The position numbers and the translations under genes are program-made. Under the pieces are notes generated by a model. It saw only the letters and a list, made by a program, of their open reading frames with translations, did not search any database and had not been told where the DNA came from. Shown in pieces: positions 1-64,000 of a stretch of DNA of 64,000 bases. The stretch is from a virus (lineage: Duplodnaviria; Heunggongvirae; Uroviricota; Caudoviricetes): IMG/VR virus record IMGVR_UViG_2706796243_000001; one strand, written 5' to 3'. Each line of letters starts with the position of its first letter. Position 1 is the stretch's first letter.

Positions 1-75
1 TTTTTACCATACAGGGTAGGCGAACGTACAGCTATTTATTAAAACGCCTCACAAAGCGATACAGGAGCTTTTAAG

Positions 76-921
76 ATGACAACCGTTTTCCACACCACAG
101 AGATTCTCGATCATACACAGAACGAATACCCTCACCCGGATCTTGAATCCGAGTTACTCAAGATATTTGAGCGCACAGAGCACGAGCTATCTTACCTTGA
201 ATTTTCAACTGATGAAGATGATGAGGCAGAGTTTAACAAACGACACGGGAATGTAGAGTCTGAGCTTTCTGAACTGAAGGATATAGCGAAGGGTTCAGAG
301 CTTTATGACTATAAGAATTATGTCACCCAACTGGAAGCGCTTGTCGTTACTCTCACAGACTCCCTGATCTCTGTTGGCAAACGGGCAGATACCCTGAGTA
401 AAGATATTTTGTCTGTTGATAACAAGATGGGTCGTGCAGAAATCTCGGATGAGTTTTTGTATCTGTCGGGAGAAGCGGTAAGGGAATTTAACACAGACTC
501 CAGCCTTTACAGCGCTCTTGAGTCTCGCGGTTGGAATAAGTTTCAGCGTGGTTTTGTTTTCAACATCATTCAGGAAGAGAGAACTGGTTACGCAGGTTCT
601 ATTGTTGTTGAGCTTATGCTGCATGGGAGCACTGCAAACAATATGGTTGTTGGTGTTCAGGACTGGATCACTCTTTGCGGTAAGACACTGTGTTTATGTG
701 ACGGTGATGATACCTTAAGAATAGATGCTGTCAATGGGAGCATTGATATTATCTTGACGAAGGATAAAAAGGTCTATCGCTTCAGGCTCTCAGAGATGAA
801 GGATCTTTTCATGGACGTGATGAATCCAACTGATGATGAAATCCTGATGTATAAAATGTCGCACCATGCAGAGTATGATATTTGTGGGTGGAGAGAGACT
901 TTCGGAAAGAAACCAAAATGA
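76..921 (+). CDS. hypothetical protein (281 aa)
   Basis: Long ORF with an upstream AGGAG-like site at ~63-70; no recognisable motifs. Confidence 0.5.
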   Translation: MTTVFHTTEILDHTQNEYPHPDLESELLKIFERTEHELSYLEFSTDEDDEAEFNKRHGNVESELSELKDIAKGSELYDYKNYVTQLEALVVTLTDSLISVGKRADTLSKDILSVDNKMGRAEISDEFLYLSGEAVREFNTDSSLYSALESRGWNKFQRGFVFNIIQEERTGYAGSIVVELMLHGSTANNMVVGVQDWITLCGKTLCLCDGDDTLRIDAVNGSIDIILTKDKKVYRFRLSEMKDLFMDVMNPTDDEILMYKMSHHAEYDICGWRETFGKKPK

Positions 922-948
922 AAACCGTGTGATATTTAGGAGGAAGGT

Positions 949-1536
949 ATGAGTTTAGATTTGGAAATGGAATCGAAACCATCTACAAAACATCGTAGTT
1001 TAGTATGTGGTGTTGGCATAAACGATGCACCGTTTATCACGAGTATGCGGAAAGATGGAAAACTCCATCACCATACGGCCTACAAGGATTGGCACAATAT
1101 GATAAACAGATGCTACAGCGGTAAATACCCCTCTTATCATGGGGTTGTTGTGGTCGATAAGTGGCATTATTTTATGAACTTTCATACATGGTGGTGCAAC
1201 AATTATCAACAAGGATATGCACTTGACAAAGATTTGCTGGTAGAAGGGAACAAGGCTTACGGCCCTGATACTTGTATTTACATCCCTGTGTGGTTGAACA
1301 GTTATATTTCTCGAAATGGAAAACATGCAAGAGGTGTAACATTTGACAAAAAACTTTGTAAGTTCAAGGCACAGAGATCTAAAAATGACCCAAGGGGAAG
1401 GTATATAGGATATTTTGACACAGAGGAAGAGGCACATGCTGCATGGGAATCTGAGAATATATTTGATAACGACCTGAAATCACTTGATATTTCTCTTCAA
1501 GAACTTGTTTTGAAACGGTACGGTTTTTCAAAATGA
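949..1536 (+). CDS. putative freestanding homing-endonuclease-like protein with C-terminal AP2-type DNA-binding domain
   Basis: RBS GGAGGAAGG before the ATG. W-x2-M-x2-RC...Y.GV.V...W..F..F..W block followed by a GRYIGYFDTEEEAHAAWE AP2-like segment. Paralog of the ORF at 52611..53252. Confidence 0.5.
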   Translation: MSLDLEMESKPSTKHRSLVCGVGINDAPFITSMRKDGKLHHHTAYKDWHNMINRCYSGKYPSYHGVVVVDKWHYFMNFHTWWCNNYQQGYALDKDLLVEGNKAYGPDTCIYIPVWLNSYISRNGKHARGVTFDKKLCKFKAQRSKNDPRGRYIGYFDTEEEAHAAWESENIFDNDLKSLDISLQELVLKRYGFSK

Positions 1537-1801
1537 TATTTGTTTGCCCTTGATATTTGTCGGGGAATTTTGAACTGGAAATCAAAATGAAATTCGAAAT
1601 GGTTTTTGAAATGGTTTTCCCTCATAGCCGGGTTGTAAATCCATTTTATTGTGATTTAAGATTTTGGAAAGTACAGCAACTTATCCCAAACCCCACCCAT
1701 GCAACATAATGATTACTAATGGAATTTCCATGCCCCGGTACGATAATTGTGGCAAAATTCCAGAAATGTTAAATCCCTTTTGTTGGGTTTTAAGTCCGAG
1801 T

Positions 1802-2005
1802 ACTCGATCAAGTTTTCGATTTCAAAATCGTATTTTTTCTTTATCGCTGAAAAAATTTTTCTGGATAACACTGGGTACTCGATCGGTTTTTCAAAATCGA
1901 AAACGTATTTTTTCTGTCTATCGAAAAAATTTTTCCGCGCGGTTCTCGATCGAGTTTTCAGTTTTGAAAACGTATTTTTTCTATAGAGCGAAAAAATTTT
2001 TTAGG
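1802..2005. repeat. three tandem ~70-bp direct repeats (CTCGATCNAGTTTTC...AAAACGTATTTTTTCT...GAAAAAATTTTT)
   Basis: Repeat units begin at about 1802, 1877 and 1945. Each unit carries A/T tracts and near-palindromes (CGATTTCAAAATCG, GAAAAAATTTTTC). Confidence 0.8.
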
Positions 2006-2349
2006 GATCGGTAATTTTCTCACACACGCACACGCGATGTCAAGAGAAATTTTTTGTTGAATGAGAATCATTCTCATTTGCAGAATAGCGGGCAGGTTCG
2101 GTGTTTGTCTCGCGATTCCCGTTACCCCTCGCCATGTGTAAATAATAGCATAACCACTCCACGGATCAAGCGTCTTTACAAATCTTTACAAATGTCATCA
2201 GGTCGAACTACCGGCGATCCACCTTCCGACCTGGCACCCGCGCCCGGTACGTTAGCCCCGCCTTTTCGCCGTGGGGTGGCGTTTCCTCTTCTTTGAACTA
2301 ACTATAACCCAGGGCCGCGCCGATTGCAAGCCCCAGGACCAAATATTTT

Positions 2350-2532
2350 TTACAGGGTATCCGCTAAAACTTCCCCGTTTTCCGCTACCACTTTCGCCCG
2401 GTAGAATCCGCCGTTAAGCATACGCAAGGCATGAGGCAACGGCACCGATCTAGACTGACAATGATTTGCTGATGTTTCCCAGGTGAAAAGGGTCACCATT
2501 GTTTCGCTTGTTACTACGTTTACGTTTTCCAT
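2350..2532 (-). CDS. hypothetical small protein (60 aa), divergently transcribed
   Basis: The minus-strand sequence upstream reads GGGTAAAGAAAATG (the same SD type as the plus-strand early genes) with a TTGCAT-17-ACTATA promoter-like sequence. Confidence 0.35.
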   Translation of the reverse strand: MENVNVVTSETMVTLFTWETSANHCQSRSVPLPHALRMLNGGFYRAKVVAENGEVLADTL

Positions 2533-2639
2533 TTTCTTTACCCGCCGTTGTTGTCTCAGTCCTTATATAGTACACGATCCCCGCCAGGATGCAACAAGTA
2601 TAAAGGAAAAACTTTTTTAAAAATTTTTGTCCTGGGGTA

Positions 2640-2668
2640 TTGACGGGAGTTAGTAAGCCGTTTACTAT
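2640..2668 (+). promoter_or_regulatory. sigma70-like early promoter TTGACG-17-TACTAT
   Basis: -35/-10 hexamers with a 17-nt spacer, upstream of the 2720 ORF. Confidence 0.5.
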
Positions 2669-2719
2669 GTATCACATCAGGGCGACACACCGACGCCCCA
2701 CACTGAAAAGGTAAAGCAA

Positions 2720-3250
2720 ATGGACACTATCGAAACTTTCAATTATTCCGAAAACGGCATTGATTTTAGCGTTGACGTTGTATGCTTTAATACAAATGAT
2801 ACATTTGGCGATGAGTGGGAATTGACCGACGATCACCAGGGCGGGGTCACTGTAAAGAATCCTAACGCGGATCGCAATAGTTATAAATATGCTATCCCGT
2901 TACAATACAGCCTGAAAGAGCGGATCGCAGACTTGATCGCCCGTGGTGATGATAACCCATCGCGCCACGCTTACGAGGCCGCACAGGACGCTTTGGAGCG
3001 CGATTTAAACGCCAGTGATTATGGTTTCAGTGTGACCGCCACCGCGAACGGGATCACCCTCCTGGATAATGAGATTATTGGTTGTAGTTTTACCTATTCA
3101 TACCAGGACGAAAGCGATTTGTTGACCGAAGCAAAAGAAGTTTACAACGGCAACGGGATCAACGGTGAAGCGCTGGACGCTGCAAAAAAGGCAGGCGCGG
3201 AGATCATCGCAAACTTTGACGGCCTGAAAAATATTTTAGAAAAAGCTTGA
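2720..3250 (+). CDS. hypothetical protein (176 aa)
   Basis: AAAGGTAAAGCAAATG RBS/start; acidic protein. Confidence 0.55.
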   Translation: MDTIETFNYSENGIDFSVDVVCFNTNDTFGDEWELTDDHQGGVTVKNPNADRNSYKYAIPLQYSLKERIADLIARGDDNPSRHAYEAAQDALERDLNASDYGFSVTATANGITLLDNEIIGCSFTYSYQDESDLLTEAKEVYNGNGINGEALDAAKKAGAEIIANFDGLKNILEKA

Positions 3251-3275
3251 TCACCAAGTCCGGATCGGTTATCTT
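3247..3275 (+). promoter_or_regulatory. PeSL-type promoter TTGATC-17(..CGGATCGGT)-TATCTT
   Basis: The conserved CGGATCGGT spacer core is shared with the promoters at 4400 and 8473. Confidence 0.5.
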
Positions 3276-3282
3276 ACTAACA

Positions 3283-3302
3283 AGCCGGGGACGCGCCCCG
3301 GC
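3283..3302 (+). repeat. PeSL stem-loop GCCGGGG-ACGC-CCCCGGC
   Basis: Perfect GC-rich inverted repeat in the 5' leader of the next ORF. Confidence 0.7.
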
Positions 3303-3322
3303 ACTAACGAGAGGTAAACAAA

Positions 3323-3562
3323 ATGGAAACATTATTGATTGACAATGACGGGTCTTTGTTGGCGGAAGTTACGGCGATTGACGCGCCTTTGTGGTGGCAA
3401 CAAAAGGGGCTAACCAAAACCCGATCCGGGTATGGGACCAAGATCCCTACACAATGGAAAGTTAATTTCCAGGGGCGTGATCGTCGGGTATACGTTGATC
3501 AATATAGTAACGCCGGACACACTTATATAATTGTGAAAGGTCAAAAAATAACTGTAAGATAA
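3323..3562 (+). CDS. hypothetical protein (79 aa)
   Basis: GAGAGGTAAACAAAATG RBS/start. Confidence 0.5.
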   Translation: METLLIDNDGSLLAEVTAIDAPLWWQQKGLTKTRSGYGTKIPTQWKVNFQGRDRRVYVDQYSNAGHTYIIVKGQKITVR

Positions 3563-3565
3563 TTG

Positions 3566-3595
3566 TTGACGCTGGCTAATGTGTGGGGTTATAAT
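3566..3595 (+). promoter_or_regulatory. sigma70-like promoter TTGACG-18-TATAAT
   Basis: Consensus hexamers upstream of the 3647 start. Confidence 0.55.
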
Positions 3596-3646
3596 CTCCA
3601 CACATTGACAAGCGAAACAAATCAACCACACAAACGAGGTTACACC

Positions 3647-4398
<752 letters not shown>

Positions 4399-4399
4399 C

Positions 4400-4428
4400 T
4401 TGCAAACCATCGGCGGATCGGTTACATT
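4400..4428 (+). promoter_or_regulatory. PeSL-type promoter TTGCAA-17(..CGGATCGGT)-TACATT
   Basis: Same architecture as the promoters at 3247 and 8473. Confidence 0.5.
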
Positions 4429-4437
4429 ATTAATCAA

Positions 4438-4456
4438 GGCGGGAGAGGTTCCCGCC
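4438..4456 (+). repeat. PeSL stem-loop GGCGGGAG-AGG-TTCCCGCC
   Basis: Inverted repeat immediately after the promoter and before AAAGGTAAAGAAAATG. Confidence 0.65.
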
Positions 4457-4476
4457 AGACTGAAAAGGTAAAGAAA

Positions 4477-4875
4477 ATGGCAAAGTTTAAAACATCTATC
4501 AATCTGTATGACGCTGTAAACCGCCTGGCCTCATTGTCACGCACGAACCAAACCGGGGATTTTTTCGTTGTTGTTGATTCCTTTGATTTTGGTCGCGATG
4601 TTAACGGAAACACGATCAACAAATACCGCGCCACGCTTCACCGTGGGGATCTGGTATCCGTCCAAAATGGTTACACTGGTTTCGGTGTGCTGGTCCTGGA
4701 GTCGCCCCGTCGCCGGGAACAATCACACAACGAAGGGCAAAGCGCAGCGCTTTACTGGCTTGAAAAAATCGGTTATGATCTGGCTTATGAATCAATGACC
4801 GAAGCGCCCCACACTAAAAAGCGCGCTTATCGCCATGTGTACCGGGTAACTAACAATTATTTAAAGGCGGTGTGA
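4477..4875 (+). CDS. hypothetical protein (132 aa)
   Basis: AAAAGGTAAAGAAAATG RBS/start. Confidence 0.55.
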   Translation: MAKFKTSINLYDAVNRLASLSRTNQTGDFFVVVDSFDFGRDVNGNTINKYRATLHRGDLVSVQNGYTGFGVLVLESPRRREQSHNEGQSAALYWLEKIGYDLAYESMTEAPHTKKRAYRHVYRVTNNYLKAV

Positions 4876-4876
4876 A

Positions 4877-5062
4877 ATGGTCGTAAGCATGGATAACGGG
4901 CAAGTTTTAACGATCTTTAATTCTGCAAACCGCACAATTGAGGACGTAAAGCAAGAGGCAAGCCAACGGATCGACAATCTAAAGATCCCCGGTAAGCTGT
5001 TAGATGATAGCTTGAAAGTGATCGCCGCTTTCGATTCTTTCGGGAAAGAAATCATTAAATAA
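4877..5062 (+). CDS. hypothetical small protein (61 aa)
   Basis: ATG two nt after the preceding stop, with AAGGCGG upstream. Confidence 0.35.
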   Translation: MVVSMDNGQVLTIFNSANRTIEDVKQEASQRIDNLKIPGKLLDDSLKVIAAFDSFGKEIIK

Positions 5063-5158
5063 TTGTTGACTCTTAATAGGTGGGGCTTTAAGATAAGCCC
5101 TACCAAGTAAGAGAAATAACCCGGCAATAATGCCAAACCAAACAAAAGGTAAATTATC

Positions 5159-5725
5159 ATGAATAACAAAATCACTTTCAACGATCAAGATGTTGCCGTT
5201 TTCAACTTCCTGAAAGAAAAAGGGATTGATTTTAAAGCGGTATATGGTGGCGTTAACAACGATCCAGAATGGCAAGCTGATTTGTTTTTCGTGAGTTTCG
5301 AAAAAGGCGGGAAGATTTACCGCTCTGAATTTAAAACGGGAACGGGTCACCGTGTAGGCCGTCACACTGGCTTAACCCCAACCGACGCAAGAGAATTAGC
5401 TAAAGTTGATGCTAAGGTTTCCATCGTTGATCAAAATAACTGGACACGCGACGATTACAAGCGCAACGACAATAAAGCAATGTCTTTCGGTTACCGTGTT
5501 TATGTTGCGACACCTTGCGCCGCAAACGTGCTTTCCTGCCTGCTGTCAGATATTGATCTGGGATCTGAATCTCATGCTGATTTTTGCGCTAATATGGGCT
5601 ATGATGAGGATAGCCGCAAAGGTTTAGAGATTTATCTTGCTTGTCAGAAGACGGGCGAGGAACTCCGCAAAGTGTTTACAGGTGAAGACCTGGAGACACT
5701 CCGCGAGATGTTAGAGGATTATTAA
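5159..5725 (+). CDS. hypothetical protein (188 aa)
   Basis: AAAAGGTAAATTATCATG RBS/start, preceded by a TTGACT promoter-like sequence and the hairpin GGGCTT/AAGCCC (5082-5100). Confidence 0.55.
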   Translation: MNNKITFNDQDVAVFNFLKEKGIDFKAVYGGVNNDPEWQADLFFVSFEKGGKIYRSEFKTGTGHRVGRHTGLTPTDARELAKVDAKVSIVDQNNWTRDDYKRNDNKAMSFGYRVYVATPCAANVLSCLLSDIDLGSESHADFCANMGYDEDSRKGLEIYLACQKTGEELRKVFTGEDLETLREMLEDY

Positions 5726-5727
5726 AA

Positions 5728-6075
5728 GTGTTTAAAATCCTGTTTTTGGTGGCTGCTGCTGCTATCTACTGGAAGATCCCCGCCAGGTTATGGCGGGGCC
5801 TGCTGTGGGTTTATTATGAATACAGGATCGGCAAAGTGTACCATTATTTAGAATACAGATTCCACGGGAACCACTACCACACCCGGCGATCTGGTCCGTT
5901 AAATGATCTTGAGGGTAACGGCTTATTGTGTGAAGTGAAAAAGCGGGGCGGAGTAGTCACGTATCACAAAGAAGGCACAAAGGAGCAGATCGCGGAGATC
6001 ATCGAATGGCGAGCTAATGAATTAGCCGAGAAACAAGGCCGGATCTTTGAACATGCAAACAACAACCGAAAATAA
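5728..6075 (+). CDS. hypothetical protein, N-terminal TM helix (GTG start)
   Basis: GTG start eight nt after GAGGA; hydrophobic N-terminus. Confidence 0.35.
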   Translation: MFKILFLVAAAAIYWKIPARLWRGLLWVYYEYRIGKVYHYLEYRFHGNHYHTRRSGPLNDLEGNGLLCEVKKRGGVVTYHKEGTKEQIAEIIEWRANELAEKQGRIFEHANNNRK

Positions 6076-6091
6076 AACGAGGGTTTAAAAT

Positions 6092-6295
6092 ATGCGCAAC
6101 ATTGAAAAGATGACAAGCAAGCGTGATCGCCTGGCATATGGGGAAGTAAACGAGCGACGCCAGCGAAACGACAAACTACACAAGCCGGAGCGCATCGCCA
6201 AAACCTGGACGCCGGACCGCTACGATCCAAATCTTAACAAGCGGTTAGCCGAAAGAAAGCGCGCTTTACAGTGGCAAGCCGTACAAGATGATTAA
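6092..6295 (+). CDS. hypothetical basic small protein (67 aa)
   Basis: GAGGG RBS; Arg/Lys-rich. Confidence 0.4.
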   Translation: MRNIEKMTSKRDRLAYGEVNERRQRNDKLHKPERIAKTWTPDRYDPNLNKRLAERKRALQWQAVQDD

Positions 6296-6302
6296 ACGAA
6301 AG

Positions 6303-6327
6303 GCCGGGATAATTCCCGGCTTTTTCT
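6303..6327 (+). terminator. rho-independent terminator (GGCCGGGA-TAAT-TCCCGGC + TTTTTCT)
   Basis: GC hairpin of the PeSL hairpin family followed by a T-run. Confidence 0.7.
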
Positions 6328-6560
6328 ATGCAGAAAAGTGAATTTAAGGAGATCTCCGCGAGGTGATGCACTTGCCAGGGTCAAGCCTGGAAGCGCTTAG
6401 AAAGCGTTTTAGAGCGTTTTGCAGGGTATGACATAACCCCGCCACGCTCAAAGGCCCTTAAATTTAGTAACGCAGTGAAACTATCTGCATAATTGTCGCT
6501 ATTCATGCAAAATCGCTGCATATGAGAACAATTCTCAACAAAAATAATTTAAAATAGTGC

Positions 6561-6589
6561 TTGCGTCCTGCTGTGGTTATGTTATCTTT
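6561..6589 (+). promoter_or_regulatory. sigma70-like promoter TTGCGT-17-TATCTT
   Basis: Hexamers upstream of the 6640 ORF. Confidence 0.4.
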
Positions 6590-6639
6590 AATGCGTAGGG
6601 CGGCAATGGTGCCAACCACACAAACCAAAGGTAAATAAA

Positions 6640-6924
6640 ATGCAAAACGTAAAATCTCAGATCGCGGCGCTTGAATCTCAATTCCTGGGTAAAATGGTTT
6701 ACCACAATTACGGGCAAATCGGTTTCGGTGTGGTTACTGGCATTGATGACCGTGATCCGCTTAAATTACGTTTGCGTGTTAAGTTTACCCGCCACAATAC
6801 CCCTGAGCATATCAAAAAATATGACAACCGGGCGGATCGTGTTCGTTGCCTCTTGCCTCAATCGGTCACGGTTTCCCGTGTACGTTATGAGGATTACAAC
6901 CGCACAAACCAGATCAAAAAATAA
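6640..6924 (+). CDS. hypothetical protein (94 aa)
   Basis: CAAAGGTAAATAAAATG RBS/start. Confidence 0.5.
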   Translation: MQNVKSQIAALESQFLGKMVYHNYGQIGFGVVTGIDDRDPLKLRLRVKFTRHNTPEHIKKYDNRADRVRCLLPQSVTVSRVRYEDYNRTNQIKK

Positions 6925-6927
6925 CGC

Positions 6928-6955
6928 TTGACACCCGCGCCGCTTATGCTATGAT
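6928..6955 (+). promoter_or_regulatory. sigma70-like promoter TTGACA-16-TATGAT
   Basis: Hexamers directly after the stop of the 6640 ORF. Confidence 0.45.
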
Positions 6956-7000
6956 TCTACATAGGCGGCAACGGTGCCACCACAAACGAGGGTAAACAAA

Positions 7001-7102
7001 ATGTTAGATTATACTAATTCTTGGTGTGTGGTGGCGCAGGTATCTTTTTTGGTCGCAATGCTTGCCGTTGTTGCTATCTATATCATTTTAGAGGATAATT
7101 GA
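7001..7102 (+). CDS. putative 33-aa hydrophobic peptide (not in ORF track)
   Basis: GAGGGTAAACAAAATG RBS/start. Translation reads MLDYTNSWCVVAQVSFLVAMLAVVAIYIILEDN, a single TM helix. Confidence 0.3.
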   Translation: MLDYTNSWCVVAQVSFLVAMLAVVAIYIILEDN

Positions 7103-7104
7103 TC

Positions 7105-7323
7105 ATGTTCGGATTTATTGTAATGGCTTGTCACATTTCCCTTACGACCATGAAATTAGAGTGTAATTGGATTGTAAAGGAAACTTTTACAGAAGAAAAG
7201 GCTTGCAACGTGTACGAAAACAGCTATAATCTTCTGAAAGGCGAGCAATTCGGCCTTTGTGATGAGTTGAAAGATGGCGCTAAAAAAGGCGACAAAACCC
7301 AAATTCTTTACCTGAAAAAATAA
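7105..7323 (+). CDS. hypothetical protein (72 aa; ATG 7105)
   Basis: GAGGATAATTGATCATG. Confidence 0.4.
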   Translation: MFGFIVMACHISLTTMKLECNWIVKETFTEEKACNVYENSYNLLKGEQFGLCDELKDGAKKGDKTQILYLKK

Positions 7324-7333
7324 GGTTAATCAA

Positions 7334-7519
7334 ATGTTTGAAGTTTTCGCGGGTATCTGTTTTTATGGCGCATCTATGATGATGCAATGTGATGATTTTG
7401 TTATTGAATCATACGATGATCCGCTATCTTGCGAGATCGCCGCTAGTGGTTTACGCCGTGATCCTGATTATATCAATCCGGCCTGTATTCCTTCGCCAGA
7501 AGTGGAACCAATGCCATAA
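7334..7519 (+). CDS. hypothetical small acidic protein (61 aa)
   Basis: AAGG upstream of the ATG. Confidence 0.4.
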   Translation: MFEVFAGICFYGASMMMQCDDFVIESYDDPLSCEIAASGLRRDPDYINPACIPSPEVEPMP

Positions 7520-7565
7520 AAACATTTGACAACGGCGATCCGTTGATCAATAATTACCAGACAAG

Positions 7566-7584
7566 GCCGGGAGCGGTTCCCGGT
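7566..7584 (+). repeat. PeSL stem-loop GGCCGGGA-GCGG-TTCCCGGTC
   Basis: Follows a TTGACA promoter-like sequence at 7526. Confidence 0.65.
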
Positions 7585-7603
7585 CACCTGGTAGAGGTGA
7601 ATC

Positions 7604-7720
7604 ATGAAAGGTTACAAAGTAGAATACACTACAGAAAACCCGGTTTACATTGAGGCGCGTTTTATGTGTCGCCTGGTGTGGTCTTTCGTGATCTTCCTGC
7701 TGTTATTATCTTTCATCTAA
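7604..7720 (+). CDS. putative 38-aa membrane peptide (not in ORF track)
   Basis: GGTAGAGGTGAATCATG. Translation reads MKGYKVEYTTENPVYIEARFMCRLVWSFVIFLLLLSFI. Confidence 0.3.
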   Translation: MKGYKVEYTTENPVYIEARFMCRLVWSFVIFLLLLSFI

Positions 7721-7735
7721 AACGAGGTTTTAAAA

Positions 7736-8077
7736 ATGGAACTTGCAAATAAATTCTTTTTCCTGGCTGGCGTTTCCGATAATGCAAAATGTGATTTTCG
7801 TCGTTTCGATGATAAAACCTTAATGCGTTTTTGCCATGTTAATGACGCTGTGAACGGGGATCGCCTGGACATTATGATCCGCACGGAAACAACCATTGAT
7901 CACGCATCACAGCAGGCAGTAAAAGATCATTACGTGTCTTATCAGCTTGAAGGCGCGAAAGGCTACGTAAAGCAGGCTGACAGCTTGCCGATCCGTCAAT
8001 CTGTGGACGTGTTCGCCGTGGTTGTTGCGATTGTGAATGATGTTTTTCCGGTTGACTCTGAAAACCAGATCGGCTAA
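7736..8077 (+). CDS. hypothetical protein (113 aa)
   Basis: ACGAGG RBS. Confidence 0.5.
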   Translation: MELANKFFFLAGVSDNAKCDFRRFDDKTLMRFCHVNDAVNGDRLDIMIRTETTIDHASQQAVKDHYVSYQLEGAKGYVKQADSLPIRQSVDVFAVVVAIVNDVFPVDSENQIG

Positions 8078-8089
8078 AGTATTCTTAAA

Positions 8090-8109
8090 GGCCGGGGATC
8101 GCCCCCGGT
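8090..8109 (+). repeat. PeSL stem-loop GGCCGGGG-ATCG-CCCCCGGTC
   Basis: GC inverted repeat in the leader of the 8132 ORF. Confidence 0.65.
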
Positions 8110-8131
8110 CATAATGGGAAGGTAAAGATTT

Positions 8132-8464
8132 ATGAAAAATAAAAATGTTTATTGGTCATCCTCATGCGGTCGCCTTTGTCTCATCTTTCGGGACCGTGAG
8201 CAGGTAGAAGAGATCGCCCACTCTGGGGACTGTGAAGCGTCAACGGTGGAGGCCCTGCCTTATTTCCGGGACGGCTTACAGTTTAGCGCATACAGCGACC
8301 AAATGATCCGCGATTACCTGGCCGAAACAGGGATCGAGCGTGAAGGGGTAGACGGGATCGACAATATGGATCGCCACACCCTGGAAATGTACCTGCTATG
8401 GATCGCCGCTGGTGATATGCTGGACATTTTCAACGTTGGCGATGATTACGGCGAGGATGAATAA
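8132..8464 (+). CDS. hypothetical acidic protein (110 aa)
   Basis: GGGAAGGTAAAGATTTATG. Confidence 0.5.
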   Translation: MKNKNVYWSSSCGRLCLIFRDREQVEEIAHSGDCEASTVEALPYFRDGLQFSAYSDQMIRDYLAETGIEREGVDGIDNMDRHTLEMYLLWIAAGDMLDIFNVGDDYGEDE

Positions 8465-8472
8465 AAAAAAGC

Positions 8473-8501
8473 TTGCAAGCCAGGCGCGGATCGGTTAATA
8501 T
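8473..8501 (+). promoter_or_regulatory. PeSL-type promoter TTGCAA-17(..CGGATCGGT)-TAATAT
   Basis: Same spacer core as the promoters at 3247 and 4400. Confidence 0.5.
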
Positions 8502-8509
8502 CTTTTTGA

Positions 8510-8531
8510 GGCCGGGGAATGGTTCCCCGGC
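8510..8531 (+). repeat. PeSL stem-loop GGCCGGGGAA-TG-GTTCCCCGGC
   Basis: Perfect inverted repeat. Confidence 0.7.
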
Positions 8532-8552
8532 AAGCCGGAAAGGTAAACAAAA

Positions 8553-8942
8553 ATGCAAAATTTCATCACTATCAGCAATAATGACAAACTGCAATCTTTG
8601 ATCGGTATCTTAAACGATGTTTCGCCGTTTATCGTTAAAAATCTTTATGCACATTTGAAAAATGTTAAGCCCGCTATCTGGTCTGCATATTGCCACGACC
8701 AGGACGAAAGCGCGGCGGCGTACATGCTCGAAATGTTAAAGGATAGTATGCAATTTTGTTTATCTCAAAGCGTTATTAATGAAGTTGATAGCCGTTTATC
8801 TTTGGCTATGGAATATCAAGCGCAAGCGGTGTATAATCAGTTAGACATTGAAGAGCAGCAAGATCAAGACTTATTCTGGGATCGTGCTGATGCTCAAAGC
8901 GCCTTTGATGACCGTTTAGCAATGTATGCTAACGAATACTAA
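8553..8942 (+). CDS. hypothetical protein (129 aa)
   Basis: GGAAAGGTAAACAAAAATG. Confidence 0.5.
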   Translation: MQNFITISNNDKLQSLIGILNDVSPFIVKNLYAHLKNVKPAIWSAYCHDQDESAAAYMLEMLKDSMQFCLSQSVINEVDSRLSLAMEYQAQAVYNQLDIEEQQDQDLFWDRADAQSAFDDRLAMYANEY

Positions 8943-8951
8943 ACAAAACAA

Positions 8952-8970
8952 GGCCGGGGACATCCCCGGC
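8952..8970 (+). repeat. PeSL stem-loop GGCCGGGG-ACAT-CCCCGGC
   Basis: Perfect inverted repeat with no T-run. Confidence 0.65.
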
Positions 8971-8992
8971 ATAATCTGAAAGGTAAATTAAA

Positions 8993-9217
8993 ATGATTAA
9001 AAATGCAACTGGTCAAACTGAATTTTTACGCAACCTTATTGCAGGTGAAAAATCTGTGTGGTATTGTAAGGATCAAAACGTCGATCCGGAAATGCGGAAA
9101 ATGACCGCCACCGTTTGCAAAGCGAAATTAGGCTTTAAGATCCGCCAATCAAAAGCCCTGATAGTTACCCCGGATTCTATCCCGCAAGCGATCATTATTG
9201 TCGAGCGCATATCATGA
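8993..9217 (+). CDS. hypothetical protein (74 aa)
   Basis: GAAAGGTAAATTAAAATG. Confidence 0.45.
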   Translation: MIKNATGQTEFLRNLIAGEKSVWYCKDQNVDPEMRKMTATVCKAKLGFKIRQSKALIVTPDSIPQAIIIVERIS

Positions 9218-9441
9218 AAAAAGTTATTTTTGACAACAAGAAAAACACCGTTACCGCTCAAAAGGTCGGGGAGTATATCGAACTAACGGATCTGTATAGT
9301 GACGCGCCGATCCGCCTGTCTCCTGAAGAGTATAAAAATAGTGAGCTTGTCAAGCATGTTGTAGCTATGGAATTTGAATTTTTCGAATACCTGGCCGATT
9401 TTGACGATGATTTTAATAGTGATGGGCTTTACGGCGCATAA
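9214..9441 (+). CDS. hypothetical acidic protein (75 aa)
   Basis: ATGA start/stop overlap with the preceding ORF. Confidence 0.45.
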   Translation: MKKVIFDNKKNTVTAQKVGEYIELTDLYSDAPIRLSPEEYKNSELVKHVVAMEFEFFEYLADFDDDFNSDGLYGA

Positions 9442-9458
9442 CCACACAACCAGGACAA

Positions 9459-9941
9459 ATGATCATGAAATATGAAATAACCCCGGAAGATATGAAAGGG
9501 CGCGGCCTGGATAGCGCACGATACACCCTTACAAAGCGTGAAAATCTGCAACTGTTTTCTATCTGCTTTATTCATCCGGACGATCCTGATTTTCAATCCG
9601 ATCCTGTAGAGTTCTGGGCTAGTGGCTGGGACACCGCCTACAGTGAATTGATGGACAATGTAACCACGTTTGAATCTTTCGGCCTGTCAAGTTTTAGCGA
9701 GACGGATCGCCCCCTGGAATGTGAGCAGGTGAGAGCGTGGATCAATCACTACAACACCCTTGATCACCTGGTCTTTATCTTCGGGGAGACAAAAGAAGAG
9801 ATGATTAGAAAAGCGCTTGACTTTAACGATCATTGTGCTTATGTGCTTCGCAAAATGTGCGAAATGGTGGACGCATTGAGGAAGGCGGAAAGTTTCGACG
9901 GCGGATCGGTTTACAGTCAATCAATGCACCGTTACCGATAA
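9459..9941 (+). CDS. hypothetical protein (160 aa)
   Basis: ORF with normal amino-acid composition. Confidence 0.5.
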   Translation: MIMKYEITPEDMKGRGLDSARYTLTKRENLQLFSICFIHPDDPDFQSDPVEFWASGWDTAYSELMDNVTTFESFGLSSFSETDRPLECEQVRAWINHYNTLDHLVFIFGETKEEMIRKALDFNDHCAYVLRKMCEMVDALRKAESFDGGSVYSQSMHRYR

Positions 9942-9974
9942 GGCCAAAATCTTTACAAAACCAGGGCTTGCTTT

Positions 9975-10172
9975 ATGGCTGTTTTGTCAAGTGTTTTTTA
10001 TGGCTGGATTGCCTGCCTTGTACTCAGTGACGCAACGGCCCAGACAGTTAACACCATGATCGACGGCTTGCAATTGGCGTTTTATTGTGTGGTGAAATAT
10101 CACAGATTTAAACGGTTCGACCGTTATGATCTACCGTTCATCATTGCCGGATCACTGGCTATCATGTTGTAA
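9975..10172 (+). CDS. hypothetical membrane protein (65 aa)
   Basis: Two hydrophobic segments; followed by a terminator. Confidence 0.4.
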   Translation: MAVLSSVFYGWIACLVLSDATAQTVNTMIDGLQLAFYCVVKYHRFKRFDRYDLPFIIAGSLAIML

Positions 10173-10176
10173 GTAA

Positions 10177-10200
10177 GGCCGGGAATTGTCCCGGCTTTTG
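10177..10200 (+). terminator. rho-independent terminator (GGCCGGGAAT-TG-TCCCGGC + TTTTG)
   Basis: Hairpin of the PeSL family plus a T-run, closing the plus-strand early block. Confidence 0.65.
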
Positions 10201-12322
10201 CATATCACACAAACACCCCAAACACAACACCAAATCTTTACCCGCTTTTATGTTGGTTGCAATATCGCAACTGAGAATTATTCTCACCAACCCCGTTGGC
10301 AATTATGCAAAAAAGTGAATTTAAAGAGATCCCAGGAAAGGAATATAACGGCAAGGCTAACGAGAAAACACGCTCAAAACTCGTTATATTGCGTTTAAAA
10401 GGGTATTGCTTATCGCCTTTGACCCACTAACACCCCAAAATTGATAACGCATGTTATCAACTGAATAAAACACGCATTTTTAAGCGTTTCATGTGAATAC
10501 GTGATAATAACTCTCATTTGATAACTTTTCTCATCTAAGCCATTGTGTGAACTGTCTTTTTTGAGCATAAAAATAAAATCTTGTCAAATAAAATAATCGT
10601 TCGCGTGATCGTGGTGAGTGGCGCGAGCGTAGCGAGCGACACTATAACACGAGAGTAACTCAAATGATAATACTTATCATTTTCGTTCGCGTTATCGTGG
10701 CTCGTAGACGCTACGATATAATCACATACGTGATTAAGCAACGGCTAATCATTTACATTATTATTCATTTACAATGAATAGTTACACAATGAAATTATCA
10801 CACTCGCCACGATAACACCGATCAACTAACGTTGATCGCTCTCGTGTTATAGTGTCCAGATAAAGGGGATTCACAAAACCCCTTTGGTCAATCTGGACAT
10901 TGTTTTCCGTGGCGAAAACAACCCGTAAGGGCTTTGTGTTATAGTGTCGCGAGGTGATGAAAGTCAAGATCTTTTTATTAGCAATAAATCGCCGTTAATG
11001 GTTGACAAACCATGATTAATCGATCTGTAAATCAGGCCGCTGGCCTGCTGAAAGGCTTGTTTTTGAGCATAAAAGATGCCTCAAGTGTCAAGCTTTTTCT
11101 TGATAGGAAAAGTCTATTAATCCCTTGTGTAGCAATACAGAAAATAGTTACAATAAGTAACTATTTCAATGCTTTAGCATTGCCGGGTATCCGGTCCATC
11201 ACAGGGCTAAACGAGAATTGTTATCATGTGGCAAAATGCTCAAAAGCAGAGTATTGCTAAAAACAATTTTCCCTCCCTGTCAAGTGTTTTGTGCGAAATT
11301 TACAAAATATTTTTATTTGCGGAATGATTTTCATTTAGAAATTGAAATGAAAATCGAAATTATAATGATTATGAAAAGCATTATCATCTACAAAACACCC
11401 CACAAAATGAATAATAACAGGTGTAAACTGTCACAGTGGTAACATATAGCAGGCTAATCATCGTCATAGTAATGGTTCATTGATGCAATGGTAACATAGT
11501 GCAACTATCACCCATGCAACAGTCCGATCTGTGGTGCGTATAACGTGTATTATGTTAAATAGACCAACCCACACAAAAGTAAGCAAGTCAAGGGCAAATC
11601 GTGCTGTAAGCTGGCTAATCAATCAAATCATCATAGTTTCATTAGGCAATCATTAGTCACACAAGTAATCATCATGCAATCATCGTGCCAAAAACTCGCA
11701 AGGGTCTCGACATCGGACCACTCAGATATTTTGTAAAGATCCTTGACAACCTTCGGGGGCTGTGATTGTCCGTCTAGCACATCAGACATAGAGCCAACGG
11801 ATATTTTTCGTCCCCAAGAGATACAAGACAGGGCCTCTTTTATTTCCCTCCGGGCGGGGGAGGGGTGGGTTTTGATATGTTTACCCGTATACGGGTTAGC
11901 CTGTGGCTAATCGCCCTGCGATATGTTTACAGCATCGACACTTCAGGCTACATGTGTCGAAGAAATGCAATTCCTTAAACATGTTGTGTTGCAGAGCAAT
12001 GAACGAGTTCACCCGTGCAACGGGCATTGTGTGTTAATGAAATGTACAACCTTTCACGCAGGAGCGGTGGTACAGTTCAACAATCAGGACATCCAACGTC
12101 CGTAAAGATTGTTGAATGAGAATTATTCAATTCTCAGGTGCAAGGCACCCTTGGTGTTTGTTTCGTGCAGACCTTCAGCACCTGTGACTCTTTAGGTAAT
12201 AGTAGCAGGGCTGACAGTTTACGTCAAGAGGAAATTGATGTGCCTCTTTAGACAAAATTGATGGGACTCTTCAGGCAGGAATAGAGGAGCCACTTCAGGC
12301 TCCCCTTGTGTGGTGGGTCACT

Positions 12323-12703
12323 TCAGGTAAAGATCAATTTAAAGACGAGAATGAGAACAAGTGCTACAAGAGCGTATATTCCCCGCATTACTAATTGATG
12401 TGTGGGACTGGGATCTATGGGGATAATCATCATCTTTTGTACACTGTTGGTGATAACATTCCCTTGATCATCTAACCACTCTCTTACACTTTTCCTTCTC
12501 TCTTCTTCCAACCATTTTGTGTGGGCCTTATGCTCCTCTATAATTTTCTTTGCGTTTTCCAGGGAGTGGTATGGGTTTCCTGCAATCATATCGAAGTTGT
12601 CTCTTACGCTGGGCGTAAAGTGGCGCAGTGGTTCACCTTTGTAGAAAACTTCCCACGATTCTAGTCCATATTCCCTTTTGTGGAGGATCTTGTAATCACT
12701 CAT
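12323..12703 (-). CDS. hypothetical tail-anchored membrane protein (126 aa; start trimmed to ATG 12703)
   Basis: GAGGTG RBS before MSDYKIL...; C-terminal TM helix. The N-terminal extension in the track looks non-coding. Confidence 0.45.
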   Translation of the reverse strand: MSDYKILHKREYGLESWEVFYKGEPLRHFTPSVRDNFDMIAGNPYHSLENAKKIIEEHKAHTKWLEEERRKSVREWLDDQGNVITNSVQKMMIIPIDPSPTHQLVMRGIYALVALVLILVFKLIFT

Positions 12704-12893
12704 GCTGCACCTCAGAACGGGTTCAGAAGGACACATGCTGCGAAGTTGCAGAGCGCAAGGAGTTGAGAGGGAAGCATCCACCAGCGCTTCCCTTCTGGGA
12801 ACATCTGCACAAGACCTCTGCATCCGACAAGTTCGAAGACCACATTGACAGATACCAGAAGCCATAAGGCCCAGAGTATTGCGAACAGGGCTG

Positions 12894-13121
12894 TCATATT
12901 GTGTACTCCACGTTGATCTGGGACAGTTGTACCTCTTCCGATTGAGGAATGGCTACAAATTTAGATGTTCTCAGATTGAATGCAGTGACAAATCCACGGA
13001 AATCACCCATAGTTGATTCACCAACAATATGCGGCTGACCACAGTAAATGAATCCATCCCCTATGTCGAGAGAACGTGCAGCCACACAGGTTTTATTCTT
13101 TTCAGTGACGGTTACTTTCAT
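12894..13121 (-). CDS. hypothetical protein (75 aa)
   Basis: Tightly packed minus-strand ORF. Confidence 0.4.
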   Translation of the reverse strand: MKVTVTEKNKTCVAARSLDIGDGFIYCGQPHIVGESTMGDFRGFVTAFNLRTSKFVAIPQSEEVQLSQINVEYTI

Positions 13122-13348
13122 AAATTCTCCTTAAAAGTATGGTAAGGGTTAGGATTTTGCGGCACGGCCTGCGGCGCTGGAGAGCTATAGAGTTTAGTCA
13201 CCTCGTAGCCGTCTTTTGCGCAAAGGATCTTAAAGGCTGAATCTGCATCTTCACGTTCAACGAAGTCAATAACCTGACTTGTTAAAGCAATTGATCGGGT
13301 GGCAGAATAACCTTCACACTTCTTGATAACAACTAATAATTTAAACAT
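13118..13348 (-). CDS. hypothetical protein (76 aa)
   Basis: ATGA-type overlap with its neighbours. Confidence 0.4.
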   Translation of the reverse strand: MFKLLVVIKKCEGYSATRSIALTSQVIDFVEREDADSAFKILCAKDGYEVTKLYSSPAPQAVPQNPNPYHTFKENL

Positions 13349-13349
13349 T

Positions 13350-13673
13350 CTATCTCCTTAACCAGTTCTCAACTGGAATATTTTTAAAACTCAAGTGCCA
13401 GCGATGTGGCTTATGTCCACGCCTGTGGTCAAGGAGACAGGTGTCCTCCGGAACCTTCAGGTGCATACCGTCAATGTCATAATACACCCCATCGATAAGT
13501 GTGTAAACATGTCCTTCGATATCACTGTAATGGATCTCCGCCTGCGGGAAGATATGTTTTAGCACAAGGGCCACCTGATAACATTTCCCGTTTTTACCTA
13601 CCCATGAGGCATCAACTTGAGGCGGGAATATGTCTCTAATTTTTCTGATAAGGCTTGTTATGTTATTTTCCAT
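13350..13673 (-). CDS. hypothetical protein (107 aa)
   Basis: ORF within the minus-strand array. Confidence 0.45.
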   Translation of the reverse strand: MENNITSLIRKIRDIFPPQVDASWVGKNGKCYQVALVLKHIFPQAEIHYSDIEGHVYTLIDGVYYDIDGMHLKVPEDTCLLDHRRGHKPHRWHLSFKNIPVENWLRR

Positions 13674-13687
13674 ATCTCCCCGTCTTT

Positions 13688-13990
13688 TTATTTATTGAAA
13701 AATTTTCTGGCAGCTTTTTGTGCCTGACCTTGACGCTTGAATTCCTCCTCTCGGAAACGCCACTTTCCATTATCACTGTCGAACCAGACTTCTCTTTTAA
13801 TAAATTCAAGAATGCTGTCCCCACCCATCTCTTTCTCCTTTGATTGTTCGTAAGCCTCTTCAGATTCAAACCAGTTATCTATAGAATCTCCGTGAATTTC
13901 CATAAGCAACTTTGCGTAGGTTATGCTTTGCATCTTATCTCCAGAGCTTAAACTTGTAACGGATAACAGATCCAAGCAACATACCCGCAT
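13688..13990 (-). CDS. hypothetical protein (100 aa)
   Basis: ORF; charged. Confidence 0.4.
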   Translation of the reverse strand: MRVCCLDLLSVTSLSSGDKMQSITYAKLLMEIHGDSIDNWFESEEAYEQSKEKEMGGDSILEFIKREVWFDSDNGKWRFREEEFKRQGQAQKAARKFFNK

Positions 13991-14129
13991 AACTCAAGAT
14001 GGCGAGCAACATCACCATGAAAAGTGCGCCTGGTCCGTAGTTGGAAGCCAGAAAGATAATGAATGCCAGAATTGTGAAAATTAACGGTATCCCGATAATT
14101 GCGTTCTTCATGTTGTTTGTGATCTTCAT
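13935..14129 (-). CDS. hypothetical membrane protein (64 aa, two TM helices)
   Basis: Hydrophobic; overlaps the 3' end of the neighbouring ORF. Confidence 0.35.
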   Translation of the reverse strand: MKITNNMKNAIIGIPLIFTILAFIIFLASNYGPGALFMVMLLAILSYAGMLLGSVIRYKFKLWR

Positions 14130-14395
14130 ACAATCTCCTTCAGTGGTTGAAAACTGACTGGTAGTGTACCACCGTTAACCCATTTTAAGCAATCATTATA
14201 TCCAGGCAGTCTCTTTTCACCACCCATGCCTTTGTACACCCACGGGATGTATGAGCTTTTGAACTCACGTTTACCACTCTCAGACTGGTAATACAGCCAC
14301 ATACCCTTTTCATTTGTTCCTTCATCTATCCAGCGGATCACCCAATCTGAAGTGCCGATCATTTTCAGTTTTCTTCGTTTAAACCACCCAAACAT
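14126..14395 (-). CDS. hypothetical protein (89 aa)
   Basis: ORF. Confidence 0.4.
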   Translation of the reverse strand: MFGWFKRRKLKMIGTSDWVIRWIDEGTNEKGMWLYYQSESGKREFKSSYIPWVYKGMGGEKRLPGYNDCLKWVNGGTLPVSFQPLKEIV

Positions 14396-14571
14396 TCTGG
14401 TCTCCTTTCAACGTATCGCCATGTTTTCTTGTAGTGTGCAATAACTTCTGCTGTCTTGTCAAGAGGAACACCTGATTTTATAAGCCTCCACTCCCCATCC
14501 AACGAACAACCGTCGCTGCTCATCCTGCCATAAATACTGTACTTCATCTGACCCCCTTGCGTAATCTCCAT
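14365..14571 (-). CDS. hypothetical protein (68 aa)
   Basis: ORF. Confidence 0.35.
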   Translation of the reverse strand: MEITQGGQMKYSIYGRMSSDGCSLDGEWRLIKSGVPLDKTAEVIAHYKKTWRYVERRPECLGGLNEEN

Positions 14572-14667
14572 ATCTGTATTATGACATCAAGAAATAAAGT
14601 GTCAAGTGTTGACCGCAAATGAATTTGTTGGTATGCTCCCCACATAGATTTTAGAGGAGGGATTATT

Positions 14668-16071
14668 TTGAACTACAGTGATTTTGGCGTTACTTGTGCA
14701 GAAGAACTTGAGCAGGATGAGTGGAGTTTGTCGAGGCCGACCTTTGAGACACCAAAAGGCGGCGTGTTGACTGTTGTGGGGTATAATGGCAGGTATCGGA
14801 GAGAGAAAAAATACACTGTCCACTGTTCGGAATGTGAAAAGGATAAGGAATTATTTGGGGATGGGTTGTTTTCTACAATCAGATCAAATCTTTCCACATT
14901 GGGCCAAATCCCTTGTGGGTGCTCACATGCCTACAGGAGAAATAATTCTCAGTACAAGATCGTTATAGAAAGGAAACTGCCTGAAGGTATTACCTTCCAC
15001 CCGGCTAATCTTTTATCCCCAATAAGGTCTAAAACCAGAATAACACTTGTATGTGAGAAACACGGTGAGTTTAAGGATAGCCCTAGCAACATCTTGAATT
15101 TTGGTGGTCGTTGTGCCAAATGTGGATATGAGAGTGCTTCCAAAAAAAGGTCCCTTAATGAAGAAGACATATTTTGCAGATTGCCCGGCCACATGGAGTT
15201 CGTCGGGAGAAAGGATGGTAAATTTATCTTGAGGTGCAAAAGTCACGGTTTGGAGGTATCTGACAAGCATCTTTCTAGGATTTCTAAGGGTTGTAGATTG
15301 TGTGGTAATGAAAGAACCTCTTTAGCAAGAGCGGTTGATGAAGAGCAACTTATTGAAAGATGTTTATCAGCCTGTATCTCAAAAGGTGCAGGTTATGATA
15401 AGTTGGTCTACTCTCCACGAGGTGTTTTTTACTCTTCACTCTATATTACCTGCCAAAAGCATGGCACTTTATGCAAGTCAGGGTCTTCGTTGGTAAATTT
15501 CATACACAAGGGTGACAAGGGGTTTTGCTGGGAGTGCAGAAGAGAAGCAATCCGTGAGAAGAGATGGTTGAAAGATCTGAAAGCCAGGGTTGTAGATTTT
15601 TGTAACCGGGTGGGTGTATCCTTCTTGCGTTTTGAAAAAATAAATGGTGTTTCAAGCTGTTTGCGACTACTGTGCAGTGAGCACGGTGAGTACACTACAA
15701 GCTACGGAAGCCTTAGACAGCTCTCTGGATGTCCATCATGCGCAGGTCATTCTCAACGGCAGTGTTATTTGCATCAGGTTTTCGACCAAGCGACACCTCA
15801 AGGTATTAAATTCGGGATAGCAAAGGATTGGGTGGTGAGATTAAGGAATTTGAACAATAAGAATCTCTTTCAAATGGAAAACTTGGGTGTTTGGGAATTT
15901 GATACAGTGTATAGCTGTAAGGCCGCAGAGAGAGAATGTAAACAAACCCTTAAAACAGGTGTCCTTTCCGCCCGTGAGATGAAAGATGGTTGGACAGAGA
16001 CCGTCTCTGTGCTAGACTTAGAAAAAGTCATCGCCATTTATGAAAAACATGGCGGCAAACGCATAAAATAA
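14668..16071 (+). CDS. protein with five tandem C-x2-HG...C-x2-C zinc-ribbon repeats fused to a C-terminal T5orf172/MUG113 (GIY-YIG-related) domain
   Basis: Strong RBS GAGGAGGG. The C..HGxF...C..CG module repeats five times. The C-terminus reads IKFGIAKD..RLRNLN...DGWTETVSV, matching the T5orf172 pattern KIG.T.....Rl..l......dGwTE.F. It is a plus-strand gene inside a minus-strand block. Confidence 0.6.
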   Translation: MNYSDFGVTCAEELEQDEWSLSRPTFETPKGGVLTVVGYNGRYRREKKYTVHCSECEKDKELFGDGLFSTIRSNLSTLGQIPCGCSHAYRRNNSQYKIVIERKLPEGITFHPANLLSPIRSKTRITLVCEKHGEFKDSPSNILNFGGRCAKCGYESASKKRSLNEEDIFCRLPGHMEFVGRKDGKFILRCKSHGLEVSDKHLSRISKGCRLCGNERTSLARAVDEEQLIERCLSACISKGAGYDKLVYSPRGVFYSSLYITCQKHGTLCKSGSSLVNFIHKGDKGFCWECRREAIREKRWLKDLKARVVDFCNRVGVSFLRFEKINGVSSCLRLLCSEHGEYTTSYGSLRQLSGCPSCAGHSQRQCYLHQVFDQATPQGIKFGIAKDWVVRLRNLNNKNLFQMENLGVWEFDTVYSCKAAERECKQTLKTGVLSAREMKDGWTETVSVLDLEKVIAIYEKHGGKRIK

Positions 16072-16086
16072 CAAGAGGAGAATAGT

Positions 16087-16398
16087 ATGCTTTCATTAGA
16101 AGATAAAGGTGGGCGTCCAGACCGTAACGAACCAGATCAACGTGTTCGCCAGGATACCATTTGCCTGATATACGGATTTAGCCCAGAGAATCCTTTGACA
16201 GGGCAGTTGAACGGGAGGGAATGTTACGTTATCCAAAGGTCGCAACTTGGACCGGACAGGATTCCTTATGGCCCTGATGAGATGTGGTTCGAATGCCACG
16301 TAAGGGGTGTTCCGGTCACACCCGATCTCCCAATACATCACCTAATGCTTCTTGATGACTCGGACAGACTGGTGATTGAAAAATTATCCATTCAATAG
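16087..16398 (+). CDS. hypothetical protein (103 aa)
   Basis: GGAGAATAGTATG RBS; co-oriented with the 14668 gene. Confidence 0.4.
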   Translation: MLSLEDKGGRPDRNEPDQRVRQDTICLIYGFSPENPLTGQLNGRECYVIQRSQLGPDRIPYGPDEMWFECHVRGVPVTPDLPIHHLMLLDDSDRLVIEKLSIQ

Positions 16399-16405
16399 AT
16401 AAAAG

Positions 16406-16430
16406 AAAACCCGCTCAAGGCGGGTTTTCT
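16406..16430. terminator. bidirectional rho-independent terminator AAAACCCGC-TCAAG-GCGGGTTTT
   Basis: Perfect hairpin flanked by A and T runs between convergent genes. Confidence 0.7.
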
Positions 16431-16924
16431 TATGCACTAAGGACTATAACTTTCTCTTTGTTGGCAGAAACATACTGCTCAACAAGCTTACCAGACAGAA
16501 TCCTTTCAAGAAGCCTACCGGGGAACCTACCAAACTTCTTCATCAGTAAATCGAAGTCAACACCTTTAGTCATTCTCAGCATAGCTGCCTCCTCATCAGT
16601 TGGGGAGGCGGGATCAAGGAACATATCCCTGCTGTAAACTTCTTTATCACCTATATAAACATTGTCAGGGTATACCCAGATATGTTCATCCTTGTTTGTG
16701 ACCATTTTAAAGATTTGCTCATCCTTACCAGGACTTCTTGTTACTATCAGCTTTGGGTAGATAATACCATCAACTACTGAGGTGTGTTTTCCCTGCACAG
16801 TAAGGATTACCGACCATTCAGATCCTGAGTTAACCCCAGACACTGCACCTGCAATACCGGGCAATCCGCAAATCATTTGGTGATTTGTATCTCTGACAAA
16901 CGATCTTATTAACTCTTTTTGCAT
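16430..16924 (-). CDS. hypothetical protein (164 aa)
   Basis: ORF; no motif recognised. Confidence 0.5.
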   Translation of the reverse strand: MQKELIRSFVRDTNHQMICGLPGIAGAVSGVNSGSEWSVILTVQGKHTSVVDGIIYPKLIVTRSPGKDEQIFKMVTNKDEHIWVYPDNVYIGDKEVYSRDMFLDPASPTDEEAAMLRMTKGVDFDLLMKKFGRFPGRLLERILSGKLVEQYVSANKEKVIVLSA

Positions 16925-17304
16925 AGGGTCTCCAAATCCTTAATCCATTGGAACTTATCAGTGTAAATCATCTGGTTCTTTTTGCTACGGTTTAATTTTG
17001 CGGGGATGACCTGGATGTTATCACCACAGTTAAGGCCAGAAACAATCTTTGCACGGAGGGGCAGCATGTGGTCGGACTCCCAACGGATGCCCGTTTCACG
17101 CATCCTCTCGTTGCAAAGAGTGTTGGCCTCTTCCCTGACGAAGATGTCCCATTCACTGTTCATAGTTGCACGTTTTTCTGCCTCAATACGGTCAAGGCGG
17201 ATCTGAAGCTGCCGTGCCTTACCCTCTGGTGTGGAACGACGCAAGCGATCTATTTCCCGTCTACGGGCAGCGTACATTTTGTAGTAATCTCCTCTGTCTC
17301 TCAC
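16909..17304 (-). CDS. HNH endonuclease-domain protein
   Basis: WESDHMLPL...CGDNIQVIPAKLNRSK matches the HNH His-Me finger DH..P.......N....C..CNR.K. Confidence 0.55.
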   Translation of the reverse strand: MRDRGDYYKMYAARRREIDRLRRSTPEGKARQLQIRLDRIEAEKRATMNSEWDIFVREEANTLCNERMRETGIRWESDHMLPLRAKIVSGLNCGDNIQVIPAKLNRSKKNQMIYTDKFQWIKDLETLCKKS

Positions 17305-17313
17305 AAAATCTCC

Positions 17314-17871
17314 TCAAAATAATGGATAAAAGTATACAAGAATGCTGATAATTGTATAAATAATAAACACTGCGAAGAATATTTTGTTTGGAGGGTTTCT
17401 GAACCAGTCTTTTATACGGTAACCCCACCCAAGCGACTTCTTGTGCTCGTTTATTACTCTGTCGATAGTCCTGTAAAGGTCTCTTATGGCGCTCTCAAAC
17501 CCCTCATAATGGTCAAAAGCCTCTTCAAGGTCCCTTGTGTCAAGTTTACCCATGTCACCGACACGGAATGTGTATGTCATTGGGTTTTGCGAATCTACTC
17601 CACGAGTTACTTCCAGTCGCCCTACACGAATGGTATAAAGGATGCTGTTTTTAGCATCCCTGATAATAAGAACTCGTTCATCCGCAGCATATTTACGAAC
17701 AAGTGCGATACAACCTTTTGAGTTTTCTATAAAACCCTTTTCCAGCAGGGTGTGCCAGTGCTCTTGTAGGGTAGGGTGTTCTCGAACCAATTTCTGAAAC
17801 ATACTACCTCCTATCATATTATTAACCACCATTTTATCACGGATAGCCTCAATTATACATAGGTGCAGCAT
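17314..17871 (-). CDS. hypothetical protein (185 aa), N-terminal TM helix
   Basis: ORF. Confidence 0.5.
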   Translation of the reverse strand: MLHLCIIEAIRDKMVVNNMIGGSMFQKLVREHPTLQEHWHTLLEKGFIENSKGCIALVRKYAADERVLIIRDAKNSILYTIRVGRLEVTRGVDSQNPMTYTFRVGDMGKLDTRDLEEAFDHYEGFESAIRDLYRTIDRVINEHKKSLGWGYRIKDWFRNPPNKIFFAVFIIYTIISILVYFYPLF

Positions 17872-17883
17872 GTTTCAGATTAA

Positions 17884-18114
17884 TCAACACTTTACAGAGC
17901 ACTTATCGCATGGACAAGACAACCCGTGGAAACATAAACCACCATCTTTTCGAATACCAGTGCCACCGCACTGTGGACATGCGTCATGAAGGCATTTTGA
18001 ATTTACACCAACAAGTTCACCAACCTTTTTAAGGTCATCACCAACGGAGGTAGGTATGGAGAACCTCTTCTTCAGGATCTCAGCCTGCTCTGGAGTTAAA
18101 AGTCCGTAGCTCAT
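17884..18114 (-). CDS. small Cys-rich (zinc-ribbon) protein (76 aa)
   Basis: CPQCGGTG...C.C..C. Confidence 0.4.
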   Translation of the reverse strand: MSYGLLTPEQAEILKKRFSIPTSVGDDLKKVGELVGVNSKCLHDACPQCGGTGIRKDGGLCFHGLSCPCDKCSVKC

Positions 18115-18472
18115 TCCAACTCCTTCAATTCAAGCCAGCAAGAGAAGTCACTCACCCACTCACCAATCCCGTCCATTTCTTCAGGGAACTCCTCTGGTGA
18201 TTTCTCATGGTCGTTTTTATAGTCCTGACGATATTGCTCAAGCAATTCCTTCTGCTTCTCAATGAATTCTTCAATTTTCATTTCGTCTCCTCATTACATA
18301 ATGAAACAGGGCAGCAAGGGGCCATGCAAAACCGACTGCGAAGCATATCTCCGACCAATCATGATCTGTTCTGGCCTTGTATACCTGGCGGAGAACTTTA
18401 TCGTTCTCCATCTTTACAGAATACACCACTGCAACAATTGCGTACAGAACACCTAACAATCCTACAATGGCT

Positions 18473-19552
18473 TCAAGCATCGATCTTGGCCCAGCAGATA
18501 TCTTGAGCGGTCATAAGTACACGAGCGGCGAGTTCAAGATCGGTTGTTTTTGGGAGATCTGTCTTTTTGTACAGGTCTTCTCGGATATAACGATCTTTCT
18601 CGTCAGCCCAAGCAAGAAGCTCTTCAAGGGTCCACTTGCCACCACGGATATCAAGCAGTTCCTGAGCGTCAGGCCGCTTAACCAGAACTTTACCGTCAGT
18701 AAGAATCTCTTCCGCCATACGCATCAGGCGCACGAGGTGCATCGCATGTTTGGTATCGTATCCGAACTGGACTTCGAGTTCATGACGAGCCTCATTGCGA
18801 TTTTCCTTCCACGTCCAGTAGTTCCGGTGCTTCTCTTTCGCCAGCTTGTGCTCTTCTGCCAGATATTTTACGATAAACAAAGGCTTACGCTTTTTATCCG
18901 CATCGGTCAGTTGCTGGTAATCGACATTACGAATCGATCCGTCAGCATTGAATAGGCCAGAACTATTAAAGTTCTCCATCACACCGTAAACGTTGTTACC
19001 GTAAGGTACGAGGATGCAGAAGCTGTTCAGGCCGTCCAGTGCCTGCATGAAATCCTCATGTTTCAGTAACGGGTGCTCGCTGTAGTTATGCACCAAGCGG
19101 AAAAACTCCTTCTGGGTTGGCTTTGCTTCAGGTTGTGGATTGCTGATCCACTTATCGTGACCACGAATACGCTTAAGCTGTGCCATTGCATAGCCTGAGA
19201 AGCTAAAGGCCACCTTGCTCGATAGCAGTTCTGGTGCCATTGTACGTAGATAGTCATACGCATCAGAGCTTTGCAGAATATCCTTCTCATCTACGAACAT
19301 AAGCTCGATGATGTTGGGGTTCATCTCCACGAAAAGCTTCATGAAGTTTGTCAGTTCATAAATCTTCCCATCTTCTTCGTCAGCAAGGGTTTGCTCCTTG
19401 ATATTGAAGAATGGTGTGCGGATGAACTTCGGTTCTGCACAGAAAAGCCCTCGGATATCGGTATCCGATGTTGGGAGGTTAGTCCCATAAGCGATGCTGC
19501 CAGAGTAGCAACGCATCAAGTCTACAGTTTTCATATTTCTCCTTAAGAGCAA
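18473..19552 (-). CDS. Pol-beta-superfamily nucleotidyltransferase, C-terminal helical region with an R-x4-H (HEPN-like) motif
   Basis: N-terminal SGSIAYGTNLPTSDTDIRG matches the minimal NTase signature G[GS]x9-13Dx[DE]; downstream RNEARH. Confidence 0.55.
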   Translation of the reverse strand: MLLRRNMKTVDLMRCYSGSIAYGTNLPTSDTDIRGLFCAEPKFIRTPFFNIKEQTLADEEDGKIYELTNFMKLFVEMNPNIIELMFVDEKDILQSSDAYDYLRTMAPELLSSKVAFSFSGYAMAQLKRIRGHDKWISNPQPEAKPTQKEFFRLVHNYSEHPLLKHEDFMQALDGLNSFCILVPYGNNVYGVMENFNSSGLFNADGSIRNVDYQQLTDADKKRKPLFIVKYLAEEHKLAKEKHRNYWTWKENRNEARHELEVQFGYDTKHAMHLVRLMRMAEEILTDGKVLVKRPDAQELLDIRGGKWTLEELLAWADEKDRYIREDLYKKTDLPKTTDLELAARVLMTAQDICWAKIDA

Positions 19553-19905
19553 ACAAGATTGGATGGTCGGTTTTTATCCCAGAAATTCAAGAGATCTTGG
19601 TACTTGATCTTCTCCTCCAAGAATTTCGCCTCGTCTCTCAAACGAATGATCTCCTGAATCAATAAAACTACCTCGTCCGGATACCAGCCTGTTGGCTCTT
19701 CTGCCTTGATCATGCACTCGCCCGACTTCCATTTCGACATGGAATAACGGTGTGCTGGATCTGGGTGATTAGGCCAAGAATCAACAAGGATTTTCGCCTT
19801 ATTTCCCTTGATTTGGTTTACCTTACCAGGGCGCAATTCATTGCCTCCCCAGTAGATATAAACCTCGTCACCAATCTTCAAGTCCTCTCCACGAACGTCT
19901 TTCAT
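19543..19905 (-). CDS. hypothetical protein (120 aa)
   Basis: ORF. Confidence 0.45.
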   Translation of the reverse strand: MKDVRGEDLKIGDEVYIYWGGNELRPGKVNQIKGNKAKILVDSWPNHPDPAHRYSMSKWKSGECMIKAEEPTGWYPDEVVLLIQEIIRLRDEAKFLEEKIKYQDLLNFWDKNRPSNLVCS

Positions 19906-19914
19906 TTATCCACC

Positions 19915-20247
19915 TTAGCTCAAGTAGCTCACCGATACAAGCACAAAGAAAAGAACATTCAGGCCGATGGATACCAGCATCTTTTCGTTCTTGATTACTT
20001 TCTCCTGCAAGATTGCACGGGCAGACAAAATATGTCTCCACATCCAAATCCCAAACAGGATTCCTGCGAACAGCCCAGCAGAAGGTGGGATCAGGGTTGT
20101 TACCATCATCAAGCCCTCGATAACGGCAAGGCAGACGAACATGGAGAAACTTCTTGCCTCCATCTTGAAATCTTCCCCGCTCATCCAGTGACGGGTCAGC
20201 AATACCACACCAAGCAGGGTGAATAGGGTATAAATTGTGTAGATCAT
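19915..20247 (-). CDS. hypothetical integral membrane protein (110 aa, ~4 TM helices)
   Basis: Hydrophobic profile. Confidence 0.45.
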   Translation of the reverse strand: MIYTIYTLFTLLGVVLLTRHWMSGEDFKMEARSFSMFVCLAVIEGLMMVTTLIPPSAGLFAGILFGIWMWRHILSARAILQEKVIKNEKMLVSIGLNVLFFVLVSVSYLS

Positions 20248-20429
20248 TATTCGGCGTCCTTTAACAGTTGTTGTTCAACACCTTTTACCACATCCCGCAG
20301 GGCGAGGTCAAAGAAATTCGTATTCTTTTTGTAATCTGACCCGATAGTTCGGATCTCAGTAGTAGCGATCAGCGTAGCTGAACGGATCATCTCGATAATC
20401 ACACTGCGGTCAAGTTCACTTACTTTCAT
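20247..20429 (-). CDS. hypothetical protein (60 aa)
   Basis: Short ORF. Confidence 0.3.
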   Translation of the reverse strand: MKVSELDRSVIIEMIRSATLIATTEIRTIGSDYKKNTNFFDLALRDVVKGVEQQLLKDAE

Positions 20430-20430
20430 C

Positions 20431-20919
20431 TTATTCTCCTTTCAGTCGGAATGATTTGATCATTGTGATCAGGTCTTTTTCAGGTTGTGTGTAGTTATGC
20501 ACCACATTTCCCATTTCATCGCGGTACTGGTTGGCTACCACAGGGGCGATGTACTTACCGGGTTGGTACAGATTGACCACATCGGAATACTGCGGGTCAT
20601 ACATGTACTGTGGCAATACCACAGCTACTGCTGTCATAGCGCCGTTCAGTGCATCCTGTTCTTCACAGAAAGAGGCCCACGGATAAGTGCTGCTCAGAGG
20701 TTTCAACTTCTCACACAGTTCTTGCAATGACGACTGGTATCCACCATTGAGGACGATCACGGTCTTATCGCGGTCAGCCCAATCCCACAACAGGTTTCCG
20801 GCATTGTTCCGGCGTTGAGAGTAATCCAAGAACATCTCAGACATCGCGTGTGCTGACTGGATACCTGCGTGAATGCCAGCAATGTATTGATTTACCACGC
20901 AGTACATACGTGTCTTCAT
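20431..20919 (-). CDS. hypothetical protein (162 aa), weak PTH2-like N-terminus
   Basis: CVVNQYIAGIHAGIQSAHA loosely resembles the PTH2 GKiAAQcsHA segment; tentative. Confidence 0.4.
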   Translation of the reverse strand: MKTRMYCVVNQYIAGIHAGIQSAHAMSEMFLDYSQRRNNAGNLLWDWADRDKTVIVLNGGYQSSLQELCEKLKPLSSTYPWASFCEEQDALNGAMTAVAVVLPQYMYDPQYSDVVNLYQPGKYIAPVVANQYRDEMGNVVHNYTQPEKDLITMIKSFRLKGE

Positions 20920-21134
20920 TTCTTTCTCCTTGCAATAACAAAATCTTCTTCAAAAATGGCGGCAATGGTGCCACCCACCAAACAGAAAAGTCCGAGAGGC
21001 CAAAAGACGATCATCAGCAGCCCGATGCCGACGGATGATGAACTTATCTTATCCATACAAAACCAATCCAACGCCAGAATCGTCAACATAGCCAGTATAC
21101 CAATGCACAAATAAATTACAAGCTCAATAGGCAT
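20916..21134 (-). CDS. hypothetical membrane protein (72 aa)
   Basis: Two TM helices; contains the dispersed 18-mer GGCGGCAATGGTGCCACC on the opposite strand. Confidence 0.35.
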   Translation of the reverse strand: MPIELVIYLCIGILAMLTILALDWFCMDKISSSSVGIGLLMIVFWPLGLFCLVGGTIAAIFEEDFVIARRKK

Positions 21135-21144
21135 TATTTTTCCC

Positions 21145-21372
21145 CTATTTGAAAAATTGTGTGAACTTAAACATGGCGCTTCTGTACGATGGATGCAATG
21201 CGTAATTGCATCCCTTATCCACGCACCAGTCGCTTGCCTTGTTCCTTAAGGCCACGAGGCCGCACCATGCACAAACCTGCTTCCCTGCGTGTTTGTCAGC
21301 GTAAAAGTGATGTTTCTCGTATGTGTACTCTTCCTTATCCGATTTCTTCATACAGAACTCCTTACCAGGCAA
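21145..21372 (-). CDS. small Cys-rich protein (75 aa)
   Basis: CAWCG...C..KGC. Confidence 0.35.
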   Translation of the reverse strand: MPGKEFCMKKSDKEEYTYEKHHFYADKHAGKQVCAWCGLVALRNKASDWCVDKGCNYALHPSYRSAMFKFTQFFK

Positions 21373-22615
21373 TTTGACGCTGTGTGACGCTGCGGATTGC
21401 GTCGATACGTGCCACCCTAATCATTTCCCCGATCTCAATCCCTGTTTTGCCCTTGCTCAAACCTTCAGCGGAGATTACTTTGGTATCTACCGCCACCATG
21501 CACCGGAAAGCATCCATCAGAACGTAGCCCTGTGGGTAAGGTTCTGCTGCCTTTGTCGGGCCACGGCCTTTTGCATCACAGAAACATGCGTCAGCCAGGG
21601 CGCTGACCTTCATAGCTGTCTTGATGCTCTTTACGTTACCAGCAGCTTCGAAAAGCTTCATTAGTGATCGCGGTTTTGCACCCTTGTTTCCACCACGAGG
21701 GGCGATGCAATGAACACGCGTATGGTGCTCAGTCACGTAGCGAGCAACGTCACGGAAATCGTTTGGCACACGAATACGTTCACACAGTGCATCAACCGGA
21801 GCAAGCCCTGCCTCTTCATGACCGAGCAGGTTCCCATACTTGGAGAATGTCACGGCCTTGCCAAAGTCGTGACACAGGACTGCAAACTTCGTGTATGGGT
21901 TTGCCTCGTACTGGTCTGCGATATCTAGGCACAGCAATGTGTGTATGAATGCGTCACCTTCCGGATGGTGTTCCGGAGGTTGCTCTACACCACGCAGCGA
22001 TTCCAGTTCTGGCAACTCGCCCAGTTCTGCCATTGCTTCAGCATAGGAACGGAAGTTATCAGACCCAAGAGCCTTTTCCATCTCTTTCCACTTACGCTCG
22101 CCACTGATACTTTCAAGTTCGTGACGGTTCTGGTAACAAAGAGATTTGGTCTCCGGATGGAGATCCCATTCCTTACCCAACTGCGCTTTGAATCTGTAAG
22201 CTCTCAGAATACGCAGAGGATCATCAAGAAACGCCAACGTTGTGTGTCGCAGGACCTTCTTTTCGATATCATATTGACCACCGAACGGGTCAATGATTTC
22301 TCCGGTATCCAGATCCTGAGCCATCGCATTAATAGTCAGATCCCGACGAGACAGGTCTTCTGCCAGTGTTACATCAGGGCTGAAAAAGGTCTCAAAACCT
22401 TTGTGACCGCTTCCAACCTTACGTTCAGTTCGAGCGAGCGCGTATTCTTCCTTGGTCTCCGGATGGAGGTATACCGGGAAGGAAGCGCCAACCTGGATGA
22501 ACCCTTTTTCAATCATTTGTTCGTGTGTTGCACCCACAACCACGTAGTCACGGTCGTGGACTTCACGGCCCAGCAAACCGTCACGTACTGCGCCACCTAC
22601 CAAATATACCTTCAT
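21362..22615 (-). CDS. cca: CCA tRNA nucleotidyltransferase with HD phosphohydrolase domain (full-length, class II bacterial type)
   Basis: MKVYLVGGAVRDGLLG...DRDYVVVG N-terminus is collinear with E. coli Cca; HD motif HHPEGDAFIHT; 417 aa. Confidence 0.85.
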   Translation of the reverse strand: MKVYLVGGAVRDGLLGREVHDRDYVVVGATHEQMIEKGFIQVGASFPVYLHPETKEEYALARTERKVGSGHKGFETFFSPDVTLAEDLSRRDLTINAMAQDLDTGEIIDPFGGQYDIEKKVLRHTTLAFLDDPLRILRAYRFKAQLGKEWDLHPETKSLCYQNRHELESISGERKWKEMEKALGSDNFRSYAEAMAELGELPELESLRGVEQPPEHHPEGDAFIHTLLCLDIADQYEANPYTKFAVLCHDFGKAVTFSKYGNLLGHEEAGLAPVDALCERIRVPNDFRDVARYVTEHHTRVHCIAPRGGNKGAKPRSLMKLFEAAGNVKSIKTAMKVSALADACFCDAKGRGPTKAAEPYPQGYVLMDAFRCMVAVDTKVISAEGLSKGKTGIEIGEMIRVARIDAIRSVTQRQIAW

Positions 22616-22624
22616 CTTTTCTCC

Positions 22625-22915
22625 TTAGAAATCTTCGTGAATATATGTTTTATAAATTTGTCTTAATGATTTCTTGTTGCTGAAGATGTCATACTCTTCA
22701 AGACCAGTCTCACCCTCAATGAAGAAGGTAAATTGCACACTGTTCCAACCATGCCCGTGATTAGACAATACCACTTCGGTGCTCGACCTGTCAATAGCAA
22801 CTTCAGTAACAAGAAGAATTTCTTCCTGATCGTGAGTTTTTAAAAATTCACGGGCCTTTTCCATGTCGTCATTCCAACCATTCTGGGGGTCAGTCAATTT
22901 TGCATAGAGATTCAT
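22625..22915 (-). CDS. hypothetical protein (96 aa)
   Basis: ORF. Confidence 0.4.
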   Translation of the reverse strand: MNLYAKLTDPQNGWNDDMEKAREFLKTHDQEEILLVTEVAIDRSSTEVVLSNHGHGWNSVQFTFFIEGETGLEEYDIFSNKKSLRQIYKTYIHEDF

Positions 22916-23229
22916 TCGGTGATCCCCAGTTCTTCTGCGGTGTACACATCGTTGCCTTCATACCAAACACCGTTGATACGGAAAGCAAAAATTCGGTTTA
23001 GGATTCCACCACCAAACCCATCTCTGCTTCTGGATTTTCCACCTTTGGTAAGAAATACATCGCTACGGACTGTAGAGGTGAAACAAAACTGGCCTTCTTG
23101 GTCGAACACAACTACAGCGGTATCAGCAGGAACTTCCACAATTGTGGTTACCACCTGACCCACTGTGGAGGGTGTCCCCATGTTCTCATTGCACAGGTCT
23201 TTAACAACGGTGTATGTTTTATTAATCAT
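22912..23229 (-). CDS. hypothetical protein (105 aa)
   Basis: ORF with ATGA overlap. Confidence 0.4.
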   Translation of the reverse strand: MINKTYTVVKDLCNENMGTPSTVGQVVTTIVEVPADTAVVVFDQEGQFCFTSTVRSDVFLTKGGKSRSRDGFGGGILNRIFAFRINGVWYEGNDVYTAEELGITE

Positions 23230-23254
23230 TTATTTTCTCCTGTTTTGTTTCAGT

Positions 23255-23647
23255 TTAGACAAGGCCGTACTGCTTTTGTAACTTCCATTCTGCATCGGTG
23301 ATGTACATTTTACGCACTGTTTGTCGGATGTCGTAAAAGCCGATGTCGGTGTCTTTATTTTCAGCGTCGTACTTTTCTTCCCCAAGGGCTTCCAAAATAG
23401 AAGCGTCGTGGCCCATCGGGTCATAACCCAGTGCTGCCTTACGGAACATAAACAACCAGCGTCCCTCATCGTCCTGCTCGTCGTCTGCCATTTCCGGGAG
23501 ACTGTCTGCATGTTCCTGCCAGTAGTTGTACAGCTTAACAGCGTCCTCTGGGGATTTCAAGCCAAATGAAAGGTTTTCGTTTTGCCATCCCAGCCAATCA
23601 GCTATCGCCAAAAGCTTTTCACGGGCATTGAGTTCGGTCATCATCAT
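23255..23647 (-). CDS. hypothetical protein (130 aa)
   Basis: ORF. Confidence 0.45.
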   Translation of the reverse strand: MMMTELNAREKLLAIADWLGWQNENLSFGLKSPEDAVKLYNYWQEHADSLPEMADDEQDDEGRWLFMFRKAALGYDPMGHDASILEALGEEKYDAENKDTDIGFYDIRQTVRKMYITDAEWKLQKQYGLV

Positions 23648-23868
23648 TCCCCTTTGTAAATCGTCGCCATGAAGTCTTCACGATAAACATCCTTCAGTTC
23701 TGCGGAGAACTCTTTACTGCCGAACTCGTGCGTCCATACGGATCGGCCCAGGCGCTTTTCGACATCTTCGTGAAACAGGTTGAACGGACAGCAAAGGATT
23801 CCTGTGAACCCGGTGATGATCAGGGCCTGTTCTTTGGTAAGACTTTGTTTCATTTGTTGTTCTCCCAT
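23644..23868 (-). CDS. hypothetical protein (74 aa)
   Basis: ORF. Confidence 0.35.
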   Translation of the reverse strand: MGEQQMKQSLTKEQALIITGFTGILCCPFNLFHEDVEKRLGRSVWTHEFGSKEFSAELKDVYREDFMATIYKGE

Positions 23869-24125
23869 TGGTTCATGTATTTGACCAGATCTTTTAGTGA
23901 TCTATTTCCGTCGAGTGGATAAACCATATCGTCCTCCATCCCGCCGTGTTTCAACATCTTGATTAATCGAGTATACACACTCTCAGGGCGATTGCAACGT
24001 TTAACTTTCCAAATCTTCCCGTCAGGGCAGTAATCCTTCTCCTCTGTCGAGATATGGATAAGGTCACCCATGTATTCTCCGAAGCGGATGGTCTCTAAAG
24101 GACGGTAGTAAATGTAAAATCGCAT
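23850..24125 (-). CDS. hypothetical protein (91 aa)
   Basis: ORF. Confidence 0.4.
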   Translation of the reverse strand: MRFYIYYRPLETIRFGEYMGDLIHISTEEKDYCPDGKIWKVKRCNRPESVYTRLIKMLKHGGMEDDMVYPLDGNRSLKDLVKYMNQWENNK

Positions 24126-24180
24126 GTTGTTCTCCTCTGTTGGAAAACAGCTTAAGTGTTTATTTTCTCCATGTCAAGTA

Positions 24181-24212
24181 CAAAAACGAAAAAACCCGCC
24201 GAAGCGGGTTTA
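24181..24212 (-). terminator. rho-independent terminator (AAACCCGC-TTCG-GCGGGTTT + T-run on minus strand)
   Basis: Hairpin with a T-run on the minus strand, right after the stop at 24214. Confidence 0.65.
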
Positions 24213-24213
24213 T

Positions 24214-24495
24214 TTACCATGTTACGAAAAAGTTTATTGCAGTGCCTTGTTTTGTTGGTTGGTAGCTGATGATATCGACTGTGAAACCGCCACCACGAAG
24301 ATCGCCAACAATATGGGGCAGATAATCATTCATCTCCTCCGGGAACTGGAGAGAAAGTCCCATCCCGTACATCCCCTTCCTCGCACACTGCGCTATCCCG
24401 TCCACTATCTGATCGTACAGTTCCTTCAGTGACTCCGGGGTTTGCTTTTCTCCGTTGTTTGCGATCTCTCGCATCTTGTTTGCGACATTCGTCAC
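24214..24495 (-). CDS. hypothetical protein (93 aa)
   Basis: Normal composition; overlaps the 3' tail of the MTase ORF in another frame. Confidence 0.4.
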   Translation of the reverse strand: MTNVANKMREIANNGEKQTPESLKELYDQIVDGIAQCARKGMYGMGLSLQFPEEMNDYLPHIVGDLRGGGFTVDIISYQPTKQGTAINFFVTW

Positions 24496-25006
24496 TCTGT
24501 CCCTCCAGGAAATAAAATGGCTTCAGGCCGAGCTTGTTTTTCTTGTCCCAAACAAACCAGGCATAACCACTGCCATCGGTTTTTCCATCGTCTGTAAATG
24601 ATGGCCTTTGAGAAAGAACCAAAAGAGAACTGATTGGGTTCTCCTGCCACCACTCCCAACGCTTCATGCTCTCAAGGAATCCTATCCTCAACAACATGAT
24701 CACAACATCCGCCTCTCCAAGTGCCTTGGTGACGAACTCTTGCGCCAAAGAGTATGGTGGGTTGGTCACAACCATATCTACGTGGTTGTACTCGGTGTTA
24801 AGATAATCTACGCCCTGACGGATTTCACCCCACGCGCTTCCCAAAGGCAGGAAGTTGTAGATCCTACCGGAGCCTCTGCAAGGCTCCAAGTAAGTTTTGG
24901 TGTAATCAATCGGGATAACCTTTAAAAGGGCCTCAACAGCCCAAGTCGGGGTTTCGTAGACATCGTATGCCCTGCGCTCTTCCTTCTTTTTTAAAGGTGC
25001 AGACAT
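24326..25006 (-). CDS. DNA N6-adenine methyltransferase (DPPY motif); the C-terminal ~55 codons are low-complexity and may be read-through
   Basis: VVTNPPYSL motif IV; ends WFVWDKKNK, after which the reading frame overlaps the next gene. Confidence 0.65.
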   Translation of the reverse strand: MSAPLKKKEERRAYDVYETPTWAVEALLKVIPIDYTKTYLEPCRGSGRIYNFLPLGSAWGEIRQGVDYLNTEYNHVDMVVTNPPYSLAQEFVTKALGEADVVIMLLRIGFLESMKRWEWWQENPISSLLVLSQRPSFTDDGKTDGSGYAWFVWDKKNKLGLKPFYFLEGQSDECRKQDARDRKQRRKANPGVTEGTVRSDSGRDSAVCEEGDVRDGTFSPVPGGDE

Positions 25007-25962
25007 TAGCTCCCCATTTGCTCCAGAATACTTGCAACGATTTCCTCAGAGGCTTTGAGGATTTCACCAATCAGTTCCTGGCGATTTCGAGTGGTAACCT
25101 TCAGAGGTTCTTCAGAGCCTGCTGCCAGCGCACCGATCTGAGACAGGATGGATTGCAGTTCTTCCACATTGAAGGCATCAAAATCTTTTGCACTCAGCGT
25201 GGATACATCGAACTTGAACATTTCCCCGTCAACATCAATCTTCAGAAACACGCTCTCAGGCTCACCTTCTGGCAGGTTGTTCAGGTCAACATTCTCAACG
25301 ACCTTTTTCTCCTCTTTAGCCTTCTTCTCCCCGGAAATGATTGGGTTCTGACCTTGCTGCATACGTTTGATGTTTTTCTCATCCAACAGCACCGCAGTGG
25401 TACGCTTAACGATCTCGATCTCATCCATCCACACCTGACCACCACCTTTGATGGTTGCAATCTCAGTATCGGTCAGAACCCCGGTGTAGAAGGTGTCAAT
25501 CAGACGATCAAAATAATGCTTCTCGAATGCAATCTGAGCGTACATGTTTGCACCATCACCGAAAGTTCCGCCCTGATAATTATGGAACATGAACTCTGTC
25601 AGTGGTGACACTGTGCGATCCTTACAGGCCAGCCACAAAACTGTCCCGGCAGAACAAACGTTGCCTTCGGCATGGGTGACGATCTGTGCCTGACTCTCAC
25701 GGATCGCACTGACATACGCCATAGCGATATAAACTACCCCACCAGGACTGTTAATCACCACCCGGATCGTGTCATCAGGGCTTGCCTGGCGGATAACTTG
25801 CAGACGATCCTGATGGTCTTCCAGCCATGACAGATCATCAATGTAGATGACGTGATCGTGAGAGTGGACCGGGTAGCTATAAATGTTCCCACTCATCCCC
25901 GGCAGCATACCGAAAAAGTTTTTGTTCTGTTCCATGTTAATCCTCCTCGCGAGCGTTTGCAA
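25006..25962 (-). CDS. ClpP-family (S14) serine peptidase-like protein
   Basis: INSPGGVV...YIAMAY ClpP-like core, followed by an acidic/Lys-rich C-terminal extension. Confidence 0.6.
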   Translation of the reverse strand: MQTLARRINMEQNKNFFGMLPGMSGNIYSYPVHSHDHVIYIDDLSWLEDHQDRLQVIRQASPDDTIRVVINSPGGVVYIAMAYVSAIRESQAQIVTHAEGNVCSAGTVLWLACKDRTVSPLTEFMFHNYQGGTFGDGANMYAQIAFEKHYFDRLIDTFYTGVLTDTEIATIKGGGQVWMDEIEIVKRTTAVLLDEKNIKRMQQGQNPIISGEKKAKEEKKVVENVDLNNLPEGEPESVFLKIDVDGEMFKFDVSTLSAKDFDAFNVEELQSILSQIGALAAGSEEPLKVTTRNRQELIGEILKASEEIVASILEQMGS

Positions 25963-26428
25963 TGTAGCCTTTCAGAATGTAAGCATTCTTCATCAGCCAG
26001 TCAATGTAGTACCCTGTCTCGTCATCCACAAGCACTTGATCGCTGTACTTGAATGTCACGAGAACTTTTCTTGCCCTCTCAGAGGCTAACGCTGCTGTGT
26101 GCAGCAATGTGAACTCATTCAGTTCCTTCGGACTGATATTCACATAACTCGATTCACGACCCTGATGATCCAGATAAATCAGATGATTAAGTAGATCACG
26201 TCTGTCCGGAAACATCCAACGAGCATCACGTTCAGCCACCTTTTCGCTGTAGATAATACGAGTAAGAAACCCATCATTCATCTCGTACAAACTCTGTGCT
26301 ATTACCTTACGGTAAAAGGTGAAAAGCTTCGTTACTTCTTCCTCGAAAAATTCAGGCTCGACAACACCACAATTCTTCAGTTCCATAAGTTTTCGATGGG
26401 AAACAACCCCATGAATACTAACTGTCAT
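25937..26428 (-). CDS. hypothetical protein (163 aa)
   Basis: ORF. Confidence 0.45.
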   Translation of the reverse strand: MTVSIHGVVSHRKLMELKNCGVVEPEFFEEEVTKLFTFYRKVIAQSLYEMNDGFLTRIIYSEKVAERDARWMFPDRRDLLNHLIYLDHQGRESSYVNISPKELNEFTLLHTAALASERARKVLVTFKYSDQVLVDDETGYYIDWLMKNAYILKGYIANAREED

Positions 26429-26435
26429 ACTCCTC

Positions 26436-26759
26436 CTATCGAGCTATCAGGTACTTAACTTCACCGTCATCTCCACGGTATCCTGCATCCACAATGTAAA
26501 ACAGCCCGAAATTGTCCAGCTTTACTGTATCTCCGACCACAAGAGTTTTCTTGGACTCGTACTCTAGAGATTCAGTCAGATGTTTGAACTGATTCGTGTC
26601 ATCTGTGGTGCAAACATAACGAATCTCCCCACCTGCTTCGGTAACATAAATCCGTTTTCCCGTCTTTTTAGCCAGAACCCAGCCCTTTCTTTCAACCTTC
26701 ACAAGGCAGTAGGACTGATTCAGCTTCTCTCTAAACCTGGACACCTCGTTTCCTCTCAA
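26436..26759 (-). CDS. hypothetical protein (107 aa)
   Basis: ORF. Confidence 0.45.
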   Translation of the reverse strand: MRGNEVSRFREKLNQSYCLVKVERKGWVLAKKTGKRIYVTEAGGEIRYVCTTDDTNQFKHLTESLEYESKKTLVVGDTVKLDNFGLFYIVDAGYRGDDGEVKYLIAR

Positions 26760-27408
26760 GACTGGTCAGGAACTGCTCAAGCAAGGCCAAGCGCTCCGGA
26801 GTGTTTAGGTTAAGCGTCCTCACGCCATACTTTTTGGCGAGATTGACAGCCGTTGCAGTTCCGCCTTTTGGGTTGCCATGCTTATCTTCCGAAGCATAGT
26901 AAAGGCAGAAGGCAGAGGGCTTTGGATCAAGGATGTTTGCTCCCAGAACTTGATGCACATTACGGGAATGGAGTGCAAAAGCACCTCTTTTCCTTTTCAG
27001 AGCCTCATAATTCGGATGGATTTCCTCAACCAACTGATCCCTTTTATGCTTTTGTTCAGGCATGAGATGATCAAGGTAACTCAAGGGATAATCCCAGAAG
27101 TCCCAAAGGTCTTCATTGTCTGAAGCAAAGCCGTCCCAAGGGATGTAAATCTCTGCCAAGCGTGTACGATACTCTTTCTTCTTTCCATTGTCAAGAGTTT
27201 CGTCATATTTTTGCATCCCTCTCTGAAATGCAGCATCCGCTCCTCCAGCTTTCCCACTTCGAAGAGTGAATCCGAGCCTGGCGAGACGGAAAGCAGCGTC
27301 TTCCATGACGCTGATAACCTCTGGGGGTGTTTCGCGTGATCCTACCCCAGTATAATATGCCATATTCCTCCTGTTAAGAAGCCATCGGCGTGTACAGTTT
27401 TGCGTCAC
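26731..27408 (-). CDS. SLOG/DprA-like Rossmann-fold protein (predicted nucleotide or ADP-ribose binding)
   Basis: YTGVGSRETP...LRSGKAGGADAAFQ matches the DprA/SLOG G-x-G-sR and SGgA.G.D motifs. Confidence 0.45.
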   Translation of the reverse strand: MTQNCTRRWLLNRRNMAYYTGVGSRETPPEVISVMEDAAFRLARLGFTLRSGKAGGADAAFQRGMQKYDETLDNGKKKEYRTRLAEIYIPWDGFASDNEDLWDFWDYPLSYLDHLMPEQKHKRDQLVEEIHPNYEALKRKRGAFALHSRNVHQVLGANILDPKPSAFCLYYASEDKHGNPKGGTATAVNLAKKYGVRTLNLNTPERLALLEQFLTSLERKRGVQV

Positions 27409-28162
27409 GGTCAGCCATCAGGCCAAGAGCGATGTCGCGAACCATACCACCACGAACGATATCCTCATTCGGGTCATCAAAGGACACAGTACCCACACCT
27501 GCAAGGTTGTGTCGCTGGGTAAACTCAATCAGCCACTCCAGGCCAGACTGACCATAAATGTCTTTCTGACTGGCATCACCCATCACAACGAGTGTACAGT
27601 TATCGGAAATACGAGTAATGATACTCAGCATTTCTTCTGGGGTACTCTGCTGGGCTTCGTCGATCAGCAGGAAGCTCTTTTCGTCGAATGAACGACCACG
27701 GATGCTTTCCAATTCCTGAACTTCGATACGCCCATTTAAACCGTCTTTCAGAGCATTGTAATATGCCCCGTCGCCCATGCGCTTGCGGATGGTATCCAAC
27801 ATGTTACGAACATAGGGGAACAGCTTTTCCAGTGAAGTACCCGGTTTGAAGCCGGAGGTTTTACCCGTCTGCACGTATGGACGAGCGACAATGATCTTGT
27901 CGAGTTCGTTTCTACGTAGCAAGTCGGCAGCGTGGGCGGATGCCAGGTAGGTTTTACCTGTCCCGAAGATACCTTTCGCAATGATGATATTGCAAGTTTG
28001 CAATTTGTGAAGGTAATCCTGCTGCTTTTCATTCAGAGCAACCAGAGCCGGGGCGCTGTTACGTTCCTCATCGAATTTCGGGTGGTGCTTTGCTTGTCTT
28101 TCTGCACGTTGTTGCTGACGAGCCGAAAGTTTTAATGCACGAGCCTCTTTGCTTCTTCCCAT
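27374..28162 (-). CDS. phoH: PhoH-like ATPase
   Basis: Walker A GIFGTGKTYLA; PhoH-family collinear motifs. Confidence 0.85.
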   Translation of the reverse strand: MGRSKEARALKLSARQQQRAERQAKHHPKFDEERNSAPALVALNEKQQDYLHKLQTCNIIIAKGIFGTGKTYLASAHAADLLRRNELDKIIVARPYVQTGKTSGFKPGTSLEKLFPYVRNMLDTIRKRMGDGAYYNALKDGLNGRIEVQELESIRGRSFDEKSFLLIDEAQQSTPEEMLSIITRISDNCTLVVMGDASQKDIYGQSGLEWLIEFTQRHNLAGVGTVSFDDPNEDIVRGGMVRDIALGLMADRDAKLYTPMAS

Positions 28163-28173
28163 ATTGGTTCTCC

Positions 28174-28884
28174 TTACGAGGTTAGAACAGATTTTGCCTT
28201 TTTGTAATAGGCTGTGCGCTCGGCAAGGTGATTTGTACCACCGTTTACCAGCTTGGTAATTTTCACGATATCATCAGCATCGCAAGCGGCGTTGATGTTT
28301 CTCGTGTCCCAATACCAACCAGCGCTGGCAACTGCATACTCAGGCTGTTCAAGCAACTCAGGGTGGTTAACGAGGTCAAGACCGAGTGCTTTACCGCAAG
28401 CCTTGTAGTTTGCGAGTCCGGTCACCTGAATCAGACCTCTCCCCTTGTACTTGGCACCATCCCCATCTTTCTGGGGTGTGTTTCCAAGTCTTTCTGCAAT
28501 AGGACCAGTGTCGTACTTGTCAAAGTAGGCATCGTTACCGAGTTCACGTACATACCGGAACTCCGCCGACTCCACACCAATCTGAGACAGGAATCCTGCA
28601 ACCCGATTTACCGTATTAATCTCTGTCTTTTCAAACAGGTCATTGAGCGGCTTCAGGAATTTTGCATTCCTCCCAGAACTTGCACCAACGGGGAAGATTT
28701 TGTCCAGTTGTGCTTGGGTGAGTTTCAAAGTACCTCCTTTATTGTTTCCACTGGTAGCCTGTGCAATGCACTTTTGCAGTGCGGCTTTTGTAGCGGGTCC
28801 GTACAATCCATCAGCACCAGACTTGCCGACGCTAAACCCACCTTCGATCAGCATACGCTGAATCTCCGCAATTGCAGCATTCAT
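28174..28884 (-). CDS. endolysin: N-terminal peptidoglycan-binding domain plus GH19 (chitinase-like) catalytic domain
   Basis: GADGLYGPATKAAL (PG_binding_1), then FLSQIGVESAEF...YDTG...LGN...GDGAKYKGRGLIQVTGLANY (GH19). Confidence 0.75.
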   Translation of the reverse strand: MNAAIAEIQRMLIEGGFSVGKSGADGLYGPATKAALQKCIAQATSGNNKGGTLKLTQAQLDKIFPVGASSGRNAKFLKPLNDLFEKTEINTVNRVAGFLSQIGVESAEFRYVRELGNDAYFDKYDTGPIAERLGNTPQKDGDGAKYKGRGLIQVTGLANYKACGKALGLDLVNHPELLEQPEYAVASAGWYWDTRNINAACDADDIVKITKLVNGGTNHLAERTAYYKKAKSVLTS

Positions 28885-28902
28885 TGAAGACCTCCTTTCG
28901 GA

Positions 28903-29328
28903 TTAGCCCTCTCCGAGCGCCTCTTCAAAAGCCGTTTCAAGTCGGGCGGCAATCCCAGAAATCTTGATGGTGATACGTTCTTGGTAGATCGCGTAAGCAA
29001 GCTCGTGCGGTGTCAGCGCTTCTTTCAGAAGGTCAACCATCGTATCCATCACCTTCTGCATAACCTCTTCAGAAAGAGCTTTCTTCAGCTTAACCTGAGC
29101 AGCATTAAGCTCTTTCTCCATCGCAGCATCCTGGCCTTTACGTGCGTCAGCCTTCATTTGCTTTAGGGCTTCAATTTGATACTGAGTTTGTTCCGTAAAC
29201 TGATTGATCAGTCTTGGGAAAACAAGGCCCACAAACTCACGGGCCAGTTCCTCCGAATCTCCGAGCAGCAGCGTTTCCAGTTGCGATTGTGGCACAAAGG
29301 TCTGTTCTTCGTTGATAACGTCAGTCAT
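28903..29328 (-). CDS. hypothetical coiled-coil protein (141 aa)
   Basis: GAGGTA RBS; heptad-rich. Confidence 0.45.
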   Translation of the reverse strand: MTDVINEEQTFVPQSQLETLLLGDSEELAREFVGLVFPRLINQFTEQTQYQIEALKQMKADARKGQDAAMEKELNAAQVKLKKALSEEVMQKVMDTMVDLLKEALTPHELAYAIYQERITIKISGIAARLETAFEEALGEG

Positions 29329-29336
29329 GGAGTACC

Positions 29337-29477
29337 TCAGTAGTTGCCACGGGCAGCAGCGTCAGCTACCAGTTGCATCAGTTCGTCTTCAGTGGTGCGC
29401 TTGTTCTTACGCTTTTTGCCACGGAGTTCCAGTGCCAGTTCTTTCTGGTATGCCTTACGCAGTGTCTTCTTACTCAT
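29337..29477 (-). CDS. putative 46-aa highly basic peptide (not in ORF track)
   Basis: Translation reads MSKKTLRKAYQKELALELRGKKRKNKRTTEDELMQLVADAAARGNY; fills the gap between nrdG and the next gene. Confidence 0.3.
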   Translation of the reverse strand: MSKKTLRKAYQKELALELRGKKRKNKRTTEDELMQLVADAAARGNY

Positions 29478-29951
29478 CTACTTCTCCTCTATCCATACAC
29501 CGTTTATTTTTACCCACATCCTCTGGTTGTCAGAACCTCTGAACCTTTTGGTTGTAGGATTGCACTCATCATACTTGCCGTCCATTATAATGTCAACAAG
29601 TTTTTTAACCCTTTCAGGGACTTCTTCGAAGGTGTATCCAGTCCACACCATGATATCCCTGCTATCTCCGAATACTGCACGGACACGCAGGATAACTTTT
29701 ACGACCTCATCAACATTTTGCGGGTCAAGTGGTTCACCTCCGAGTATCGACAAGCCCTTGATAAATGGCCTTCCCATATCTTTGATGATCCTGAGAACAT
29801 CCGCATTGGTGAAAGGCTGACCGTAGTTATACGACCAAGCTTTTTGGTTAAAGCAGCCACGACATCCGTGACTGCAACCGCTAACCCAAAGGGAGCACCT
29901 GACCCCCTCTCCGTTCACGAGGTCTGTTGGTTCATAACCACAGAAATTCAT
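29478..29951 (-). CDS. nrdG: anaerobic ribonucleotide reductase activating protein (radical SAM)
   Basis: C-x3-C-x2-C cluster GCSHGCRGC; sits directly downstream of nrdD. Confidence 0.85.
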   Translation of the reverse strand: MNFCGYEPTDLVNGEGVRCSLWVSGCSHGCRGCFNQKAWSYNYGQPFTNADVLRIIKDMGRPFIKGLSILGGEPLDPQNVDEVVKVILRVRAVFGDSRDIMVWTGYTFEEVPERVKKLVDIIMDGKYDECNPTTKRFRGSDNQRMWVKINGVWIEEK

Positions 29952-32029
29952 ACGTGTTTCACCCTTTGCAGCACCTCTTCCATCTTACCCTTGTTGTAGG
30001 GTCGTGAGTTTGGTGCTGACAGATATCCGGAAACTCGACGAATCACAGAAATCGTTCCTTCTTCATGGTTCCCGCAAGAAGGACATTCGAATCCTTTTGC
30101 AGTCGCCTTGAACTCACCGCTGAATCCGCATTTAAAGCACTGATCCACTGGCTGATTGATACCGAAATAATGAATGTTCTCGTACCCATAGTTAATAAGC
30201 GCTTCAAGAGCCTGCATATTATGCTTCAGGTTCGGGGTTTCCACGTATCCGATATTACCGCCGTTACTGATCTCTGCGAAACCTGATTCGTAATCCCACT
30301 TACTGAATGGGTCGCTGTTGAGCCACACAGGTTGGTGGAAAGAGTTTGTCAGGTAATCTCTTTCAATCAAACCAGGATGTTTCTCCTGTAACTTGCTTGC
30401 AAAGCGATAACACAGGCTTTCCGCAGGTGTTCCATACAGGCTGAAACCTAACCCACTGCGCTCCTTGAACTCTGCACAGATATCCTTCATGTACTTCAGG
30501 ATATTCATCGCCATCTCCTTGCGTACTGGCTCATCATAAAGGATTTCCACAGCCTCATAAAGGCCGACAAACCCGATACTAATGGAGGCGTACCCGTCAT
30601 AGAAGAGTTTACTGATCTTCTCATCAGGCCCGAGCCTTGCCAGAGCACCTTCCATGAACAATGTCGGGTTCTGGGATGCCGTAACATCCATCAGACGACC
30701 AACACGAAGCATGTGTGCCTCATAAGCCATTTCCATATGCTTATCAAGCAGTTCTGTGAAGAAACCTTTTCCGGCTTTTGCTTCGGCTGCAATCATGGGT
30801 AAGTTTAATGATACCACGCCAAGATTGAAACGTCCATCGTACTTTTCTCCATTTTCGGTTGCAAAGTGAGATAAAAAGCTTCGACAACCCATGCTCGTCA
30901 CCTTGCCGTCCGAAGATCCGGTCACTTGCATGTTCAACGGTACTGAGATGAAGTCGGGGTAAATTCTCTCAGCACAACACTCCATAGCCAGCAACTTCAG
31001 ATCATAATTCGGATCGCCAGGATTCATGTTTACACCTTCCTTCAGGAAGAACACAACTTTCGGGAACACTGGGGTCACCTTATCAGCGCCGAGGCCCTCT
31101 TTGTGGACCTTTAGATAATTATAAGTGATCATCCTACCGAACATTGATGTATCCAAACCAAGGCTGATCGTAATGAACGGAGACTGACCATTTACGCTCA
31201 TCAGGGTATTGACCTGATAAAGCAGTGTCTGCATTGCATCATAAACCATTTTGTTGGTCGGACCAACGGCGTTCCTGTGGCTCTGGAACTGCTTCACATT
31301 CTTCATGAAGCTCATTTCAACGTATTGCTTCAGACCTTCGTCGATGTGAGCACAAGTCTGTCCACCATACTGGCTTGACGCTACAGCCTGGATGATTTGT
31401 GTCAATACAGTGGTTGCCACACCAATTGATTTCGGCTTCTCAATCTTAGCATTGCCGATCTTGAAACCATTTTCAAGCATGTCCCGGTAATTTACCAAGC
31501 AACAGTTTGTCAGAGGGCTTACCAGGTAATCAAGGTCGTGAATATGTCCAAAACCCTCTGTATGCCATTCTGCGAGGTTTTTAGGCAGTATCTGGGTCAA
31601 TGCCACATGTTTACTCAAAATCCCCGCTAAGAGGTCCCTGTGCGTGTTTACGACCGTGCTTGGTTTGTTTGCATTCTCACGGGTGAACTCTTCTGCGGAT
31701 TGGTCCAAGAATCCGGTGATATCTGCATAAAGTTTTCCCTTTCCTTCACGCGCGTTGTCACGATCATGGCGATACTCAATATAGGCGCGAGCAGCGTCAC
31801 GGAGTAGAGGTTCTTCCATCAACAGATTTTCCACTTCACGATGGAAATCTTCAACATGTCTCACAGGTGTCGTCATGAATAGCTTGAAAGTCCTCTGACC
31901 GATACGGACCGCAGTGTGATGTGCTGCTTCTGGGTCCATACCTGTTGCTAACAGAGCGGCCTCAACCGCTCGTTTAACTTTTTCCAGAGAGAAGTCTTCA
32001 ACACGCCCATCGCGTTTTACTACTTTCAC
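29948..32029 (-). CDS. nrdD: anaerobic ribonucleoside-triphosphate reductase (class III)
   Basis: N-terminal ATP-cone; C-terminal glycyl-radical motif RRVSGYL; Zn ribbon C-x2-C...C-x2-C. Confidence 0.9.
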   Translation of the reverse strand: MKVVKRDGRVEDFSLEKVKRAVEAALLATGMDPEAAHHTAVRIGQRTFKLFMTTPVRHVEDFHREVENLLMEEPLLRDAARAYIEYRHDRDNAREGKGKLYADITGFLDQSAEEFTRENANKPSTVVNTHRDLLAGILSKHVALTQILPKNLAEWHTEGFGHIHDLDYLVSPLTNCCLVNYRDMLENGFKIGNAKIEKPKSIGVATTVLTQIIQAVASSQYGGQTCAHIDEGLKQYVEMSFMKNVKQFQSHRNAVGPTNKMVYDAMQTLLYQVNTLMSVNGQSPFITISLGLDTSMFGRMITYNYLKVHKEGLGADKVTPVFPKVVFFLKEGVNMNPGDPNYDLKLLAMECCAERIYPDFISVPLNMQVTGSSDGKVTSMGCRSFLSHFATENGEKYDGRFNLGVVSLNLPMIAAEAKAGKGFFTELLDKHMEMAYEAHMLRVGRLMDVTASQNPTLFMEGALARLGPDEKISKLFYDGYASISIGFVGLYEAVEILYDEPVRKEMAMNILKYMKDICAEFKERSGLGFSLYGTPAESLCYRFASKLQEKHPGLIERDYLTNSFHQPVWLNSDPFSKWDYESGFAEISNGGNIGYVETPNLKHNMQALEALINYGYENIHYFGINQPVDQCFKCGFSGEFKATAKGFECPSCGNHEEGTISVIRRVSGYLSAPNSRPYNKGKMEEVLQRVKHV

Positions 32030-32041
32030 TCATCTACCCCC

Positions 32042-32305
32042 TCAGATGTTTGCATTGACGTATGCAATGAACTCATCGGCTGTTCCGATGTACCGGGTGC
32101 TGGTTTCATCATCCATAAAGATACGGGGTACGGTTGTCGGGATCACTGGAGAGCATTTTGCCACCAGTTCCTCTTTGGTGTAGTTTTTTTCCAAGGTCAG
32201 ATACATAAACTCCAGACCTTTGGATTTAGCGAACTCTTTTGCCCGGACGCAGTGTTGGCAATTGTCCTTGCCGTAGATAATGAAAATGTTGTCTTTGATA
32301 CTCAT
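32042..32305 (-). CDS. nrdH: glutaredoxin-like protein NrdH
   Basis: CQHC redox motif; 87 aa; next to the nrd genes. Confidence 0.7.
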   Translation of the reverse strand: MSIKDNIFIIYGKDNCQHCVRAKEFAKSKGLEFMYLTLEKNYTKEELVAKCSPVIPTTVPRIFMDDETSTRYIGTADEFIAYVNANI

Positions 32306-32652
32306 TATTTCTCCGTTTCGAAGGTAAAAACAAAAACTGGGATGTTGCCAGTATAATCAACGTCATAACCTTTCACAACCATATCAGCCACAAAGTTACA
32401 ACTGTCGTGGAATGGTCCACTTCCGGTGTACTCAAGTTGCAATCGCCCTTGCTCACCCAGAAGCTTTTTCAGTCGGACAACCCAAGGGCTTTGACCTTGA
32501 ATAAAGACCTTAGCACAGGCCACACCATTCAGACGGCGAGAGCATGAAACCTTGACATCACAATCCAGGCCCATAATACGCTCACCATCGAAAGTGACAT
32601 GAATCTTGGTGGGGTCGTAAGCAACCCCGAAATCAAAAATCGAATTGTCCAA
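32305..32652 (-). CDS. hypothetical protein (115 aa)
   Basis: ORF between nrdB and nrdH. Confidence 0.45.
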   Translation of the reverse strand: MDNSIFDFGVAYDPTKIHVTFDGERIMGLDCDVKVSCSRRLNGVACAKVFIQGQSPWVVRLKKLLGEQGRLQLEYTGSGPFHDSCNFVADMVVKGYDVDYTGNIPVFVFTFETEK

Positions 32653-32661
32653 TGTTACTCC

Positions 32662-33750
32662 TTAAAAGTCCCAGACTTCACCGTCTGTATCGTTGACTGC
32701 CGCATTTAAACGATAATCCGTGTTTGTCTGCTCCTGGTTTGCGTTCTGCTGACGGCTTGGATTCATCCAGATATCCATAAACGGCAGAGGATCGCGCTTA
32801 GGAGCTTCGAAATCTTTTGGAATACCGTAGTAGTCATAAATCGGAGCACAGTTCCAGTCAGTCCAGTCTTTCAGGAGCGGCGCATTCAATCCGATGATTG
32901 CACGACCATCACTGAACAGGTAATCACCCCAACCATACTCTTTTGTTCGAACTTCGTCAAGGATTTCCTTGATCTCGTGCTTAATGGCATTAAAACTAGC
33001 CTTCCACACCGGGTCTTTCAGAAGGATATCAATAACCTCGAAATCCATCTTGGTGTGCAGCATTTCATCCAGCATGATTTTCTGGACAAGCTGACCGACC
33101 TGAACAAACACACCCTGTTCTGCCAAGGCAAAGGTACACGCGAAGCTGGAGATAAATTCAATCCCTTCCAGACCGATCAGCGCGAACAATGCACGTAGGA
33201 TACAACGTCGAACCTGTTCTTTGTCTACAGACTCAGGATCGAGACGATAATGTGCTCCAAGAACTTCAAGTTCACGCATGTACTTGACGATCACACCAGA
33301 ACGTTCGAGAACTGCCTGATTGTTTTGAATATCTTCAATAATTTGCCGAGAGTTTGGCAAACACTGACGGACGATATCAGAATAAGTCAGGGCGTGGAGA
33401 ACTTCGATCTCAGATTGCTTCATCATCATGGCGAAAAGTTCACTGTTTGTGATGAAAGGTGCAAACAGACAGATGATCGCCTGTGCTGCAACACTATCTG
33501 CCTCCCACTGCCACATCAGGGTCTGAACCATGACATCATACGTGGATTTGCTACAGGTTGCAAAGTCAGTGATTGACTGATTTAGCTCAACTTCGTCTTC
33601 AGACCAATCCTGTTCCTTTTGAGCCTTGTACAGGTCAAACAGGGCTGGGTATTTTTTGTAGATGGAGTCATACAGACCCATTTGCTGTCCGAGGAACAGC
33701 GGATAATCACCAGTTTTATGAGCGGTGTTCTCAGCGTTGAATACTGCCAT
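32662..33750 (-). CDS. nrdB: ribonucleotide reductase class Ia beta subunit
   Basis: Di-iron ligand E..H motifs; length and position next to nrdA. Confidence 0.9.
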   Translation of the reverse strand: MAVFNAENTAHKTGDYPLFLGQQMGLYDSIYKKYPALFDLYKAQKEQDWSEDEVELNQSITDFATCSKSTYDVMVQTLMWQWEADSVAAQAIICLFAPFITNSELFAMMMKQSEIEVLHALTYSDIVRQCLPNSRQIIEDIQNNQAVLERSGVIVKYMRELEVLGAHYRLDPESVDKEQVRRCILRALFALIGLEGIEFISSFACTFALAEQGVFVQVGQLVQKIMLDEMLHTKMDFEVIDILLKDPVWKASFNAIKHEIKEILDEVRTKEYGWGDYLFSDGRAIIGLNAPLLKDWTDWNCAPIYDYYGIPKDFEAPKRDPLPFMDIWMNPSRQQNANQEQTNTDYRLNAAVNDTDGEVWDF

Positions 33751-33792
33751 TAATTCGCCTCCGGAAAAATAGGGGCCGAAGCCCCATAAGAA

Positions 33793-36108
33793 TTACAATG
33801 CACAACCTTCACAGTACGGGTCTTCAACCGAGGTGTCTGCAATCAGTGGATAATCCTTGCGGGTCTCTTCCTCTGCTTGCTTCTTCGCCTGAAGTTCTGC
33901 GGTGAGTGAGTCGCCAGCACCAACCTTCGAGTTCAAGTAGTACCAAGTCTTCATCCCCATCTTCGTTGCACGGATCAGGTAACCGATCTGGTCCTTCATC
34001 GAGATCTTTCCGTCTTTCAACTGGGTATAGTCGATGTAGAGGTCAGCACTAATCGCCTGCCCTGCGAACTTCTGAATGACGGCGTAAATGTCAATCAGGT
34101 CGTTGGTGTTAATATCCCACGCAGAGGTGTAGTAATCCTTCAGTTCTTCATACTCAGGCACGATAAACAGCACAGACCCTTGCGGTGATTTCTTGAAGAT
34201 AATGTGATCTCGCACCGGGTAAAGCCCGTTAGTAGTGTTCGTCGCCAGAGAAGAACTTTCGTTCGGCATATAAGCTTCCAACACACTATTGCGGATACCA
34301 CCAACTTCGATAATCTCTTGTCGTAAAGTTTCCCAATCCTGCTTGAGACTTGGATTCTTCACAACTCCATCAACTGCCTTGTTGTAGGTGTCGATTGGCA
34401 ACCACCCTTGTGGGTACTTGGTCTTGTTCATCCACGGAGCTACACCACGCTCTTTTGCAAGACGCAGGCTTGCCTTATGTAAGCTGAAGCTGTGCAGTTC
34501 TGCCAGGTCATGAACCAACTGCTTGCTCTCAGCAGAGCCGTAAGCAACCTTGTGTTTCGCAATGTAATGAGCAAGGTTTGTCAAACCAACACCGATTGAA
34601 CGACGAGACTTGGCAGTGTGTTCCATATTCTCATACGGATAATCCATGATATCCATAACGTTGTCGATCATAAGAACGGTGTAGTAAGCAACATCCTCGT
34701 ACTCTTCCGGAGAAACACGCCCAGCAACCAGAGATGACAGGAAGCAAAGAGCGACCTCACCATCGTCTGCAAAGGTATCAAAGATGTTACGCATATCTTT
34801 GTATCCCTTGGTAGGCAGACAGATTTCTTGGCACAGGTTGGAGGAATAAATCGTCTCCAGGAAAGGCGTGTGCCGGTTCATCTCGTCAGGCCAGTAAACG
34901 TACAGGCGACCTGTTTCTGCTCGTTGGGTAATGATCTCTAGTGCCAGATCGCGAGCCTTCACCCAAGTTTTAGGGATCTTAGTATCCGCTGCCACACGAG
35001 CAACTTCTGCATCAAATTCCTGCATGGTCATCTTGAACATACCTTCGTGTAGTTGAGGTGCGTCCTTGTAAGATACCAGCATCCAGTCAAGGTTCTTCGC
35101 CACACGGTTCATGAACGACTGGTTAATACCAATGGAGTAATCCATTGTGTTAATACGTTTTGAAGAAACTGTTTGCGGGTTCTTAAGGCGCAACAGTTCT
35201 TCGATCTGCGGGTCAAGGGCCAGGAAAGAGATCGTAGCAGAACCACCACGGGTGGACTGACGGTTTTCTTTCACCCCGGCATCAATGCCACGGTAATATG
35301 GGAGTTTACCCATGTGTTTGATCGTATTGCCACGAACGCCGTCACCAATTGAGCGGGAGGAGAGGTAGTAGCCAATACCTGCCTGTGCAACTGTCATCGT
35401 ATACGCAACTTCACGAGCAACACCAATGCTTTTCGCTGTATCGTCAGCCTTGATAATGCAGCAGGACGCATATCCAGTTCGTCCGGTACGGAGACCGTTC
35501 AGATACGGTGTCGGAGCATTGATCTTCAGATCCGACAGATACGTATAAAGCTTAATGACATCCTTGATACGACGATCACGAGGCATACGCTTCATTACCG
35601 CCATCGCAATACCCATAAACATCATCTGCGGTGACTCAAAAAGAACATCGTTGATGTTGTCTTTGATACCGTACTTGTCACGGAATTGCTTCAGGACGGC
35701 GTAGCCGTAGTCAAGGTCCTTGGAATGATTAATGACACTCTCAAGTTCCACCAACTCCATCTGACCATAACCCATGTCTTCCCAGTAACCCTTCTCAATC
35801 ATCTCGTGATAGAAATTATAAAGAGCAGGGATCTTGCTGAAACCGCCATAAGCTTCTTTGTAGATCTGCCCGATCAGAACTCGCCCAGCCATCCTTGAAT
35901 GGGCTTCGTCTTTTCGGCTCACGCAGGCATCGATCAATGCTTGGTTTACTTCACGAGTGGTGCAACCATCATACAGGCGCTTGTAGGCGTCCATAGAGAT
36001 ATGTGACCAGTTACCATTACCGTCATCACCAAAGATCGCTGCCTTGTTCAGGCGTTCTGGTTCAAACGGCACCTTGGTTCCATCACTCTTTACAACTGTA
36101 TTGATCAA
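33793..36108 (-). CDS. nrdA: ribonucleotide reductase class Ia alpha subunit
   Basis: 771 aa; ATP-cone; catalytic motifs and C-terminal CxxC tail (YCEGCAL). Confidence 0.9.
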   Translation of the reverse strand: MINTVVKSDGTKVPFEPERLNKAAIFGDDGNGNWSHISMDAYKRLYDGCTTREVNQALIDACVSRKDEAHSRMAGRVLIGQIYKEAYGGFSKIPALYNFYHEMIEKGYWEDMGYGQMELVELESVINHSKDLDYGYAVLKQFRDKYGIKDNINDVLFESPQMMFMGIAMAVMKRMPRDRRIKDVIKLYTYLSDLKINAPTPYLNGLRTGRTGYASCCIIKADDTAKSIGVAREVAYTMTVAQAGIGYYLSSRSIGDGVRGNTIKHMGKLPYYRGIDAGVKENRQSTRGGSATISFLALDPQIEELLRLKNPQTVSSKRINTMDYSIGINQSFMNRVAKNLDWMLVSYKDAPQLHEGMFKMTMQEFDAEVARVAADTKIPKTWVKARDLALEIITQRAETGRLYVYWPDEMNRHTPFLETIYSSNLCQEICLPTKGYKDMRNIFDTFADDGEVALCFLSSLVAGRVSPEEYEDVAYYTVLMIDNVMDIMDYPYENMEHTAKSRRSIGVGLTNLAHYIAKHKVAYGSAESKQLVHDLAELHSFSLHKASLRLAKERGVAPWMNKTKYPQGWLPIDTYNKAVDGVVKNPSLKQDWETLRQEIIEVGGIRNSVLEAYMPNESSSLATNTTNGLYPVRDHIIFKKSPQGSVLFIVPEYEELKDYYTSAWDINTNDLIDIYAVIQKFAGQAISADLYIDYTQLKDGKISMKDQIGYLIRATKMGMKTWYYLNSKVGAGDSLTAELQAKKQAEEETRKDYPLIADTSVEDPYCEGCAL

Positions 36109-36117
36109 ACTTTCTCC

Positions 36118-36348
36118 TTATTTTTCTTCGAATTGAGCAAGATACTTATCAGCTTCGTCAACGTCTTCGTCTGGTTTATCATCCTGACCCGGCGTAGTGA
36201 CGTTAACTATTTTACCAGAATACTCATCATAGTAAACATCGTCGTACATCTTGCTGTCATCGGTTAAATCATTGAAGTAGAGCCACCCGGCGTAGTGATG
36301 CTTGTCATCGAAGCCACGGTCTTTCCACTTGGTCTTCTCTTTACTCAT
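36118..36348 (-). CDS. hypothetical acidic protein (76 aa)
   Basis: ORF. Confidence 0.4.
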   Translation of the reverse strand: MSKEKTKWKDRGFDDKHHYAGWLYFNDLTDDSKMYDDVYYDEYSGKIVNVTTPGQDDKPDEDVDEADKYLAQFEEK

Positions 36349-36875
36349 TATTCCCCCAGACCAAATGCGTCACTGAGACGTGCTTCATCTTCACTATCGA
36401 ACGTAATATCAAACGAATCTGGACGATCTCCACGTTTGGTGTACTTACGGGTATTAACCTTCTCATTCACTGGAATATCGTATGGGAGATCAAGAACGAA
36501 CTCCATGTCGCGCTCGGAGTAAATCCCTACGTCGAGAATATCAACACCGTTATAAATTTTTGCATACGGATAATCCGGACGCATGTCACCAACAAAGATT
36601 GTTGTTTTACGGTACGTATAGGGCAAATTCGCACATCGTACATTTTTCATGTTAAGCATTGTTACTTGCTTAGGATTCCCTTCACTATCGGTGACTTGGA
36701 AGCCTACTGCATAAAGGGCAGCACGGAGTCCACTATCTTGGGTTACATCGAATCCGGGTACGGTTCTCAGAAAGTCCAAAGTGACCGAAATATGTTGGGT
36801 TGGTTTGCGTTTTGTTTTACTCATGTAATCTCCATTCTGCCTATAATCGGGGAGTATTTTCTCCCCGCAATTCAT
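36348..36875 (-). CDS. hypothetical protein (175 aa)
   Basis: ORF. Confidence 0.45.
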   Translation of the reverse strand: MNCGEKILPDYRQNGDYMSKTKRKPTQHISVTLDFLRTVPGFDVTQDSGLRAALYAVGFQVTDSEGNPKQVTMLNMKNVRCANLPYTYRKTTIFVGDMRPDYPYAKIYNGVDILDVGIYSERDMEFVLDLPYDIPVNEKVNTRKYTKRGDRPDSFDITFDSEDEARLSDAFGLGE

Positions 36876-36917
36876 ACATCCAAGATACGTATTACTGGAA
36901 ACTTTGTCAACCAGAAA

Positions 36918-37349
36918 CTACGTTATTTCCAGTTGTTCGCTCACATAACGCCCAGTCATGGGATCTCTCAGATTTTCAGGCTTCAGCCCTGTTTCTATAG
37001 CATGTTCAGTGTTCTCTTTCTCGGTTACCCATTCAAGATTTGAGACCTTGTTGTTTCTCTTATCACCATCTTTATGATTCACAAATGGCTTGTTGAGTGG
37101 GTTAGGTAGGAAAGCCTCAGCAATCAACCTATGCACCCTGAAAGTTTTTACAACACCGTTGTTTGCCAATCTAACAGTCAGATAGCCTGTGCCATGCTCA
37201 GAACACTTTCTTTTCTTTGCAGGGACAAACTGTGGCGCTGTTCTTTTTCCGTGGCGAGTTTTCTCAACCCACCTTTCAAGAGACCAAACATTACCATCAG
37301 TATCTACCTGATAAATCCCTTCATATCCAGCTACATCAACCTTCAACAT
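36918..37349 (-). CDS. freestanding HNH homing endonuclease (NUMOD4 + HNH_3); start trimmed to ATG 37349
   Basis: N-terminus [23 protein letters not shown] (NUMOD4-like); HRLIAEAF...[18 protein letters not shown] (HNH_3). Inserted between thyX and nrdA. Confidence 0.65.
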
Positions 37350-38313
37350 AGTTATTAGGCAGTAATTGACGCAACTGAATCCAGCCTCGATAGTTCCCAC
37401 TCCATAGGCGACCTTTGCGATCAACATGGGTAATGCCTTCTTCCCAAGAAACTGGGTATTCCGCCAAATTGATGCTTGGGTCATAACCGTACTGGCTGAA
37501 CTCACCTTTCATCGGGGTTGCAACATGTTCAAAAGGAGAAGCGTGTACCTTATTACCGCTTAAAAGTTTCCCATAAATGTCTAAAGCTTTCTCTTTCGTG
37601 TTGTTAAGCACACGATAAGACACCTGAGCACAACAAGATGCAGAAATAGCCTTAGCTTCATCCACTGTCAAGATCACTGGTTTGTTGTTCTCGTCAAGAA
37701 CACAGTAATCAAATGTGTCTTCACTTGCCTGCTCTCCTACAGTGTATAGGTGATCAACATAAGGGGTGTGCCATTGCCCTGGCTTCAGATATTCAGGTAC
37801 TGATTCGTCAAATTCCTTTTTCATGGCCTCTGCTAAAGCGTAGATGGTTGGATCGGCATCCTTATCTACCCTCAACCACCAGAAATTCTCAAAGTCAGTT
37901 GCTGTCAAGACCGTTTTCATTCGCTGGAAAGGCTCAAGCAGGCGGTTCGCGATCTGTTTGTGGTAACCAGCATCTGCGAATTCTGCTGCAAACCGTGCCG
38001 CACTTAATCCTGCGAGTTTCCACCAATCTTCAGCCGAATACCCATCACCAAGCTGTGCGTCATGCTCACCAGCATCCTGCATTCCTGGTTGATTCTTTCC
38101 AAACTTAACTGGCATTGCAGGGTCTGTCTGAACCTGCTCGATCATCTTTTTGATCGGGATTGCACGGCTACTCATAGCGTTCCGACTGAACAGACGGTGA
38201 GTCATCAGTTCGCTGTGAATGATACGAGGGTACTCAAGCTCAAAAGTTGTAATACGGCGACCCTGCGGTGAAATACTATCCGCGACAACACGGGCAACTA
38301 CAGCTTTTTTCAT
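37336..38313 (-). CDS. thyX: FAD-dependent thymidylate synthase ThyX
   Basis: ThyX signature RHR..S.R ([17 protein letters not shown]); ~325 aa. Confidence 0.75.
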
Positions 38314-38633
38314 TATTGTGCTCCTTCCAGTTTCTTATACAGCGACTCTTTGTTTTCTTCTAAAACTTTAGCAAATGCTTGCTCAATAACTTTCTCAAGA
38401 ATGAGATTGCGATCTGCGAATTTTTGCTGGAAGGCTACCATTTCCTCAACCTCGTCGGTGGTGAATATTCCAAGGTATGCCTCAGTGATCAGACGGGAAA
38501 CGAAATCTTCGGTGATCCCAAGGTCTGCTGCATTGATCCCTACAGCATCAAGGCCGAGCACTTGTGGGATTTTTTCAGCACGACGCAGAAGTTCGTTTTT
38601 GATGATGTCGAAAGATTCTGGTTTAAGACTCAT
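38313..38633 (-). CDS. hypothetical protein (106 aa)
   Basis: ORF. Confidence 0.45.
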   Translation of the reverse strand: MSLKPESFDIIKNELLRRAEKIPQVLGLDAVGINAADLGITEDFVSRLITEAYLGIFTTDEVEEMVAFQQKFADRNLILEKVIEQAFAKVLEENKESLYKKLEGAQ

Positions 38634-38824
38634 TTGCCTCTCCTCTTGATTCGGTAAGGTGTTTCCGGGTCCATCCCGGCTTTAAACACCAGATATCGTG
38701 TCAGGATGTCCTGACACATGTCACTTGTTGCTTTGAAGGATATGAGGAAGGTTCCGTCCTCGGTGAATACCTCCACCCAATCCCCATAGTGGACAACGAA
38801 GTCTCCTGTGGGGCATCTCTTCAT
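38630..38824 (-). CDS. hypothetical protein (64 aa)
   Basis: ORF. Confidence 0.35.
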   Translation of the reverse strand: MKRCPTGDFVVHYGDWVEVFTEDGTFLISFKATSDMCQDILTRYLVFKAGMDPETPYRIKRRGK

Positions 38825-39462
38825 TAAGCAATATCCAGCACGAAGTCTTTGATGACGTTCCAGTCATCGCTCTCAAGATCGAGAGAGACGCGAAGCTCTT
38901 CAGATTGGTCATAAGGTGTCTTGAACTTGATCTTAATCACCTCTGGCCCAAACTGGTTCAGGAACTCATTACGGTCATCAATGATGACATCAATCTTAAT
39001 ACCAGCTTTGTTTTTTGTTGCATAAAAACCGTGACCACTTCCAGGTTCAATGCTGAAAAACTCCTCTGTCTCTCGTTTCAGGAATCTTACCTTGGACGAG
39101 AAATGGCCTTTCTTGCAGTAAGACACGAAATGGTTGAAGTGTCCAGCAGCCGCCCAACCTGCAACTGCATCAACAGCCCCGGCGCGGGGACGCAGTTTGT
39201 CGTACAGGTACGGATCTTCCCAAAACTCATACGGAGGTAACTGATTAACCTTCGCAGGAGGGAAGTATTTTGACAGATTATAATAATCCATCCCCTGCGG
39301 GTTTATATCCGGCAGGTTATAATCTGCCTTTACACCGTATACCTGCTCCATCCATTGAAGCCAGGGTGTGCCTGAATCTACGAACGTTAGGTCTACATCA
39401 ATACCGATGTTAAGTGGCTTACGCATTCTCTTCTCCATAGCTGATTGATCTCGCCCACTCAA
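38824..39462 (-). CDS. HAD-superfamily 5'(3')-deoxyribonucleotidase-like protein
   Basis: N-terminal DxDxT motif (IDVDLTFV). Confidence 0.5.
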   Translation of the reverse strand: MSGRDQSAMEKRMRKPLNIGIDVDLTFVDSGTPWLQWMEQVYGVKADYNLPDINPQGMDYYNLSKYFPPAKVNQLPPYEFWEDPYLYDKLRPRAGAVDAVAGWAAAGHFNHFVSYCKKGHFSSKVRFLKRETEEFFSIEPGSGHGFYATKNKAGIKIDVIIDDRNEFLNQFGPEVIKIKFKTPYDQSEELRVSLDLESDDWNVIKDFVLDIA

Positions 39463-40024
39463 GGACAGATTCGGCGCAGTCAGTCAACTTACCCTCTTTG
39501 TTATCGAAGTCTTTTTCATGACCTCGAATACCGTCAAGGTATAACCAGTTCCTGCTGTCGTTACCCCAATCATAGCCTTTCCGGTGAATACGTGCAAGGA
39601 AAAACTCACCACCAGTTGCATAAGCGTGATCAGAAAGCTCTCGGATTTCTTCCGGGAAACCACCATCAGAAAAAACAATAACCTCATCGTTCGCATAATT
39701 CTGCTTCAGTTTTTCAACCGCTGCCTTGCCAAACGCAGACTTGCCGAAGAGTGGTTTGATCACCTTCTCAGAGCAGTGAATCATCCACTGACGAGGAGAT
39801 ACATTCACACCATCAATCATCAGGTAGGGACTGGGGACCTCCTTGTAACGACGAGTGTACATAGCATCCCACAGGTCGCGAGAGATGCCAGCAGTCCTTA
39901 CAGCCACTTCAAACAGAAGTTCCTTAACTTCCTCGTGGTGCAGGTTTGGGTGACCATCGCACAGATAGGTGGAGATGTCATCTTTACCGCTCAACGGCGG
40001 TGCATTCAGAACGATAATATCCAT
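39419..40024 (-). CDS. deoxynucleoside monophosphate kinase-like (T4 gp1-like)
   Basis: N-terminal LNAPPLSGKDDIS resembles the T4 gp1 LSGVKRSGKDTTA P-loop. Confidence 0.5.
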   Translation of the reverse strand: MDIIVLNAPPLSGKDDISTYLCDGHPNLHHEEVKELLFEVAVRTAGISRDLWDAMYTRRYKEVPSPYLMIDGVNVSPRQWMIHCSEKVIKPLFGKSAFGKAAVEKLKQNYANDEVIVFSDGGFPEEIRELSDHAYATGGEFFLARIHRKGYDWGNDSRNWLYLDGIRGHEKDFDNKEGKLTDCAESVLEWARSISYGEENA

Positions 40025-40209
40025 CAGTACCCCGCATATTCTTGCATAGCGTTAACGATGTCCAGACAGGCCCCGATCTTATTAAAGCGCTCTTCATCAG
40101 ATTCCGATTCAACCAACTCCTCCAGACGCATGTCAAGATCACGAAGCTGCTTTATCAACCAGTCATTATCAAACGAGTCAGGGACTTTGATGCTGATAAC
40201 TCTACTCAT
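40024..40209 (-). CDS. hypothetical acidic protein (61 aa)
   Basis: ORF. Confidence 0.35.
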   Translation of the reverse strand: MSRVISIKVPDSFDNDWLIKQLRDLDMRLEELVESESDEERFNKIGACLDIVNAMQEYAGY

Positions 40210-40240
40210 TCTTCTCTCCTTTGCAAAAGGGCCGAAGCCC

Positions 40241-41215
40241 TTAAATGATATTCACAAGCGTGTTAGCCATCTCTTCCTTGGTACGGATGTTGCGACGGTC
40301 ACGCATAACAGAACCACAGCATTCACAGCGATATGCCTGGAATTTTGACAGGTAGGTTGTCCCCACCTTACCTTCCATAGGCAGTACCTTATCAGAGTTA
40401 CAACGAACGCAGCGAAGGACAGTGTTGTCGTCTTCTTCGTTATAAAGCGTCACGTTCGGGTGTTTCTTCATGAAAGGTCTAACTTTCAAGTAGATACCTT
40501 CAAGTGTCGGAATATCCCCGATGTTGTAAAACTCCATTTCTTCGAATGCTGCAACCTCACCGTGGAAGCAACGAATCCACAAGGTGATCCCTTCGTGATG
40601 GCGCTTACGGGCATCAAGCTCGAAGTAATTACACGCGGCCTCCAGAGCGTTGGACGGCAGGGAGAAAGCCGACTTCAGTTCTGCAAGTGTATCGATCACG
40701 ATGTACGGTGACGGCGGTTTCATACCGTGGAAAGCAAACCGTTGGTTAGCCCATCCTTTGTCGAAACGTGCGTTGTGTGCAATGAAAATATCACACTCAT
40801 CAAGGATATGCCACAGTTCTTCAACCAGTTCACGGTCGTCGTGGATATCGGTTTTGAACGTCTCATAATCCGGCAGCTTGCGACTGATAATCGCAGGGTT
40901 ATCCAACCACTTACCCGCCCATGTGTACATATAAGGCTCATGTTCTACGTGGGAAGGTGTTACAAACGCCTTGAATCGGTTAAAGACCCAAGCGAGCGTT
41001 GGTGATACCTCTACGTCACCAAGGAAGATCTTCGCGCCCGGATTGCGAACAACTGTCTCGGTGATCACCTGAGCAGCCTCTGCATCATACTGGTGCGCCT
41101 TCAGGATCAGACGGATATGAGATTCCTTACTCTCTTTCCCCAGATAACGACGAGCAATTTCACGGTTGCTCATACCTTTCGCTTTTAATTCAAGGATTTC
41201 TTCTGCACTCAGCAT
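40241..41215 (-). CDS. DEDDh (DnaQ-like) 3'-5' exonuclease with N-terminal HTH and C-terminal Zn ribbon (dexA-like)
   Basis: Exo motif DIFIAHNARFD (H-N-A-x-FD); HTH MSNREIARRY; C-terminal CVRCNS...CECCGS. Confidence 0.6.
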   Translation of the reverse strand: MLSAEEILELKAKGMSNREIARRYLGKESKESHIRLILKAHQYDAEAAQVITETVVRNPGAKIFLGDVEVSPTLAWVFNRFKAFVTPSHVEHEPYMYTWAGKWLDNPAIISRKLPDYETFKTDIHDDRELVEELWHILDECDIFIAHNARFDKGWANQRFAFHGMKPPSPYIVIDTLAELKSAFSLPSNALEAACNYFELDARKRHHEGITLWIRCFHGEVAAFEEMEFYNIGDIPTLEGIYLKVRPFMKKHPNVTLYNEEDDNTVLRCVRCNSDKVLPMEGKVGTTYLSKFQAYRCECCGSVMRDRRNIRTKEEMANTLVNII

Positions 41216-41451
41216 TACACCTCTCGGATAAATTCAACAATATCATTCACAGCAAAGTCACGGATGGCATCTTTCTCAACATCGTATGCTTTGATCATCC
41301 ACTGCGGCTCTTTGTGATACTCTGTGGAACCGAACCACATAATCGGGTCCATCACGGTTCGATAACCGTATTCACCCCGCCAGTTCTTGTAATAGAACTT
41401 CAGGGGCTTGCTCAAATTGTCCAGCAAATCTTTCCTCCGTTTGTCTGACAA
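41215..41451 (-). CDS. hypothetical protein (78 aa)
   Basis: ORF; overlaps the 3' end of the upstream gene. Confidence 0.35.
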   Translation of the reverse strand: MSDKRRKDLLDNLSKPLKFYYKNWRGEYGYRTVMDPIMWFGSTEYHKEPQWMIKAYDVEKDAIRDFAVNDIVEFIREV

Positions 41452-41902
41452 ACTCTGTAAGGTAAAGCGTTATGCTATCATGCTTCTGAGTACCTTTGGG
41501 GATGATCAGGCCGAGGTCAGTCTCCGCCCTTTCAATGATCTTGTCATTGGTACATCTCCTCAAGAACTTCAGCATATCGTCTTTGTACGCAGCATGGATA
41601 GGGAACCCGCTAAAATCCTGTTCCAAATAGTCAGCAAGATTTCGGAGCGCTGTGGACAAAGACGTATCTGTGTACGCAGACACGTACTTCATCCATGCCT
41701 TCAGCACATATCCTTCGAAGGTGTTCACACACTGACTCAAGACTCCACGACATTTACCATCGAAGTGGTCATGGTCCAAGCAAGGTTTGCGAAGTGGCTC
41801 CCCAAGCACAGGATCAAGACCCCCCTGCTCAAGGATTAATTTCTCCCTGAATGCAGCGATTTGTCTTGCATCTTTTACCCAAAGTCCTGGCGTCAATGGC
41901 AC
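41372..41902 (-). CDS. recombination endonuclease VII-like (T4 gp49 family)
   Basis: CLDHDHFDGKCRGVL matches the EndoVII zinc-binding core CxDHDH..G..RG.LC. Confidence 0.65.
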   Translation of the reverse strand: MPLTPGLWVKDARQIAAFREKLILEQGGLDPVLGEPLRKPCLDHDHFDGKCRGVLSQCVNTFEGYVLKAWMKYVSAYTDTSLSTALRNLADYLEQDFSGFPIHAAYKDDMLKFLRRCTNDKIIERAETDLGLIIPKGTQKHDSITLYLTEFVRQTEERFAGQFEQAPEVLLQELAG

Positions 41903-41946
41903 TACGACAGGTTTCTTCCTTGCCTTGGGTTTTGATGCAGGACTCC

Positions 41947-42561
41947 TTACCCTTTTTCTACGGATACTCCCTCCATGAACTTCTTCCCGATCAAATACGC
42001 ATCCGCATAATCCGCCTTACCAGCCGCGAGCGTAAGACCGTCTAACCAGCCAGGCATGTCGCACTCAACAGCCCTGACCATATGCGATTTTTCCATCTTC
42101 ACTTGGCCCGTTGAGTATACCTTCTTACCTGTCTTTTTGTCAACCTTTTCTTTCACAAAAGTGCGCTCTTCTTCCGGTAAAAGACCTCTTGCAAAAGATT
42201 TCACAGATGTTGGTGCAACAGTGTGGATTGAACCATACCCTAAAATACCAAACTGGTACAATGCGTACACAATGCAGTAAAAAAGGCCAGCCAAATCACG
42301 AGTTGCACTACCGATAGAACCAAGACTGAGGGCTTCCATGACGTAGTGGTCAATTCTGTGCTCCTCTGCCAAGGTTGTTATCTTGTTCACAATATAACGG
42401 ATTTGCTCATAAACGTTGTCAAAATAAACAACATCCTTCTGCCTCTTCCCTTTACTGTGTGTTGAGCCTGTCCTGATCATTTCCCTGTAAACGGGAACTC
42501 CATGTTCCCATATTACGACAGCACAGTGACTTAGGCTTTGGTCAACCGACATCAACTTCAT
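41947..42561 (-). CDS. hypothetical protein, possible RuvC/RNase-H-fold nuclease
   Basis: N-terminal LMSVDQSLSHCAVVIW loosely resembles the RuvC GIDPG...GyaV start; tentative. Confidence 0.4.
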   Translation of the reverse strand: MKLMSVDQSLSHCAVVIWEHGVPVYREMIRTGSTHSKGKRQKDVVYFDNVYEQIRYIVNKITTLAEEHRIDHYVMEALSLGSIGSATRDLAGLFYCIVYALYQFGILGYGSIHTVAPTSVKSFARGLLPEEERTFVKEKVDKKTGKKVYSTGQVKMEKSHMVRAVECDMPGWLDGLTLAAGKADYADAYLIGKKFMEGVSVEKG

Positions 42562-42859
42562 CGGAGTCTCCTACAGCTTGGTCCTTGAACAACACCAGAG
42601 AACACTCAAGGTCTCCATAAGCCACGCTTGTCAGGAGAACTAATCTCTCCCCCTCCACAAGCTCACAATCCTCCAGAAGAAGCACAGTGAATGCCTTATC
42701 AGGGTCAAGGAAGTCATCCGTGAAGACAACATAGTCCCCATCATCTGTTTCCAGCATTCTCCACAGCCCTGTTCCAACCATGAATTTTGGCTTCAGAGAG
42801 GACACGGAGAGGGCCTGGGTGTCCCTCATTACAGCATCCATGATCATCTTATCAATCAT
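42542..42859 (-). CDS. hypothetical acidic protein (105 aa)
   Basis: ORF. Confidence 0.4.
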   Translation of the reverse strand: MIDKMIMDAVMRDTQALSVSSLKPKFMVGTGLWRMLETDDGDYVVFTDDFLDPDKAFTVLLLEDCELVEGERLVLLTSVAYGDLECSLVLFKDQAVGDSDEVDVG

Positions 42860-43989
42860 ATAACCCCCACGCGACGAAGTTCAGTTGTGAGCGTAGTATG
42901 GTCGTTGGCAGTTCGCTTCATGTAAACCATCTGGAAGATGATTGAAGCCCATTGCCCTGCGGTCATCTTGCGCTGTAAACCATCCCAAGAGGTGAACTCA
43001 ACCCCATTAGGGAACCAAGTCTTGTACTGGTCAACGATTGCCGTCCACATTTCCTTCTCGTTCTGAAGATGCCCGATCAGGTTGAATGCAGCAGTATCTC
43101 CAAAACGCCCAGAGATATCGAAGCATTGATAAGGCTTGATATTGTCTGAACTGTCCCCGCAAAGCATCTGGTAGCCAAAGAACTTACGTCCCCATCCCTT
43201 GACCTTGTTTCCTTCCATCCAGATCTCACCCATAGAATCGTCGATAATCATCGGGATCGGGTGTTTCCAGTTTTTCTCCTCGCTATCACGCATCGTATCA
43301 AGAAGTAAACCCGGTGTTCCTTTCTGGTCCTTGTCGAACGACGCAACCATGTAGTTGAACTTACCAGTCGCCTGGAAGTGTTCCCATCCGGTATACATCA
43401 GAACAGACAGGTAATCATCTGCCTCAACACCATCAATGACCTTGGCATTATACTTCTTCTTGACATACTCGCGGGTTTCCTTCAACAGCAAAGGACGAAG
43501 GGTGTCTTCACGGTTTCCTTTGTAACGTTCCGGTGCTGGTAACAACAGACGGAAGTTGTTGTCCCCGCCGAGCACACCAAGGCCATTGCTGCTGTCCATT
43601 CCCAAATGTTCAAAGATAGCATTAATCTTTGTCTTCAGGATATGCAGGCAGTGTTCCACTGGTTCAGGGGTTTGAATATCTTCGATTAAGAAGTCATCTC
43701 TTCCCCAAGGGGTGAACTCACGGCCTTCAGCTTTCGCCTTCACTTCCATATTGGCGTTCTGGTCCTTCAACCATCCGCCAACCACCTTCTTGGTGGAACC
43801 CCAGAACTCTGTTCTGTTTTTAAAGATCTTTGACCGACCAGAAGCGATGTGAGTTGCCTTAATTGTACGCTTCTCAGCGCCAGCGGCAGACACAAAGCAA
43901 GTCTGGTCAAGGTCTAAAGCGATCACACAGTCATTCGTGACTTTATTTTTCCAATCTTTATCATACGGATATCCCACTAGCCCTCTCAA
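42856..43989 (-). CDS. rnh: 5'-3' exonuclease / RNase H (T4 rnh / FEN family)
   Basis: GVEADDYLSVL (compare T4 YEADDHIAVL) and LCGDSSDNIKP (FEN helix-hairpin-helix GDxSDN). Confidence 0.65.
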   Translation of the reverse strand: MRGLVGYPYDKDWKNKVTNDCVIALDLDQTCFVSAAGAEKRTIKATHIASGRSKIFKNRTEFWGSTKKVVGGWLKDQNANMEVKAKAEGREFTPWGRDDFLIEDIQTPEPVEHCLHILKTKINAIFEHLGMDSSNGLGVLGGDNNFRLLLPAPERYKGNREDTLRPLLLKETREYVKKKYNAKVIDGVEADDYLSVLMYTGWEHFQATGKFNYMVASFDKDQKGTPGLLLDTMRDSEEKNWKHPIPMIIDDSMGEIWMEGNKVKGWGRKFFGYQMLCGDSSDNIKPYQCFDISGRFGDTAAFNLIGHLQNEKEMWTAIVDQYKTWFPNGVEFTSWDGLQRKMTAGQWASIIFQMVYMKRTANDHTTLTTELRRVGVI

Positions 43990-44423
43990 TCGTTACTCAA
44001 ATACTCGTCCAAATACCGGACATCCAATTCCCATTTTTCCCGTTTACTGCGTTCGTGATATAAAGCGAAAGCCTCTTTCACGTACTGTTCTGCAATTTGT
44101 CTGGAGACACCATTGACCTTCATGAAGTGACGAAGAGCGATTTCCCCCCTACCACGAATACCCGCCAAACCAATATGTTTGACTTCGTGGCAGGATGGAC
44201 AAAGTGCGATCAGACCTTTTAGCGTGATCTTGCCATTGCCAAAGTCCCAGATTTCGTGACACTCTACGGGGTGTTTGGTTCCTTTTCCCCCGCAAATCTC
44301 ACATTTATAATTGGCTTTTGCATAACATTTCTTCCTTACGACATCCCAATTGGACTTAGAGAGGTGAGAGCGTAAGTTAGTGAACCAAGCTGTTTTAGGA
44401 ACCAGTTCAATCTCTAATTTCAA
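43986..44423 (-). CDS. Zn-finger / HNH-like small nuclease-fold protein (145 aa)
   Basis: CEICGG...HPVECHEIWDF...CPSCHEVKH. Confidence 0.4.
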   Translation of the reverse strand: MKLEIELVPKTAWFTNLRSHLSKSNWDVVRKKCYAKANYKCEICGGKGTKHPVECHEIWDFGNGKITLKGLIALCPSCHEVKHIGLAGIRGRGEIALRHFMKVNGVSRQIAEQYVKEAFALYHERSKREKWELDVRYLDEYLSND

Positions 44424-44944
44424 TGCACCTCCATAGTGTCAATTACTCGGTCAATCGCTTTGTGCCAGCAATTTCCGAGAAGGTTAAGACCTTTCCAGTT
44501 GGTTGGGTCCTCTACTCCTGGGTCGTTCTCAGCCATCTTGATTCCCCAGATTGCATCGTAGGGAGATGCCTCAACAAAGACCCTGCCTTCTTTACGAAGC
44601 TTGATAGCCGCATCCTTAATGGTGGGATTAGCCATCATCTTGGCATAAAGACCATTCACAACGATATTTTCACGAAACGCTTCCCATTTGCTGTTGTCGA
44701 AGTTCTTCACCCGCCGACCAAGTTTCTTAGCCTCTTGGGGGTGATAAACATTAGCAATATCAACCGCGATATTTGTATCGCCAAACAGCATAGCCTTTTC
44801 ATACATCATGAAGTGTTCTACAGTCCAGAACTTTGCACCAACCGCTTGGTGTTTTGGCATCCAGAAAGGATTGGCACAGCGATAATGATTACTGAAGATA
44901 TCGTATTGGGTGAAAAAGAAAACAAACTTATCCGTTACTCTCAT
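44420..44944 (-). CDS. NADAR (YbiA/DUF1768) family ADP-ribose-processing hydrolase
   Basis: FVFFFTQYDIFSNHY...WTVEHFMMYEKAMLFGD matches the NADAR signature F.....SNf....f.....EH..q..K. Confidence 0.7.
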   Translation of the reverse strand: MRVTDKFVFFFTQYDIFSNHYRCANPFWMPKHQAVGAKFWTVEHFMMYEKAMLFGDTNIAVDIANVYHPQEAKKLGRRVKNFDNSKWEAFRENIVVNGLYAKMMANPTIKDAAIKLRKEGRVFVEASPYDAIWGIKMAENDPGVEDPTNWKGLNLLGNCWHKAIDRVIDTMEVH

Positions 44945-45131
44945 TTCTGCCCCTCCATGTCATGAATCCGGCAATACCCAGAACCCATAGGAATCCAAAC
45001 CTTAAAGCCCATCCGGGAATTTCCAACACCGGGACCGTCCATGTGAAAAATGCGAACAGGAGGGTGCCTGTATACCACCCCAACAACATCGTAAAGGCAT
45101 AAAACAGAAGCAGGCCAAAGAACTTTTTCAT
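44928..45131 (-). CDS. hypothetical membrane protein (67 aa)
   Basis: Two TM helices. Confidence 0.35.
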   Translation of the reverse strand: MKKFFGLLLFYAFTMLLGWYTGTLLFAFFTWTVPVLEIPGWALRFGFLWVLGIAGFMTWRGRNESNG

Positions 45132-45140
45132 AAAATCACC

Positions 45141-45335
45141 TCAGTGGAATGTCTTTTTGGAAGGACAAGAACCAGCGCCATCCTTAACAAAGGATTCTGT
45201 GCGATTACCATCACTGTAAATGCAGACTTTGGAGCTTCCATCGGTGTATTCGTCCACCAAGGTGAGGGTGTTGACTGTGGCGAATGCCGGGGAAGAGAGC
45301 AGTAATACTGCTATGAAGAATTTTACTCGGATCAT
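45141..45335 (-). CDS. small secreted protein with signal peptide (64 aa; start trimmed)
   Basis: AGGAGA RBS before MIRVKFFIAVLLLSSPAFA; a signal peptide. Confidence 0.4.
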   Translation of the reverse strand: MIRVKFFIAVLLLSSPAFATVNTLTLVDEYTDGSSKVCIYSDGNRTESFVKDGAGSCPSKKTFH

Positions 45336-45398
45336 TTTGTATCTCCTTTTTATATGTTGAGACCCGATGATAATCATCACCGGGCCTTTTGTCAACTG

Positions 45399-46289
45399 TT
45401 ACTTACCTGCTGGCAGAGTAACGAACGGGGCTTGTGCTCCACTGGTCATATATACCGGGGTAACGCCATTCCACTTGTTAATGGCTTCCAGTTGCATGAT
45501 CTCCGGGTTTTTACGCAGAGCATCACCACGCATCTGAATGGATTCTGCTTCACCTTTAGCCAGTGCCACTTTAGCATCGGCCTCGCCCTGAGCTTGCAGA
45601 CGCTTAGATTCAGCTTCGCCGCGAGCGGCTTCGATCTGTTTCTGAGCTTCAGCCTTGGTCTGCTGGATTTCGTTCTCACGCAGCAGAGCTTTCTGAGTTG
45701 CTTCGATCTTCGCGTTGATTGACGCTGTTACCTGCGGTGGGTAAATCAGGTCATCGGTATATGACAGTTTTACAATCACAATACCAATCGGATCAAGCTT
45801 GGACTTAAGCTGCTTGGTAACACGTTCAAGCAACTGACTCTTACCATCACCAGCCAGCGTACCAATGTCCATTGAGCCAGCTTCTTTGATCAAGGCATCC
45901 GAGATATTCTGTCGAATGTTTACATCAGTGATTTCCTGAACACCTTTGCGGTAGGTCTGGAAAATCTTCGTGACCTTGGAGCGATCAACAAAGTATTCAA
46001 CACCGATTTTAGCGGATACCGTCATCGAATCCTTGGTCTGGAAGTTGAACGGCTGCTCGTAGTTATTCAACTGGTTGAATGTCGGGAACTGATAAATCTC
46101 TTCGTTCCAGGTCAACCAATACTTACCAACACCAACTTCTTGCTGCTGGACACCCTTTTCGTCACCATACAGGTCAACCTTTACGCCAACGTAACCCGCA
46201 GGCACGGTGGCACGTTCGCAACCAGTCAGGCCAATTGCACCCAGAGCGATCAGGCCAGCAAACAGTACACGTTTGATATTCTTAAGCAT
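45399..46289 (-). CDS. SPFH/band-7 (prohibitin/HflC-like) lipoprotein
   Basis: Lipobox LTGC after a signal peptide; SPFH core; coiled-coil and Ala/Gln/Glu-rich C-terminus. Confidence 0.75.
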   Translation of the reverse strand: MLKNIKRVLFAGLIALGAIGLTGCERATVPAGYVGVKVDLYGDEKGVQQQEVGVGKYWLTWNEEIYQFPTFNQLNNYEQPFNFQTKDSMTVSAKIGVEYFVDRSKVTKIFQTYRKGVQEITDVNIRQNISDALIKEAGSMDIGTLAGDGKSQLLERVTKQLKSKLDPIGIVIVKLSYTDDLIYPPQVTASINAKIEATQKALLRENEIQQTKAEAQKQIEAARGEAESKRLQAQGEADAKVALAKGEAESIQMRGDALRKNPEIMQLEAINKWNGVTPVYMTSGAQAPFVTLPAGK

Positions 46290-46515
46290 TAGTTTGGTTC
46301 TCCTCTTTGATTTTGTATTCAGTTTTTACGTTTTCGTCAACGTACTCATCAACAATCTTTGCTACGTAAGAAGCAGCAGACTTATTCTTGGAACGGGCCA
46401 GAGCCTGCAACTTTTCCCACGTAGACGCTTTAAGATTTAGCAGCATTAACCCCTCCACGTTTAATAAACACCTTTCGGAGCCAGTACCATACAACAACTG
46501 GGGCGGAGAATACAA
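46282..46515 (-). CDS. hypothetical protein (77 aa)
   Basis: ORF. Confidence 0.35.
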   Translation of the reverse strand: MYSPPQLLYGTGSERCLLNVEGLMLLNLKASTWEKLQALARSKNKSAASYVAKIVDEYVDENVKTEYKIKEENQTNA

Positions 46516-46633
46516 GGGCGAAACCGCCCATGACTAAAAGTGTATCCTTTGCTGAAACCAGAGTCGGTACTGCGAACCCGAAGATGAAGCACAAGAAAAC
46601 AAAAAGTCCAACACCATTCAGGTAATATTTCAT
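46430..46633 (-). CDS. hypothetical membrane protein (67 aa)
   Basis: Two TM helices; lies immediately after the SPFH gene, as HflC/NfeD-like pairs commonly do. Confidence 0.35.
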   Translation of the reverse strand: MKYYLNGVGLFVFLCFIFGFAVPTLVSAKDTLLVMGGFALVFSAPVVVWYWLRKVFIKRGGVNAAKS

Positions 46634-46947
46634 TAGTTGCTCCCGCGACCAAACAGAATATCGGCTTCTGTCATCTGCTCAACCTGCTCTTCCAGGTCTT
46701 TACGCTTTTTACCTGCTTGATACTGGCGATCAAATTCTGCGTTAATCAAGGTCTTGATGAACTTAGGATCGTAGTTGTGGCTGTCTTTTTCGACGGCAAC
46801 AATGTCTTTGAACTGGCTTGCCGCATCTTTCTGAGCGATTTTGGCATCAACACCTTCCTGAACAACCTTCTTCAGGCGTTCACGCTCAACAGCGTCAGAA
46901 GGCAGGGTGTTTTTCAGTTCTACTTTGATTTTAGGCATACGTGGCAT
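46633..46947 (-). CDS. hypothetical protein (104 aa)
   Basis: ORF; charged. Confidence 0.45.
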   Translation of the reverse strand: MPRMPKIKVELKNTLPSDAVERERLKKVVQEGVDAKIAQKDAASQFKDIVAVEKDSHNYDPKFIKTLINAEFDRQYQAGKKRKDLEEQVEQMTEADILFGRGSN

Positions 46948-47015
46948 AGTTTTGTTTCTCCTCTGTTTGTTTAGTCAGTTAAGTATAACTATTTAAATAT
47001 TTTTGTCAAACACTT

Positions 47016-47246
47016 TTACGAATCAATTCCTACAATCTTTCCACCTATTGCTTCGATCTGGGCGATGTAGGTAGGAAGATTTTCCAGACTACATTCATAC
47101 GCGAATTTTTTGGTATTCCCCCAACGTCGCTTCATAGTGAAGCGAAGCATATATCGTGCTGTGGGGCCGCGATTAATCATCGTAATACCAAGACGCTTCA
47201 ACATGTCCCGAACTTCTTTGATCGTGTTTTCGTACTTATCTTCCAC
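47016..47246 (-). CDS. hypothetical protein (76 aa)
   Basis: ORF. Confidence 0.4.
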   Translation of the reverse strand: MEDKYENTIKEVRDMLKRLGITMINRGPTARYMLRFTMKRRWGNTKKFAYECSLENLPTYIAQIEAIGGKIVGIDS

Positions 47247-47300
47247 CAGTTTCTCCTCTCTGTCTTGATGGGGTCCATTATATAGACCCCCTCTTTATTG

Positions 47301-47993
47301 TCAAGCGATAATTTTCGGTTCTACGAAAGTGGTTGGCTTCATGATCTTGCCTTTACTATCGAAGAACACAATATGTTCACCACTACGCACAGCAGTTACA
47401 GAGTTGTAACGTCCTTTGGAGCGTATTTCAATCTCCTTGCATTCAGCAGTCAGCAACTCGTCATCAGTGTACAGATGAAGGGTTGGATGAACATCGCGAA
47501 GTTGTGCGATTGTAGGGTACTTAGAATCGTTTGACGTAAGCACTTGGCGCATATTGTAGTCCAAGTTAATATCTAATCGATAGCATAACGCTACAGACCG
47601 CTCAAGAACAGCACGAACAGATTCAATGGATAATGGTGTATTGAAAATGAGTTCTACCATCTCACCAATGTTGAACTGTACCATCCCATCAGGCTTCATT
47701 GCTTTTTCCCAACGAATACCAGAAGATTCAAGCAACCAGAAAGCATAGGACGAGACGACAAAGAGATCGCAAGCACCATCTACAACCTCGATACGATTGC
47801 CATCTTCAAGAGCCTTAACAAGCTCTTTGAATTCTTCTTCAACGAAAGAGAATTGCAAATCAATCGGAGTAGCCTTACCGCCGCGAGCGACACGAGCAAT
47901 ATGGTTCCATTGGGCTACATGACGACCATATTCAACAAGGTCTTTCGGTTTTGTCATTGACAGTAGGGTTTCATAAGTTACGCCGAAGTTCAT
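47301..47993 (-). CDS. MazG-like nucleoside triphosphate pyrophosphohydrolase (tentative)
   Basis: EEEFKELVKALEDGNRIEVVDGACDLFVV resembles the MazG E..EL...........E.GD core. Confidence 0.4.
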   Translation of the reverse strand: MNFGVTYETLLSMTKPKDLVEYGRHVAQWNHIARVARGGKATPIDLQFSFVEEEFKELVKALEDGNRIEVVDGACDLFVVSSYAFWLLESSGIRWEKAMKPDGMVQFNIGEMVELIFNTPLSIESVRAVLERSVALCYRLDINLDYNMRQVLTSNDSKYPTIAQLRDVHPTLHLYTDDELLTAECKEIEIRSKGRYNSVTAVRSGEHIVFFDSKGKIMKPTTFVEPKIIA

Positions 47994-48002
47994 TTATTCT
48001 CC

Positions 48003-48374
48003 TTAATTAACAACATCTGAAGCATGATCACCATCAGGCTGATCACGAATAATTCTTAATGGCAGCAGCGCTCCGTTCTTTGCAACGAAAAGACACTTAT
48101 CGCCATAACTCCCGTTCTTATACCACGAATAGGAGGTATTAACCTTGTATGCCATGCCATCAAACTGGCATGTCATTGTGTTCCACAACGGTTTGATAAG
48201 GGCCAGCGTCACAAGACCCAATACAACCGCCCAGACAATCAGTAAACGCTTAATCTTTCCCTGAGTCCAGTCGATAAAATCATCGAGCTTATCTTTACGG
48301 AATCGGTAGGCGAGATAAATCCCGCCACCAGTGAGTATTGTTGCACCAAGCAACGCCAGTCCATACCAGATCAT
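48003..48374 (-). CDS. hypothetical membrane protein (123 aa)
   Basis: Two N-terminal TM helices. Confidence 0.45.
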   Translation of the reverse strand: MIWYGLALLGATILTGGGIYLAYRFRKDKLDDFIDWTQGKIKRLLIVWAVVLGLVTLALIKPLWNTMTCQFDGMAYKVNTSYSWYKNGSYGDKCLFVAKNGALLPLRIIRDQPDGDHASDVVN

Positions 48375-48838
48375 TATGCACGTACCTCAGTGACTTTTAC
48401 AGCAGTTTCACCACGGATCTGGACATTAGACCCATCGTCGAGTTCAAGAATGGTGTCATCACCACTTACCTTGACCCCTTTGACGAGATATTCTTTGCCC
48501 CACATCTCAACCTTATCACCCATCACCACGTTCTTAGCCTTGTAATCACCAGGTAGACGATCTTCATCGGTCACAGGCTCATACAGGTCGCTAAAATCCT
48601 GTGGTGACATTGCACGGAATTGGTCGCCAACCTTAACGATATAATCACCAGGAAAAGCTTGGGTCCCATTCACATCCATGTTACGGATGTCTCGTGTGTG
48701 AATCTCTGAGTCTTTCCAGACACCAGTCTCCATCCACTTTGTCACTTGACCAACACCTGTGCTCGAACCATTGAACACATGTGCTTCCACTTCTTGAGGT
48801 TTTCTCTTATAAAATGCCATCAGTATACAGGCTCCCAT
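48374..48838 (-). CDS. hypothetical protein (154 aa)
   Basis: ORF. Confidence 0.45.
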   Translation of the reverse strand: MGACILMAFYKRKPQEVEAHVFNGSSTGVGQVTKWMETGVWKDSEIHTRDIRNMDVNGTQAFPGDYIVKVGDQFRAMSPQDFSDLYEPVTDEDRLPGDYKAKNVVMGDKVEMWGKEYLVKGVKVSGDDTILELDDGSNVQIRGETAVKVTEVRA

Positions 48839-50121
48839 GTTAATGAATCAACTTCTCGTACACTCTGCCCTACAGGGAACTGAGGAACACCGTCGTCAGT
48901 CCTTGCTTGGAATGTGAAGTTGATGAACTTACCGACCAGAAGTAACATTCTCGCTTGAGAACGTTCTTCACGCGTCCCCTTCATCTTACAGTTAAATCTG
49001 GTTCCGTCTTTTTCTTCGCAGAGGAGAACGCCCTCACCGTTTTTGTCCTCCACAGAGTCCAACACCTTCGCTTCACCATCCTGGAACAGCTTCCATTTCT
49101 GAAGGTCGGAAGATCGCTGACCGAATTCATACACGCCTTTGAAGTTGCGGATAATAACACCTTCATAACCCTCTTGCATGTATCGCCCAATGAACCGCTT
49201 AACCGCATCTTCATTCAGGACAAACTCACCACGAACAACATTTATTTTTGGTGCATTGACCTCACAATCAAGTGAATACATCACGCTAACAAGATCAGAT
49301 AGTCGGTTTTTATCATGGCTCTCTGAATGCCACGGGCTGTTTGCGTTTACAGGAATATCGAAAATGTGATATTCAAGGTCCAAACTTGAGTAACCGCCAT
49401 ATCGGTCAACATCTTTCACCGGTTCAATACTTACATCGTATTCATCACCATCAAAATCTTTCCATACTTGCTCACCGTTGTCAATAGCTTTCTGATAGCG
49501 TTTCAGATCTGATTGGTAATCCTTTTCAATCTCAACCTCGATCTGCTCAGGTGTACGCCACTTCTTAGCCAGAGCAACAATCTTCTGTAAGCTCAGACCA
49601 TGAATATATAGTTCACCATCAAATTTGTCAAACCCAGTATGCTCTGCAAGTTCTTTTGTCTGCTGCAACAATGCACCTTGAACAGGGTACGTCTTGTTTC
49701 CGCGACTATTAAATACTGGGATACCATCTTTGTCAAGAGTTACAAGGGCGCGTACCCCATCAAGCTTAGGCTGCACATAAGCAGGGTAAACTAATGCTTT
49801 TGAACGTTTAATTGCATCGTGTGCGAGCATGGGAGAGAAGTTCTCCTCAGTCTGTAACGCCTCTTTTGTCTCACGATAACCAAGGCGTACTTGCTTCTCC
49901 CATTTTGATCGCGCTTCAAGCACAGCCTGAAATGCAGCAGTTGTTTGATTAGCACGACCAACATTTTTCATTTCACATTTGGTACGTTTTTGCTGTACCT
50001 TTCCATTTTCTTTACCAAACTCAACAACTACCTCATCGCCCTCTGTTCTAACATTCCAGACCTGATAAGATCCGTCCTTGTTAATGGCGTACAGTGTTGG
50101 GGTATCTAAAGCAATCGACAT
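48820..50121 (-). CDS. ATP-dependent DNA ligase
   Basis: Motif I KLDGVRAL (KxDG) and later nucleotidyltransferase motifs; 433 aa. Confidence 0.8.
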   Translation of the reverse strand: MSIALDTPTLYAINKDGSYQVWNVRTEGDEVVVEFGKENGKVQQKRTKCEMKNVGRANQTTAAFQAVLEARSKWEKQVRLGYRETKEALQTEENFSPMLAHDAIKRSKALVYPAYVQPKLDGVRALVTLDKDGIPVFNSRGNKTYPVQGALLQQTKELAEHTGFDKFDGELYIHGLSLQKIVALAKKWRTPEQIEVEIEKDYQSDLKRYQKAIDNGEQVWKDFDGDEYDVSIEPVKDVDRYGGYSSLDLEYHIFDIPVNANSPWHSESHDKNRLSDLVSVMYSLDCEVNAPKINVVRGEFVLNEDAVKRFIGRYMQEGYEGVIIRNFKGVYEFGQRSSDLQKWKLFQDGEAKVLDSVEDKNGEGVLLCEEKDGTRFNCKMKGTREERSQARMLLLVGKFINFTFQARTDDGVPQFPVGQSVREVDSLTWEPVY

Positions 50122-50897
50122 TATTTCTCCTTACCTTGTAATGCTGTCTTACATTCAAGATGATCTTCCACAATCTTGATGAAATTGTTGTTGCTGAAAG
50201 CCTCTACAGCACCACAACGGAATTGCATAACACCATGAGCATCATACTGCTCTTGCTCAAGATAGTTGATACGTGGGTTTACCACAAGCACCTTTGTTCC
50301 TCTACGAACAGCAGGAAACAACTCCCAGTTGAAGTTGATGACTGTATTTGAGCATCCGACAACGATCACCATATCTTCATTGGTAAGGGTGTCAAGGATG
50401 TCATACATCCTGCTGTATTCTGGTGCAAATTCACCAAAGAACACAACATTGGGCTTACACCATTTATACTGATCAGGATCAACCTCGTTATAGCCTACAT
50501 CAATAATCTCCGGCTTTCCTTTCGGGTTGTCCTTGACAATGATTTCCTTCAGGTATCCATGAATGTAGACCGTATCCTCTTTCGGCACACCAGCACGTTC
50601 CAAAAGATCATCAACGTTGGTGGTCAAGTTAACAACCTGCCCTGGATAACGCTGGAACCACTCTGCAACGCGAAGGTGAGCCAGGTTCGGATGAACAGTC
50701 GGCAGTTCAGCACGACGCTTATTGTAAAACATGTGGGTTTTATGGTAGAAGTTTCCACGGAATGCGTGGATATTGCAAACCTCTTCCAGATCGTATTCAT
50801 CCCACAACGCCTTACCTGTTGACTCATCAGTACGGAAAGTTCGAACACCACTCTCAGCAGAGAAACCAGCACCAGAAATAACAATCAAACGTCTCAC
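50121..50897 (-). CDS. Sir2-family NAD-dependent protein deacylase / ADP-ribosyltransferase
   Basis: GAGFSAESGVRTFR Rossmann NAD-binding motif typical of sirtuins. Confidence 0.8.
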   Translation of the reverse strand: MRRLIVISGAGFSAESGVRTFRTDESTGKALWDEYDLEEVCNIHAFRGNFYHKTHMFYNKRRAELPTVHPNLAHLRVAEWFQRYPGQVVNLTTNVDDLLERAGVPKEDTVYIHGYLKEIIVKDNPKGKPEIIDVGYNEVDPDQYKWCKPNVVFFGEFAPEYSRMYDILDTLTNEDMVIVVGCSNTVINFNWELFPAVRRGTKVLVVNPRINYLEQEQYDAHGVMQFRCGAVEAFSNNNFIKIVEDHLECKTALQGKEK

Positions 50898-50906
50898 TTA
50901 TTTCTC

Positions 50907-51314
50907 CTATTGTAATTTCAACGAGTTACGCAGACGACGCTCTTGAGCATCTCGTGTTTCCTGCGGAACGCTGTGAATAGAATCGTTACCATGACGGTTT
51001 TCAACCACCAAGCTAACTACTTGATATCCATAATCATTAGCCAAGTCAAGGTACGGTTTAATTTCTTTCTCGCTGGTTGAGGTATTTGAAACGATCACGC
51101 GATCATAACCGATATCCATTGCCAGGCGAACGTTTTTCTGGCACCACTCGTGCGCCTTGTGCTGGTTTTCCTGCTTCCACCGGTACTCACCATCAACATA
51201 GTGGAACATATCCGCTTCGTAATGTGGAACATTGCTGTCATTCTTCAGGAGTTCTGCAACGGTTGATTTACCCGCACCAGAAACCCCACGAAGGATGATT
51301 AATGTCTTTTCCAT
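50907..51314 (-). CDS. P-loop polynucleotide 5'-kinase-like protein (T4 Pnk kinase-domain-like)
   Basis: Walker A GVSGAGKST; 135 aa; collinear with the N-terminal kinase domain of T4 Pnk. Confidence 0.5.
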   Translation of the reverse strand: MEKTLIILRGVSGAGKSTVAELLKNDSNVPHYEADMFHYVDGEYRWKQENQHKAHEWCQKNVRLAMDIGYDRVIVSNTSTSEKEIKPYLDLANDYGYQVVSLVVENRHGNDSIHSVPQETRDAQERRLRNSLKLQ

Positions 51315-51323
51315 ACCCTCTCC

Positions 51324-51689
51324 TCAGTAATTGTTTCTCAGAATGGTTACACCATACCGTGCCAAACTATCTTTTGCAAGCATAAACTTATGCCCTGCTG
51401 AAGGGTTCGATGTGTGAACGAACAGCTTGACCGGGCCAAAGAGCATCTTTCCGAAGACAATCTTTTCCTCAAGCGCCAGGAAACACCAATACCCATCATG
51501 ATCAGAATCTTCTCCAAGATCATTATCGAAGTGCCACTCCGTGACACGACGATATGGTTTTGACCGATTTTCGAGAAACTGAATAAAATCCTGCGAATTT
51601 TTTATCCACAAGGCATCTGGATGCCCGTAATTAACGGGGTCCCTTAAGTCATCGAGCCACACCAACATAAAAACGACTCCCACGGTCAA
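51324..51689 (-). CDS. hypothetical protein (121 aa)
   Basis: ORF. Confidence 0.4.
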   Translation of the reverse strand: MTVGVVFMLVWLDDLRDPVNYGHPDALWIKNSQDFIQFLENRSKPYRRVTEWHFDNDLGEDSDHDGYWCFLALEEKIVFGKMLFGPVKLFVHTSNPSAGHKFMLAKDSLARYGVTILRNNY

Positions 51690-52626
51690 AGAGATCTTCT
51701 ATCGTAAAATAATCTTCAACTATCTTACGACGCTGCTGTGAATCCATAGCTGACCAAGCATCTTTGGTGTAGTATTCACGAATATGGTCAAGCAATTCGT
51801 AATACTCTTCATCAATACGCTGCTTTGCGTTGTCTGGATGATCCCAGATCATATCCCACTTGTTATCACCACCACGCATCAAGAACTTCTTCGCCAGATA
51901 ATGAGGGGATTTGATTTTCAACAGTAAGCTGAACGGATAGTTTGGCTCACGCACAACATAACCTTCGTGGTTGCAATGCTTTGACATTTCAACAACATCT
52001 GAAAATTTAACCATCTGGTGAACTTCAGGACGCTTGAATTTAGTAACATTCGCGATTCCGTCAAGAGCACCTTCAGGCAGCATAAAACTTGTGCCGTCAC
52101 GGTTCTGGATTCGAGCACCAATCAGGTACGCCCCAGGCTCTTCATCAACAATATGCGGATCAGATGGATCACAGATTTCGAAGATGAACGTCGCCTTTGC
52201 ACTTTCTGTCCACTTAATGAAGTGCTCAATGTCATTGCATTCAGCAATGATGTGATTCTTCGCCAGAACTGCAAAGTCTGATTCCAGAGTTCCTGTAGTT
52301 GACACCACAAGCTGGCCCTTATACACACCAGCGGATGCCATAAATCCATTAACTTTACGAACTGCATCAACCACCTTGTCTGCCGGAAGGTCTGTGCCAT
52401 TTTCGAAGTGATTGAAAATCTTGGTGAAAGGCCAGATAACCACATTGTCATCCGAATCAACCACCATGCCACGGCATTCCAGGAGACGTGGATCTGTGTT
52501 CCACAGATTATCCCAGAAGACATTGTTTTTGTACTTCAGAACTGATAGGCCAGCGAACGGGCCATCAGTGTAAGTCTTCTTGGTGACCAGCTTTTTAGCG
52601 ACCAGATCGTCTACGTTAAAGAGCAT
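51649..52626 (-). CDS. ATP-dependent RNA ligase (Rnl2-like nucleotidyltransferase)
   Basis: Motif I KVNG, motif III FIFEIC, motif IV EGYVVR and motif V LKIKS are all present; 325 aa. Confidence 0.6.
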   Translation of the reverse strand: MLFNVDDLVAKKLVTKKTYTDGPFAGLSVLKYKNNVFWDNLWNTDPRLLECRGMVVDSDDNVVIWPFTKIFNHFENGTDLPADKVVDAVRKVNGFMASAGVYKGQLVVSTTGTLESDFAVLAKNHIIAECNDIEHFIKWTESAKATFIFEICDPSDPHIVDEEPGAYLIGARIQNRDGTSFMLPEGALDGIANVTKFKRPEVHQMVKFSDVVEMSKHCNHEGYVVREPNYPFSLLLKIKSPHYLAKKFLMRGGDNKWDMIWDHPDNAKQRIDEEYYELLDHIREYYTKDAWSAMDSQQRRKIVEDYFTIEDLFDRGSRFYVGVAR

Positions 52627-53252
52627 GTTTCTTCTCCCATTAGGATGTCATATTCAATTTTTGCAATAATATCTTGCAGCTTTTGTCTTATTCTAACATC
52701 CTGTTCTGAGATTGCAAGAGATTTTGCATGATTTCTCTTTTCAATTTGCCAAGCTTTATGAGCATCGGTTTCTGTTCTGAAACTACCAATATACCTTCCT
52801 TTGTAGTGGCAGTAAAATGTGTCCGCAAGGCGGGTTTCTTTGGAAACCCCTATCATATACTTGCCATTTTTCTTAACAGATGAAAAGAATTGATTACATT
52901 CTTGTGTTACGAATGCACAAGACTCTGGTGAGTATATTTTTCCGTCACCGAGGATATCCTTATCCAAGTAGAGGCCAGCAACATCCGTATCACCAACCCA
53001 CGAAATGAAATTGGAAAGGTAATACCATTCATCGCATACTGATACACTTTCATAATATTGGTGTTTATTGTGCTTTACAAGACATCTTCGCAACATATTT
53101 CGCCACTTAAGATATACAGGATGGAAAATCCTTTTTCCATCAACAACCCTCTGTGTAATTATATCAGAGTCATTGATACCAAGAGGGGAGCTAAGATCTT
53201 TTTTCATAACCATCTGCCTGATAATACGTTGTATTATACGGTGTCTCAACAC
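52611..53252 (-). CDS. freestanding homing-endonuclease-like protein with AP2 DNA-binding domain (paralog of 949..1536)
   Basis: YLKWRNMLRRC...YESVSVCDEWYYLSNF and GRYIGSFRTETDAHKAW; overlaps both neighbouring genes. Confidence 0.5.
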   Translation of the reverse strand: MLRHRIIQRIIRQMVMKKDLSSPLGINDSDIITQRVVDGKRIFHPVYLKWRNMLRRCLVKHNKHQYYESVSVCDEWYYLSNFISWVGDTDVAGLYLDKDILGDGKIYSPESCAFVTQECNQFFSSVKKNGKYMIGVSKETRLADTFYCHYKGRYIGSFRTETDAHKAWQIEKRNHAKSLAISEQDVRIRQKLQDIIAKIEYDILMGEETCSLT

Positions 53253-53547
53253 TGAAGCTTACCTGGCATAATTCCTGAGCCAAGTATGTCCCAAGTTCAA
53301 CAGCCATGTCAAGAATTTCATGTTCTGGTCGCTCAAAACGAGGATACTGCATGATACGCACAGTCATACCGTCTTCCACACCACCAGTATAAACATAAGT
53401 ACAAGGGGAAATCTGCACACATGCTCCCCTCATCACCCAGTGTCGGCAAAGATTTTCCGCCTGGTTGTAACTGCCAGCAATATGTATTGTGGCGTAAAAA
53501 GATTTTGATGTTTTCTTAGGCAAGAAATTGCGTTTTTGGTTGTGCAT
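53191..53547 (-). CDS. hypothetical protein (118 aa)
   Basis: ORF. Confidence 0.4.
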   Translation of the reverse strand: MHNQKRNFLPKKTSKSFYATIHIAGSYNQAENLCRHWVMRGACVQISPCTYVYTGGVEDGMTVRIMQYPRFERPEHEILDMAVELGTYLAQELCQVSFSVETPYNTTYYQADGYEKRS

Positions 53548-53556
53548 ACCATCTCC

Positions 53557-54150
53557 TCAGTGATGAATATCGTAAATAGGCTTTTTAAGGCACTCAGAAA
53601 CGGCCTCAAGCATCGTCAAAGGACGACCGTGGACATCCCAACCCACATCAAGGATTCGTCCACCAGGTGCCTTATATGAGCCGTGGCTATGTCCGTGGAG
53701 CATGACTGATCCGTGGTGTGCTTTATTCCAAGATGCAAACGGGTAGTGCGACATACACACCCGAACTTTTTCTTTTCCTGTGCTGAAATCAATTTCTTTA
53801 TAGTCAACAACTTCGTGACCAAACTCGCGAAATACCCGCTTTGTCGTGTGGTTGTCGTGGTTGCCACCAACCAAAATGATCTTTCCGTTGATTCGGCTAA
53901 GAATGTCACGAACCTTCGGCTCCACATGCTTACCATACGCGATCACAAAATCACCTAAATGTGCAACAACATCATCAGGTTTCACATGTTTGTTCCATGT
54001 TTTAACCATGTCGTCATTCATCTTGACAACACTCGCTGAATCTTCTTTCGGTCCGTACAGGTTTTTACGGAACTTATCACAGGATGGGAAACCAAGAATA
54101 TTGGTATGCCACCAATGTGTATCTGATGTTACATGATCGATATTAGTCAT
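53557..54150 (-). CDS. calcineurin-like metallophosphoesterase
   Basis: GDFVIAYG, GNHD and GHSH motifs. Confidence 0.7.
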   Translation of the reverse strand: MTNIDHVTSDTHWWHTNILGFPSCDKFRKNLYGPKEDSASVVKMNDDMVKTWNKHVKPDDVVAHLGDFVIAYGKHVEPKVRDILSRINGKIILVGGNHDNHTTKRVFREFGHEVVDYKEIDFSTGKEKVRVCMSHYPFASWNKAHHGSVMLHGHSHGSYKAPGGRILDVGWDVHGRPLTMLEAVSECLKKPIYDIHH

Positions 54151-54524
54151 TTCTTTTTCTTCCTTTTCGTTGTTTTCTTATACAGCCCTAAAGCGGCGTT
54201 CTCTTGGGCGCACGTCATAACCTCTGTGAGTCCACGCCTTTCCAGTTCAGGCATGTTTAGTTCCCACCACCCCAGCCAGTAAATTTCATCTTTTGTAAGT
54301 GGTTCTGCGTTAGGATCTGCCTCTTGATCGTGCAAGCGTTGAATGGCTTCTTTGATGATCTCAACCTTTGTATTGAAAACAAAAGCTGTTGTATCGAATT
54401 TTTCCCTTACAGGTTTCTTGATGTCTTTTTTCATTTGTCCATGTCCTCCGCAGGGTATGCGTACAGAAGGTATTGGTTTCCACGGGGCAGATTGTTGTGC
54501 TGCCAAGTAATAAGCTTCAAGCAC
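54147..54524 (-). CDS. hypothetical protein with poly-Lys C-terminus (125 aa)
   Basis: ORF. Confidence 0.4.
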   Translation of the reverse strand: MLEAYYLAAQQSAPWKPIPSVRIPCGGHGQMKKDIKKPVREKFDTTAFVFNTKVEIIKEAIQRLHDQEADPNAEPLTKDEIYWLGWWELNMPELERRGLTEVMTCAQENAALGLYKKTTKRKKKK

Positions 54525-54730
54525 ACCAAGTTGACGACATTTCGATCACCATGAATGTACACACATGACTCCAACCACGACTTACCAATATCCACACGGC
54601 TGTCGAGATACAGTTTTGTATTGAACCGCTTTTCAGCGACAGCCATGATGTTCTTGAGAGCCATAAAAGCCTCTCTGCATACAGATTTTTCACCAGATAT
54701 GTGACTAAGCTTCAAAATAATCCTCCACAA
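54431..54730 (-). CDS. hypothetical protein (99 aa)
   Basis: ORF. Confidence 0.35.
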   Translation of the reverse strand: MWRIILKLSHISGEKSVCREAFMALKNIMAVAEKRFNTKLYLDSRVDIGKSWLESCVYIHGDRNVVNLVCLKLITWQHNNLPRGNQYLLYAYPAEDMDK

Positions 54731-54826
54731 TAGCCCTCAGAGCCTCTGAGCGGCCCTGTATTGAATTAAAATGGTGTGAGGAACCCAAGTGTACCACCAC
54801 ACCAACAAAACGTCTCAGAGAGGCTC

Positions 54827-55156
54827 TCAGAGCGTTATGAGAATCTCACTCAGATCCACCACACAATTATTACCTTCGATGTGCTCCACTGTCAAGTCTT
54901 TCATCTGAGTCACCACCACATTTGGTCTGCGTAGACGACCACGAACAGAGTCGTAGTAATTTCCAAACACCTCCTGTGCAGATTTACCATCTGGTAACAC
55001 CACACAAACTTTCTGATCCTTATTGCATTCATGAAAGACTTCACGTACCATCATCAATCGTGTGGTTTCTTCATCTGTAGGCATCGCCTTACGACGACTC
55101 TTACCACACACCATATCTCCAACAGCTTTAGCTTGTTTACTTGACAACATTAACAC
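54827..55156 (-). CDS. hypothetical protein (109 aa)
   Basis: First gene of the minus-strand block; divergent promoter region upstream. Confidence 0.45.
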   Translation of the reverse strand: MLMLSSKQAKAVGDMVCGKSRRKAMPTDEETTRLMMVREVFHECNKDQKVCVVLPDGKSAQEVFGNYYDSVRGRLRRPNVVVTQMKDLTVEHIEGNNCVVDLSEILITL

Positions 55157-55488
55157 TCTCCTCTAAAACGATAGGAGCATTGTACATGAACAAAACGAGA
55201 AGTCAACTCTTGACAACAGATTTTTGTTCATCCATACTGACCCAACTGACCCAACTGAGCCACTGGCTCTATGACTGTAGAATATATAGATCATACTTAA
55301 AGATCTTTTATATAGATCTTATGTTTTATTGTTTTGATTTTAAAAGATCATAAGTTAGTTTAATTGATAGGTTAGTATTGTATTCCTTTTTGGGAATAAT
55401 TAGACATTCCCGATTGGGAATAATTAGGTTGACATCTGCGTTACGTTGGTGTACATTCTAATTATATCTGTTCTGGAATAAATAGGAG

Positions 55489-55851
55489 ATGGTGGTGGAG
55501 ATAAAGATTGGTGATAACACTGTGAACATAAGGGATGGCTCTTACGTCACTATCCCGACACAGTGGCTTTTTGATGACCGTCTCTCACCACAAGATTTGC
55601 AAAGGTTGATAAAATTGTGGTGGAGGTATGATTACTTCAAGAGTTTAAACCCTGATGGTGGTGATGAGGTATTCTTTCCATCTCAAAAATCTTTGTGTCA
55701 TCTTTTTGGGTTGAGTGAGAAGTCACAACCGAAAGTATCAGAGTTCTTGACAAAGATAGAGTATCTTGGATACATTCGCCGCATACGCTCTGGTTTTCAA
55801 GATTCTAAAGGGAATGCAAAACCAAGGCATTACATAATTGTTAATAGATAG
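55489..55851 (+). CDS. winged-helix DNA-binding protein (120 aa)
   Basis: AGGAGA RBS; wHTH-like SQKSLCHLFGLSEKSQPKVSEFLTKIEYLGYIRRI. Confidence 0.5.
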   Translation: MVVEIKIGDNTVNIRDGSYVTIPTQWLFDDRLSPQDLQRLIKLWWRYDYFKSLNPDGGDEVFFPSQKSLCHLFGLSEKSQPKVSEFLTKIEYLGYIRRIRSGFQDSKGNAKPRHYIIVNR

Positions 55852-55859
55852 AGGATGTT

Positions 55860-56420
55860 ATGCTTGAAGTTATAAAATCGAAAGAGATAAGTGCTTCTGA
55901 AAAGGTTCTTTTGATGTTTATGGGGTTGAATGGTGTTGGGGTTTATACTTACCAAGATTTCATAAACTCCACAGGGTTGAGTAGAGCCACTGTTGGTAGG
56001 TCACTCTCTTCTCTGTATGAAAAGGGTTGGATCGAGAAGAAAACCGCCATCTCTGACAGTGGAGCGGAGAGTATTCAGTACAGTATTTCGTTTGGTGATT
56101 CTACAAATCCAAAATTTGAAAGAACCTGCTACGTTTATGTTCAAGAGCTTGCAGGCCCAGGCTTAACAATCGGAAAAGTTGGTATAGCATTTAATGTTTT
56201 CGAAAGAATGCGCCAACAATCAAAGAAAAGTTTGTTTCAGCACAAACTGATGTACTCCAAGCTGTTCAAAAGTTATGCTGAAGCTGCCAAAGTTGAGCAG
56301 ATTGTGTTGAGTGCGATCCCACAATTTGTTTGTGAAAAAGATTGGTTACCTGACGGCTTCACAGAGACAATCCACAAGCAAGATATTTTAAAGGCTATTC
56401 AAATAATTGAGGAGAAATAA
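55860..56420 (+). CDS. winged-helix DNA-binding protein (186 aa)
   Basis: YQDFINSTGLSRATVGRSLSSLYEKGWIEKK, a MarR/Rep-like wHTH. Confidence 0.5.
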   Translation: MLEVIKSKEISASEKVLLMFMGLNGVGVYTYQDFINSTGLSRATVGRSLSSLYEKGWIEKKTAISDSGAESIQYSISFGDSTNPKFERTCYVYVQELAGPGLTIGKVGIAFNVFERMRQQSKKSLFQHKLMYSKLFKSYAEAAKVEQIVLSAIPQFVCEKDWLPDGFTETIHKQDILKAIQIIEEK

Positions 56421-57222
56421 AATGAGTTTAGAACTTCGTCTGAACAACCTGATAGTCCCTGTTGATCGCCTTACATTCAAGGGTGGTGAAGAACAGGTTA
56501 AGATCGATTTAAGTTATGCACCAAAAGGTCACATTGGTTTTGTTGACATCACAGCAAAAATCAAGACATCTGCGGATGTTATGGCTCTTGCTCTGCTGGC
56601 AGATGCTTGCTCTCGACTTGATAACATTGATATTCATGCACAGTATGTCCTTCACCTGCCGTACATCCCCTATGCGCGTCAAGATCGTGTTATGCAACCT
56701 GGCGAGGCATTGTCCATCAAGGTTTTTGCAAACATCGTTAACTCACTTGGGTTTGATAAGGTTATCGTAGATGACCCGCACAGTGATGTTTCTGCTGCAC
56801 TTCTGAACAATGTTCGTATTCGGCACCAACATGAACTTGCAGCATCCTATAGTGATGTACTTGCTGGTAGGGATGTTACGATTATCGCACCAGATGCCGG
56901 AGCACGTAAAAAAGCGCAGAAGGTTTCTGAACATCTCCGTCTTCCGCTTGTTGAAGCAGGTAAGGTCCGTGATGTAAAAACTAACGAGATCACAGGTACT
57001 GCTGTCTTCGGGGATGTTACTGGTCGTGAATGTGTCATCGTTGATGACATTTGTGATGGTGGTCGCACATTCATCGCCCTTGCACAAGCGTTGAAGGAGA
57101 ATGGTGCAAAACGTGTTATCCTTTATGTAACACACGGTATTTTCTCATTCGGCAAGCAGGTCATTCTTGATGGTGGTGTAGATGAAATTTATGCATATCA
57201 CGACTGGACAGAAAACTTCTAA
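56407..57222 (+). CDS. ribose-phosphate pyrophosphokinase (PRS)-like protein; candidate ADPR-PP synthetase (Adps-like)
   Basis: PRTase PRPP-binding loop VIVDDICDGGRTF; shorter than bacterial Prs at 271 aa; lies directly upstream of the NAMPT-like gene. Confidence 0.7.
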   Translation: MRRNKMSLELRLNNLIVPVDRLTFKGGEEQVKIDLSYAPKGHIGFVDITAKIKTSADVMALALLADACSRLDNIDIHAQYVLHLPYIPYARQDRVMQPGEALSIKVFANIVNSLGFDKVIVDDPHSDVSAALLNNVRIRHQHELAASYSDVLAGRDVTIIAPDAGARKKAQKVSEHLRLPLVEAGKVRDVKTNEITGTAVFGDVTGRECVIVDDICDGGRTFIALAQALKENGAKRVILYVTHGIFSFGKQVILDGGVDEIYAYHDWTENF

Positions 57223-57289
57223 AATTTCTTGACATAGTATAAAACGGGTGCAAGAATGCACCCACAAATTTCACAGAGGAGAAACAAAC

Positions 57290-58984
57290 ATGCTGCATAA
57301 AGAAAGCCCGATTACTTTCGCTGATTTTTACAAACCGAGTCACATCTCGATGTATGACAAACGTTCTGAAATTGTTCAGGACAATATGACCGCCCGTAAC
57401 GCAAAGCACTTTATCCACTTCGCAGACAATGACCACCGTGTGATGTTTGCTGGTATTCAGGGATTCATCAAGTGGTTCCTGATCGATATGTTTAATGAAA
57501 ACTTTTTCAAACGCTCAAAGGAAGAAGCGATTTCAGATTATAAAGAAATTTGCGAACTGAGTATTGGACCGGGTATGGTGGAAATGTGGGGTTTTGAGAA
57601 GCTACACGATCTTGGTTATCTACCTCTGGAAATCCGTGCTTTACCAGAAGGCACTCTGGCTCCGGTGCAGGTTCCAATGTTCACTATCCAGAATACCCAT
57701 CCGGATTTTTACTGGTTACCGAACTTCCTGGAAAGTGTGATGTCAGCAGAAACCTGGAAAACAATCACAACTGCAACAACATTCTGGCAATATCGTAAAC
57801 TGTCTGAGAAATGGGCTGCTGAAACATGTGATAATAATCTGCATGTTCCTTTCCAGAACCACTGTTTTGCATATCGTGGTGAAGGTGGGACACATGACGC
57901 AGCACAGAGTGAATTTGGTCAACTGATCAGTTCTATGGGTACTGATACCATTCCCGCGATTGTGTATGCAAATCGTTATTACAACATGAAAGGTAAGTTC
58001 GTTTCTGGGTCTATCCCTGCATCTGAACACAGTGTTGCAACAACCAATATCGGTTTCATCGTTAATGAGATTGAAGAAAACACAGCAAATCAAGAATTCC
58101 TGAGCCTTGATCATAAACGTTATCTTGCAGAAGTCGAGTTCCTGAAGCGCTACATCACGGAAATTTTTCCGAAAGGTTTTGTTTCCTACGTTGCAGATAG
58201 CTATGACTTCTGGGCGATTATCACGAAAGCAGCAGCAATCTTGAAACATGAAATTCTTTCTCGTGAAGGTCGTGTTGTATTTCGTCCTGACTCAGGTATC
58301 CCTGAGCATATTATTGCCGGGTATCGCTGCTTGGGTGAGTTCGATGACTGGTCAGATGCTCACACAGCATTACAGGATGATTCAAACTCTGAAGTTGCTA
58401 AGATTGAGGGTAAATATTATCGCATTCTGGTAGATGATGAAGATAATGCATTCTTTGATTTCCAAGAGTCAGGTCTTGAAGATCATGAGGTAAAAGGTGC
58501 AGTAGAATGTTTGTGGGAAATCTTTGGTGGAGAAGTTAACTCCAAAGGGTACAAAGTTCTTGATAGTCATGTCGGCCTGATCTACGGTGACTCTATCACT
58601 GTTGCTCGTGCAAAAGATATCTTTGAACGACTGAAAGATCGTGGCTTTGCATCGAGTAACATCGTGTACGGTGTTGGTTCTTACACAACCCAGTACACAA
58701 CTCGTGATTCACTGGGTATGGCTGTGAAAGCAACGGGTGCAGTTATCGACGGCAAGCAGATCATGGTTGTCAAAGAGCCGAAGACTGACCTCGGTAAGAA
58801 ATCTGCAAAAGGTTTCCTGAAGGTTATTCGTGATGAAGACAATCAGTTAAAACTGGTTGACAATCTGGAGGTGCATGAGGTACAGTCTCGTGATAACGAA
58901 CTCCGTTGTGTCTTCCGAGACGGTCAGTTGATGATTGACGAAGACCTGACACAGATTCGTGATCGGGCAGCTTCTCAGCTTTAA
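57290..58984 (+). CDS. nicotinamide phosphoribosyltransferase (NAMPT/NadV)-like protein; candidate Namat
   Basis: GAGGAG RBS before ATG 57290; ~565 aa NAMPT-family protein with G.DS..YG.GS blocks; terminator follows. Confidence 0.75.
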   Translation: MLHKESPITFADFYKPSHISMYDKRSEIVQDNMTARNAKHFIHFADNDHRVMFAGIQGFIKWFLIDMFNENFFKRSKEEAISDYKEICELSIGPGMVEMWGFEKLHDLGYLPLEIRALPEGTLAPVQVPMFTIQNTHPDFYWLPNFLESVMSAETWKTITTATTFWQYRKLSEKWAAETCDNNLHVPFQNHCFAYRGEGGTHDAAQSEFGQLISSMGTDTIPAIVYANRYYNMKGKFVSGSIPASEHSVATTNIGFIVNEIEENTANQEFLSLDHKRYLAEVEFLKRYITEIFPKGFVSYVADSYDFWAIITKAAAILKHEILSREGRVVFRPDSGIPEHIIAGYRCLGEFDDWSDAHTALQDDSNSEVAKIEGKYYRILVDDEDNAFFDFQESGLEDHEVKGAVECLWEIFGGEVNSKGYKVLDSHVGLIYGDSITVARAKDIFERLKDRGFASSNIVYGVGSYTTQYTTRDSLGMAVKATGAVIDGKQIMVVKEPKTDLGKKSAKGFLKVIRDEDNQLKLVDNLEVHEVQSRDNELRCVFRDGQLMIDEDLTQIRDRAASQL

Positions 58985-58990
58985 ATTATC

Positions 58991-59011
58991 AGCCCCTTCG
59001 GGGGCTTTTCT
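58991..59011 (+). terminator. rho-independent terminator AGCCCC-TTCG-GGGGCT + TTTTCT
   Basis: Hairpin plus T-run after the NAMPT-like gene. Confidence 0.7.
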
Positions 59012-59023
59012 GATAGGTAGGCT

Positions 59024-59311
59024 ATGGAAAATCCATGCAAGTGGCATGAAGTCCCAGTACGAGATTGCCTTACGTGTAATAACACACCAACAAACCCGTA
59101 TTATATTAAGGAGCCTAAGATGTTTGGACCAGTAATGATGGAGTGCAAAGTCTGTAAACAGGAATTTGAAGCTGATCTTGAGGCCCACGGCCCAGGCGTT
59201 TGCATCATTTCCTTTGGCTGCGGTCATCAGATGAACGCCAGCAAGGATAAAACAGTGTGGGTAAACACTAAAACAGGAAAAATTGATTTGGAAGAGGAAT
59301 CCTGTGCGTAG
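59024..59311 (+). CDS. Zn-finger protein (95 aa)
   Basis: CLTCNN...CKVCKQ...CGH. Confidence 0.4.
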   Translation: MENPCKWHEVPVRDCLTCNNTPTNPYYIKEPKMFGPVMMECKVCKQEFEADLEAHGPGVCIISFGCGHQMNASKDKTVWVNTKTGKIDLEEESCA

Positions 59312-59795
59312 TTTAACGCAAGAGTATCTCAAAACCCGTTTGCATTACGATCCGCAGACAGGCATTTTCACATGGTTAAAAGAGGGTTTTTCAAGAAAGG
59401 AAGACGCTACCCGCCTTGGTGGAACAGAGTGTTCTTGCGTTGGAAAGCACGGTTATGTTGTAATACGTATTGATGGAAAACTATACTTGGCTCATAGACT
59501 TGCATATCTCTATATGACTGGAGAAATGCCTGAATTTGTTGACCATGATGACAGGATAAGGACCAACAATGCGTGGGTAAACCTGAAGAAAGCAACACGC
59601 GAAATGAATAATAGGAATGTCACTGCATCTTCAAACACTGGACATGTTAACATAACGTGGGTTGAAAAACGAAAGCATTATGTTGTGACAATAAAATGGG
59701 GAACTGAAAAACGAAATAAAACATTCAGGAACCTTGATGATGCAATATTTTGGCGAGATAGAGAAAAGGAGATATTGAGTGCGAAATCCAGTTAG
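59283..59795 (+). CDS. HNH homing endonuclease with AP2 domain
   Basis: HRLAYLYMTGEMPEFVDHDDRIRTNNAWVNL (HNH_3) followed by HVNITWVEKRKHYVVTIKWGTE (AP2). Confidence 0.65.
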   Translation: MIWKRNPVRSLTQEYLKTRLHYDPQTGIFTWLKEGFSRKEDATRLGGTECSCVGKHGYVVIRIDGKLYLAHRLAYLYMTGEMPEFVDHDDRIRTNNAWVNLKKATREMNNRNVTASSNTGHVNITWVEKRKHYVVTIKWGTEKRNKTFRNLDDAIFWRDREKEILSAKSS

Positions 59796-59985
59796 TCGTC
59801 ATGATTTCAATCGTGCATCTGTACACACAGACCAGAAGAAGGCGTGGGAGCCGGACATCCTTGATGGTCTGGAGGAACATTTCCTTGAGATTGATAATCC
59901 GAAGGAAGATGAGGAAGAGCTTGACCCCAAGACGTTAGCACTAGCAGAATATCGTCGTGGTGTCAAGGCATCAGGGATTGTTTGA
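59779..59985 (+). CDS. hypothetical acidic protein (68 aa, GTG start)
   Basis: AGGAGA seven nt upstream of the GTG. Confidence 0.3.
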   Translation: MRNPVSRHDFNRASVHTDQKKAWEPDILDGLEEHFLEIDNPKEDEEELDPKTLALAEYRRGVKASGIV

Positions 59986-60065
59986 TTGACAAAAATAGTG
60001 ACCACTGATAAGATCTAAGCTATCGAATCAACTCGAAATTCTTAACAACTTAACGGTAGGTCATT

Positions 60066-60311
60066 ATGTTTAAATTAAAGCTTGTACATAAATCAGATAA
60101 TGGAGAGCACATTGAGCACGAATCACACCACCCAACCCTTGACGAAGCGACTGAAGAAGCTAATGACATCGCTTTTTCTACGACTGGCTTTGGCATTGAG
60201 GCATGGCAATACGTTGCATCCTTCGGAGAAGAAGGCGGCTTATACTATTTCTACCCCGTTGACGGTGATTCCACAATCAAGTACGCTCTCCGAATCTTCC
60301 GGACAGTATAA
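60066..60311 (+). CDS. hypothetical acidic protein (81 aa)
   Basis: GGTAGG RBS. Confidence 0.4.
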   Translation: MFKLKLVHKSDNGEHIEHESHHPTLDEATEEANDIAFSTTGFGIEAWQYVASFGEEGGLYYFYPVDGDSTIKYALRIFRTV

Positions 60312-60375
60312 AAACCGCAAGCAGCGCCGTGCTGAAGCGGCGATTACACGTTCAAAGCGAAAAGGAGTAAAAAGA

Positions 60376-60495
60376 TGAAAGACGAATTTGACGGATTTAT
60401 TGGTTACGGTGAAGGCATTCGCCAGGCTGAAGACGTAGATATTTTCGTAGGTTTCGGAGAGGGTATTTCTTCTGATGAAAGACCAGACCTTTGAC
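60376..60495 (+). CDS. putative 39-aa peptide (not in ORF track)
   Basis: AAGGAG RBS before MKDEFDGFIGYGEGIRQAEDVDIFVGFGEGISSDERPDL; internal GxGEGI repeat. Confidence 0.25.
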
Positions 60496-60730
60496 TCAAT
60501 CTTTGAATTGAGCGACAGAGACTGGCCCACTGATACATTCCGTAATTTTTATTACCACACTGAATGTGATGTGTGCGGCCTTCCGTTCATGGGTCCAAAG
60601 AAGGTAACCACCTGCAATGTTTGTAAACAGAATGTTTCTGTTTCGGACATTTCCTGAAGTAAATTGGGACCTTTTGCAGTAAAATAGATCATGCAGATAC
60701 TACTGCTGCACATAACCCAGGAGAAATAAA

Positions 60731-60970
60731 ATGTTTAAAAAGGCTATTCTTGGCGCGGTTCTGGTAGGGACACTGGCAGTAACTGGTTGCACCAGCCACA
60801 AAACTGAGCGTCTTGAAAAACTGTCAGGCGATGTTGCAACTCTCAACCAGAAAGTTGATCAACTGCAATCTGACGTTGATGTGATGAAGCAGGATGTTCT
60901 GATTGTTCGCGGTGACGCTGCACGAGCTAACCAGCGTCTTGACAACCAGGCGACTTCATATCGCAAGTAA
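60731..60970 (+). CDS. lpp: Braun's (murein) lipoprotein Lpp homolog
   Basis: Signal peptide plus lipobox LAVTGC; mature part reads LSGDVATLNQKVDQLQSDVDVMKQDV...AARANQRLDNQATSYRK. It is collinear with E. coli Lpp, including the C-terminal YRK. Confidence 0.8.
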   Translation: MFKKAILGAVLVGTLAVTGCTSHKTERLEKLSGDVATLNQKVDQLQSDVDVMKQDVLIVRGDAARANQRLDNQATSYRK

Positions 60971-60979
60971 TACCAGAAG

Positions 60980-61009
60980 CACCGGAAATAAAAATCCGGT
61001 GCTTTTTTT
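60980..61009 (+). terminator. rho-independent terminator CACCGGA-AATAAAAA-TCCGGTG + CTTTTTTTC
   Basis: Hairpin plus T-run after lpp. Confidence 0.75.
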
Positions 61010-61020
61010 CATTTTAGGTG

Positions 61021-61049
61021 TTGACAATGGTTTCTTTAACCATTAGTAT
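61021..61049 (+). promoter_or_regulatory. sigma70-like promoter TTGACA-17-TAGTAT driving the tRNA
   Basis: Consensus -35 box, 17-nt spacer and -10 box about 20 nt upstream of the tRNA 5' end. Confidence 0.55.
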
Positions 61050-61069
61050 TCATCTCACCAAGACGGAAT

Positions 61070-61146
61070 GGTTCTGTAGCTTAGTTGGTTAGAGCGCTTC
61101 CCTCATAAGGAAGAGGTCGCAGGTTCAATTCCTGCCAGAACTACCA
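61070..61146 (+). tRNA. tRNA-Met (anticodon CAU; could also be an Ile lysidine type), CCA encoded
   Basis: Cloverleaf: acceptor GGTTCTG/CAGAACT, D-arm AGCTTAGTTGGTTAGAGC, anticodon arm CTTCC-CTCATAA-GGAAG, T-arm GCAGG-TTCAATT-CCTGC. Confidence 0.8.
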
Positions 61147-61159
61147 AACAGGAGATGCA

Positions 61160-61327
61160 ATGAAACGTGTATATGAGTTTTTTGGTATCATTGAAAAACC
61201 AAGTATGTCAGAATCATGGAAAAGCCGATTTGATTCTATCAAGGCAACCTCGGTTCATACATATGATCGTTATGACCTTTCACTCGGTCTTCATAAAGAA
61301 GTGAAAAAAGATTTAAAAAACGATTGA
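61160..61327 (+). CDS. putative 55-aa protein (not in ORF track)
   Basis: CAGGAGATGCAATG RBS; MKRVYEFFGIIEKPSMSESWKSRFDSIKATSVHTYDRYDLSLGLHKEVKKDLKND. Confidence 0.3.
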   Translation: MKRVYEFFGIIEKPSMSESWKSRFDSIKATSVHTYDRYDLSLGLHKEVKKDLKND

Positions 61328-61352
61328 CAAAGGAAGTGAGAGAGTTTAGTAT
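61324..61352 (+). promoter_or_regulatory. sigma70-like promoter TTGACA-17-TAGTAT
   Basis: Same hexamer pair as the tRNA promoter; lies upstream of the basic-protein gene. Confidence 0.5.
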
Positions 61353-61396
61353 TACCAACGTCAACGAGACATTAGCAAATAGAGGAGAAATAAAAC

Positions 61397-61726
61397 ATGG
61401 CTAAGAAAAACGCAAACAAGAAAGTTTCTGCAATCGACGCAATCAAACAGCCGTTCCAGTTTGAGTCCAAGTCTACGCAGACCCACTCTGCCCCTCATGA
61501 TGTTCGTCTGGGCGGTGTAACAAAGACGGTTTCTATTCGTAAGAAGCGTCGTGATGAAGATGGCAACGTTGTATCTATCTGGGAATCAGTTTCCCGCGTT
61601 GAAGGTGGTCAGGTCATTTCTGCCTCACATCGTGTTCGCACTGGCAAGACCAAGCGTGAACGCGCTGGTAAAGCTAAAGACGCTAAGGTTGTTGAAGCCG
61701 TAGCGCCGAAAGGTAAGAAGAAGTAA
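61397..61726 (+). CDS. highly basic Lys/Arg-rich protein (109 aa), possible nucleic-acid-binding or internal protein
   Basis: Strong RBS AGAGGAGAAATAAAACATG; about 25% K+R. Confidence 0.55.
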   Translation: MAKKNANKKVSAIDAIKQPFQFESKSTQTHSAPHDVRLGGVTKTVSIRKKRRDEDGNVVSIWESVSRVEGGQVISASHRVRTGKTKRERAGKAKDAKVVEAVAPKGKKK

Positions 61727-61838
61727 TTCCTCCGGCATGGGGATAGACGAAGCTGGCTGCGGCGATGCGTCTTAAAATAAAGGGCCGTGGCAACCGTGAC
61801 GATCCCGTGCAACGTCTTGAAAAACACGGGCCAGATTC

Positions 61839-61914
61839 GGGGTATTAACACAGCGGTTAGTGTAGCGGCCTCTTAAGCCGAAGGTCGAAGGTTCGAATCC
61901 TTCATGCCCCACCA
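61839..61914 (+). tRNA. tRNA, probable Lys (anticodon CUU), CCA encoded
   Basis: Acceptor GGGGTAT/ATGCCCC (one G-U pair), D-stem ACAC/GTGT, anticodon loop CTCTTAA (one mismatch in the stem), T-arm GAAGG-TTCGAAT-CCTTC. Confidence 0.6.
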
Positions 61915-61935
61915 ACTTTATAAAGGAGCAAATAA

Positions 61936-62124
61936 ATGTTCGGATCTCTGTTACGCATGGCTGGTGATGTTGTTGGTACTGCTGTTGCTGTTACTGCAAC
62001 TGTTGCAGAACCTTTTGTGGATGTCGCAGTAGAGGTTGTTCACGCTGCCGATGAGATGATCGTATCTCCGACCGCAGACGTTGTTGGTGAAGTTTGTGAT
62101 TCTATTAAGGACGTTGTACGATGA
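61936..62124 (+). CDS. hypothetical Val/Ala-rich acidic protein (62 aa)
   Basis: AAAGGAGCAAATAAATG RBS. Confidence 0.45.
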   Translation: MFGSLLRMAGDVVGTAVAVTATVAEPFVDVAVEVVHAADEMIVSPTADVVGEVCDSIKDVVR

Positions 62125-62258
62125 GCGGCGGCATGATTTTTCTGGCAATGCTTGTCATTTGTGCGATTATCATTCTTTGGCATTACTGGTCGTGGTTCGA
62201 AAACAACCCGACAACCGAAGAAATAATCAAAGATTCGCTTGACAAACACAATCTGTAA
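62121..62258 (+). CDS. putative 45-aa membrane peptide (not in ORF track)
   Basis: ATGA overlap with the preceding ORF; MSGGMIFLAMLVICAIIILWHYWSWFENNPTTEEIIKDSLDKHNL. Confidence 0.3.
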   Translation: MSGGMIFLAMLVICAIIILWHYWSWFENNPTTEEIIKDSLDKHNL

Positions 62259-62299
62259 GTGTAGTATTTAAAACCTAATTTAACGCAAAGGAGAACTTA

Positions 62300-62911
62300 A
62301 TGTCTGATTCTAAAACTGTAATTTCCGTAACTGAACGTGCCACCAAAGCTGTAACCGCTGCTGCAACCAACCTTTCCAAGGTAGTTGCCGATCTTCAAAC
62401 CCTGGCGGAAGGCTCTGAGCAGATCAGTCAGGAGATTCAGTTCAAACAACAGGAACTGGGACAGATTGAAGTTCAGTTTAACGAAAAGCTGGCTGAAGAA
62501 AAATCCAAGCTGAAGATCAAGGTTCTGGAAAACGAAGAAGGCGTTCTGTCAAACCTGCTGAAATCTCGCGGTCTGGTTGCAATCGATCCTTCTGTTGTTG
62601 AAGAACTGCGTAATGAACTGGCTGTTGCACAGGACAATAACGAAGACGCGATCAATGCCGCTGTTGCTGATGTTAAGCGCAGTGCTGCAATCGAACTGAA
62701 CGCAGCGAAGTCCAATCTGGAATCTGCACACAAAGTTGAAATGGCAGAACTGACTGCTAATAGTAAAGCGAAAGATGACCGTATCGCAATGCTTACTGAA
62801 CAGCTTGAAGCTGCTCGTGCTGACCTGAAAGCTGAACGTGAAACCCGTCTCGCTATTGCTCAGGCAGATGCTGGTCGCCAAGGCGTTGTAGTCAACACTG
62901 GCAAAAACTAA
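62300..62911 (+). CDS. Ala/Glu-rich coiled-coil protein (203 aa)
   Basis: Strong RBS AAGGAGAACTTAATG; heptad-rich and low complexity, so likely highly expressed; scaffold- or PspA-like. Confidence 0.55.
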   Translation: MSDSKTVISVTERATKAVTAAATNLSKVVADLQTLAEGSEQISQEIQFKQQELGQIEVQFNEKLAEEKSKLKIKVLENEEGVLSNLLKSRGLVAIDPSVVEELRNELAVAQDNNEDAINAAVADVKRSAAIELNAAKSNLESAHKVEMAELTANSKAKDDRIAMLTEQLEAARADLKAERETRLAIAQADAGRQGVVVNTGKN

Positions 62912-62988
62912 TATGCTGTGCCGACAAGGAAGTCGGCAAATAATTTGCAGTAACTTTAAAATTCAAAATTAAATGAGAGGAGAATAAT

Positions 62989-63636
62989 ATGTCTACTAAG
63001 ATTTCTGTAACCCGCGCTTTGGCTACTCTGACCAAGATCGAGGGTAAAATCGAGAAACGTGTTGACCAGCTTAACACTGTTCACATTGCAAAAGGTATTG
63101 ACGGTAACCGTCAGATCCCTGGTTCTCTGATCAGTGTTGATGCCTTTGAGAAAGCTGCGAAAGCAGACTATCAGGGCCTGCAAGACCTCCTGAAAGTTCG
63201 TGACGAACTGAAAGCTGCCGTTGTGCAGTCCAACGCAACCACCAAGGTTACCGTTGGTGACCAGGAGATGACAGTTGCTCAGGCAATTGAACGCAAACGC
63301 ACCATTCAGTACAAAGAGCTTCTGCTTGCCAAGCTGAAAGCCCAGTACAACCATGCTCAGGCTCGCCTGAACAAGGAGAATATGGAGTTCGAAGCGAAAC
63401 TGGAACAGGCTCGCGCACCGTACATCGGTCGTGACAAGTCTCCGGATGCTGAACAACTGAAGGTCGTAGAAGGTCCGACCCGCATGATCAGCACCCCGTC
63501 TATCGTTGACCCTCTGGGTCTGGCAGACACCATCCGCTCTCTGGAAGCAGAGATCGAAGACTTCACTTCCAACGTTGACTTTGCACTGTCAGAGATCAAT
63601 GCGAAGACTGAAGTAGAGATTGAGGGATCACTCTAA
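62989..63636 (+). CDS. coiled-coil protein (215 aa)
   Basis: Strong RBS GAGAGGAGAATAATATG; codon usage typical of highly expressed genes. Confidence 0.55.
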   Translation: MSTKISVTRALATLTKIEGKIEKRVDQLNTVHIAKGIDGNRQIPGSLISVDAFEKAAKADYQGLQDLLKVRDELKAAVVQSNATTKVTVGDQEMTVAQAIERKRTIQYKELLLAKLKAQYNHAQARLNKENMEFEAKLEQARAPYIGRDKSPDAEQLKVVEGPTRMISTPSIVDPLGLADTIRSLEAEIEDFTSNVDFALSEINAKTEVEIEGSL

Positions 63637-64000
63637 AATTAATTGCGGGAATTATGAAAAAGATCTTGTAATTCCTGTTTTTAACTGGTAAAGTTTTTAA
63701 ATGCTGTTTTTGGTTAGCGAAGTTGGAAAAATCTTGCCTCTACCGAGGCCGGAGGTTAAACTGCCTCGAACTTAATCATATAGGATGATACCTTGACGTA
63801 TGTTCTTCGGACTACAACTCCGAACGAAACAAACTTCGAATCGCGAGATCGAATAGTTCAAAGTTCAAAACTCAAAGATTAAAGTTCAAAGGTTAACGTT
63901 TAAACTTGAAACTTTCAAAACACAAAGATAAAATTTCGTTGATTATTGAAATCCTGGGTCAAAGGTAATTAGCTCACAAGATATGGCTAACCACACCTCC

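Follow-up and report, generated by a model that had tools for sequence, protein, structure and literature searches.

Phages use the two-gene module NARP1 to undo the NAD+ depletion that Thoeris, DSR, SIR2-HerA and SEFIR defences cause; it is found in about 4% of sequenced phages. In the proposed scheme, a host defence of the SIR2, TIR or SEFIR type would split NAD+ into ADP-ribose (ADPR) and nicotinamide. Adps, a Prs-family enzyme, would then move pyrophosphate from ATP to the 1'' position of ADPR, giving ADPR-PP, and Namat, a Nampt-family enzyme, would exchange that pyrophosphate for nicotinamide to form NAD+ directly, without NMN. Deletion of the operon in phage Bas63 abolishes both ADPR-PP formation and escape of the phage from SIR2-HerA (Osterman et al. 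2024), and crystal structures of the Namat of Bacillus phage SPbetaL1 have defined an ADPR-PP selectivity-clamp motif (PMC12774641). Related arrangements include NARP1-AP (Adps, the Macro phosphatase Adpp and Namat; Vibrio phage Gary), NARP1 loci containing RyDEP, and NARP2 of Vibrio phage KVP40, composed of the Nampt NadV and the NMNAT-Nudix protein NatV.

Here we describe a gene pair which very probably constitutes, judging by its sequence, a two-gene NARP1 module of the virulent Seunavirus SSE121, identical in phage PVP-SE1. The pair is not new, having been catalogued in 2024 (Osterman et al.). For SSE121 we infer the activities of the two enzymes and their effect against defences from homologues only, the experiments in question having been done with Bas63 in vivo and with SPbetaL1, DyoEdafos and Paenibacillus in vitro.

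The locus in Salmonella phage SSE121

The stretch of DNA analysed (the window; 64,000 nucleotides) corresponds to positions 83746-147745 of the record of Salmonella phage SSE121 (Seunavirus), with 0 mismatches. The two adjacent + strand ORFs on which the original prediction was built are both present, with the adps gene followed after a 67-nt gap by namat (Table 1), well inside the spacing of up to 10 genes allowed for a NARP1 pair, whose genes are typically neighbours on one strand. Their mechanical limits are 56407-57222 (271 aa, TTG start) and 57248-58984 (578 aa, GTG start). The likely true starts are the ATG codons at 56422 and 57290, each with GAGGAG 7-8 nt ahead and each in agreement with the RefSeq annotation and with the sequences in the published tables.

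Table 1. Features of the adps-namat region, with positions in the window.
Feature	Position	Strand	Basis
Sigma-70-like match (TTGACA, 17 nt, TACATT), possible promoter of four-ORF unit	55429..55457	+	consensus match only
120-aa ORF, homologue of PVP-SE1 gp098; weak HTH/DnaD-like similarity	55489..55851	+	phrog_8453, 2.7e-56; phrog_186, 2.7e-5
186-aa ORF, N-terminal winged-HTH, C-terminal part like phage endonuclease family (T5.141-like)	55860..56420	+	profile matches
adps, Prs-family, 266 aa; predicted ADP-ribose pyrophosphokinase (ADPR + ATP -> ADPR-PP + AMP)	56422..57222	+	homology, published tables
Hairpin GGGTGCA-AGAA-TGCACCC in adps/namat gap	57244..57265		hairpin scan
namat, Nampt-family, 564 aa; predicted nicotinamide ADP-ribose transferase (ADPR-PP + nicotinamide -> NAD+ + PPi)	57290..58984	+	homology, clamp motif, published tables
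Intrinsic-terminator-like hairpin AGCCCC-TTCG-GGGGCT, then TTTTCTG	58991..59012	+	7 nt past namat stop codon

Two further ORFs precede the pair. The 120-aa ORF carries no annotation in the SSE121 record; it neighbours the pair on the same strand but is no part of NARP1. The 186-aa ORF matches phrog_25806 (7e-123) and phrog_681 (3.6e-18), with HTH families all below cut-off, and its stop codon falls within the ribosome-binding region of adps. It is not among the known NARP1 accessories; its assignment to PF24409 ('wHTH-PRTase associated') was rejected as sub-threshold (E 0.004, 17.6 bits against a cut-off of 27). The cluster's first + strand ORF begins 32 nt downstream of the sigma-70-like match, which lies between divergent genes but is no evidence of function, since the region holds 13 promoter-like sites where 10.2 +/- 3.6 are expected. 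The hairpin between the two genes overlaps another promoter-like match (57229-57257) and is followed by no T-run on the + strand. Downstream, the hairpin and T-run that had been predicted to close the pair as a terminator are in place. The terminator scan is weakly enriched overall (7 sites against 3.8 +/- 2.2 expected), and the case for this site is made by its position and by the 5/6 GC pairs in its stem.

The region of the pair is matched at 100% identity by PVP-SE1 (3.4-kb query). The 100% identical NARP1 block and its endonuclease-like flanks might suggest recent transfer of a cassette between the two phages. This was rejected, as the whole window is nearly as similar: outside 12406-18278, SSE121 and PVP-SE1 are 99.0-99.8% identical across nearly all of it.

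Sequence evidence for Namat and Adps

The namat product matches PF04095, phrog_448 (1e-193) and NF006629 (476 bits); family matches at this level, like those of the adps product below, are not due to chance. Its match to the sequence of PDB entries 9w5x/9w5w, which is that of the SPbetaL1 Namat, reaches 421 bits (E 5.5e-125), compared with 181 bits for Xanthomonas Nampt and ~159 bits for human NAMPT. The original prediction had proposed aligning both proteins with characterised Adps/Namat and with Prs/NadV; for the second protein blastp separates the two groups widely, giving 400 bits for SPbetaL1, 395 for Bas63 and 389 for FADO, but 149 for the KVP40 Nampt. The selectivity-clamp helix motif is present as GSYTTQYTTRD at residues 463-473 (58676-58708), where Y465 and Y469 align to F392 and Y396 of SPbetaL1, positions occupied by G and Q in the KVP40 Nampt (GGGLLQQLDRD). 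NARP2 is recognised by a PRPP-preferring Nampt without an aromatic clamp, a description that the SSE121 protein does not fit. All of the mapped nicotinamide, ribose and phosphate contacts are kept (D12, Y14, F193, R196, D219, A244, R332, D334, G433 and D434), as is the EHS histidine.

The clamp loop is less clear-cut. K39-H40-F41 (57404-57412) aligns with K42-W43-F44 of Bas63 and K40-Y41-F42 of FADO, in a loop of varying length whose alignment is uncertain. The published description calls for an Arg, Lys or Tyr at the third position of the loop, with a stacking residue there or further on; the His of SSE121 is outside the residues named in that paper, and Lys is found in KVP40 too where the sequences align.

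The adps product matches the Prs domains PF13793, PF00156 and PF14572, phrog_619 (4e-95) and TIGR01251 (160 bits). The PRPP/PRTase loop previously noted as intact in this short Prs homologue was found again: VIVDDICDGGRTF occupies residues 205-217 of the 266-aa protein (57034-57072). The Lys-x-Arg of the flexible loop (K181 and R183; 56962-56970) is also present, K181-V-R183 aligning to K162-Q-R164 of SPbetaL1 so that the catalytic Lys is kept. The broad TIGR01251 subfamily cut-off is the only one that the protein clears. It falls far below every Prs equivalog cut-off, its best equivalog and E. coli-type scores being 118-130 bits against 296-297, and three validated Adps enzymes likewise fall under all of them while E. 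coli Prs passes.

These scores bear on the idea that the first gene provides a general nucleotide supply, with PRPP made for purine and pyrimidine synthesis beside ribonucleotide reductases and thymidylate synthase, in a role unrelated to defence. The window is indeed rich in genes of nucleotide metabolism (NrdAB, NrdDG and ThyX). However, the Prs-like gene stands in a tight pair with a Namat bearing the clamp motif, and its product is divergent and shortened relative to class I Prs, reaching 130 bits where the E. coli-type model requires 297. We consider such a role to have next to no probability.

Pairwise scores were also tried as an independent means of placing the protein in the Adps or the Prs clade, and rejected. 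They work for Adps proteins of enterobacterial phages, with 164-195 bits against those of Bas63, Bas61 and Aeromonas P19 compared with 91 for E. coli Prs, but fail for those of Bacillus phages, SPbetaL1 Adps (the only Adps characterised in vitro) scoring 93 bits and FADO Adps 73. Since the SPbetaL1 score is no higher than that of E. coli Prs, the grounds for assigning the protein to Adps are the published tree, the link with Bas63, synteny and the clamp motif of the partner. The motif [DE]PHS[DN]V is common to the four aligned Adps sequences and visible in those of Bas61 and Aeromonas P19 too, a small set.

The published catalogue contains these exact proteins (GU070616_00120/_00119 and JX181824_00249/_00250). 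In Osterman et al. 2024, the first appears in Table S1 as an Adps homologue with Namat nearby 'Yes', and the second in Table S2 as a Namat homologue, 'Adps-associated'. Gene order, family membership, catalytic residues, the Namat-specific adenine clamp motif and identity to catalogued NARP1 proteins are thus matters of direct observation. The clamp motif, the scores and the tables together support the NARP1 reading of the original prediction; sequence criteria published in 2026 confirm it, and the match to the Namat structure sequence together with the published tables settles the question. The SSE121 copy adds nothing new to the general picture of NARP1, but the annotations 'ribose-phosphate pyrophosphokinase', 'nicotinamide phosphoribosyl transferase' and, in NCBIfam, 'nicotinate phosphoribosyltransferase' are outdated.

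Other NAD-related genes and the route to NAD+

Before 2024, the standard annotation of this pair in Vequintavirinae implied conventional nicotinamide salvage: a true PRPP synthetase and a NadV-type Nampt would yield NMN, which a NadR-like NMNAT or host enzymes would convert to NAD+, as in a dispersed NARP2-like system. The two proteins do pass the TIGR01251 and NF006629 cut-offs, respectively, Namat enzymes retain NMN-forming activity in vitro, and an NMNAT domain is encoded in the SSE121 genome. Yet the clamp motif of the Nampt-like protein is that of Namat rather than a Nampt-type sequence, and the protein scores ~390-400 bits against validated Namats. In the survey of Osterman et al., moreover, the NARP2-clade Nampt occurs in phages without a Prs homologue. 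The SPbetaL1 Adps was reported to give product with ADPR only (the sentence names PRPP, the figure legend ribose-5-phosphate), and Bas63 overcame defence in a host without pncC and nadR. Conventional salvage is accordingly an improbable account of the SSE121 pair.

The NMNAT itself deserves attention, as the original prediction drew support from the lack of NMNAT and Nudix genes in the window. That observation holds. Against the window, tblastn with the NadR-like protein of the phage itself and with a NatV of the KVP40 type gave nothing below E = 0.06; with the NatV of VH7D, no NatV-type gene was found in the window or the whole SSE121 genome (E >= 0.06). All frames of the window and the rest of the genome lack a Nudix box. 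The annotated 'nucleotide pyrophosphohydrolase' at 47301-47993 weakly matches PRA-PH (MazG-related fold), not Nudix. No NMNAT, Nudix, Macro or RyR partner was found beside the pair or in the window. As an argument for NARP1 the observation is nevertheless weak, since the genome encodes an NMNAT elsewhere, and a separate NMNAT elsewhere was what had been named as evidence against the prediction; formally, that evidence exists. The protein concerned is a NadR-like NMNAT/ribosylnicotinamide kinase (CTP_transf_like plus AAA_28 kinase), found in both SSE121 and PVP-SE1, ~36% identical to counterparts in T5-like phages, and encoded about 90 kb from the pair. A PnuC transporter is encoded at a similar distance of about 90 kb, likewise outside the window, the two domains lying at L011:7303-8391 and L011:4537-5250 with six small genes between. 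NARP3 is defined by adjacent genes for a PnuC-like transporter and an HTH-less NadR-like enzyme, neither of which is in the window; still, an NMNAT of NadR type near a PnuC gene, in a genome with no NatV-type NMNAT-Nudix, is better explained as part of a separate NARP3-like module (PMC13464706) than as the partner of the Nampt-like gene.

A milder alternative keeps NARP1 as the main function and lets Namat also combine PRPP and nicotinamide into NMN, with the NadR-like enzyme completing NAD+. A side route through NMN may exist in SSE121, because in vitro SPbetaL1 Namat forms NMN from PRPP about half as fast as human Nampt, and the genome has its own NMNAT, as does that of PVP-SE1; co-occurrence of NadR and NadV-family genes in phage genomes has also been noted before. 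When given both substrates, however, SPbetaL1 Namat made NAD+ only, and the NadR-like gene is about 90 kb off in a different gene cluster. Real dual use of the pair thus appears very improbable.

Returning to NARP1, the genome also encodes a Tk.4-like Macro-domain phosphatase, about 70 kb from the pair and outside the window. It is conceivable, if doubtful, that phages of the SSE121/PVP-SE1 type run a dispersed, multi-input network for NAD+ restoration, comprising NARP1, a NARP3-like module, the Macro phosphatase and the NadR-like NMNAT. NARP1 would use ADPR and nicotinamide, and the split, unlinked NadR-like/PnuC pair would import nicotinamide riboside. The unlinked Macro phosphatase might serve in trans as an Adpp and defeat aRES by turning ADPR-1''-P into ADPR, and the NadR-like NMNAT would finish any NMN that Namat makes from PRPP. 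All these parts except NARP1 lie outside the window. If the network is real, its redundancy would let the phages withstand defences in which ADPR is destroyed or modified. Several NAD+-restoring modules are probably present in PVP-SE1-like phages, a group studied for Salmonella biocontrol, and could shape their host range among strains that carry NADase defences.

Comparison with known systems

The SSE121 Adps resembles class I Prs of E. coli in its two-domain PRTase fold, YARQDR, the Lys-x-Arg flexible loop and the DD acidic pair. Identity is 27-31%, and Adps lacks ~20 N-terminal and ~35 C-terminal residues. DLHAEQIQGFF of E. coli Prs becomes DPHSDVSAALL, and the 5-phosphate-binding loop DTGGT becomes DGGRT.

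NARP2 of KVP40 shares with the SSE121 system a Nampt-family TIM-barrel with the same catalytic core, and both restore NAD+. NadV is 27-33% identical to the SSE121 Namat (149 bits) and has no aromatic clamp. KVP40 lacks a Prs-like partner and depends on NatV, whereas in SSE121 the Prs-like partner is present and a NatV-type gene is not. NARP1-AP and RyDEP-containing loci share the core of Adps and Namat but differ from SSE121, where the two genes on either side of the pair include none with a Macro or RyR domain; for Macro genes (PF01661, PF14519 or PF20016) this covers the four flanking ORFs, two of them rescanned at E <= 1.

SPbetaL1 (Adps WIT26982, Namat WIT26983) has the same two-gene layout. 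Its Namat is 40-46% identical to that of SSE121, with ligand-contacting core residues and the SCH motif all conserved, although the SSE121 protein is 73 aa longer and has Lys39 in the clamp loop in place of Arg40. The two Adps proteins share 29-34% identity (93 bits), which brings SPbetaL1 no nearer than E. coli Prs; the catalytic Lys is conserved, but the PRTase loop reads DDLSSFGGTF in SPbetaL1 and DDICDGGRTF in SSE121.

Bas63 (Escherichia phage JohannRWettstein; genes 79-80) is a Felixounavirus with unrelated flanking genes, and its clamp-loop residue after Lys is Trp instead of His. Its operon is backed by deletion and metabolite evidence, the SSE121 pair being known here from sequence. 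The gene order, adps then namat, is nonetheless the same; the Adps proteins are 42% identical (164 bits) and the Namats 40-43% (395 bits). Both phages have the DDICDGGRTF loop, a Lys-type clamp loop and the GSY..QY.TRD clamp helix, and the two large insertions of the Bas63 Namat relative to the Bacillus-phage enzyme are at positions shared with SSE121.

A predicted NARP1 module, already catalogued

The Prs-family gene adps and the Nampt-family gene namat of Salmonella phage SSE121 very probably form a NARP1 module, rebuilding NAD+ in three steps after attack by a host NADase defence. Such a defence would split NAD+ into ADPR and nicotinamide, Adps would pyrophosphorylate ADPR with ATP, and Namat would join the resulting ADPR-PP to nicotinamide, yielding NAD+. 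The activities of the two enzymes and their effect against defences are predicted by analogy with homologs. NARP1 was discovered from exactly such Prs-like/Nampt-like pairs: phage Bas63 lacking genes 79-80 was sensitised to SIR2-HerA, and ADPR-PP appeared in infected cells only when operon and defence were both present (Osterman et al., bioRxiv 10.1101/2024.02.11.579819). In the same work, purified enzymes of phage SPbetaL1 converted ADPR and ATP to ADPR-PP, and ADPR-PP and nicotinamide to NAD+; with both substrates on offer, ADPR-PP was used in preference to PRPP.

The supplementary tables of that study list GU070616_00120 and JX181824_00249 among the Adps homologs, marked 'Yes' for a nearby Namat, and GU070616_00119 and JX181824_00250, beginning MLHKESPITF..., as 'Adps-associated' Namat homologs (bioRxiv 10.1101/2024.02.11.579819). 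The former are the first protein of the pair, beginning MSLELRL.... Since the exact proteins are in these tables, the finding is already catalogued and the SSE121 pair is already known as NARP1; none of the papers searched describes experiments on the pair genes of SSE121 or phage PVP-SE1. Before 2024, the pair was read in Vequintavirinae as a PRPP-to-NMN salvage route.

Anatomy and surroundings of the pair

The window matches SSE121 (NC_027351/JX181824; Seunavirus, Vequintavirinae) at record positions 83746-147745, + strand, without a single mismatch, and the 3.4 kb around the pair are 100% identical to PVP-SE1. Only 12406-18278 is not near-identical to PVP-SE1. This part is read as a segment replaced between the two phages because it has either no match or 74% identity there, against 99.0-99.8% elsewhere.

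Both open reading frames of the original prediction are present, with Pfam, PHROG and NCBIfam matches to the Prs and Nampt families. PF13793, PF00156 and PF14572, all of them Prs domains, occur in the first product, which matches phrog_619 at 4e-95; the second contains a NAPRTase-family domain and matches phrog_448 at 1e-193 and NF006629 at 476 bits. The real starts are likely to be ATG 56422 and ATG 57290, giving 266 and 564 residues; a GAGGAG box precedes each by 7-8 nt, and both match the RefSeq annotation and the published protein sequences. The limits first proposed are those of mechanical ORFs, and the length of 271 residues given for the first product is that of the mechanical frame. 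As was also predicted, a terminator-like element closes the pair: the hairpin AGCCCC-TTCG-GGGGCT, followed by TTTTCTG, begins 7 nt past the namat stop codon. The 67-nt gap between the genes holds, at 57229-57265, a 7-bp hairpin (GGGTGCA-AGAA-TGCACCC) overlapping a promoter-like match (TTGACA, 17 nt, AAGAAT, extended TG), which could be an internal promoter or RNA element.

The pair ends a short + strand cluster, preceded by an intergenic region between divergent genes at about 55150-55490. The frame directly 5' of adps also gives a sub-threshold match to PF24409, 'wHTH-PRTase associated' (E 0.004), and its stop codon falls in the adps ribosome-binding region, which suggests that translation of the two is coupled. 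A small Zn-ribbon-like ORF and an HNH endonuclease lie 3' of the pair. No Macro or RyR-domain protein, the two being known NARP1 accessories, was found among the flanking ORFs.

Features of the pair, its surroundings and the wider genome (window positions unless stated; L011 and L006 are stretches of SSE121 and PVP-SE1, respectively)
Feature	Position	Strand	Matches and remarks
120-aa ORF	55489-55851	+	phrog_8453 at 2.7e-56; annotated in PVP-SE1 (gp098), absent from SSE121 RefSeq annotation
186-aa ORF directly 5' of adps	55860-56420	+	winged-HTH; C-terminal part matches phage 'endonuclease' family phrog_681 at 3.6e-18
adps, mechanical ORF	56407-57222	+	
namat, mechanical ORF	57248-58984	+	
Free-standing HNH endonuclease, just 3' of pair	59283-59795	+	PF13392; phrog_99 at 6e-46
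Sir2-family protein	50121-50897	-	PF02146 at 3.4e-22; phrog_2162 at 1e-111
Small P-loop kinase	50907-51314	-	AAA_33/Zeta-toxin-like
RNA ligase 1	51649-52626	-	
HNH endonuclease	within 50907-54150	-	in RNA-repair-like run
Metallophosphoesterase	53557-54150	-	phrog_547
tRNA-Met (CAT)	61070-61146		
tRNA-Lys (CTT)	61839-61914		
NadR-like protein, 362 aa, HTH-less	SSE121 record 49303-50391 (L011:7303-8391), outside window	-	CTP_transf_like + AAA_28 (NMNAT + kinase)
PnuC-family transporter	SSE121 record 46537-47250 (L011:4537-5250), outside window	-	
PVP-SE1 counterparts of the NadR-like/PnuC pair	L006:17275-18348 and L006:20067-20795		
Tk.4-like Macro-domain 'phosphatase', 163 aa	SSE121 record 70623-71114 (L011:28623-29114), outside window	-	PF01661, 24.3 bits vs cut-off 22

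Elsewhere in the window, a gene of the NAD+-using Sir2 family lies directly 3' of an ATP-dependent DNA ligase gene, in a phage that would also rebuild NAD+. The gene run at 50907-54150 (- strand) resembles an RNA-repair set, and the two tRNA genes mark the beginning of the phage's tRNA region. Between convergent gene blocks, 9941-11631 is a 1.7-kb stretch with no annotated gene and ORFs of at most 82 aa; it holds an 18-nt perfect inverted repeat (10638-10655 and 10839-10856), and PVP-SE1 has a similar unannotated gap.

Assignment of the two products

A 2026 structural study of SPbetaL1 Namat (PMC12774641) sets out the features that distinguish Namat, with its preference for ADPR-PP, from the PRPP-using Nampt. 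Residues were mapped by aligning the window Namat with those of Bas63, SPbetaL1 and phage FADO and with the Nampt of phage KVP40. The clamp motif is GSYTTQYTTRD, in which Y465 and Y469 align with SPbetaL1 F392 and Y396, and T471-R472-D473 with T398-R399-D400; KVP40 Nampt has instead GGGLLQQLDRD. The nicotinamide-, ribose- and phosphate-contacting core residues are all conserved. The clamp loop, K39-H40-F41, belongs to the Lys type (compare K42-W43-F44 in Bas63 and K40-Y41-F42 in FADO), but its fit to Namat is no more than suggestive, given the uncertain alignment of the loop. In blastp, the three Namat match the protein at about 390-400 bits and KVP40 Nampt at 149 bits. PDB 9w5x/9w5w, which has the sequence of SPbetaL1 Namat, gives 421 bits, Xanthomonas Nampt 181 bits and human NAMPT about 159 bits. 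Two insertions, near residues 254-283 and 345-400, add a net of about 24 and 47 aa to the window protein and make it 73 aa longer than the crystallised SPbetaL1 Namat; Bas63 Namat, which has been validated in vivo, carries insertions at both of these positions.

Distinguishing Adps from Prs is harder, since there is no Adps structure and no ADPR-specific residues have been published. The putative Adps of the pair is 42% identical to that of Bas63 (164 bits) and scores 182 bits against the Bas61 homolog, 195 bits against that of Aeromonas P19 and 91 bits against E. coli Prs. General PRPP supply is an extremely improbable role for the pair: like three validated Adps, the protein falls far under every Prs equivalog cut-off (e.g. 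130 vs 297 bits), E. coli Prs reaching 533 bits. Compared with the latter, some 20 residues are missing at the N-terminus and some 35 at the C-terminus, and the 5-phosphate-binding loop DTGGT becomes DGGRT. The flexible-loop Lys-x-Arg is kept as K181-V-R183, including the residue mutated in SPbetaL1 Adps (K162). Four aligned Adps sequences have [DE]PHS[DN]V in place of E. coli DLHAEQIQGFF, also visible in Bas61 and Aeromonas P19; this motif is our own observation in a small set rather than an established determinant.

Alignment with characterised enzymes, proposed as a check on the original prediction, thus bears out Namat in its clamp motif and core residues but gives divided evidence on membership of the Adps clade, where the match to Bas63 is offset by scores of 93 bits with SPbetaL1 Adps, the only one characterised in vitro, and 73 bits, lower still, with FADO. 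As these are no better than E. coli Prs, the putative Adps assignment draws on synteny, on the clamp motif of the partner, on the Bas63 link and on the published survey. The NARP1 interpretation originally offered is supported.

Other NAD+ genes of the genome

The absence of NMNAT and Nudix genes from the window, originally taken to favour NARP1, is confirmed: tblastn with KVP40-type NatV (phage VH7D) and a NadR-like protein gave nothing under E = 0.06 in the window, and a Nudix box is absent from it in every frame. An annotated 'nucleotide pyrophosphohydrolase' at 47301-47993 was ruled out as Nudix, being a weak PRA-PH match (MazG-related fold). Elsewhere in the SSE121 genome, however, there is an NMNAT, which the original prediction had counted against NARP1, in the HTH-less NadR-like protein. 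The SSE121 and PVP-SE1 versions of this protein share only about 60% identity, though the window is about 99% identical.

With this enzyme, the pair could serve a conventional route from PRPP through NMN to NAD+, which we consider unlikely, or both routes, which is slightly less likely again; for the latter, NMN from residual PRPP activity of Namat could be completed to NAD+ by the phage NMNAT. The NMNAT is more readily accounted for by a second, independent module than by partnership with the Nampt-like gene, since a PnuC-family transporter and an HTH-less NadR are the composition of NARP3. NadR and NadV-family genes were noted in 2022 to co-occur in phages, an operon of NARP3 type was flagged in Supplementary Figure 3B of Osterman et al. 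(bioRxiv 10.1101/2024.02.11.579819), and in 2026 NARP3 was shown to take up nicotinamide riboside and turn it into NAD+ (PMC13464706). In SSE121 the two genes are split by six small genes. SSE121 thus probably carries two NAD+-restoring modules.

In some phages NARP1 is extended by Macro-domain ADPR-1''-phosphate phosphatases (NARP1-AP). The Tk.4-like Macro protein of SSE121 could serve NARP1 as Adpp does in NARP1-AP operons; its gene lies some 70 kb away from the pair, and the family is very common (3009 phage records, T4 included). The only mildly new angle, lying outside the window, is that in these Seunaviruses NARP1 seems to be joined by a NARP3-like pair, unlinked and split, and by a putative Macro phosphatase, also unlinked.

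Follow-up and report, generated by a model that had tools for sequence, protein, structure and literature searches.

The 79-codon open reading frame that occupies exactly positions 60731-60970 (plus strand, ATG start) of the window, the whole 64,000-nt stretch of viral DNA that was analyzed, encodes a phage homologue of Braun's lipoprotein (Lpp). To judge by its sequence, its product, MFKKAILGAVLVGTLAVTGCTSHKTERLEKLSGDVATLNQKVDQLQSDVDVMKQDVLIVRGDAARANQRLDNQATSYRK, carries all of the determinants for lipidation, outer-membrane sorting, coiled-coil formation and attachment to peptidoglycan. Identification as Lpp is not new, since it was already in the databases through PVP-SE1, and the protein is a divergent member of a well-known family. 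What is new is its place in an apparently old, selectively kept phage Lpp lineage and the setting of that lineage in tRNA regions. The value of the analysis therefore lies in this phage-specific lineage and in a functional question that can be directly tested, and not in the identification itself.

The window corresponds to the end of the genome of Salmonella phage SSE121 (positions 60000-62000 are 100% identical to record positions 143745-145745) and shows ~100% identity to PVP-SE1, which is the type phage of Seunavirus (Vequintavirinae). The product of PVP-SE1 gene 89 is 100% identical to the protein described here and has been labelled "putative major outer membrane lipoprotein" since 2010. 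The same label is found in the GEC_vB_MG and SEW_6S records, the copy in Erwinia phage FBB1 is annotated as 'major outer membrane lipoprotein Lpp', and the SSE121 record itself names the gene "hypothetical protein". Full-text literature searches, whose coverage did not extend to the PVP-SE1 genome paper, returned no functional study of any phage Lpp. The features of the locus were the following:

59986-60014, plus strand: sigma-70-type promoter-like site TTGACA-17-TAAGAT with a TG, upstream of gp92, gp91, gp90 and lpp.
60066-60657, plus strand: three small ORFs (PVP-SE1 genes 92, 91 and 90), co-oriented with lpp.
60680-60689, plus strand: conserved TAAAATAGAT element (TAAWATAGAT), upstream of lpp.
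60692-60710, plus strand: weak 5-bp hairpin in the putative 5'-UTR, in the same place as stronger hairpins in relatives.
60719-60723, plus strand: Shine-Dalgarno sequence AGGAG, 7 nt before the ATG, with GGAG conserved in all aligned relatives.
60731-60787, plus strand: predicted lipoprotein signal peptide (residues 1-19), with the lipobox V-T-G just before Cys20.
60788-60967, plus strand: predicted mature 60-aa lipoprotein, based on the Pfam LPP match, the gap-free Lpp-56 alignment, core identity and the AlphaFold2 helix.
60968-60970, plus strand: stop codon TAA, as read in the sequence.
60975-61010, plus strand: intrinsic terminator with a 12-bp stem (60975-61006), an 8-nt loop and a T-run.
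61021-61049, plus strand: promoter-like site TTGACA-17-TAGTAT of the next transcription unit and boundary of the cassette, conserved in the lpp-less phages GAP31 and 4MG and also in contig L014.
61070-61146, plus strand: tRNA-Met (CAT), the downstream neighbor outside the cassette, 99% identical in lpp-less GAP31.

The preliminary description of this DNA, made from the sequence alone, had proposed an Lpp homologue with an intact lipobox and a C-terminal Y-R-K, and both were recovered. The protein matched Pfam LPP (PF04728) with 75.5 bits and an E value of 4.1e-21 (gathering cutoff, 29.1 bits), over residues 28-79 and model positions 2-53 of 53. The lipobox A-V-T-G-C20, a sequence motif that corresponds to the lipoprotein signal of the Lpp family, is followed by Thr at +2 and Ser at +3, with no Asp at +2, as would be expected of a lipoprotein sorted to the outer membrane. 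The mature part comprises Cys20, predicted to be lipidated, the Thr/Ser pair at +2/+3, a heptad coiled coil at residues 23-78 and the Lpp box, whose six residues, ATSYRK (ATKYRK in the host), end in Lys79; the protein terminates in ...ARANQRLDNQATSYRK. The collinearity with E. coli Lpp claimed beforehand held over 53 residues, which were aligned without gaps to the PDB Lpp chains 9rld and 1eq7 (Lpp-56) with E values of 2e-15 to 4e-15. The heptad coiled coil, the ARANQRLDN block and the terminal Lys were likewise all found in the sequence. An AlphaFold2 single-chain model predicted helices at residues 2-17 (signal peptide) and 23-78, the second one an unbroken helix of 56 residues with pLDDT >90 over most of the coiled coil, and the alignment, the core residues and this helix agreed on a coiled coil of ~56 residues with hydrophobic a/d positions.

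Conservation was concentrated in the core. At the a/d positions of Lpp-56, 12 of 14 residues are the same as in Salmonella Lpp and the other two changes are conservative (Ile->Leu, Ala->Val); the core reads LLVLVLVMVVAALQ, against ILVLVLVMVAAALM. Over the variable N-terminal two thirds, identity to Salmonella Lpp amounted to 8/10 core positions against 10/27 surface positions (Fisher p 0.03). The phage protein thus resembles host Lpp (E. coli) and LppA (Salmonella) in its lipobox signal peptide, heptad count, gap-free alignment, core residues, ARANQRLDN block and terminal Y-R-K, and also in the strong terminator that follows the gene. However, it is only ~55% identical to host Lpp, its mature part has 60 instead of 58 residues, with the two extra ones in the N-terminal linker, its N-terminus reads MFKK and not MNRTK, and VLIVRG stands in place of VQAAKD. 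The gene also belongs to a virulent phage, where NAD-salvage genes, small ORFs and tRNAs surround it, and not to the chromosomal pykF-lpp-ldtE-suf locus. With the NCBIfam model of the enterobacterial chromosomal Lpp (NF011925/PRK15396) it scored 86.5 bits, below the curated cutoff of 108; three other proteins of the phage lineage scored 81-82.5 bits and a host Lpp (P0007) 159 bits. This score below the cutoff indicates a divergent branch and not an orthologue of the chromosomal Lpp.

The segment VLIVRG corresponds to residues 55-60 (window 60893-60910, plus strand). Throughout the Seunavirus-like group, V-L-I-V-R-G or T-L-[IV]-V-R-G replaces the host V-Q-A-A-K-D, which puts hydrophobic residues at non-core positions, and the segment is conserved in P0002-P0004, P0111, P0117, P0120 and P0121. 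The segment might serve to bind a partner or alter how the oligomer packs, and this surface change from QAAKD to LIVRG could reflect a modified function.

In SSE121 the lpp cassette extends from the stop codon of gp90 (60657) to the promoter-like site at 61021. The gene is without counterpart in the close relatives 4MG, GAP31, EC152 and others; in the Seunavirus relatives GAP31 and 4MG, the gp90 homologue runs straight into the promoter of tRNA-Met, and gp90 itself differs from the homologues of these two phages up to the lpp junction. Since such relatives thrive without the gene, lpp must be accessory. Upstream of the cassette, the site at 59986-60014 is a possible operon promoter for gp92-gp91-gp90-lpp, and the same TTGACA-17-TAAGAT(TG) site precedes the gp92 homologue in the diverged relative L014. 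Searches of genes 92, 91 and 90 yielded no Pfam domains and PHROG families of unknown function. The gp90 product (60 aa, 60475-60657, plus strand) contains two Cys-x-x-Cys pairs (CDVC...CNVC), a pattern suggestive of a small zinc ribbon; its match to Pfam C1_1 was weak (E 0.007).

The element TAAWATAGAT was located 43-53 nt before the ATG in every Seunavirus-like lpp locus (61-100% protein identity), and it was kept even in contig L022, where an HNH gene is inserted just upstream. Considered as a repeated phage promoter motif, TAAAATAGAT was neither enriched nor repeated elsewhere in the window. Its role may be that of a -10-like promoter element, or it may mark where the 5'-UTR of the lpp cassette starts; taken with the hairpin behind it, the arrangement may be that of a -10 element followed by a 5'-terminal stabilizing hairpin. 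The hairpin energy was -4.7 kcal/mol in the window (z -0.2, not significant), -17.5 kcal/mol in L022 (z -5.4) and -11.3 kcal/mol in L013 (z -2.9), and RNAalifold gave no consensus structure for the 5'-UTRs of the relatives, owing to indels. At the other end, the strong terminator of its own attributed to the gene was borne out: it folds with a dG of -18.9 kcal/mol (z -6.1), none of 200 shuffled sequences folded as well, and a terminator lies directly 3' of lpp in four lineages (SSE121, L014, FBB1 and L020). The tRNA genes said to be nearby were located as well, tRNA-Met at 61070-61146 and tRNA-Lys at 61839-61914. The motif TTGACA-17-TAGTAT occurs three times on the plus strand within 1.3 kb, at 61021-61049, 61324-61352 and 62239-62267, before tRNA-Met, gp87 and gp84, respectively.

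Since the protein is plainly of bacterial Lpp ancestry, a host origin of this DNA had to be weighed, either as contamination or as a very recent, selectively neutral capture of the host lpp; both had been raised in the preliminary description. By tblastn, the gene was detected at one and the same locus in 14 independently sequenced Seunavirus records with 98.7-100% identity; these are Salmonella and Cronobacter phages from different isolation places and laboratories. The comparison with the nearest hosts gave 55-57% identity to the closest named bacterial Lpps, those of Salmonella, E. coli and Klebsiella, against 61-71% for syntenic orthologues. At the nucleotide level, blastn against 5,426 complete E. 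coli genomes aligned only the last 58 nt (84.5%). The GC content of the gene (47.9%) is near that of the whole window (45.0%). A true host lpp retrieved from IMG/VR as a control (L019) showed the context pykF-lpp-ldt-sufE-sufS and the N-terminus MNRTKLVLGAV, unlike the phage locus. Between SSE121 and EspYZU15/SPLA5a, 15 synonymous changes and a single non-synonymous one (D62E) were counted, with a dN/dS of ~0.02; for more distant lineages dS was saturated, dN was 0.2-0.5 and the C-terminal block was invariant. By these substitution patterns the gene is evidently under strong purifying selection. Contamination and recent capture were consequently ruled out on the 14-record locus, the 58-nt DNA match, the dN/dS and the host-context control, and the probability left to them is negligible. 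Of the interpretation first offered, the phage Lpp homologue with all its sequence determinants stood, but its capture and contamination alternatives did not. An origin from plasmids was also unsupported, the plasmid matches being all host-type Lpp of <=57% identity and mostly mislabelled chromosomes.

Database searches retrieved a set of Lpp proteins that start with MF[KN]K or ML[KN]K instead of MNRTK, and several of these were inspected for the genes around them. Syntenic orthologues with 47-71% identity were found in other phage contigs of ~140-155 kb. The genes of P0003 (67%) and P0121 (61%, carried on the 143-kb contig L021) come, like that of SSE121, after PRPP synthetase, NAPRTase and small ORFs, and P0002 (71%) shows the gene order gp92-gp91-gp90-lpp-tRNA(CAT)-gp87. 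In the relatives with 61-71% identity, lpp keeps its place, with the NAD-salvage genes (PRPP synthetase, NAPRTase) on one side and tRNA genes on the other. P0018, P0006 and P0109 (47-59%) are located in the tRNA clusters of contigs of 153-154 kb that possess terminase and portal genes, the terminase being 76% identical to that of Klebsiella phage FBKp34. A scan of IMG/VR gave two loci only, the bacterial pykF-lpp fragment L019 and the 153-kb phage contig L020, in which the order lpp, tRNA(CAT), gp87 homologue is retained. In the T4-like Erwinia phage FBB1, a copy with 53% identity is flanked by two tRNA(CAT) genes; this Lpp is like that of SSE121 in its location within a tRNA cluster and in the terminator that follows.

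A profile built from the phage-type sequences recovered ~36 clusters at 114-144 bits, above the first named bacterial Lpp (111 bits), and many of them were on contigs of 100-155 kb. A lipobox with Cys, Ser/Thr at +2 and a terminal Lys were present in all of the phage-type sequences (38/38), the Lys usually within Y-R-K or Y-K-K, and RANQRLDN was present in 36 of them. The mature length was 59-61 residues in these 38 sequences and 58-59, mostly 58, in hosts. In a neighbor-joining tree the phage-type proteins were set apart from 21 named host Lpps in 80/100 bootstraps, a result that is suggestive and no proof, since the protein is short and the test is partly circular, the set having been picked in part by profile score; an earlier tree with few sequences gave weak support only for a phage clade. 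These results suggest that the phage Lpp forms a phage-specific branch of the family, and the lineage appears to be old and selectively maintained in several families of large virulent phages, typically in their tRNA regions. Two further Lpp-like clusters, P0126 (49% identity) and P0131 (45%; 203 blocks of the contig collection), were observed amid large ORFs on contigs of 172-335 kb (range for L023-L026, 60-325 kb), and the neighboring ORFs had almost no Pfam, PHROG or phage-database matches; jumbo phages of an unknown kind are one possible identity of these contigs, other elements another.

The surroundings of the gene also bear on its mobility. Between FBB1 and the Seunavirus-like contig L014, the tRNA(CAT) genes downstream of lpp share 95% identity, and the copy in L020 is 80% identical to that of FBB1; the neighboring tRNA-Met of SSE121 is of a different type and is common to lpp-less GAP31. 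The three tRNA(CAT) genes beside lpp (FBB1, contig L012, 5480-5554; L014, 1757-1831; L020, 5521-5595) were called by ARAGORN; their T-loop (GGGGATCGTAACCCC) is unusual and their acceptor stem resembles that of Ile2. An Rfam search that covered FBB1 and L020 gave no tRNA match at the gathering score for either of these two copies. Moreover, a non-coding element of 126 nt is present in FBB1 (L012, 5552-5677) and in the Vequintavirinae-like contigs L006 (6586-6711, 89% identity), L007 and L008 (86% identity over shorter matches). It has a tRNA-Leu-like start (GCGAAATCGGTAGACGC D-arm), a T-arm and acceptor end and a middle insertion of ~50 nt, and could be an intron-containing or degenerate tRNA. 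The sharing of the tRNA(CAT) and the 126-nt element points to exchange of tRNA-region modules, lpp included, from phage to phage.

Other traces of mobile DNA were observed in the region. An HNH homing-endonuclease gene (PVP-SE1 gene 94, ~59304-59795, plus strand) separates the homologues of gp95 and gp93; GAP31, 4MG and EspYZU15 lack it and have the two flanking genes directly next to each other, and further HNH and NUMOD4 genes are scattered round lpp in related contigs. The alignment with GEC_vB_MG, RUS_R7 and SEW_6S (99.8%) ends at ~61883, inside tRNA-Lys (61839-61914), and a tRNA-Thr is annotated instead, which suggests a recombination breakpoint inside the tRNA-Lys gene.

The explanation that we favor, with a little less than even confidence, is that the gene specifies a working Braun-type lipoprotein of the phage-specific Lpp branch that maintains the envelope tether during infection. 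That the protein is a functional peptidoglycan-tethering lipoprotein is probable from its conserved features; that envelope maintenance is the role for which it was selected is a more tentative proposal. The gene would be expressed by means of its strong ribosome-binding site and strong terminator, driven by a host-type promoter, by the conserved element upstream of it, or by both. By analogy with the established biogenesis of Lpp, the precursor would be exported, receive its lipid at Cys20 and be cleaved, all by the host enzymes Lgt, LspA and Lnt after export; since Thr at +2 is no signal for retention in the inner membrane, the Lol system would then carry the lipoprotein to the outer membrane. 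There, alone in homotrimers or together with the host protein, it would form a three-stranded coiled coil with the heptad count of host Lpp, and Lys79 would be joined to peptidoglycan by the host L,D-transpeptidases. Once host lpp expression collapses, the phage Lpp would supply tethers from the outer membrane to the wall and keep the envelope intact until programmed lysis.

In Dickeya, the C-terminal Lpp box is sufficient for attachment to peptidoglycan by L,D-transpeptidases (PMC12274547). With such a box sufficient, the conserved core and anchoring end lead us to infer a tether that is processed, sorted to the outer membrane, trimeric and linked to peptidoglycan, and the strict retention of the terminal Lys (38/38) argues for a tether and against an anti-tether. 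During T4 infection the half-life of the host lpp mRNA drops from ~31 min to 2.3 min (PMC9697503, PMC3014915), a shut-off documented for T4 that is carried over to Seunavirus by analogy. This decay, together with the position of lpp among self-sufficiency genes (tRNAs, NAD salvage), makes tether maintenance the preferred role. Some considerations run the other way. Host Lpp is an extremely abundant and long-lived protein, so an extra supply of Lpp may be needless, which counts against a maintenance role. The lpp-less close relatives, the score below the NCBIfam cutoff and the surface change from QAAKD to LIVRG also weigh against the favored explanation.

An alternative is that the phage protein acts as a modulator, entering heterotrimers with host Lpp or competing with it for L,D-transpeptidases, and so retunes the tethering, for example as a priming of lysis or vesiculation. 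The nearly host-like core (12/14 positions) makes mixed trimers plausible, the conserved surface substitution of VLIVRG for VQAAKD in Seunavirus would fit a changed activity, and Salmonella LppB, which enters heterotrimers with Lpp, lowers cross-linking even when weakly expressed (bioRxiv 10.1101/2025.11.13.688167). Like the phage protein, LppB and E. coli YqhH are second Lpp-family proteins beside a main Lpp, but both work through an altered C-terminus (same preprint): LppB has a penultimate Cys and YqhH no terminal Lys, whereas the phage protein ends in a canonical YRK without any extra Cys, as do nearly all of the 38 phage-type sequences with their Y-[RK]-K ends. The NCBIfam YqhH model gave 39.6 bits against a cutoff of 120. 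Selection preserves the anchoring end together with the core, which speaks against a dominant-negative action like that of LppB or YqhH, and we regard modulation as unlikely. A role in superinfection exclusion or envelope protection, in which an early outer-membrane lipoprotein would block other phages, colicins or lysis-from-without, was given the same low likelihood. T5 Llp and Cor are phage-encoded outer-membrane lipoproteins with exclusion roles and provide the analogy, and the accessory nature of lpp, its patchy distribution in a variable tRNA region and the host-type promoters nearby would suit such a gene. However, the PHROG and Pfam comparisons related the protein to no exclusion lipoprotein, conservation falls on the peptidoglycan-anchoring end and the trimer core and not on a variable receptor-binding surface, and we know of no mechanism by which extra Lpp would block entry.

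A spanin-type lysis accessory was suggested by a weak match (E 1e-5, 26.7 bits) to a PHROG family of Rz-like spanins and by the combination of a lipoprotein with a coiled coil, features that, with the signal peptide, also account for that match. The matches to Lpp were far stronger (188 bits for its own PHROG family and 75.5 bits for Pfam LPP), the locus has neither an adjacent nor an embedded gene for a membrane-anchored partner, so that no i-spanin stands with an o-spanin bearing a periplasmic Cys, and the sole Cys is the one predicted to be lipidated, with no other Cys in the periplasmic part and no Pro-rich segment. T5 Llp, Cor, lambda Bor and the o-spanins are small phage-encoded outer-membrane lipoproteins; unlike the phage Lpp, they have neither a peptidoglycan-linking Lys nor an Lpp coiled coil, and no sequence relationship to it. 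PVP-SE1 has been reported to possess an Rz/Rz1 pair beside its terminase gene (PMC7344957). On the weak PHROG match, the missing partner gene and the Rz/Rz1 pair reported elsewhere in the genome, the spanin reading was dropped as very improbable.

The tether-maintenance explanation acquires its interest from the place of Lpp in the cell. Lpp is the most abundant protein of E. coli and determines how the outer membrane is connected to the wall, how wide the periplasm is and how fast vesicles form. A cross-linkable phage Lpp under purifying selection implies that the state of the tether matters to the fitness of a phage in its lytic cycle; the possible benefits are envelope integrity before lysis, vesicle decoys and exclusion of other phages. 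A wider hypothesis would be that large virulent phages of Enterobacterales keep a distinct, long-lived Lpp lineage (at least ~36 clusters, 1-3 residues longer and with all of the peptidoglycan-linking determinants) that is used to rebuild or retune the tether between outer membrane and wall, and that the gene moves between unrelated phage families in tRNA-cluster modules. Taken in its entirety it is rather doubtful; if true, it would define a class of envelope-maintenance auxiliary genes in phages. The phage variants also constitute a natural set of Lpp proteins for probing trimer specificity and substrate recognition by L,D-transpeptidases.

Additionally, the SPFH lipoprotein and the secreted 64-aa protein mentioned in the preliminary description were both located, in a three-gene envelope cluster on the minus strand (45141-46633):

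46430-46633, minus strand: 67-aa membrane protein.
45399-46289, minus strand: SPFH/Band_7 protein with the lipobox LTGC (Band_7 domain, Pfam E 6e-21).
45141-45335, minus strand: 64-aa protein with a cleavable-looking signal peptide and two Cys.

By its gene content, this cluster resembles an SPFH operon with a small membrane partner. In L021, the 143-kb contig with the 61%-identical Lpp, two more small envelope proteins are encoded in the same region as lpp (7726-7932 and 8176-8346): a glycine-zipper protein of 68 aa (Rick_17kDa_Anti, E 1e-7) and a small membrane protein of the DUF1328 family. Genes for DUF1328 are also present in L002 and L003, and these genes together indicate that several small envelope proteins of host type cluster in the tRNA regions of these phages.
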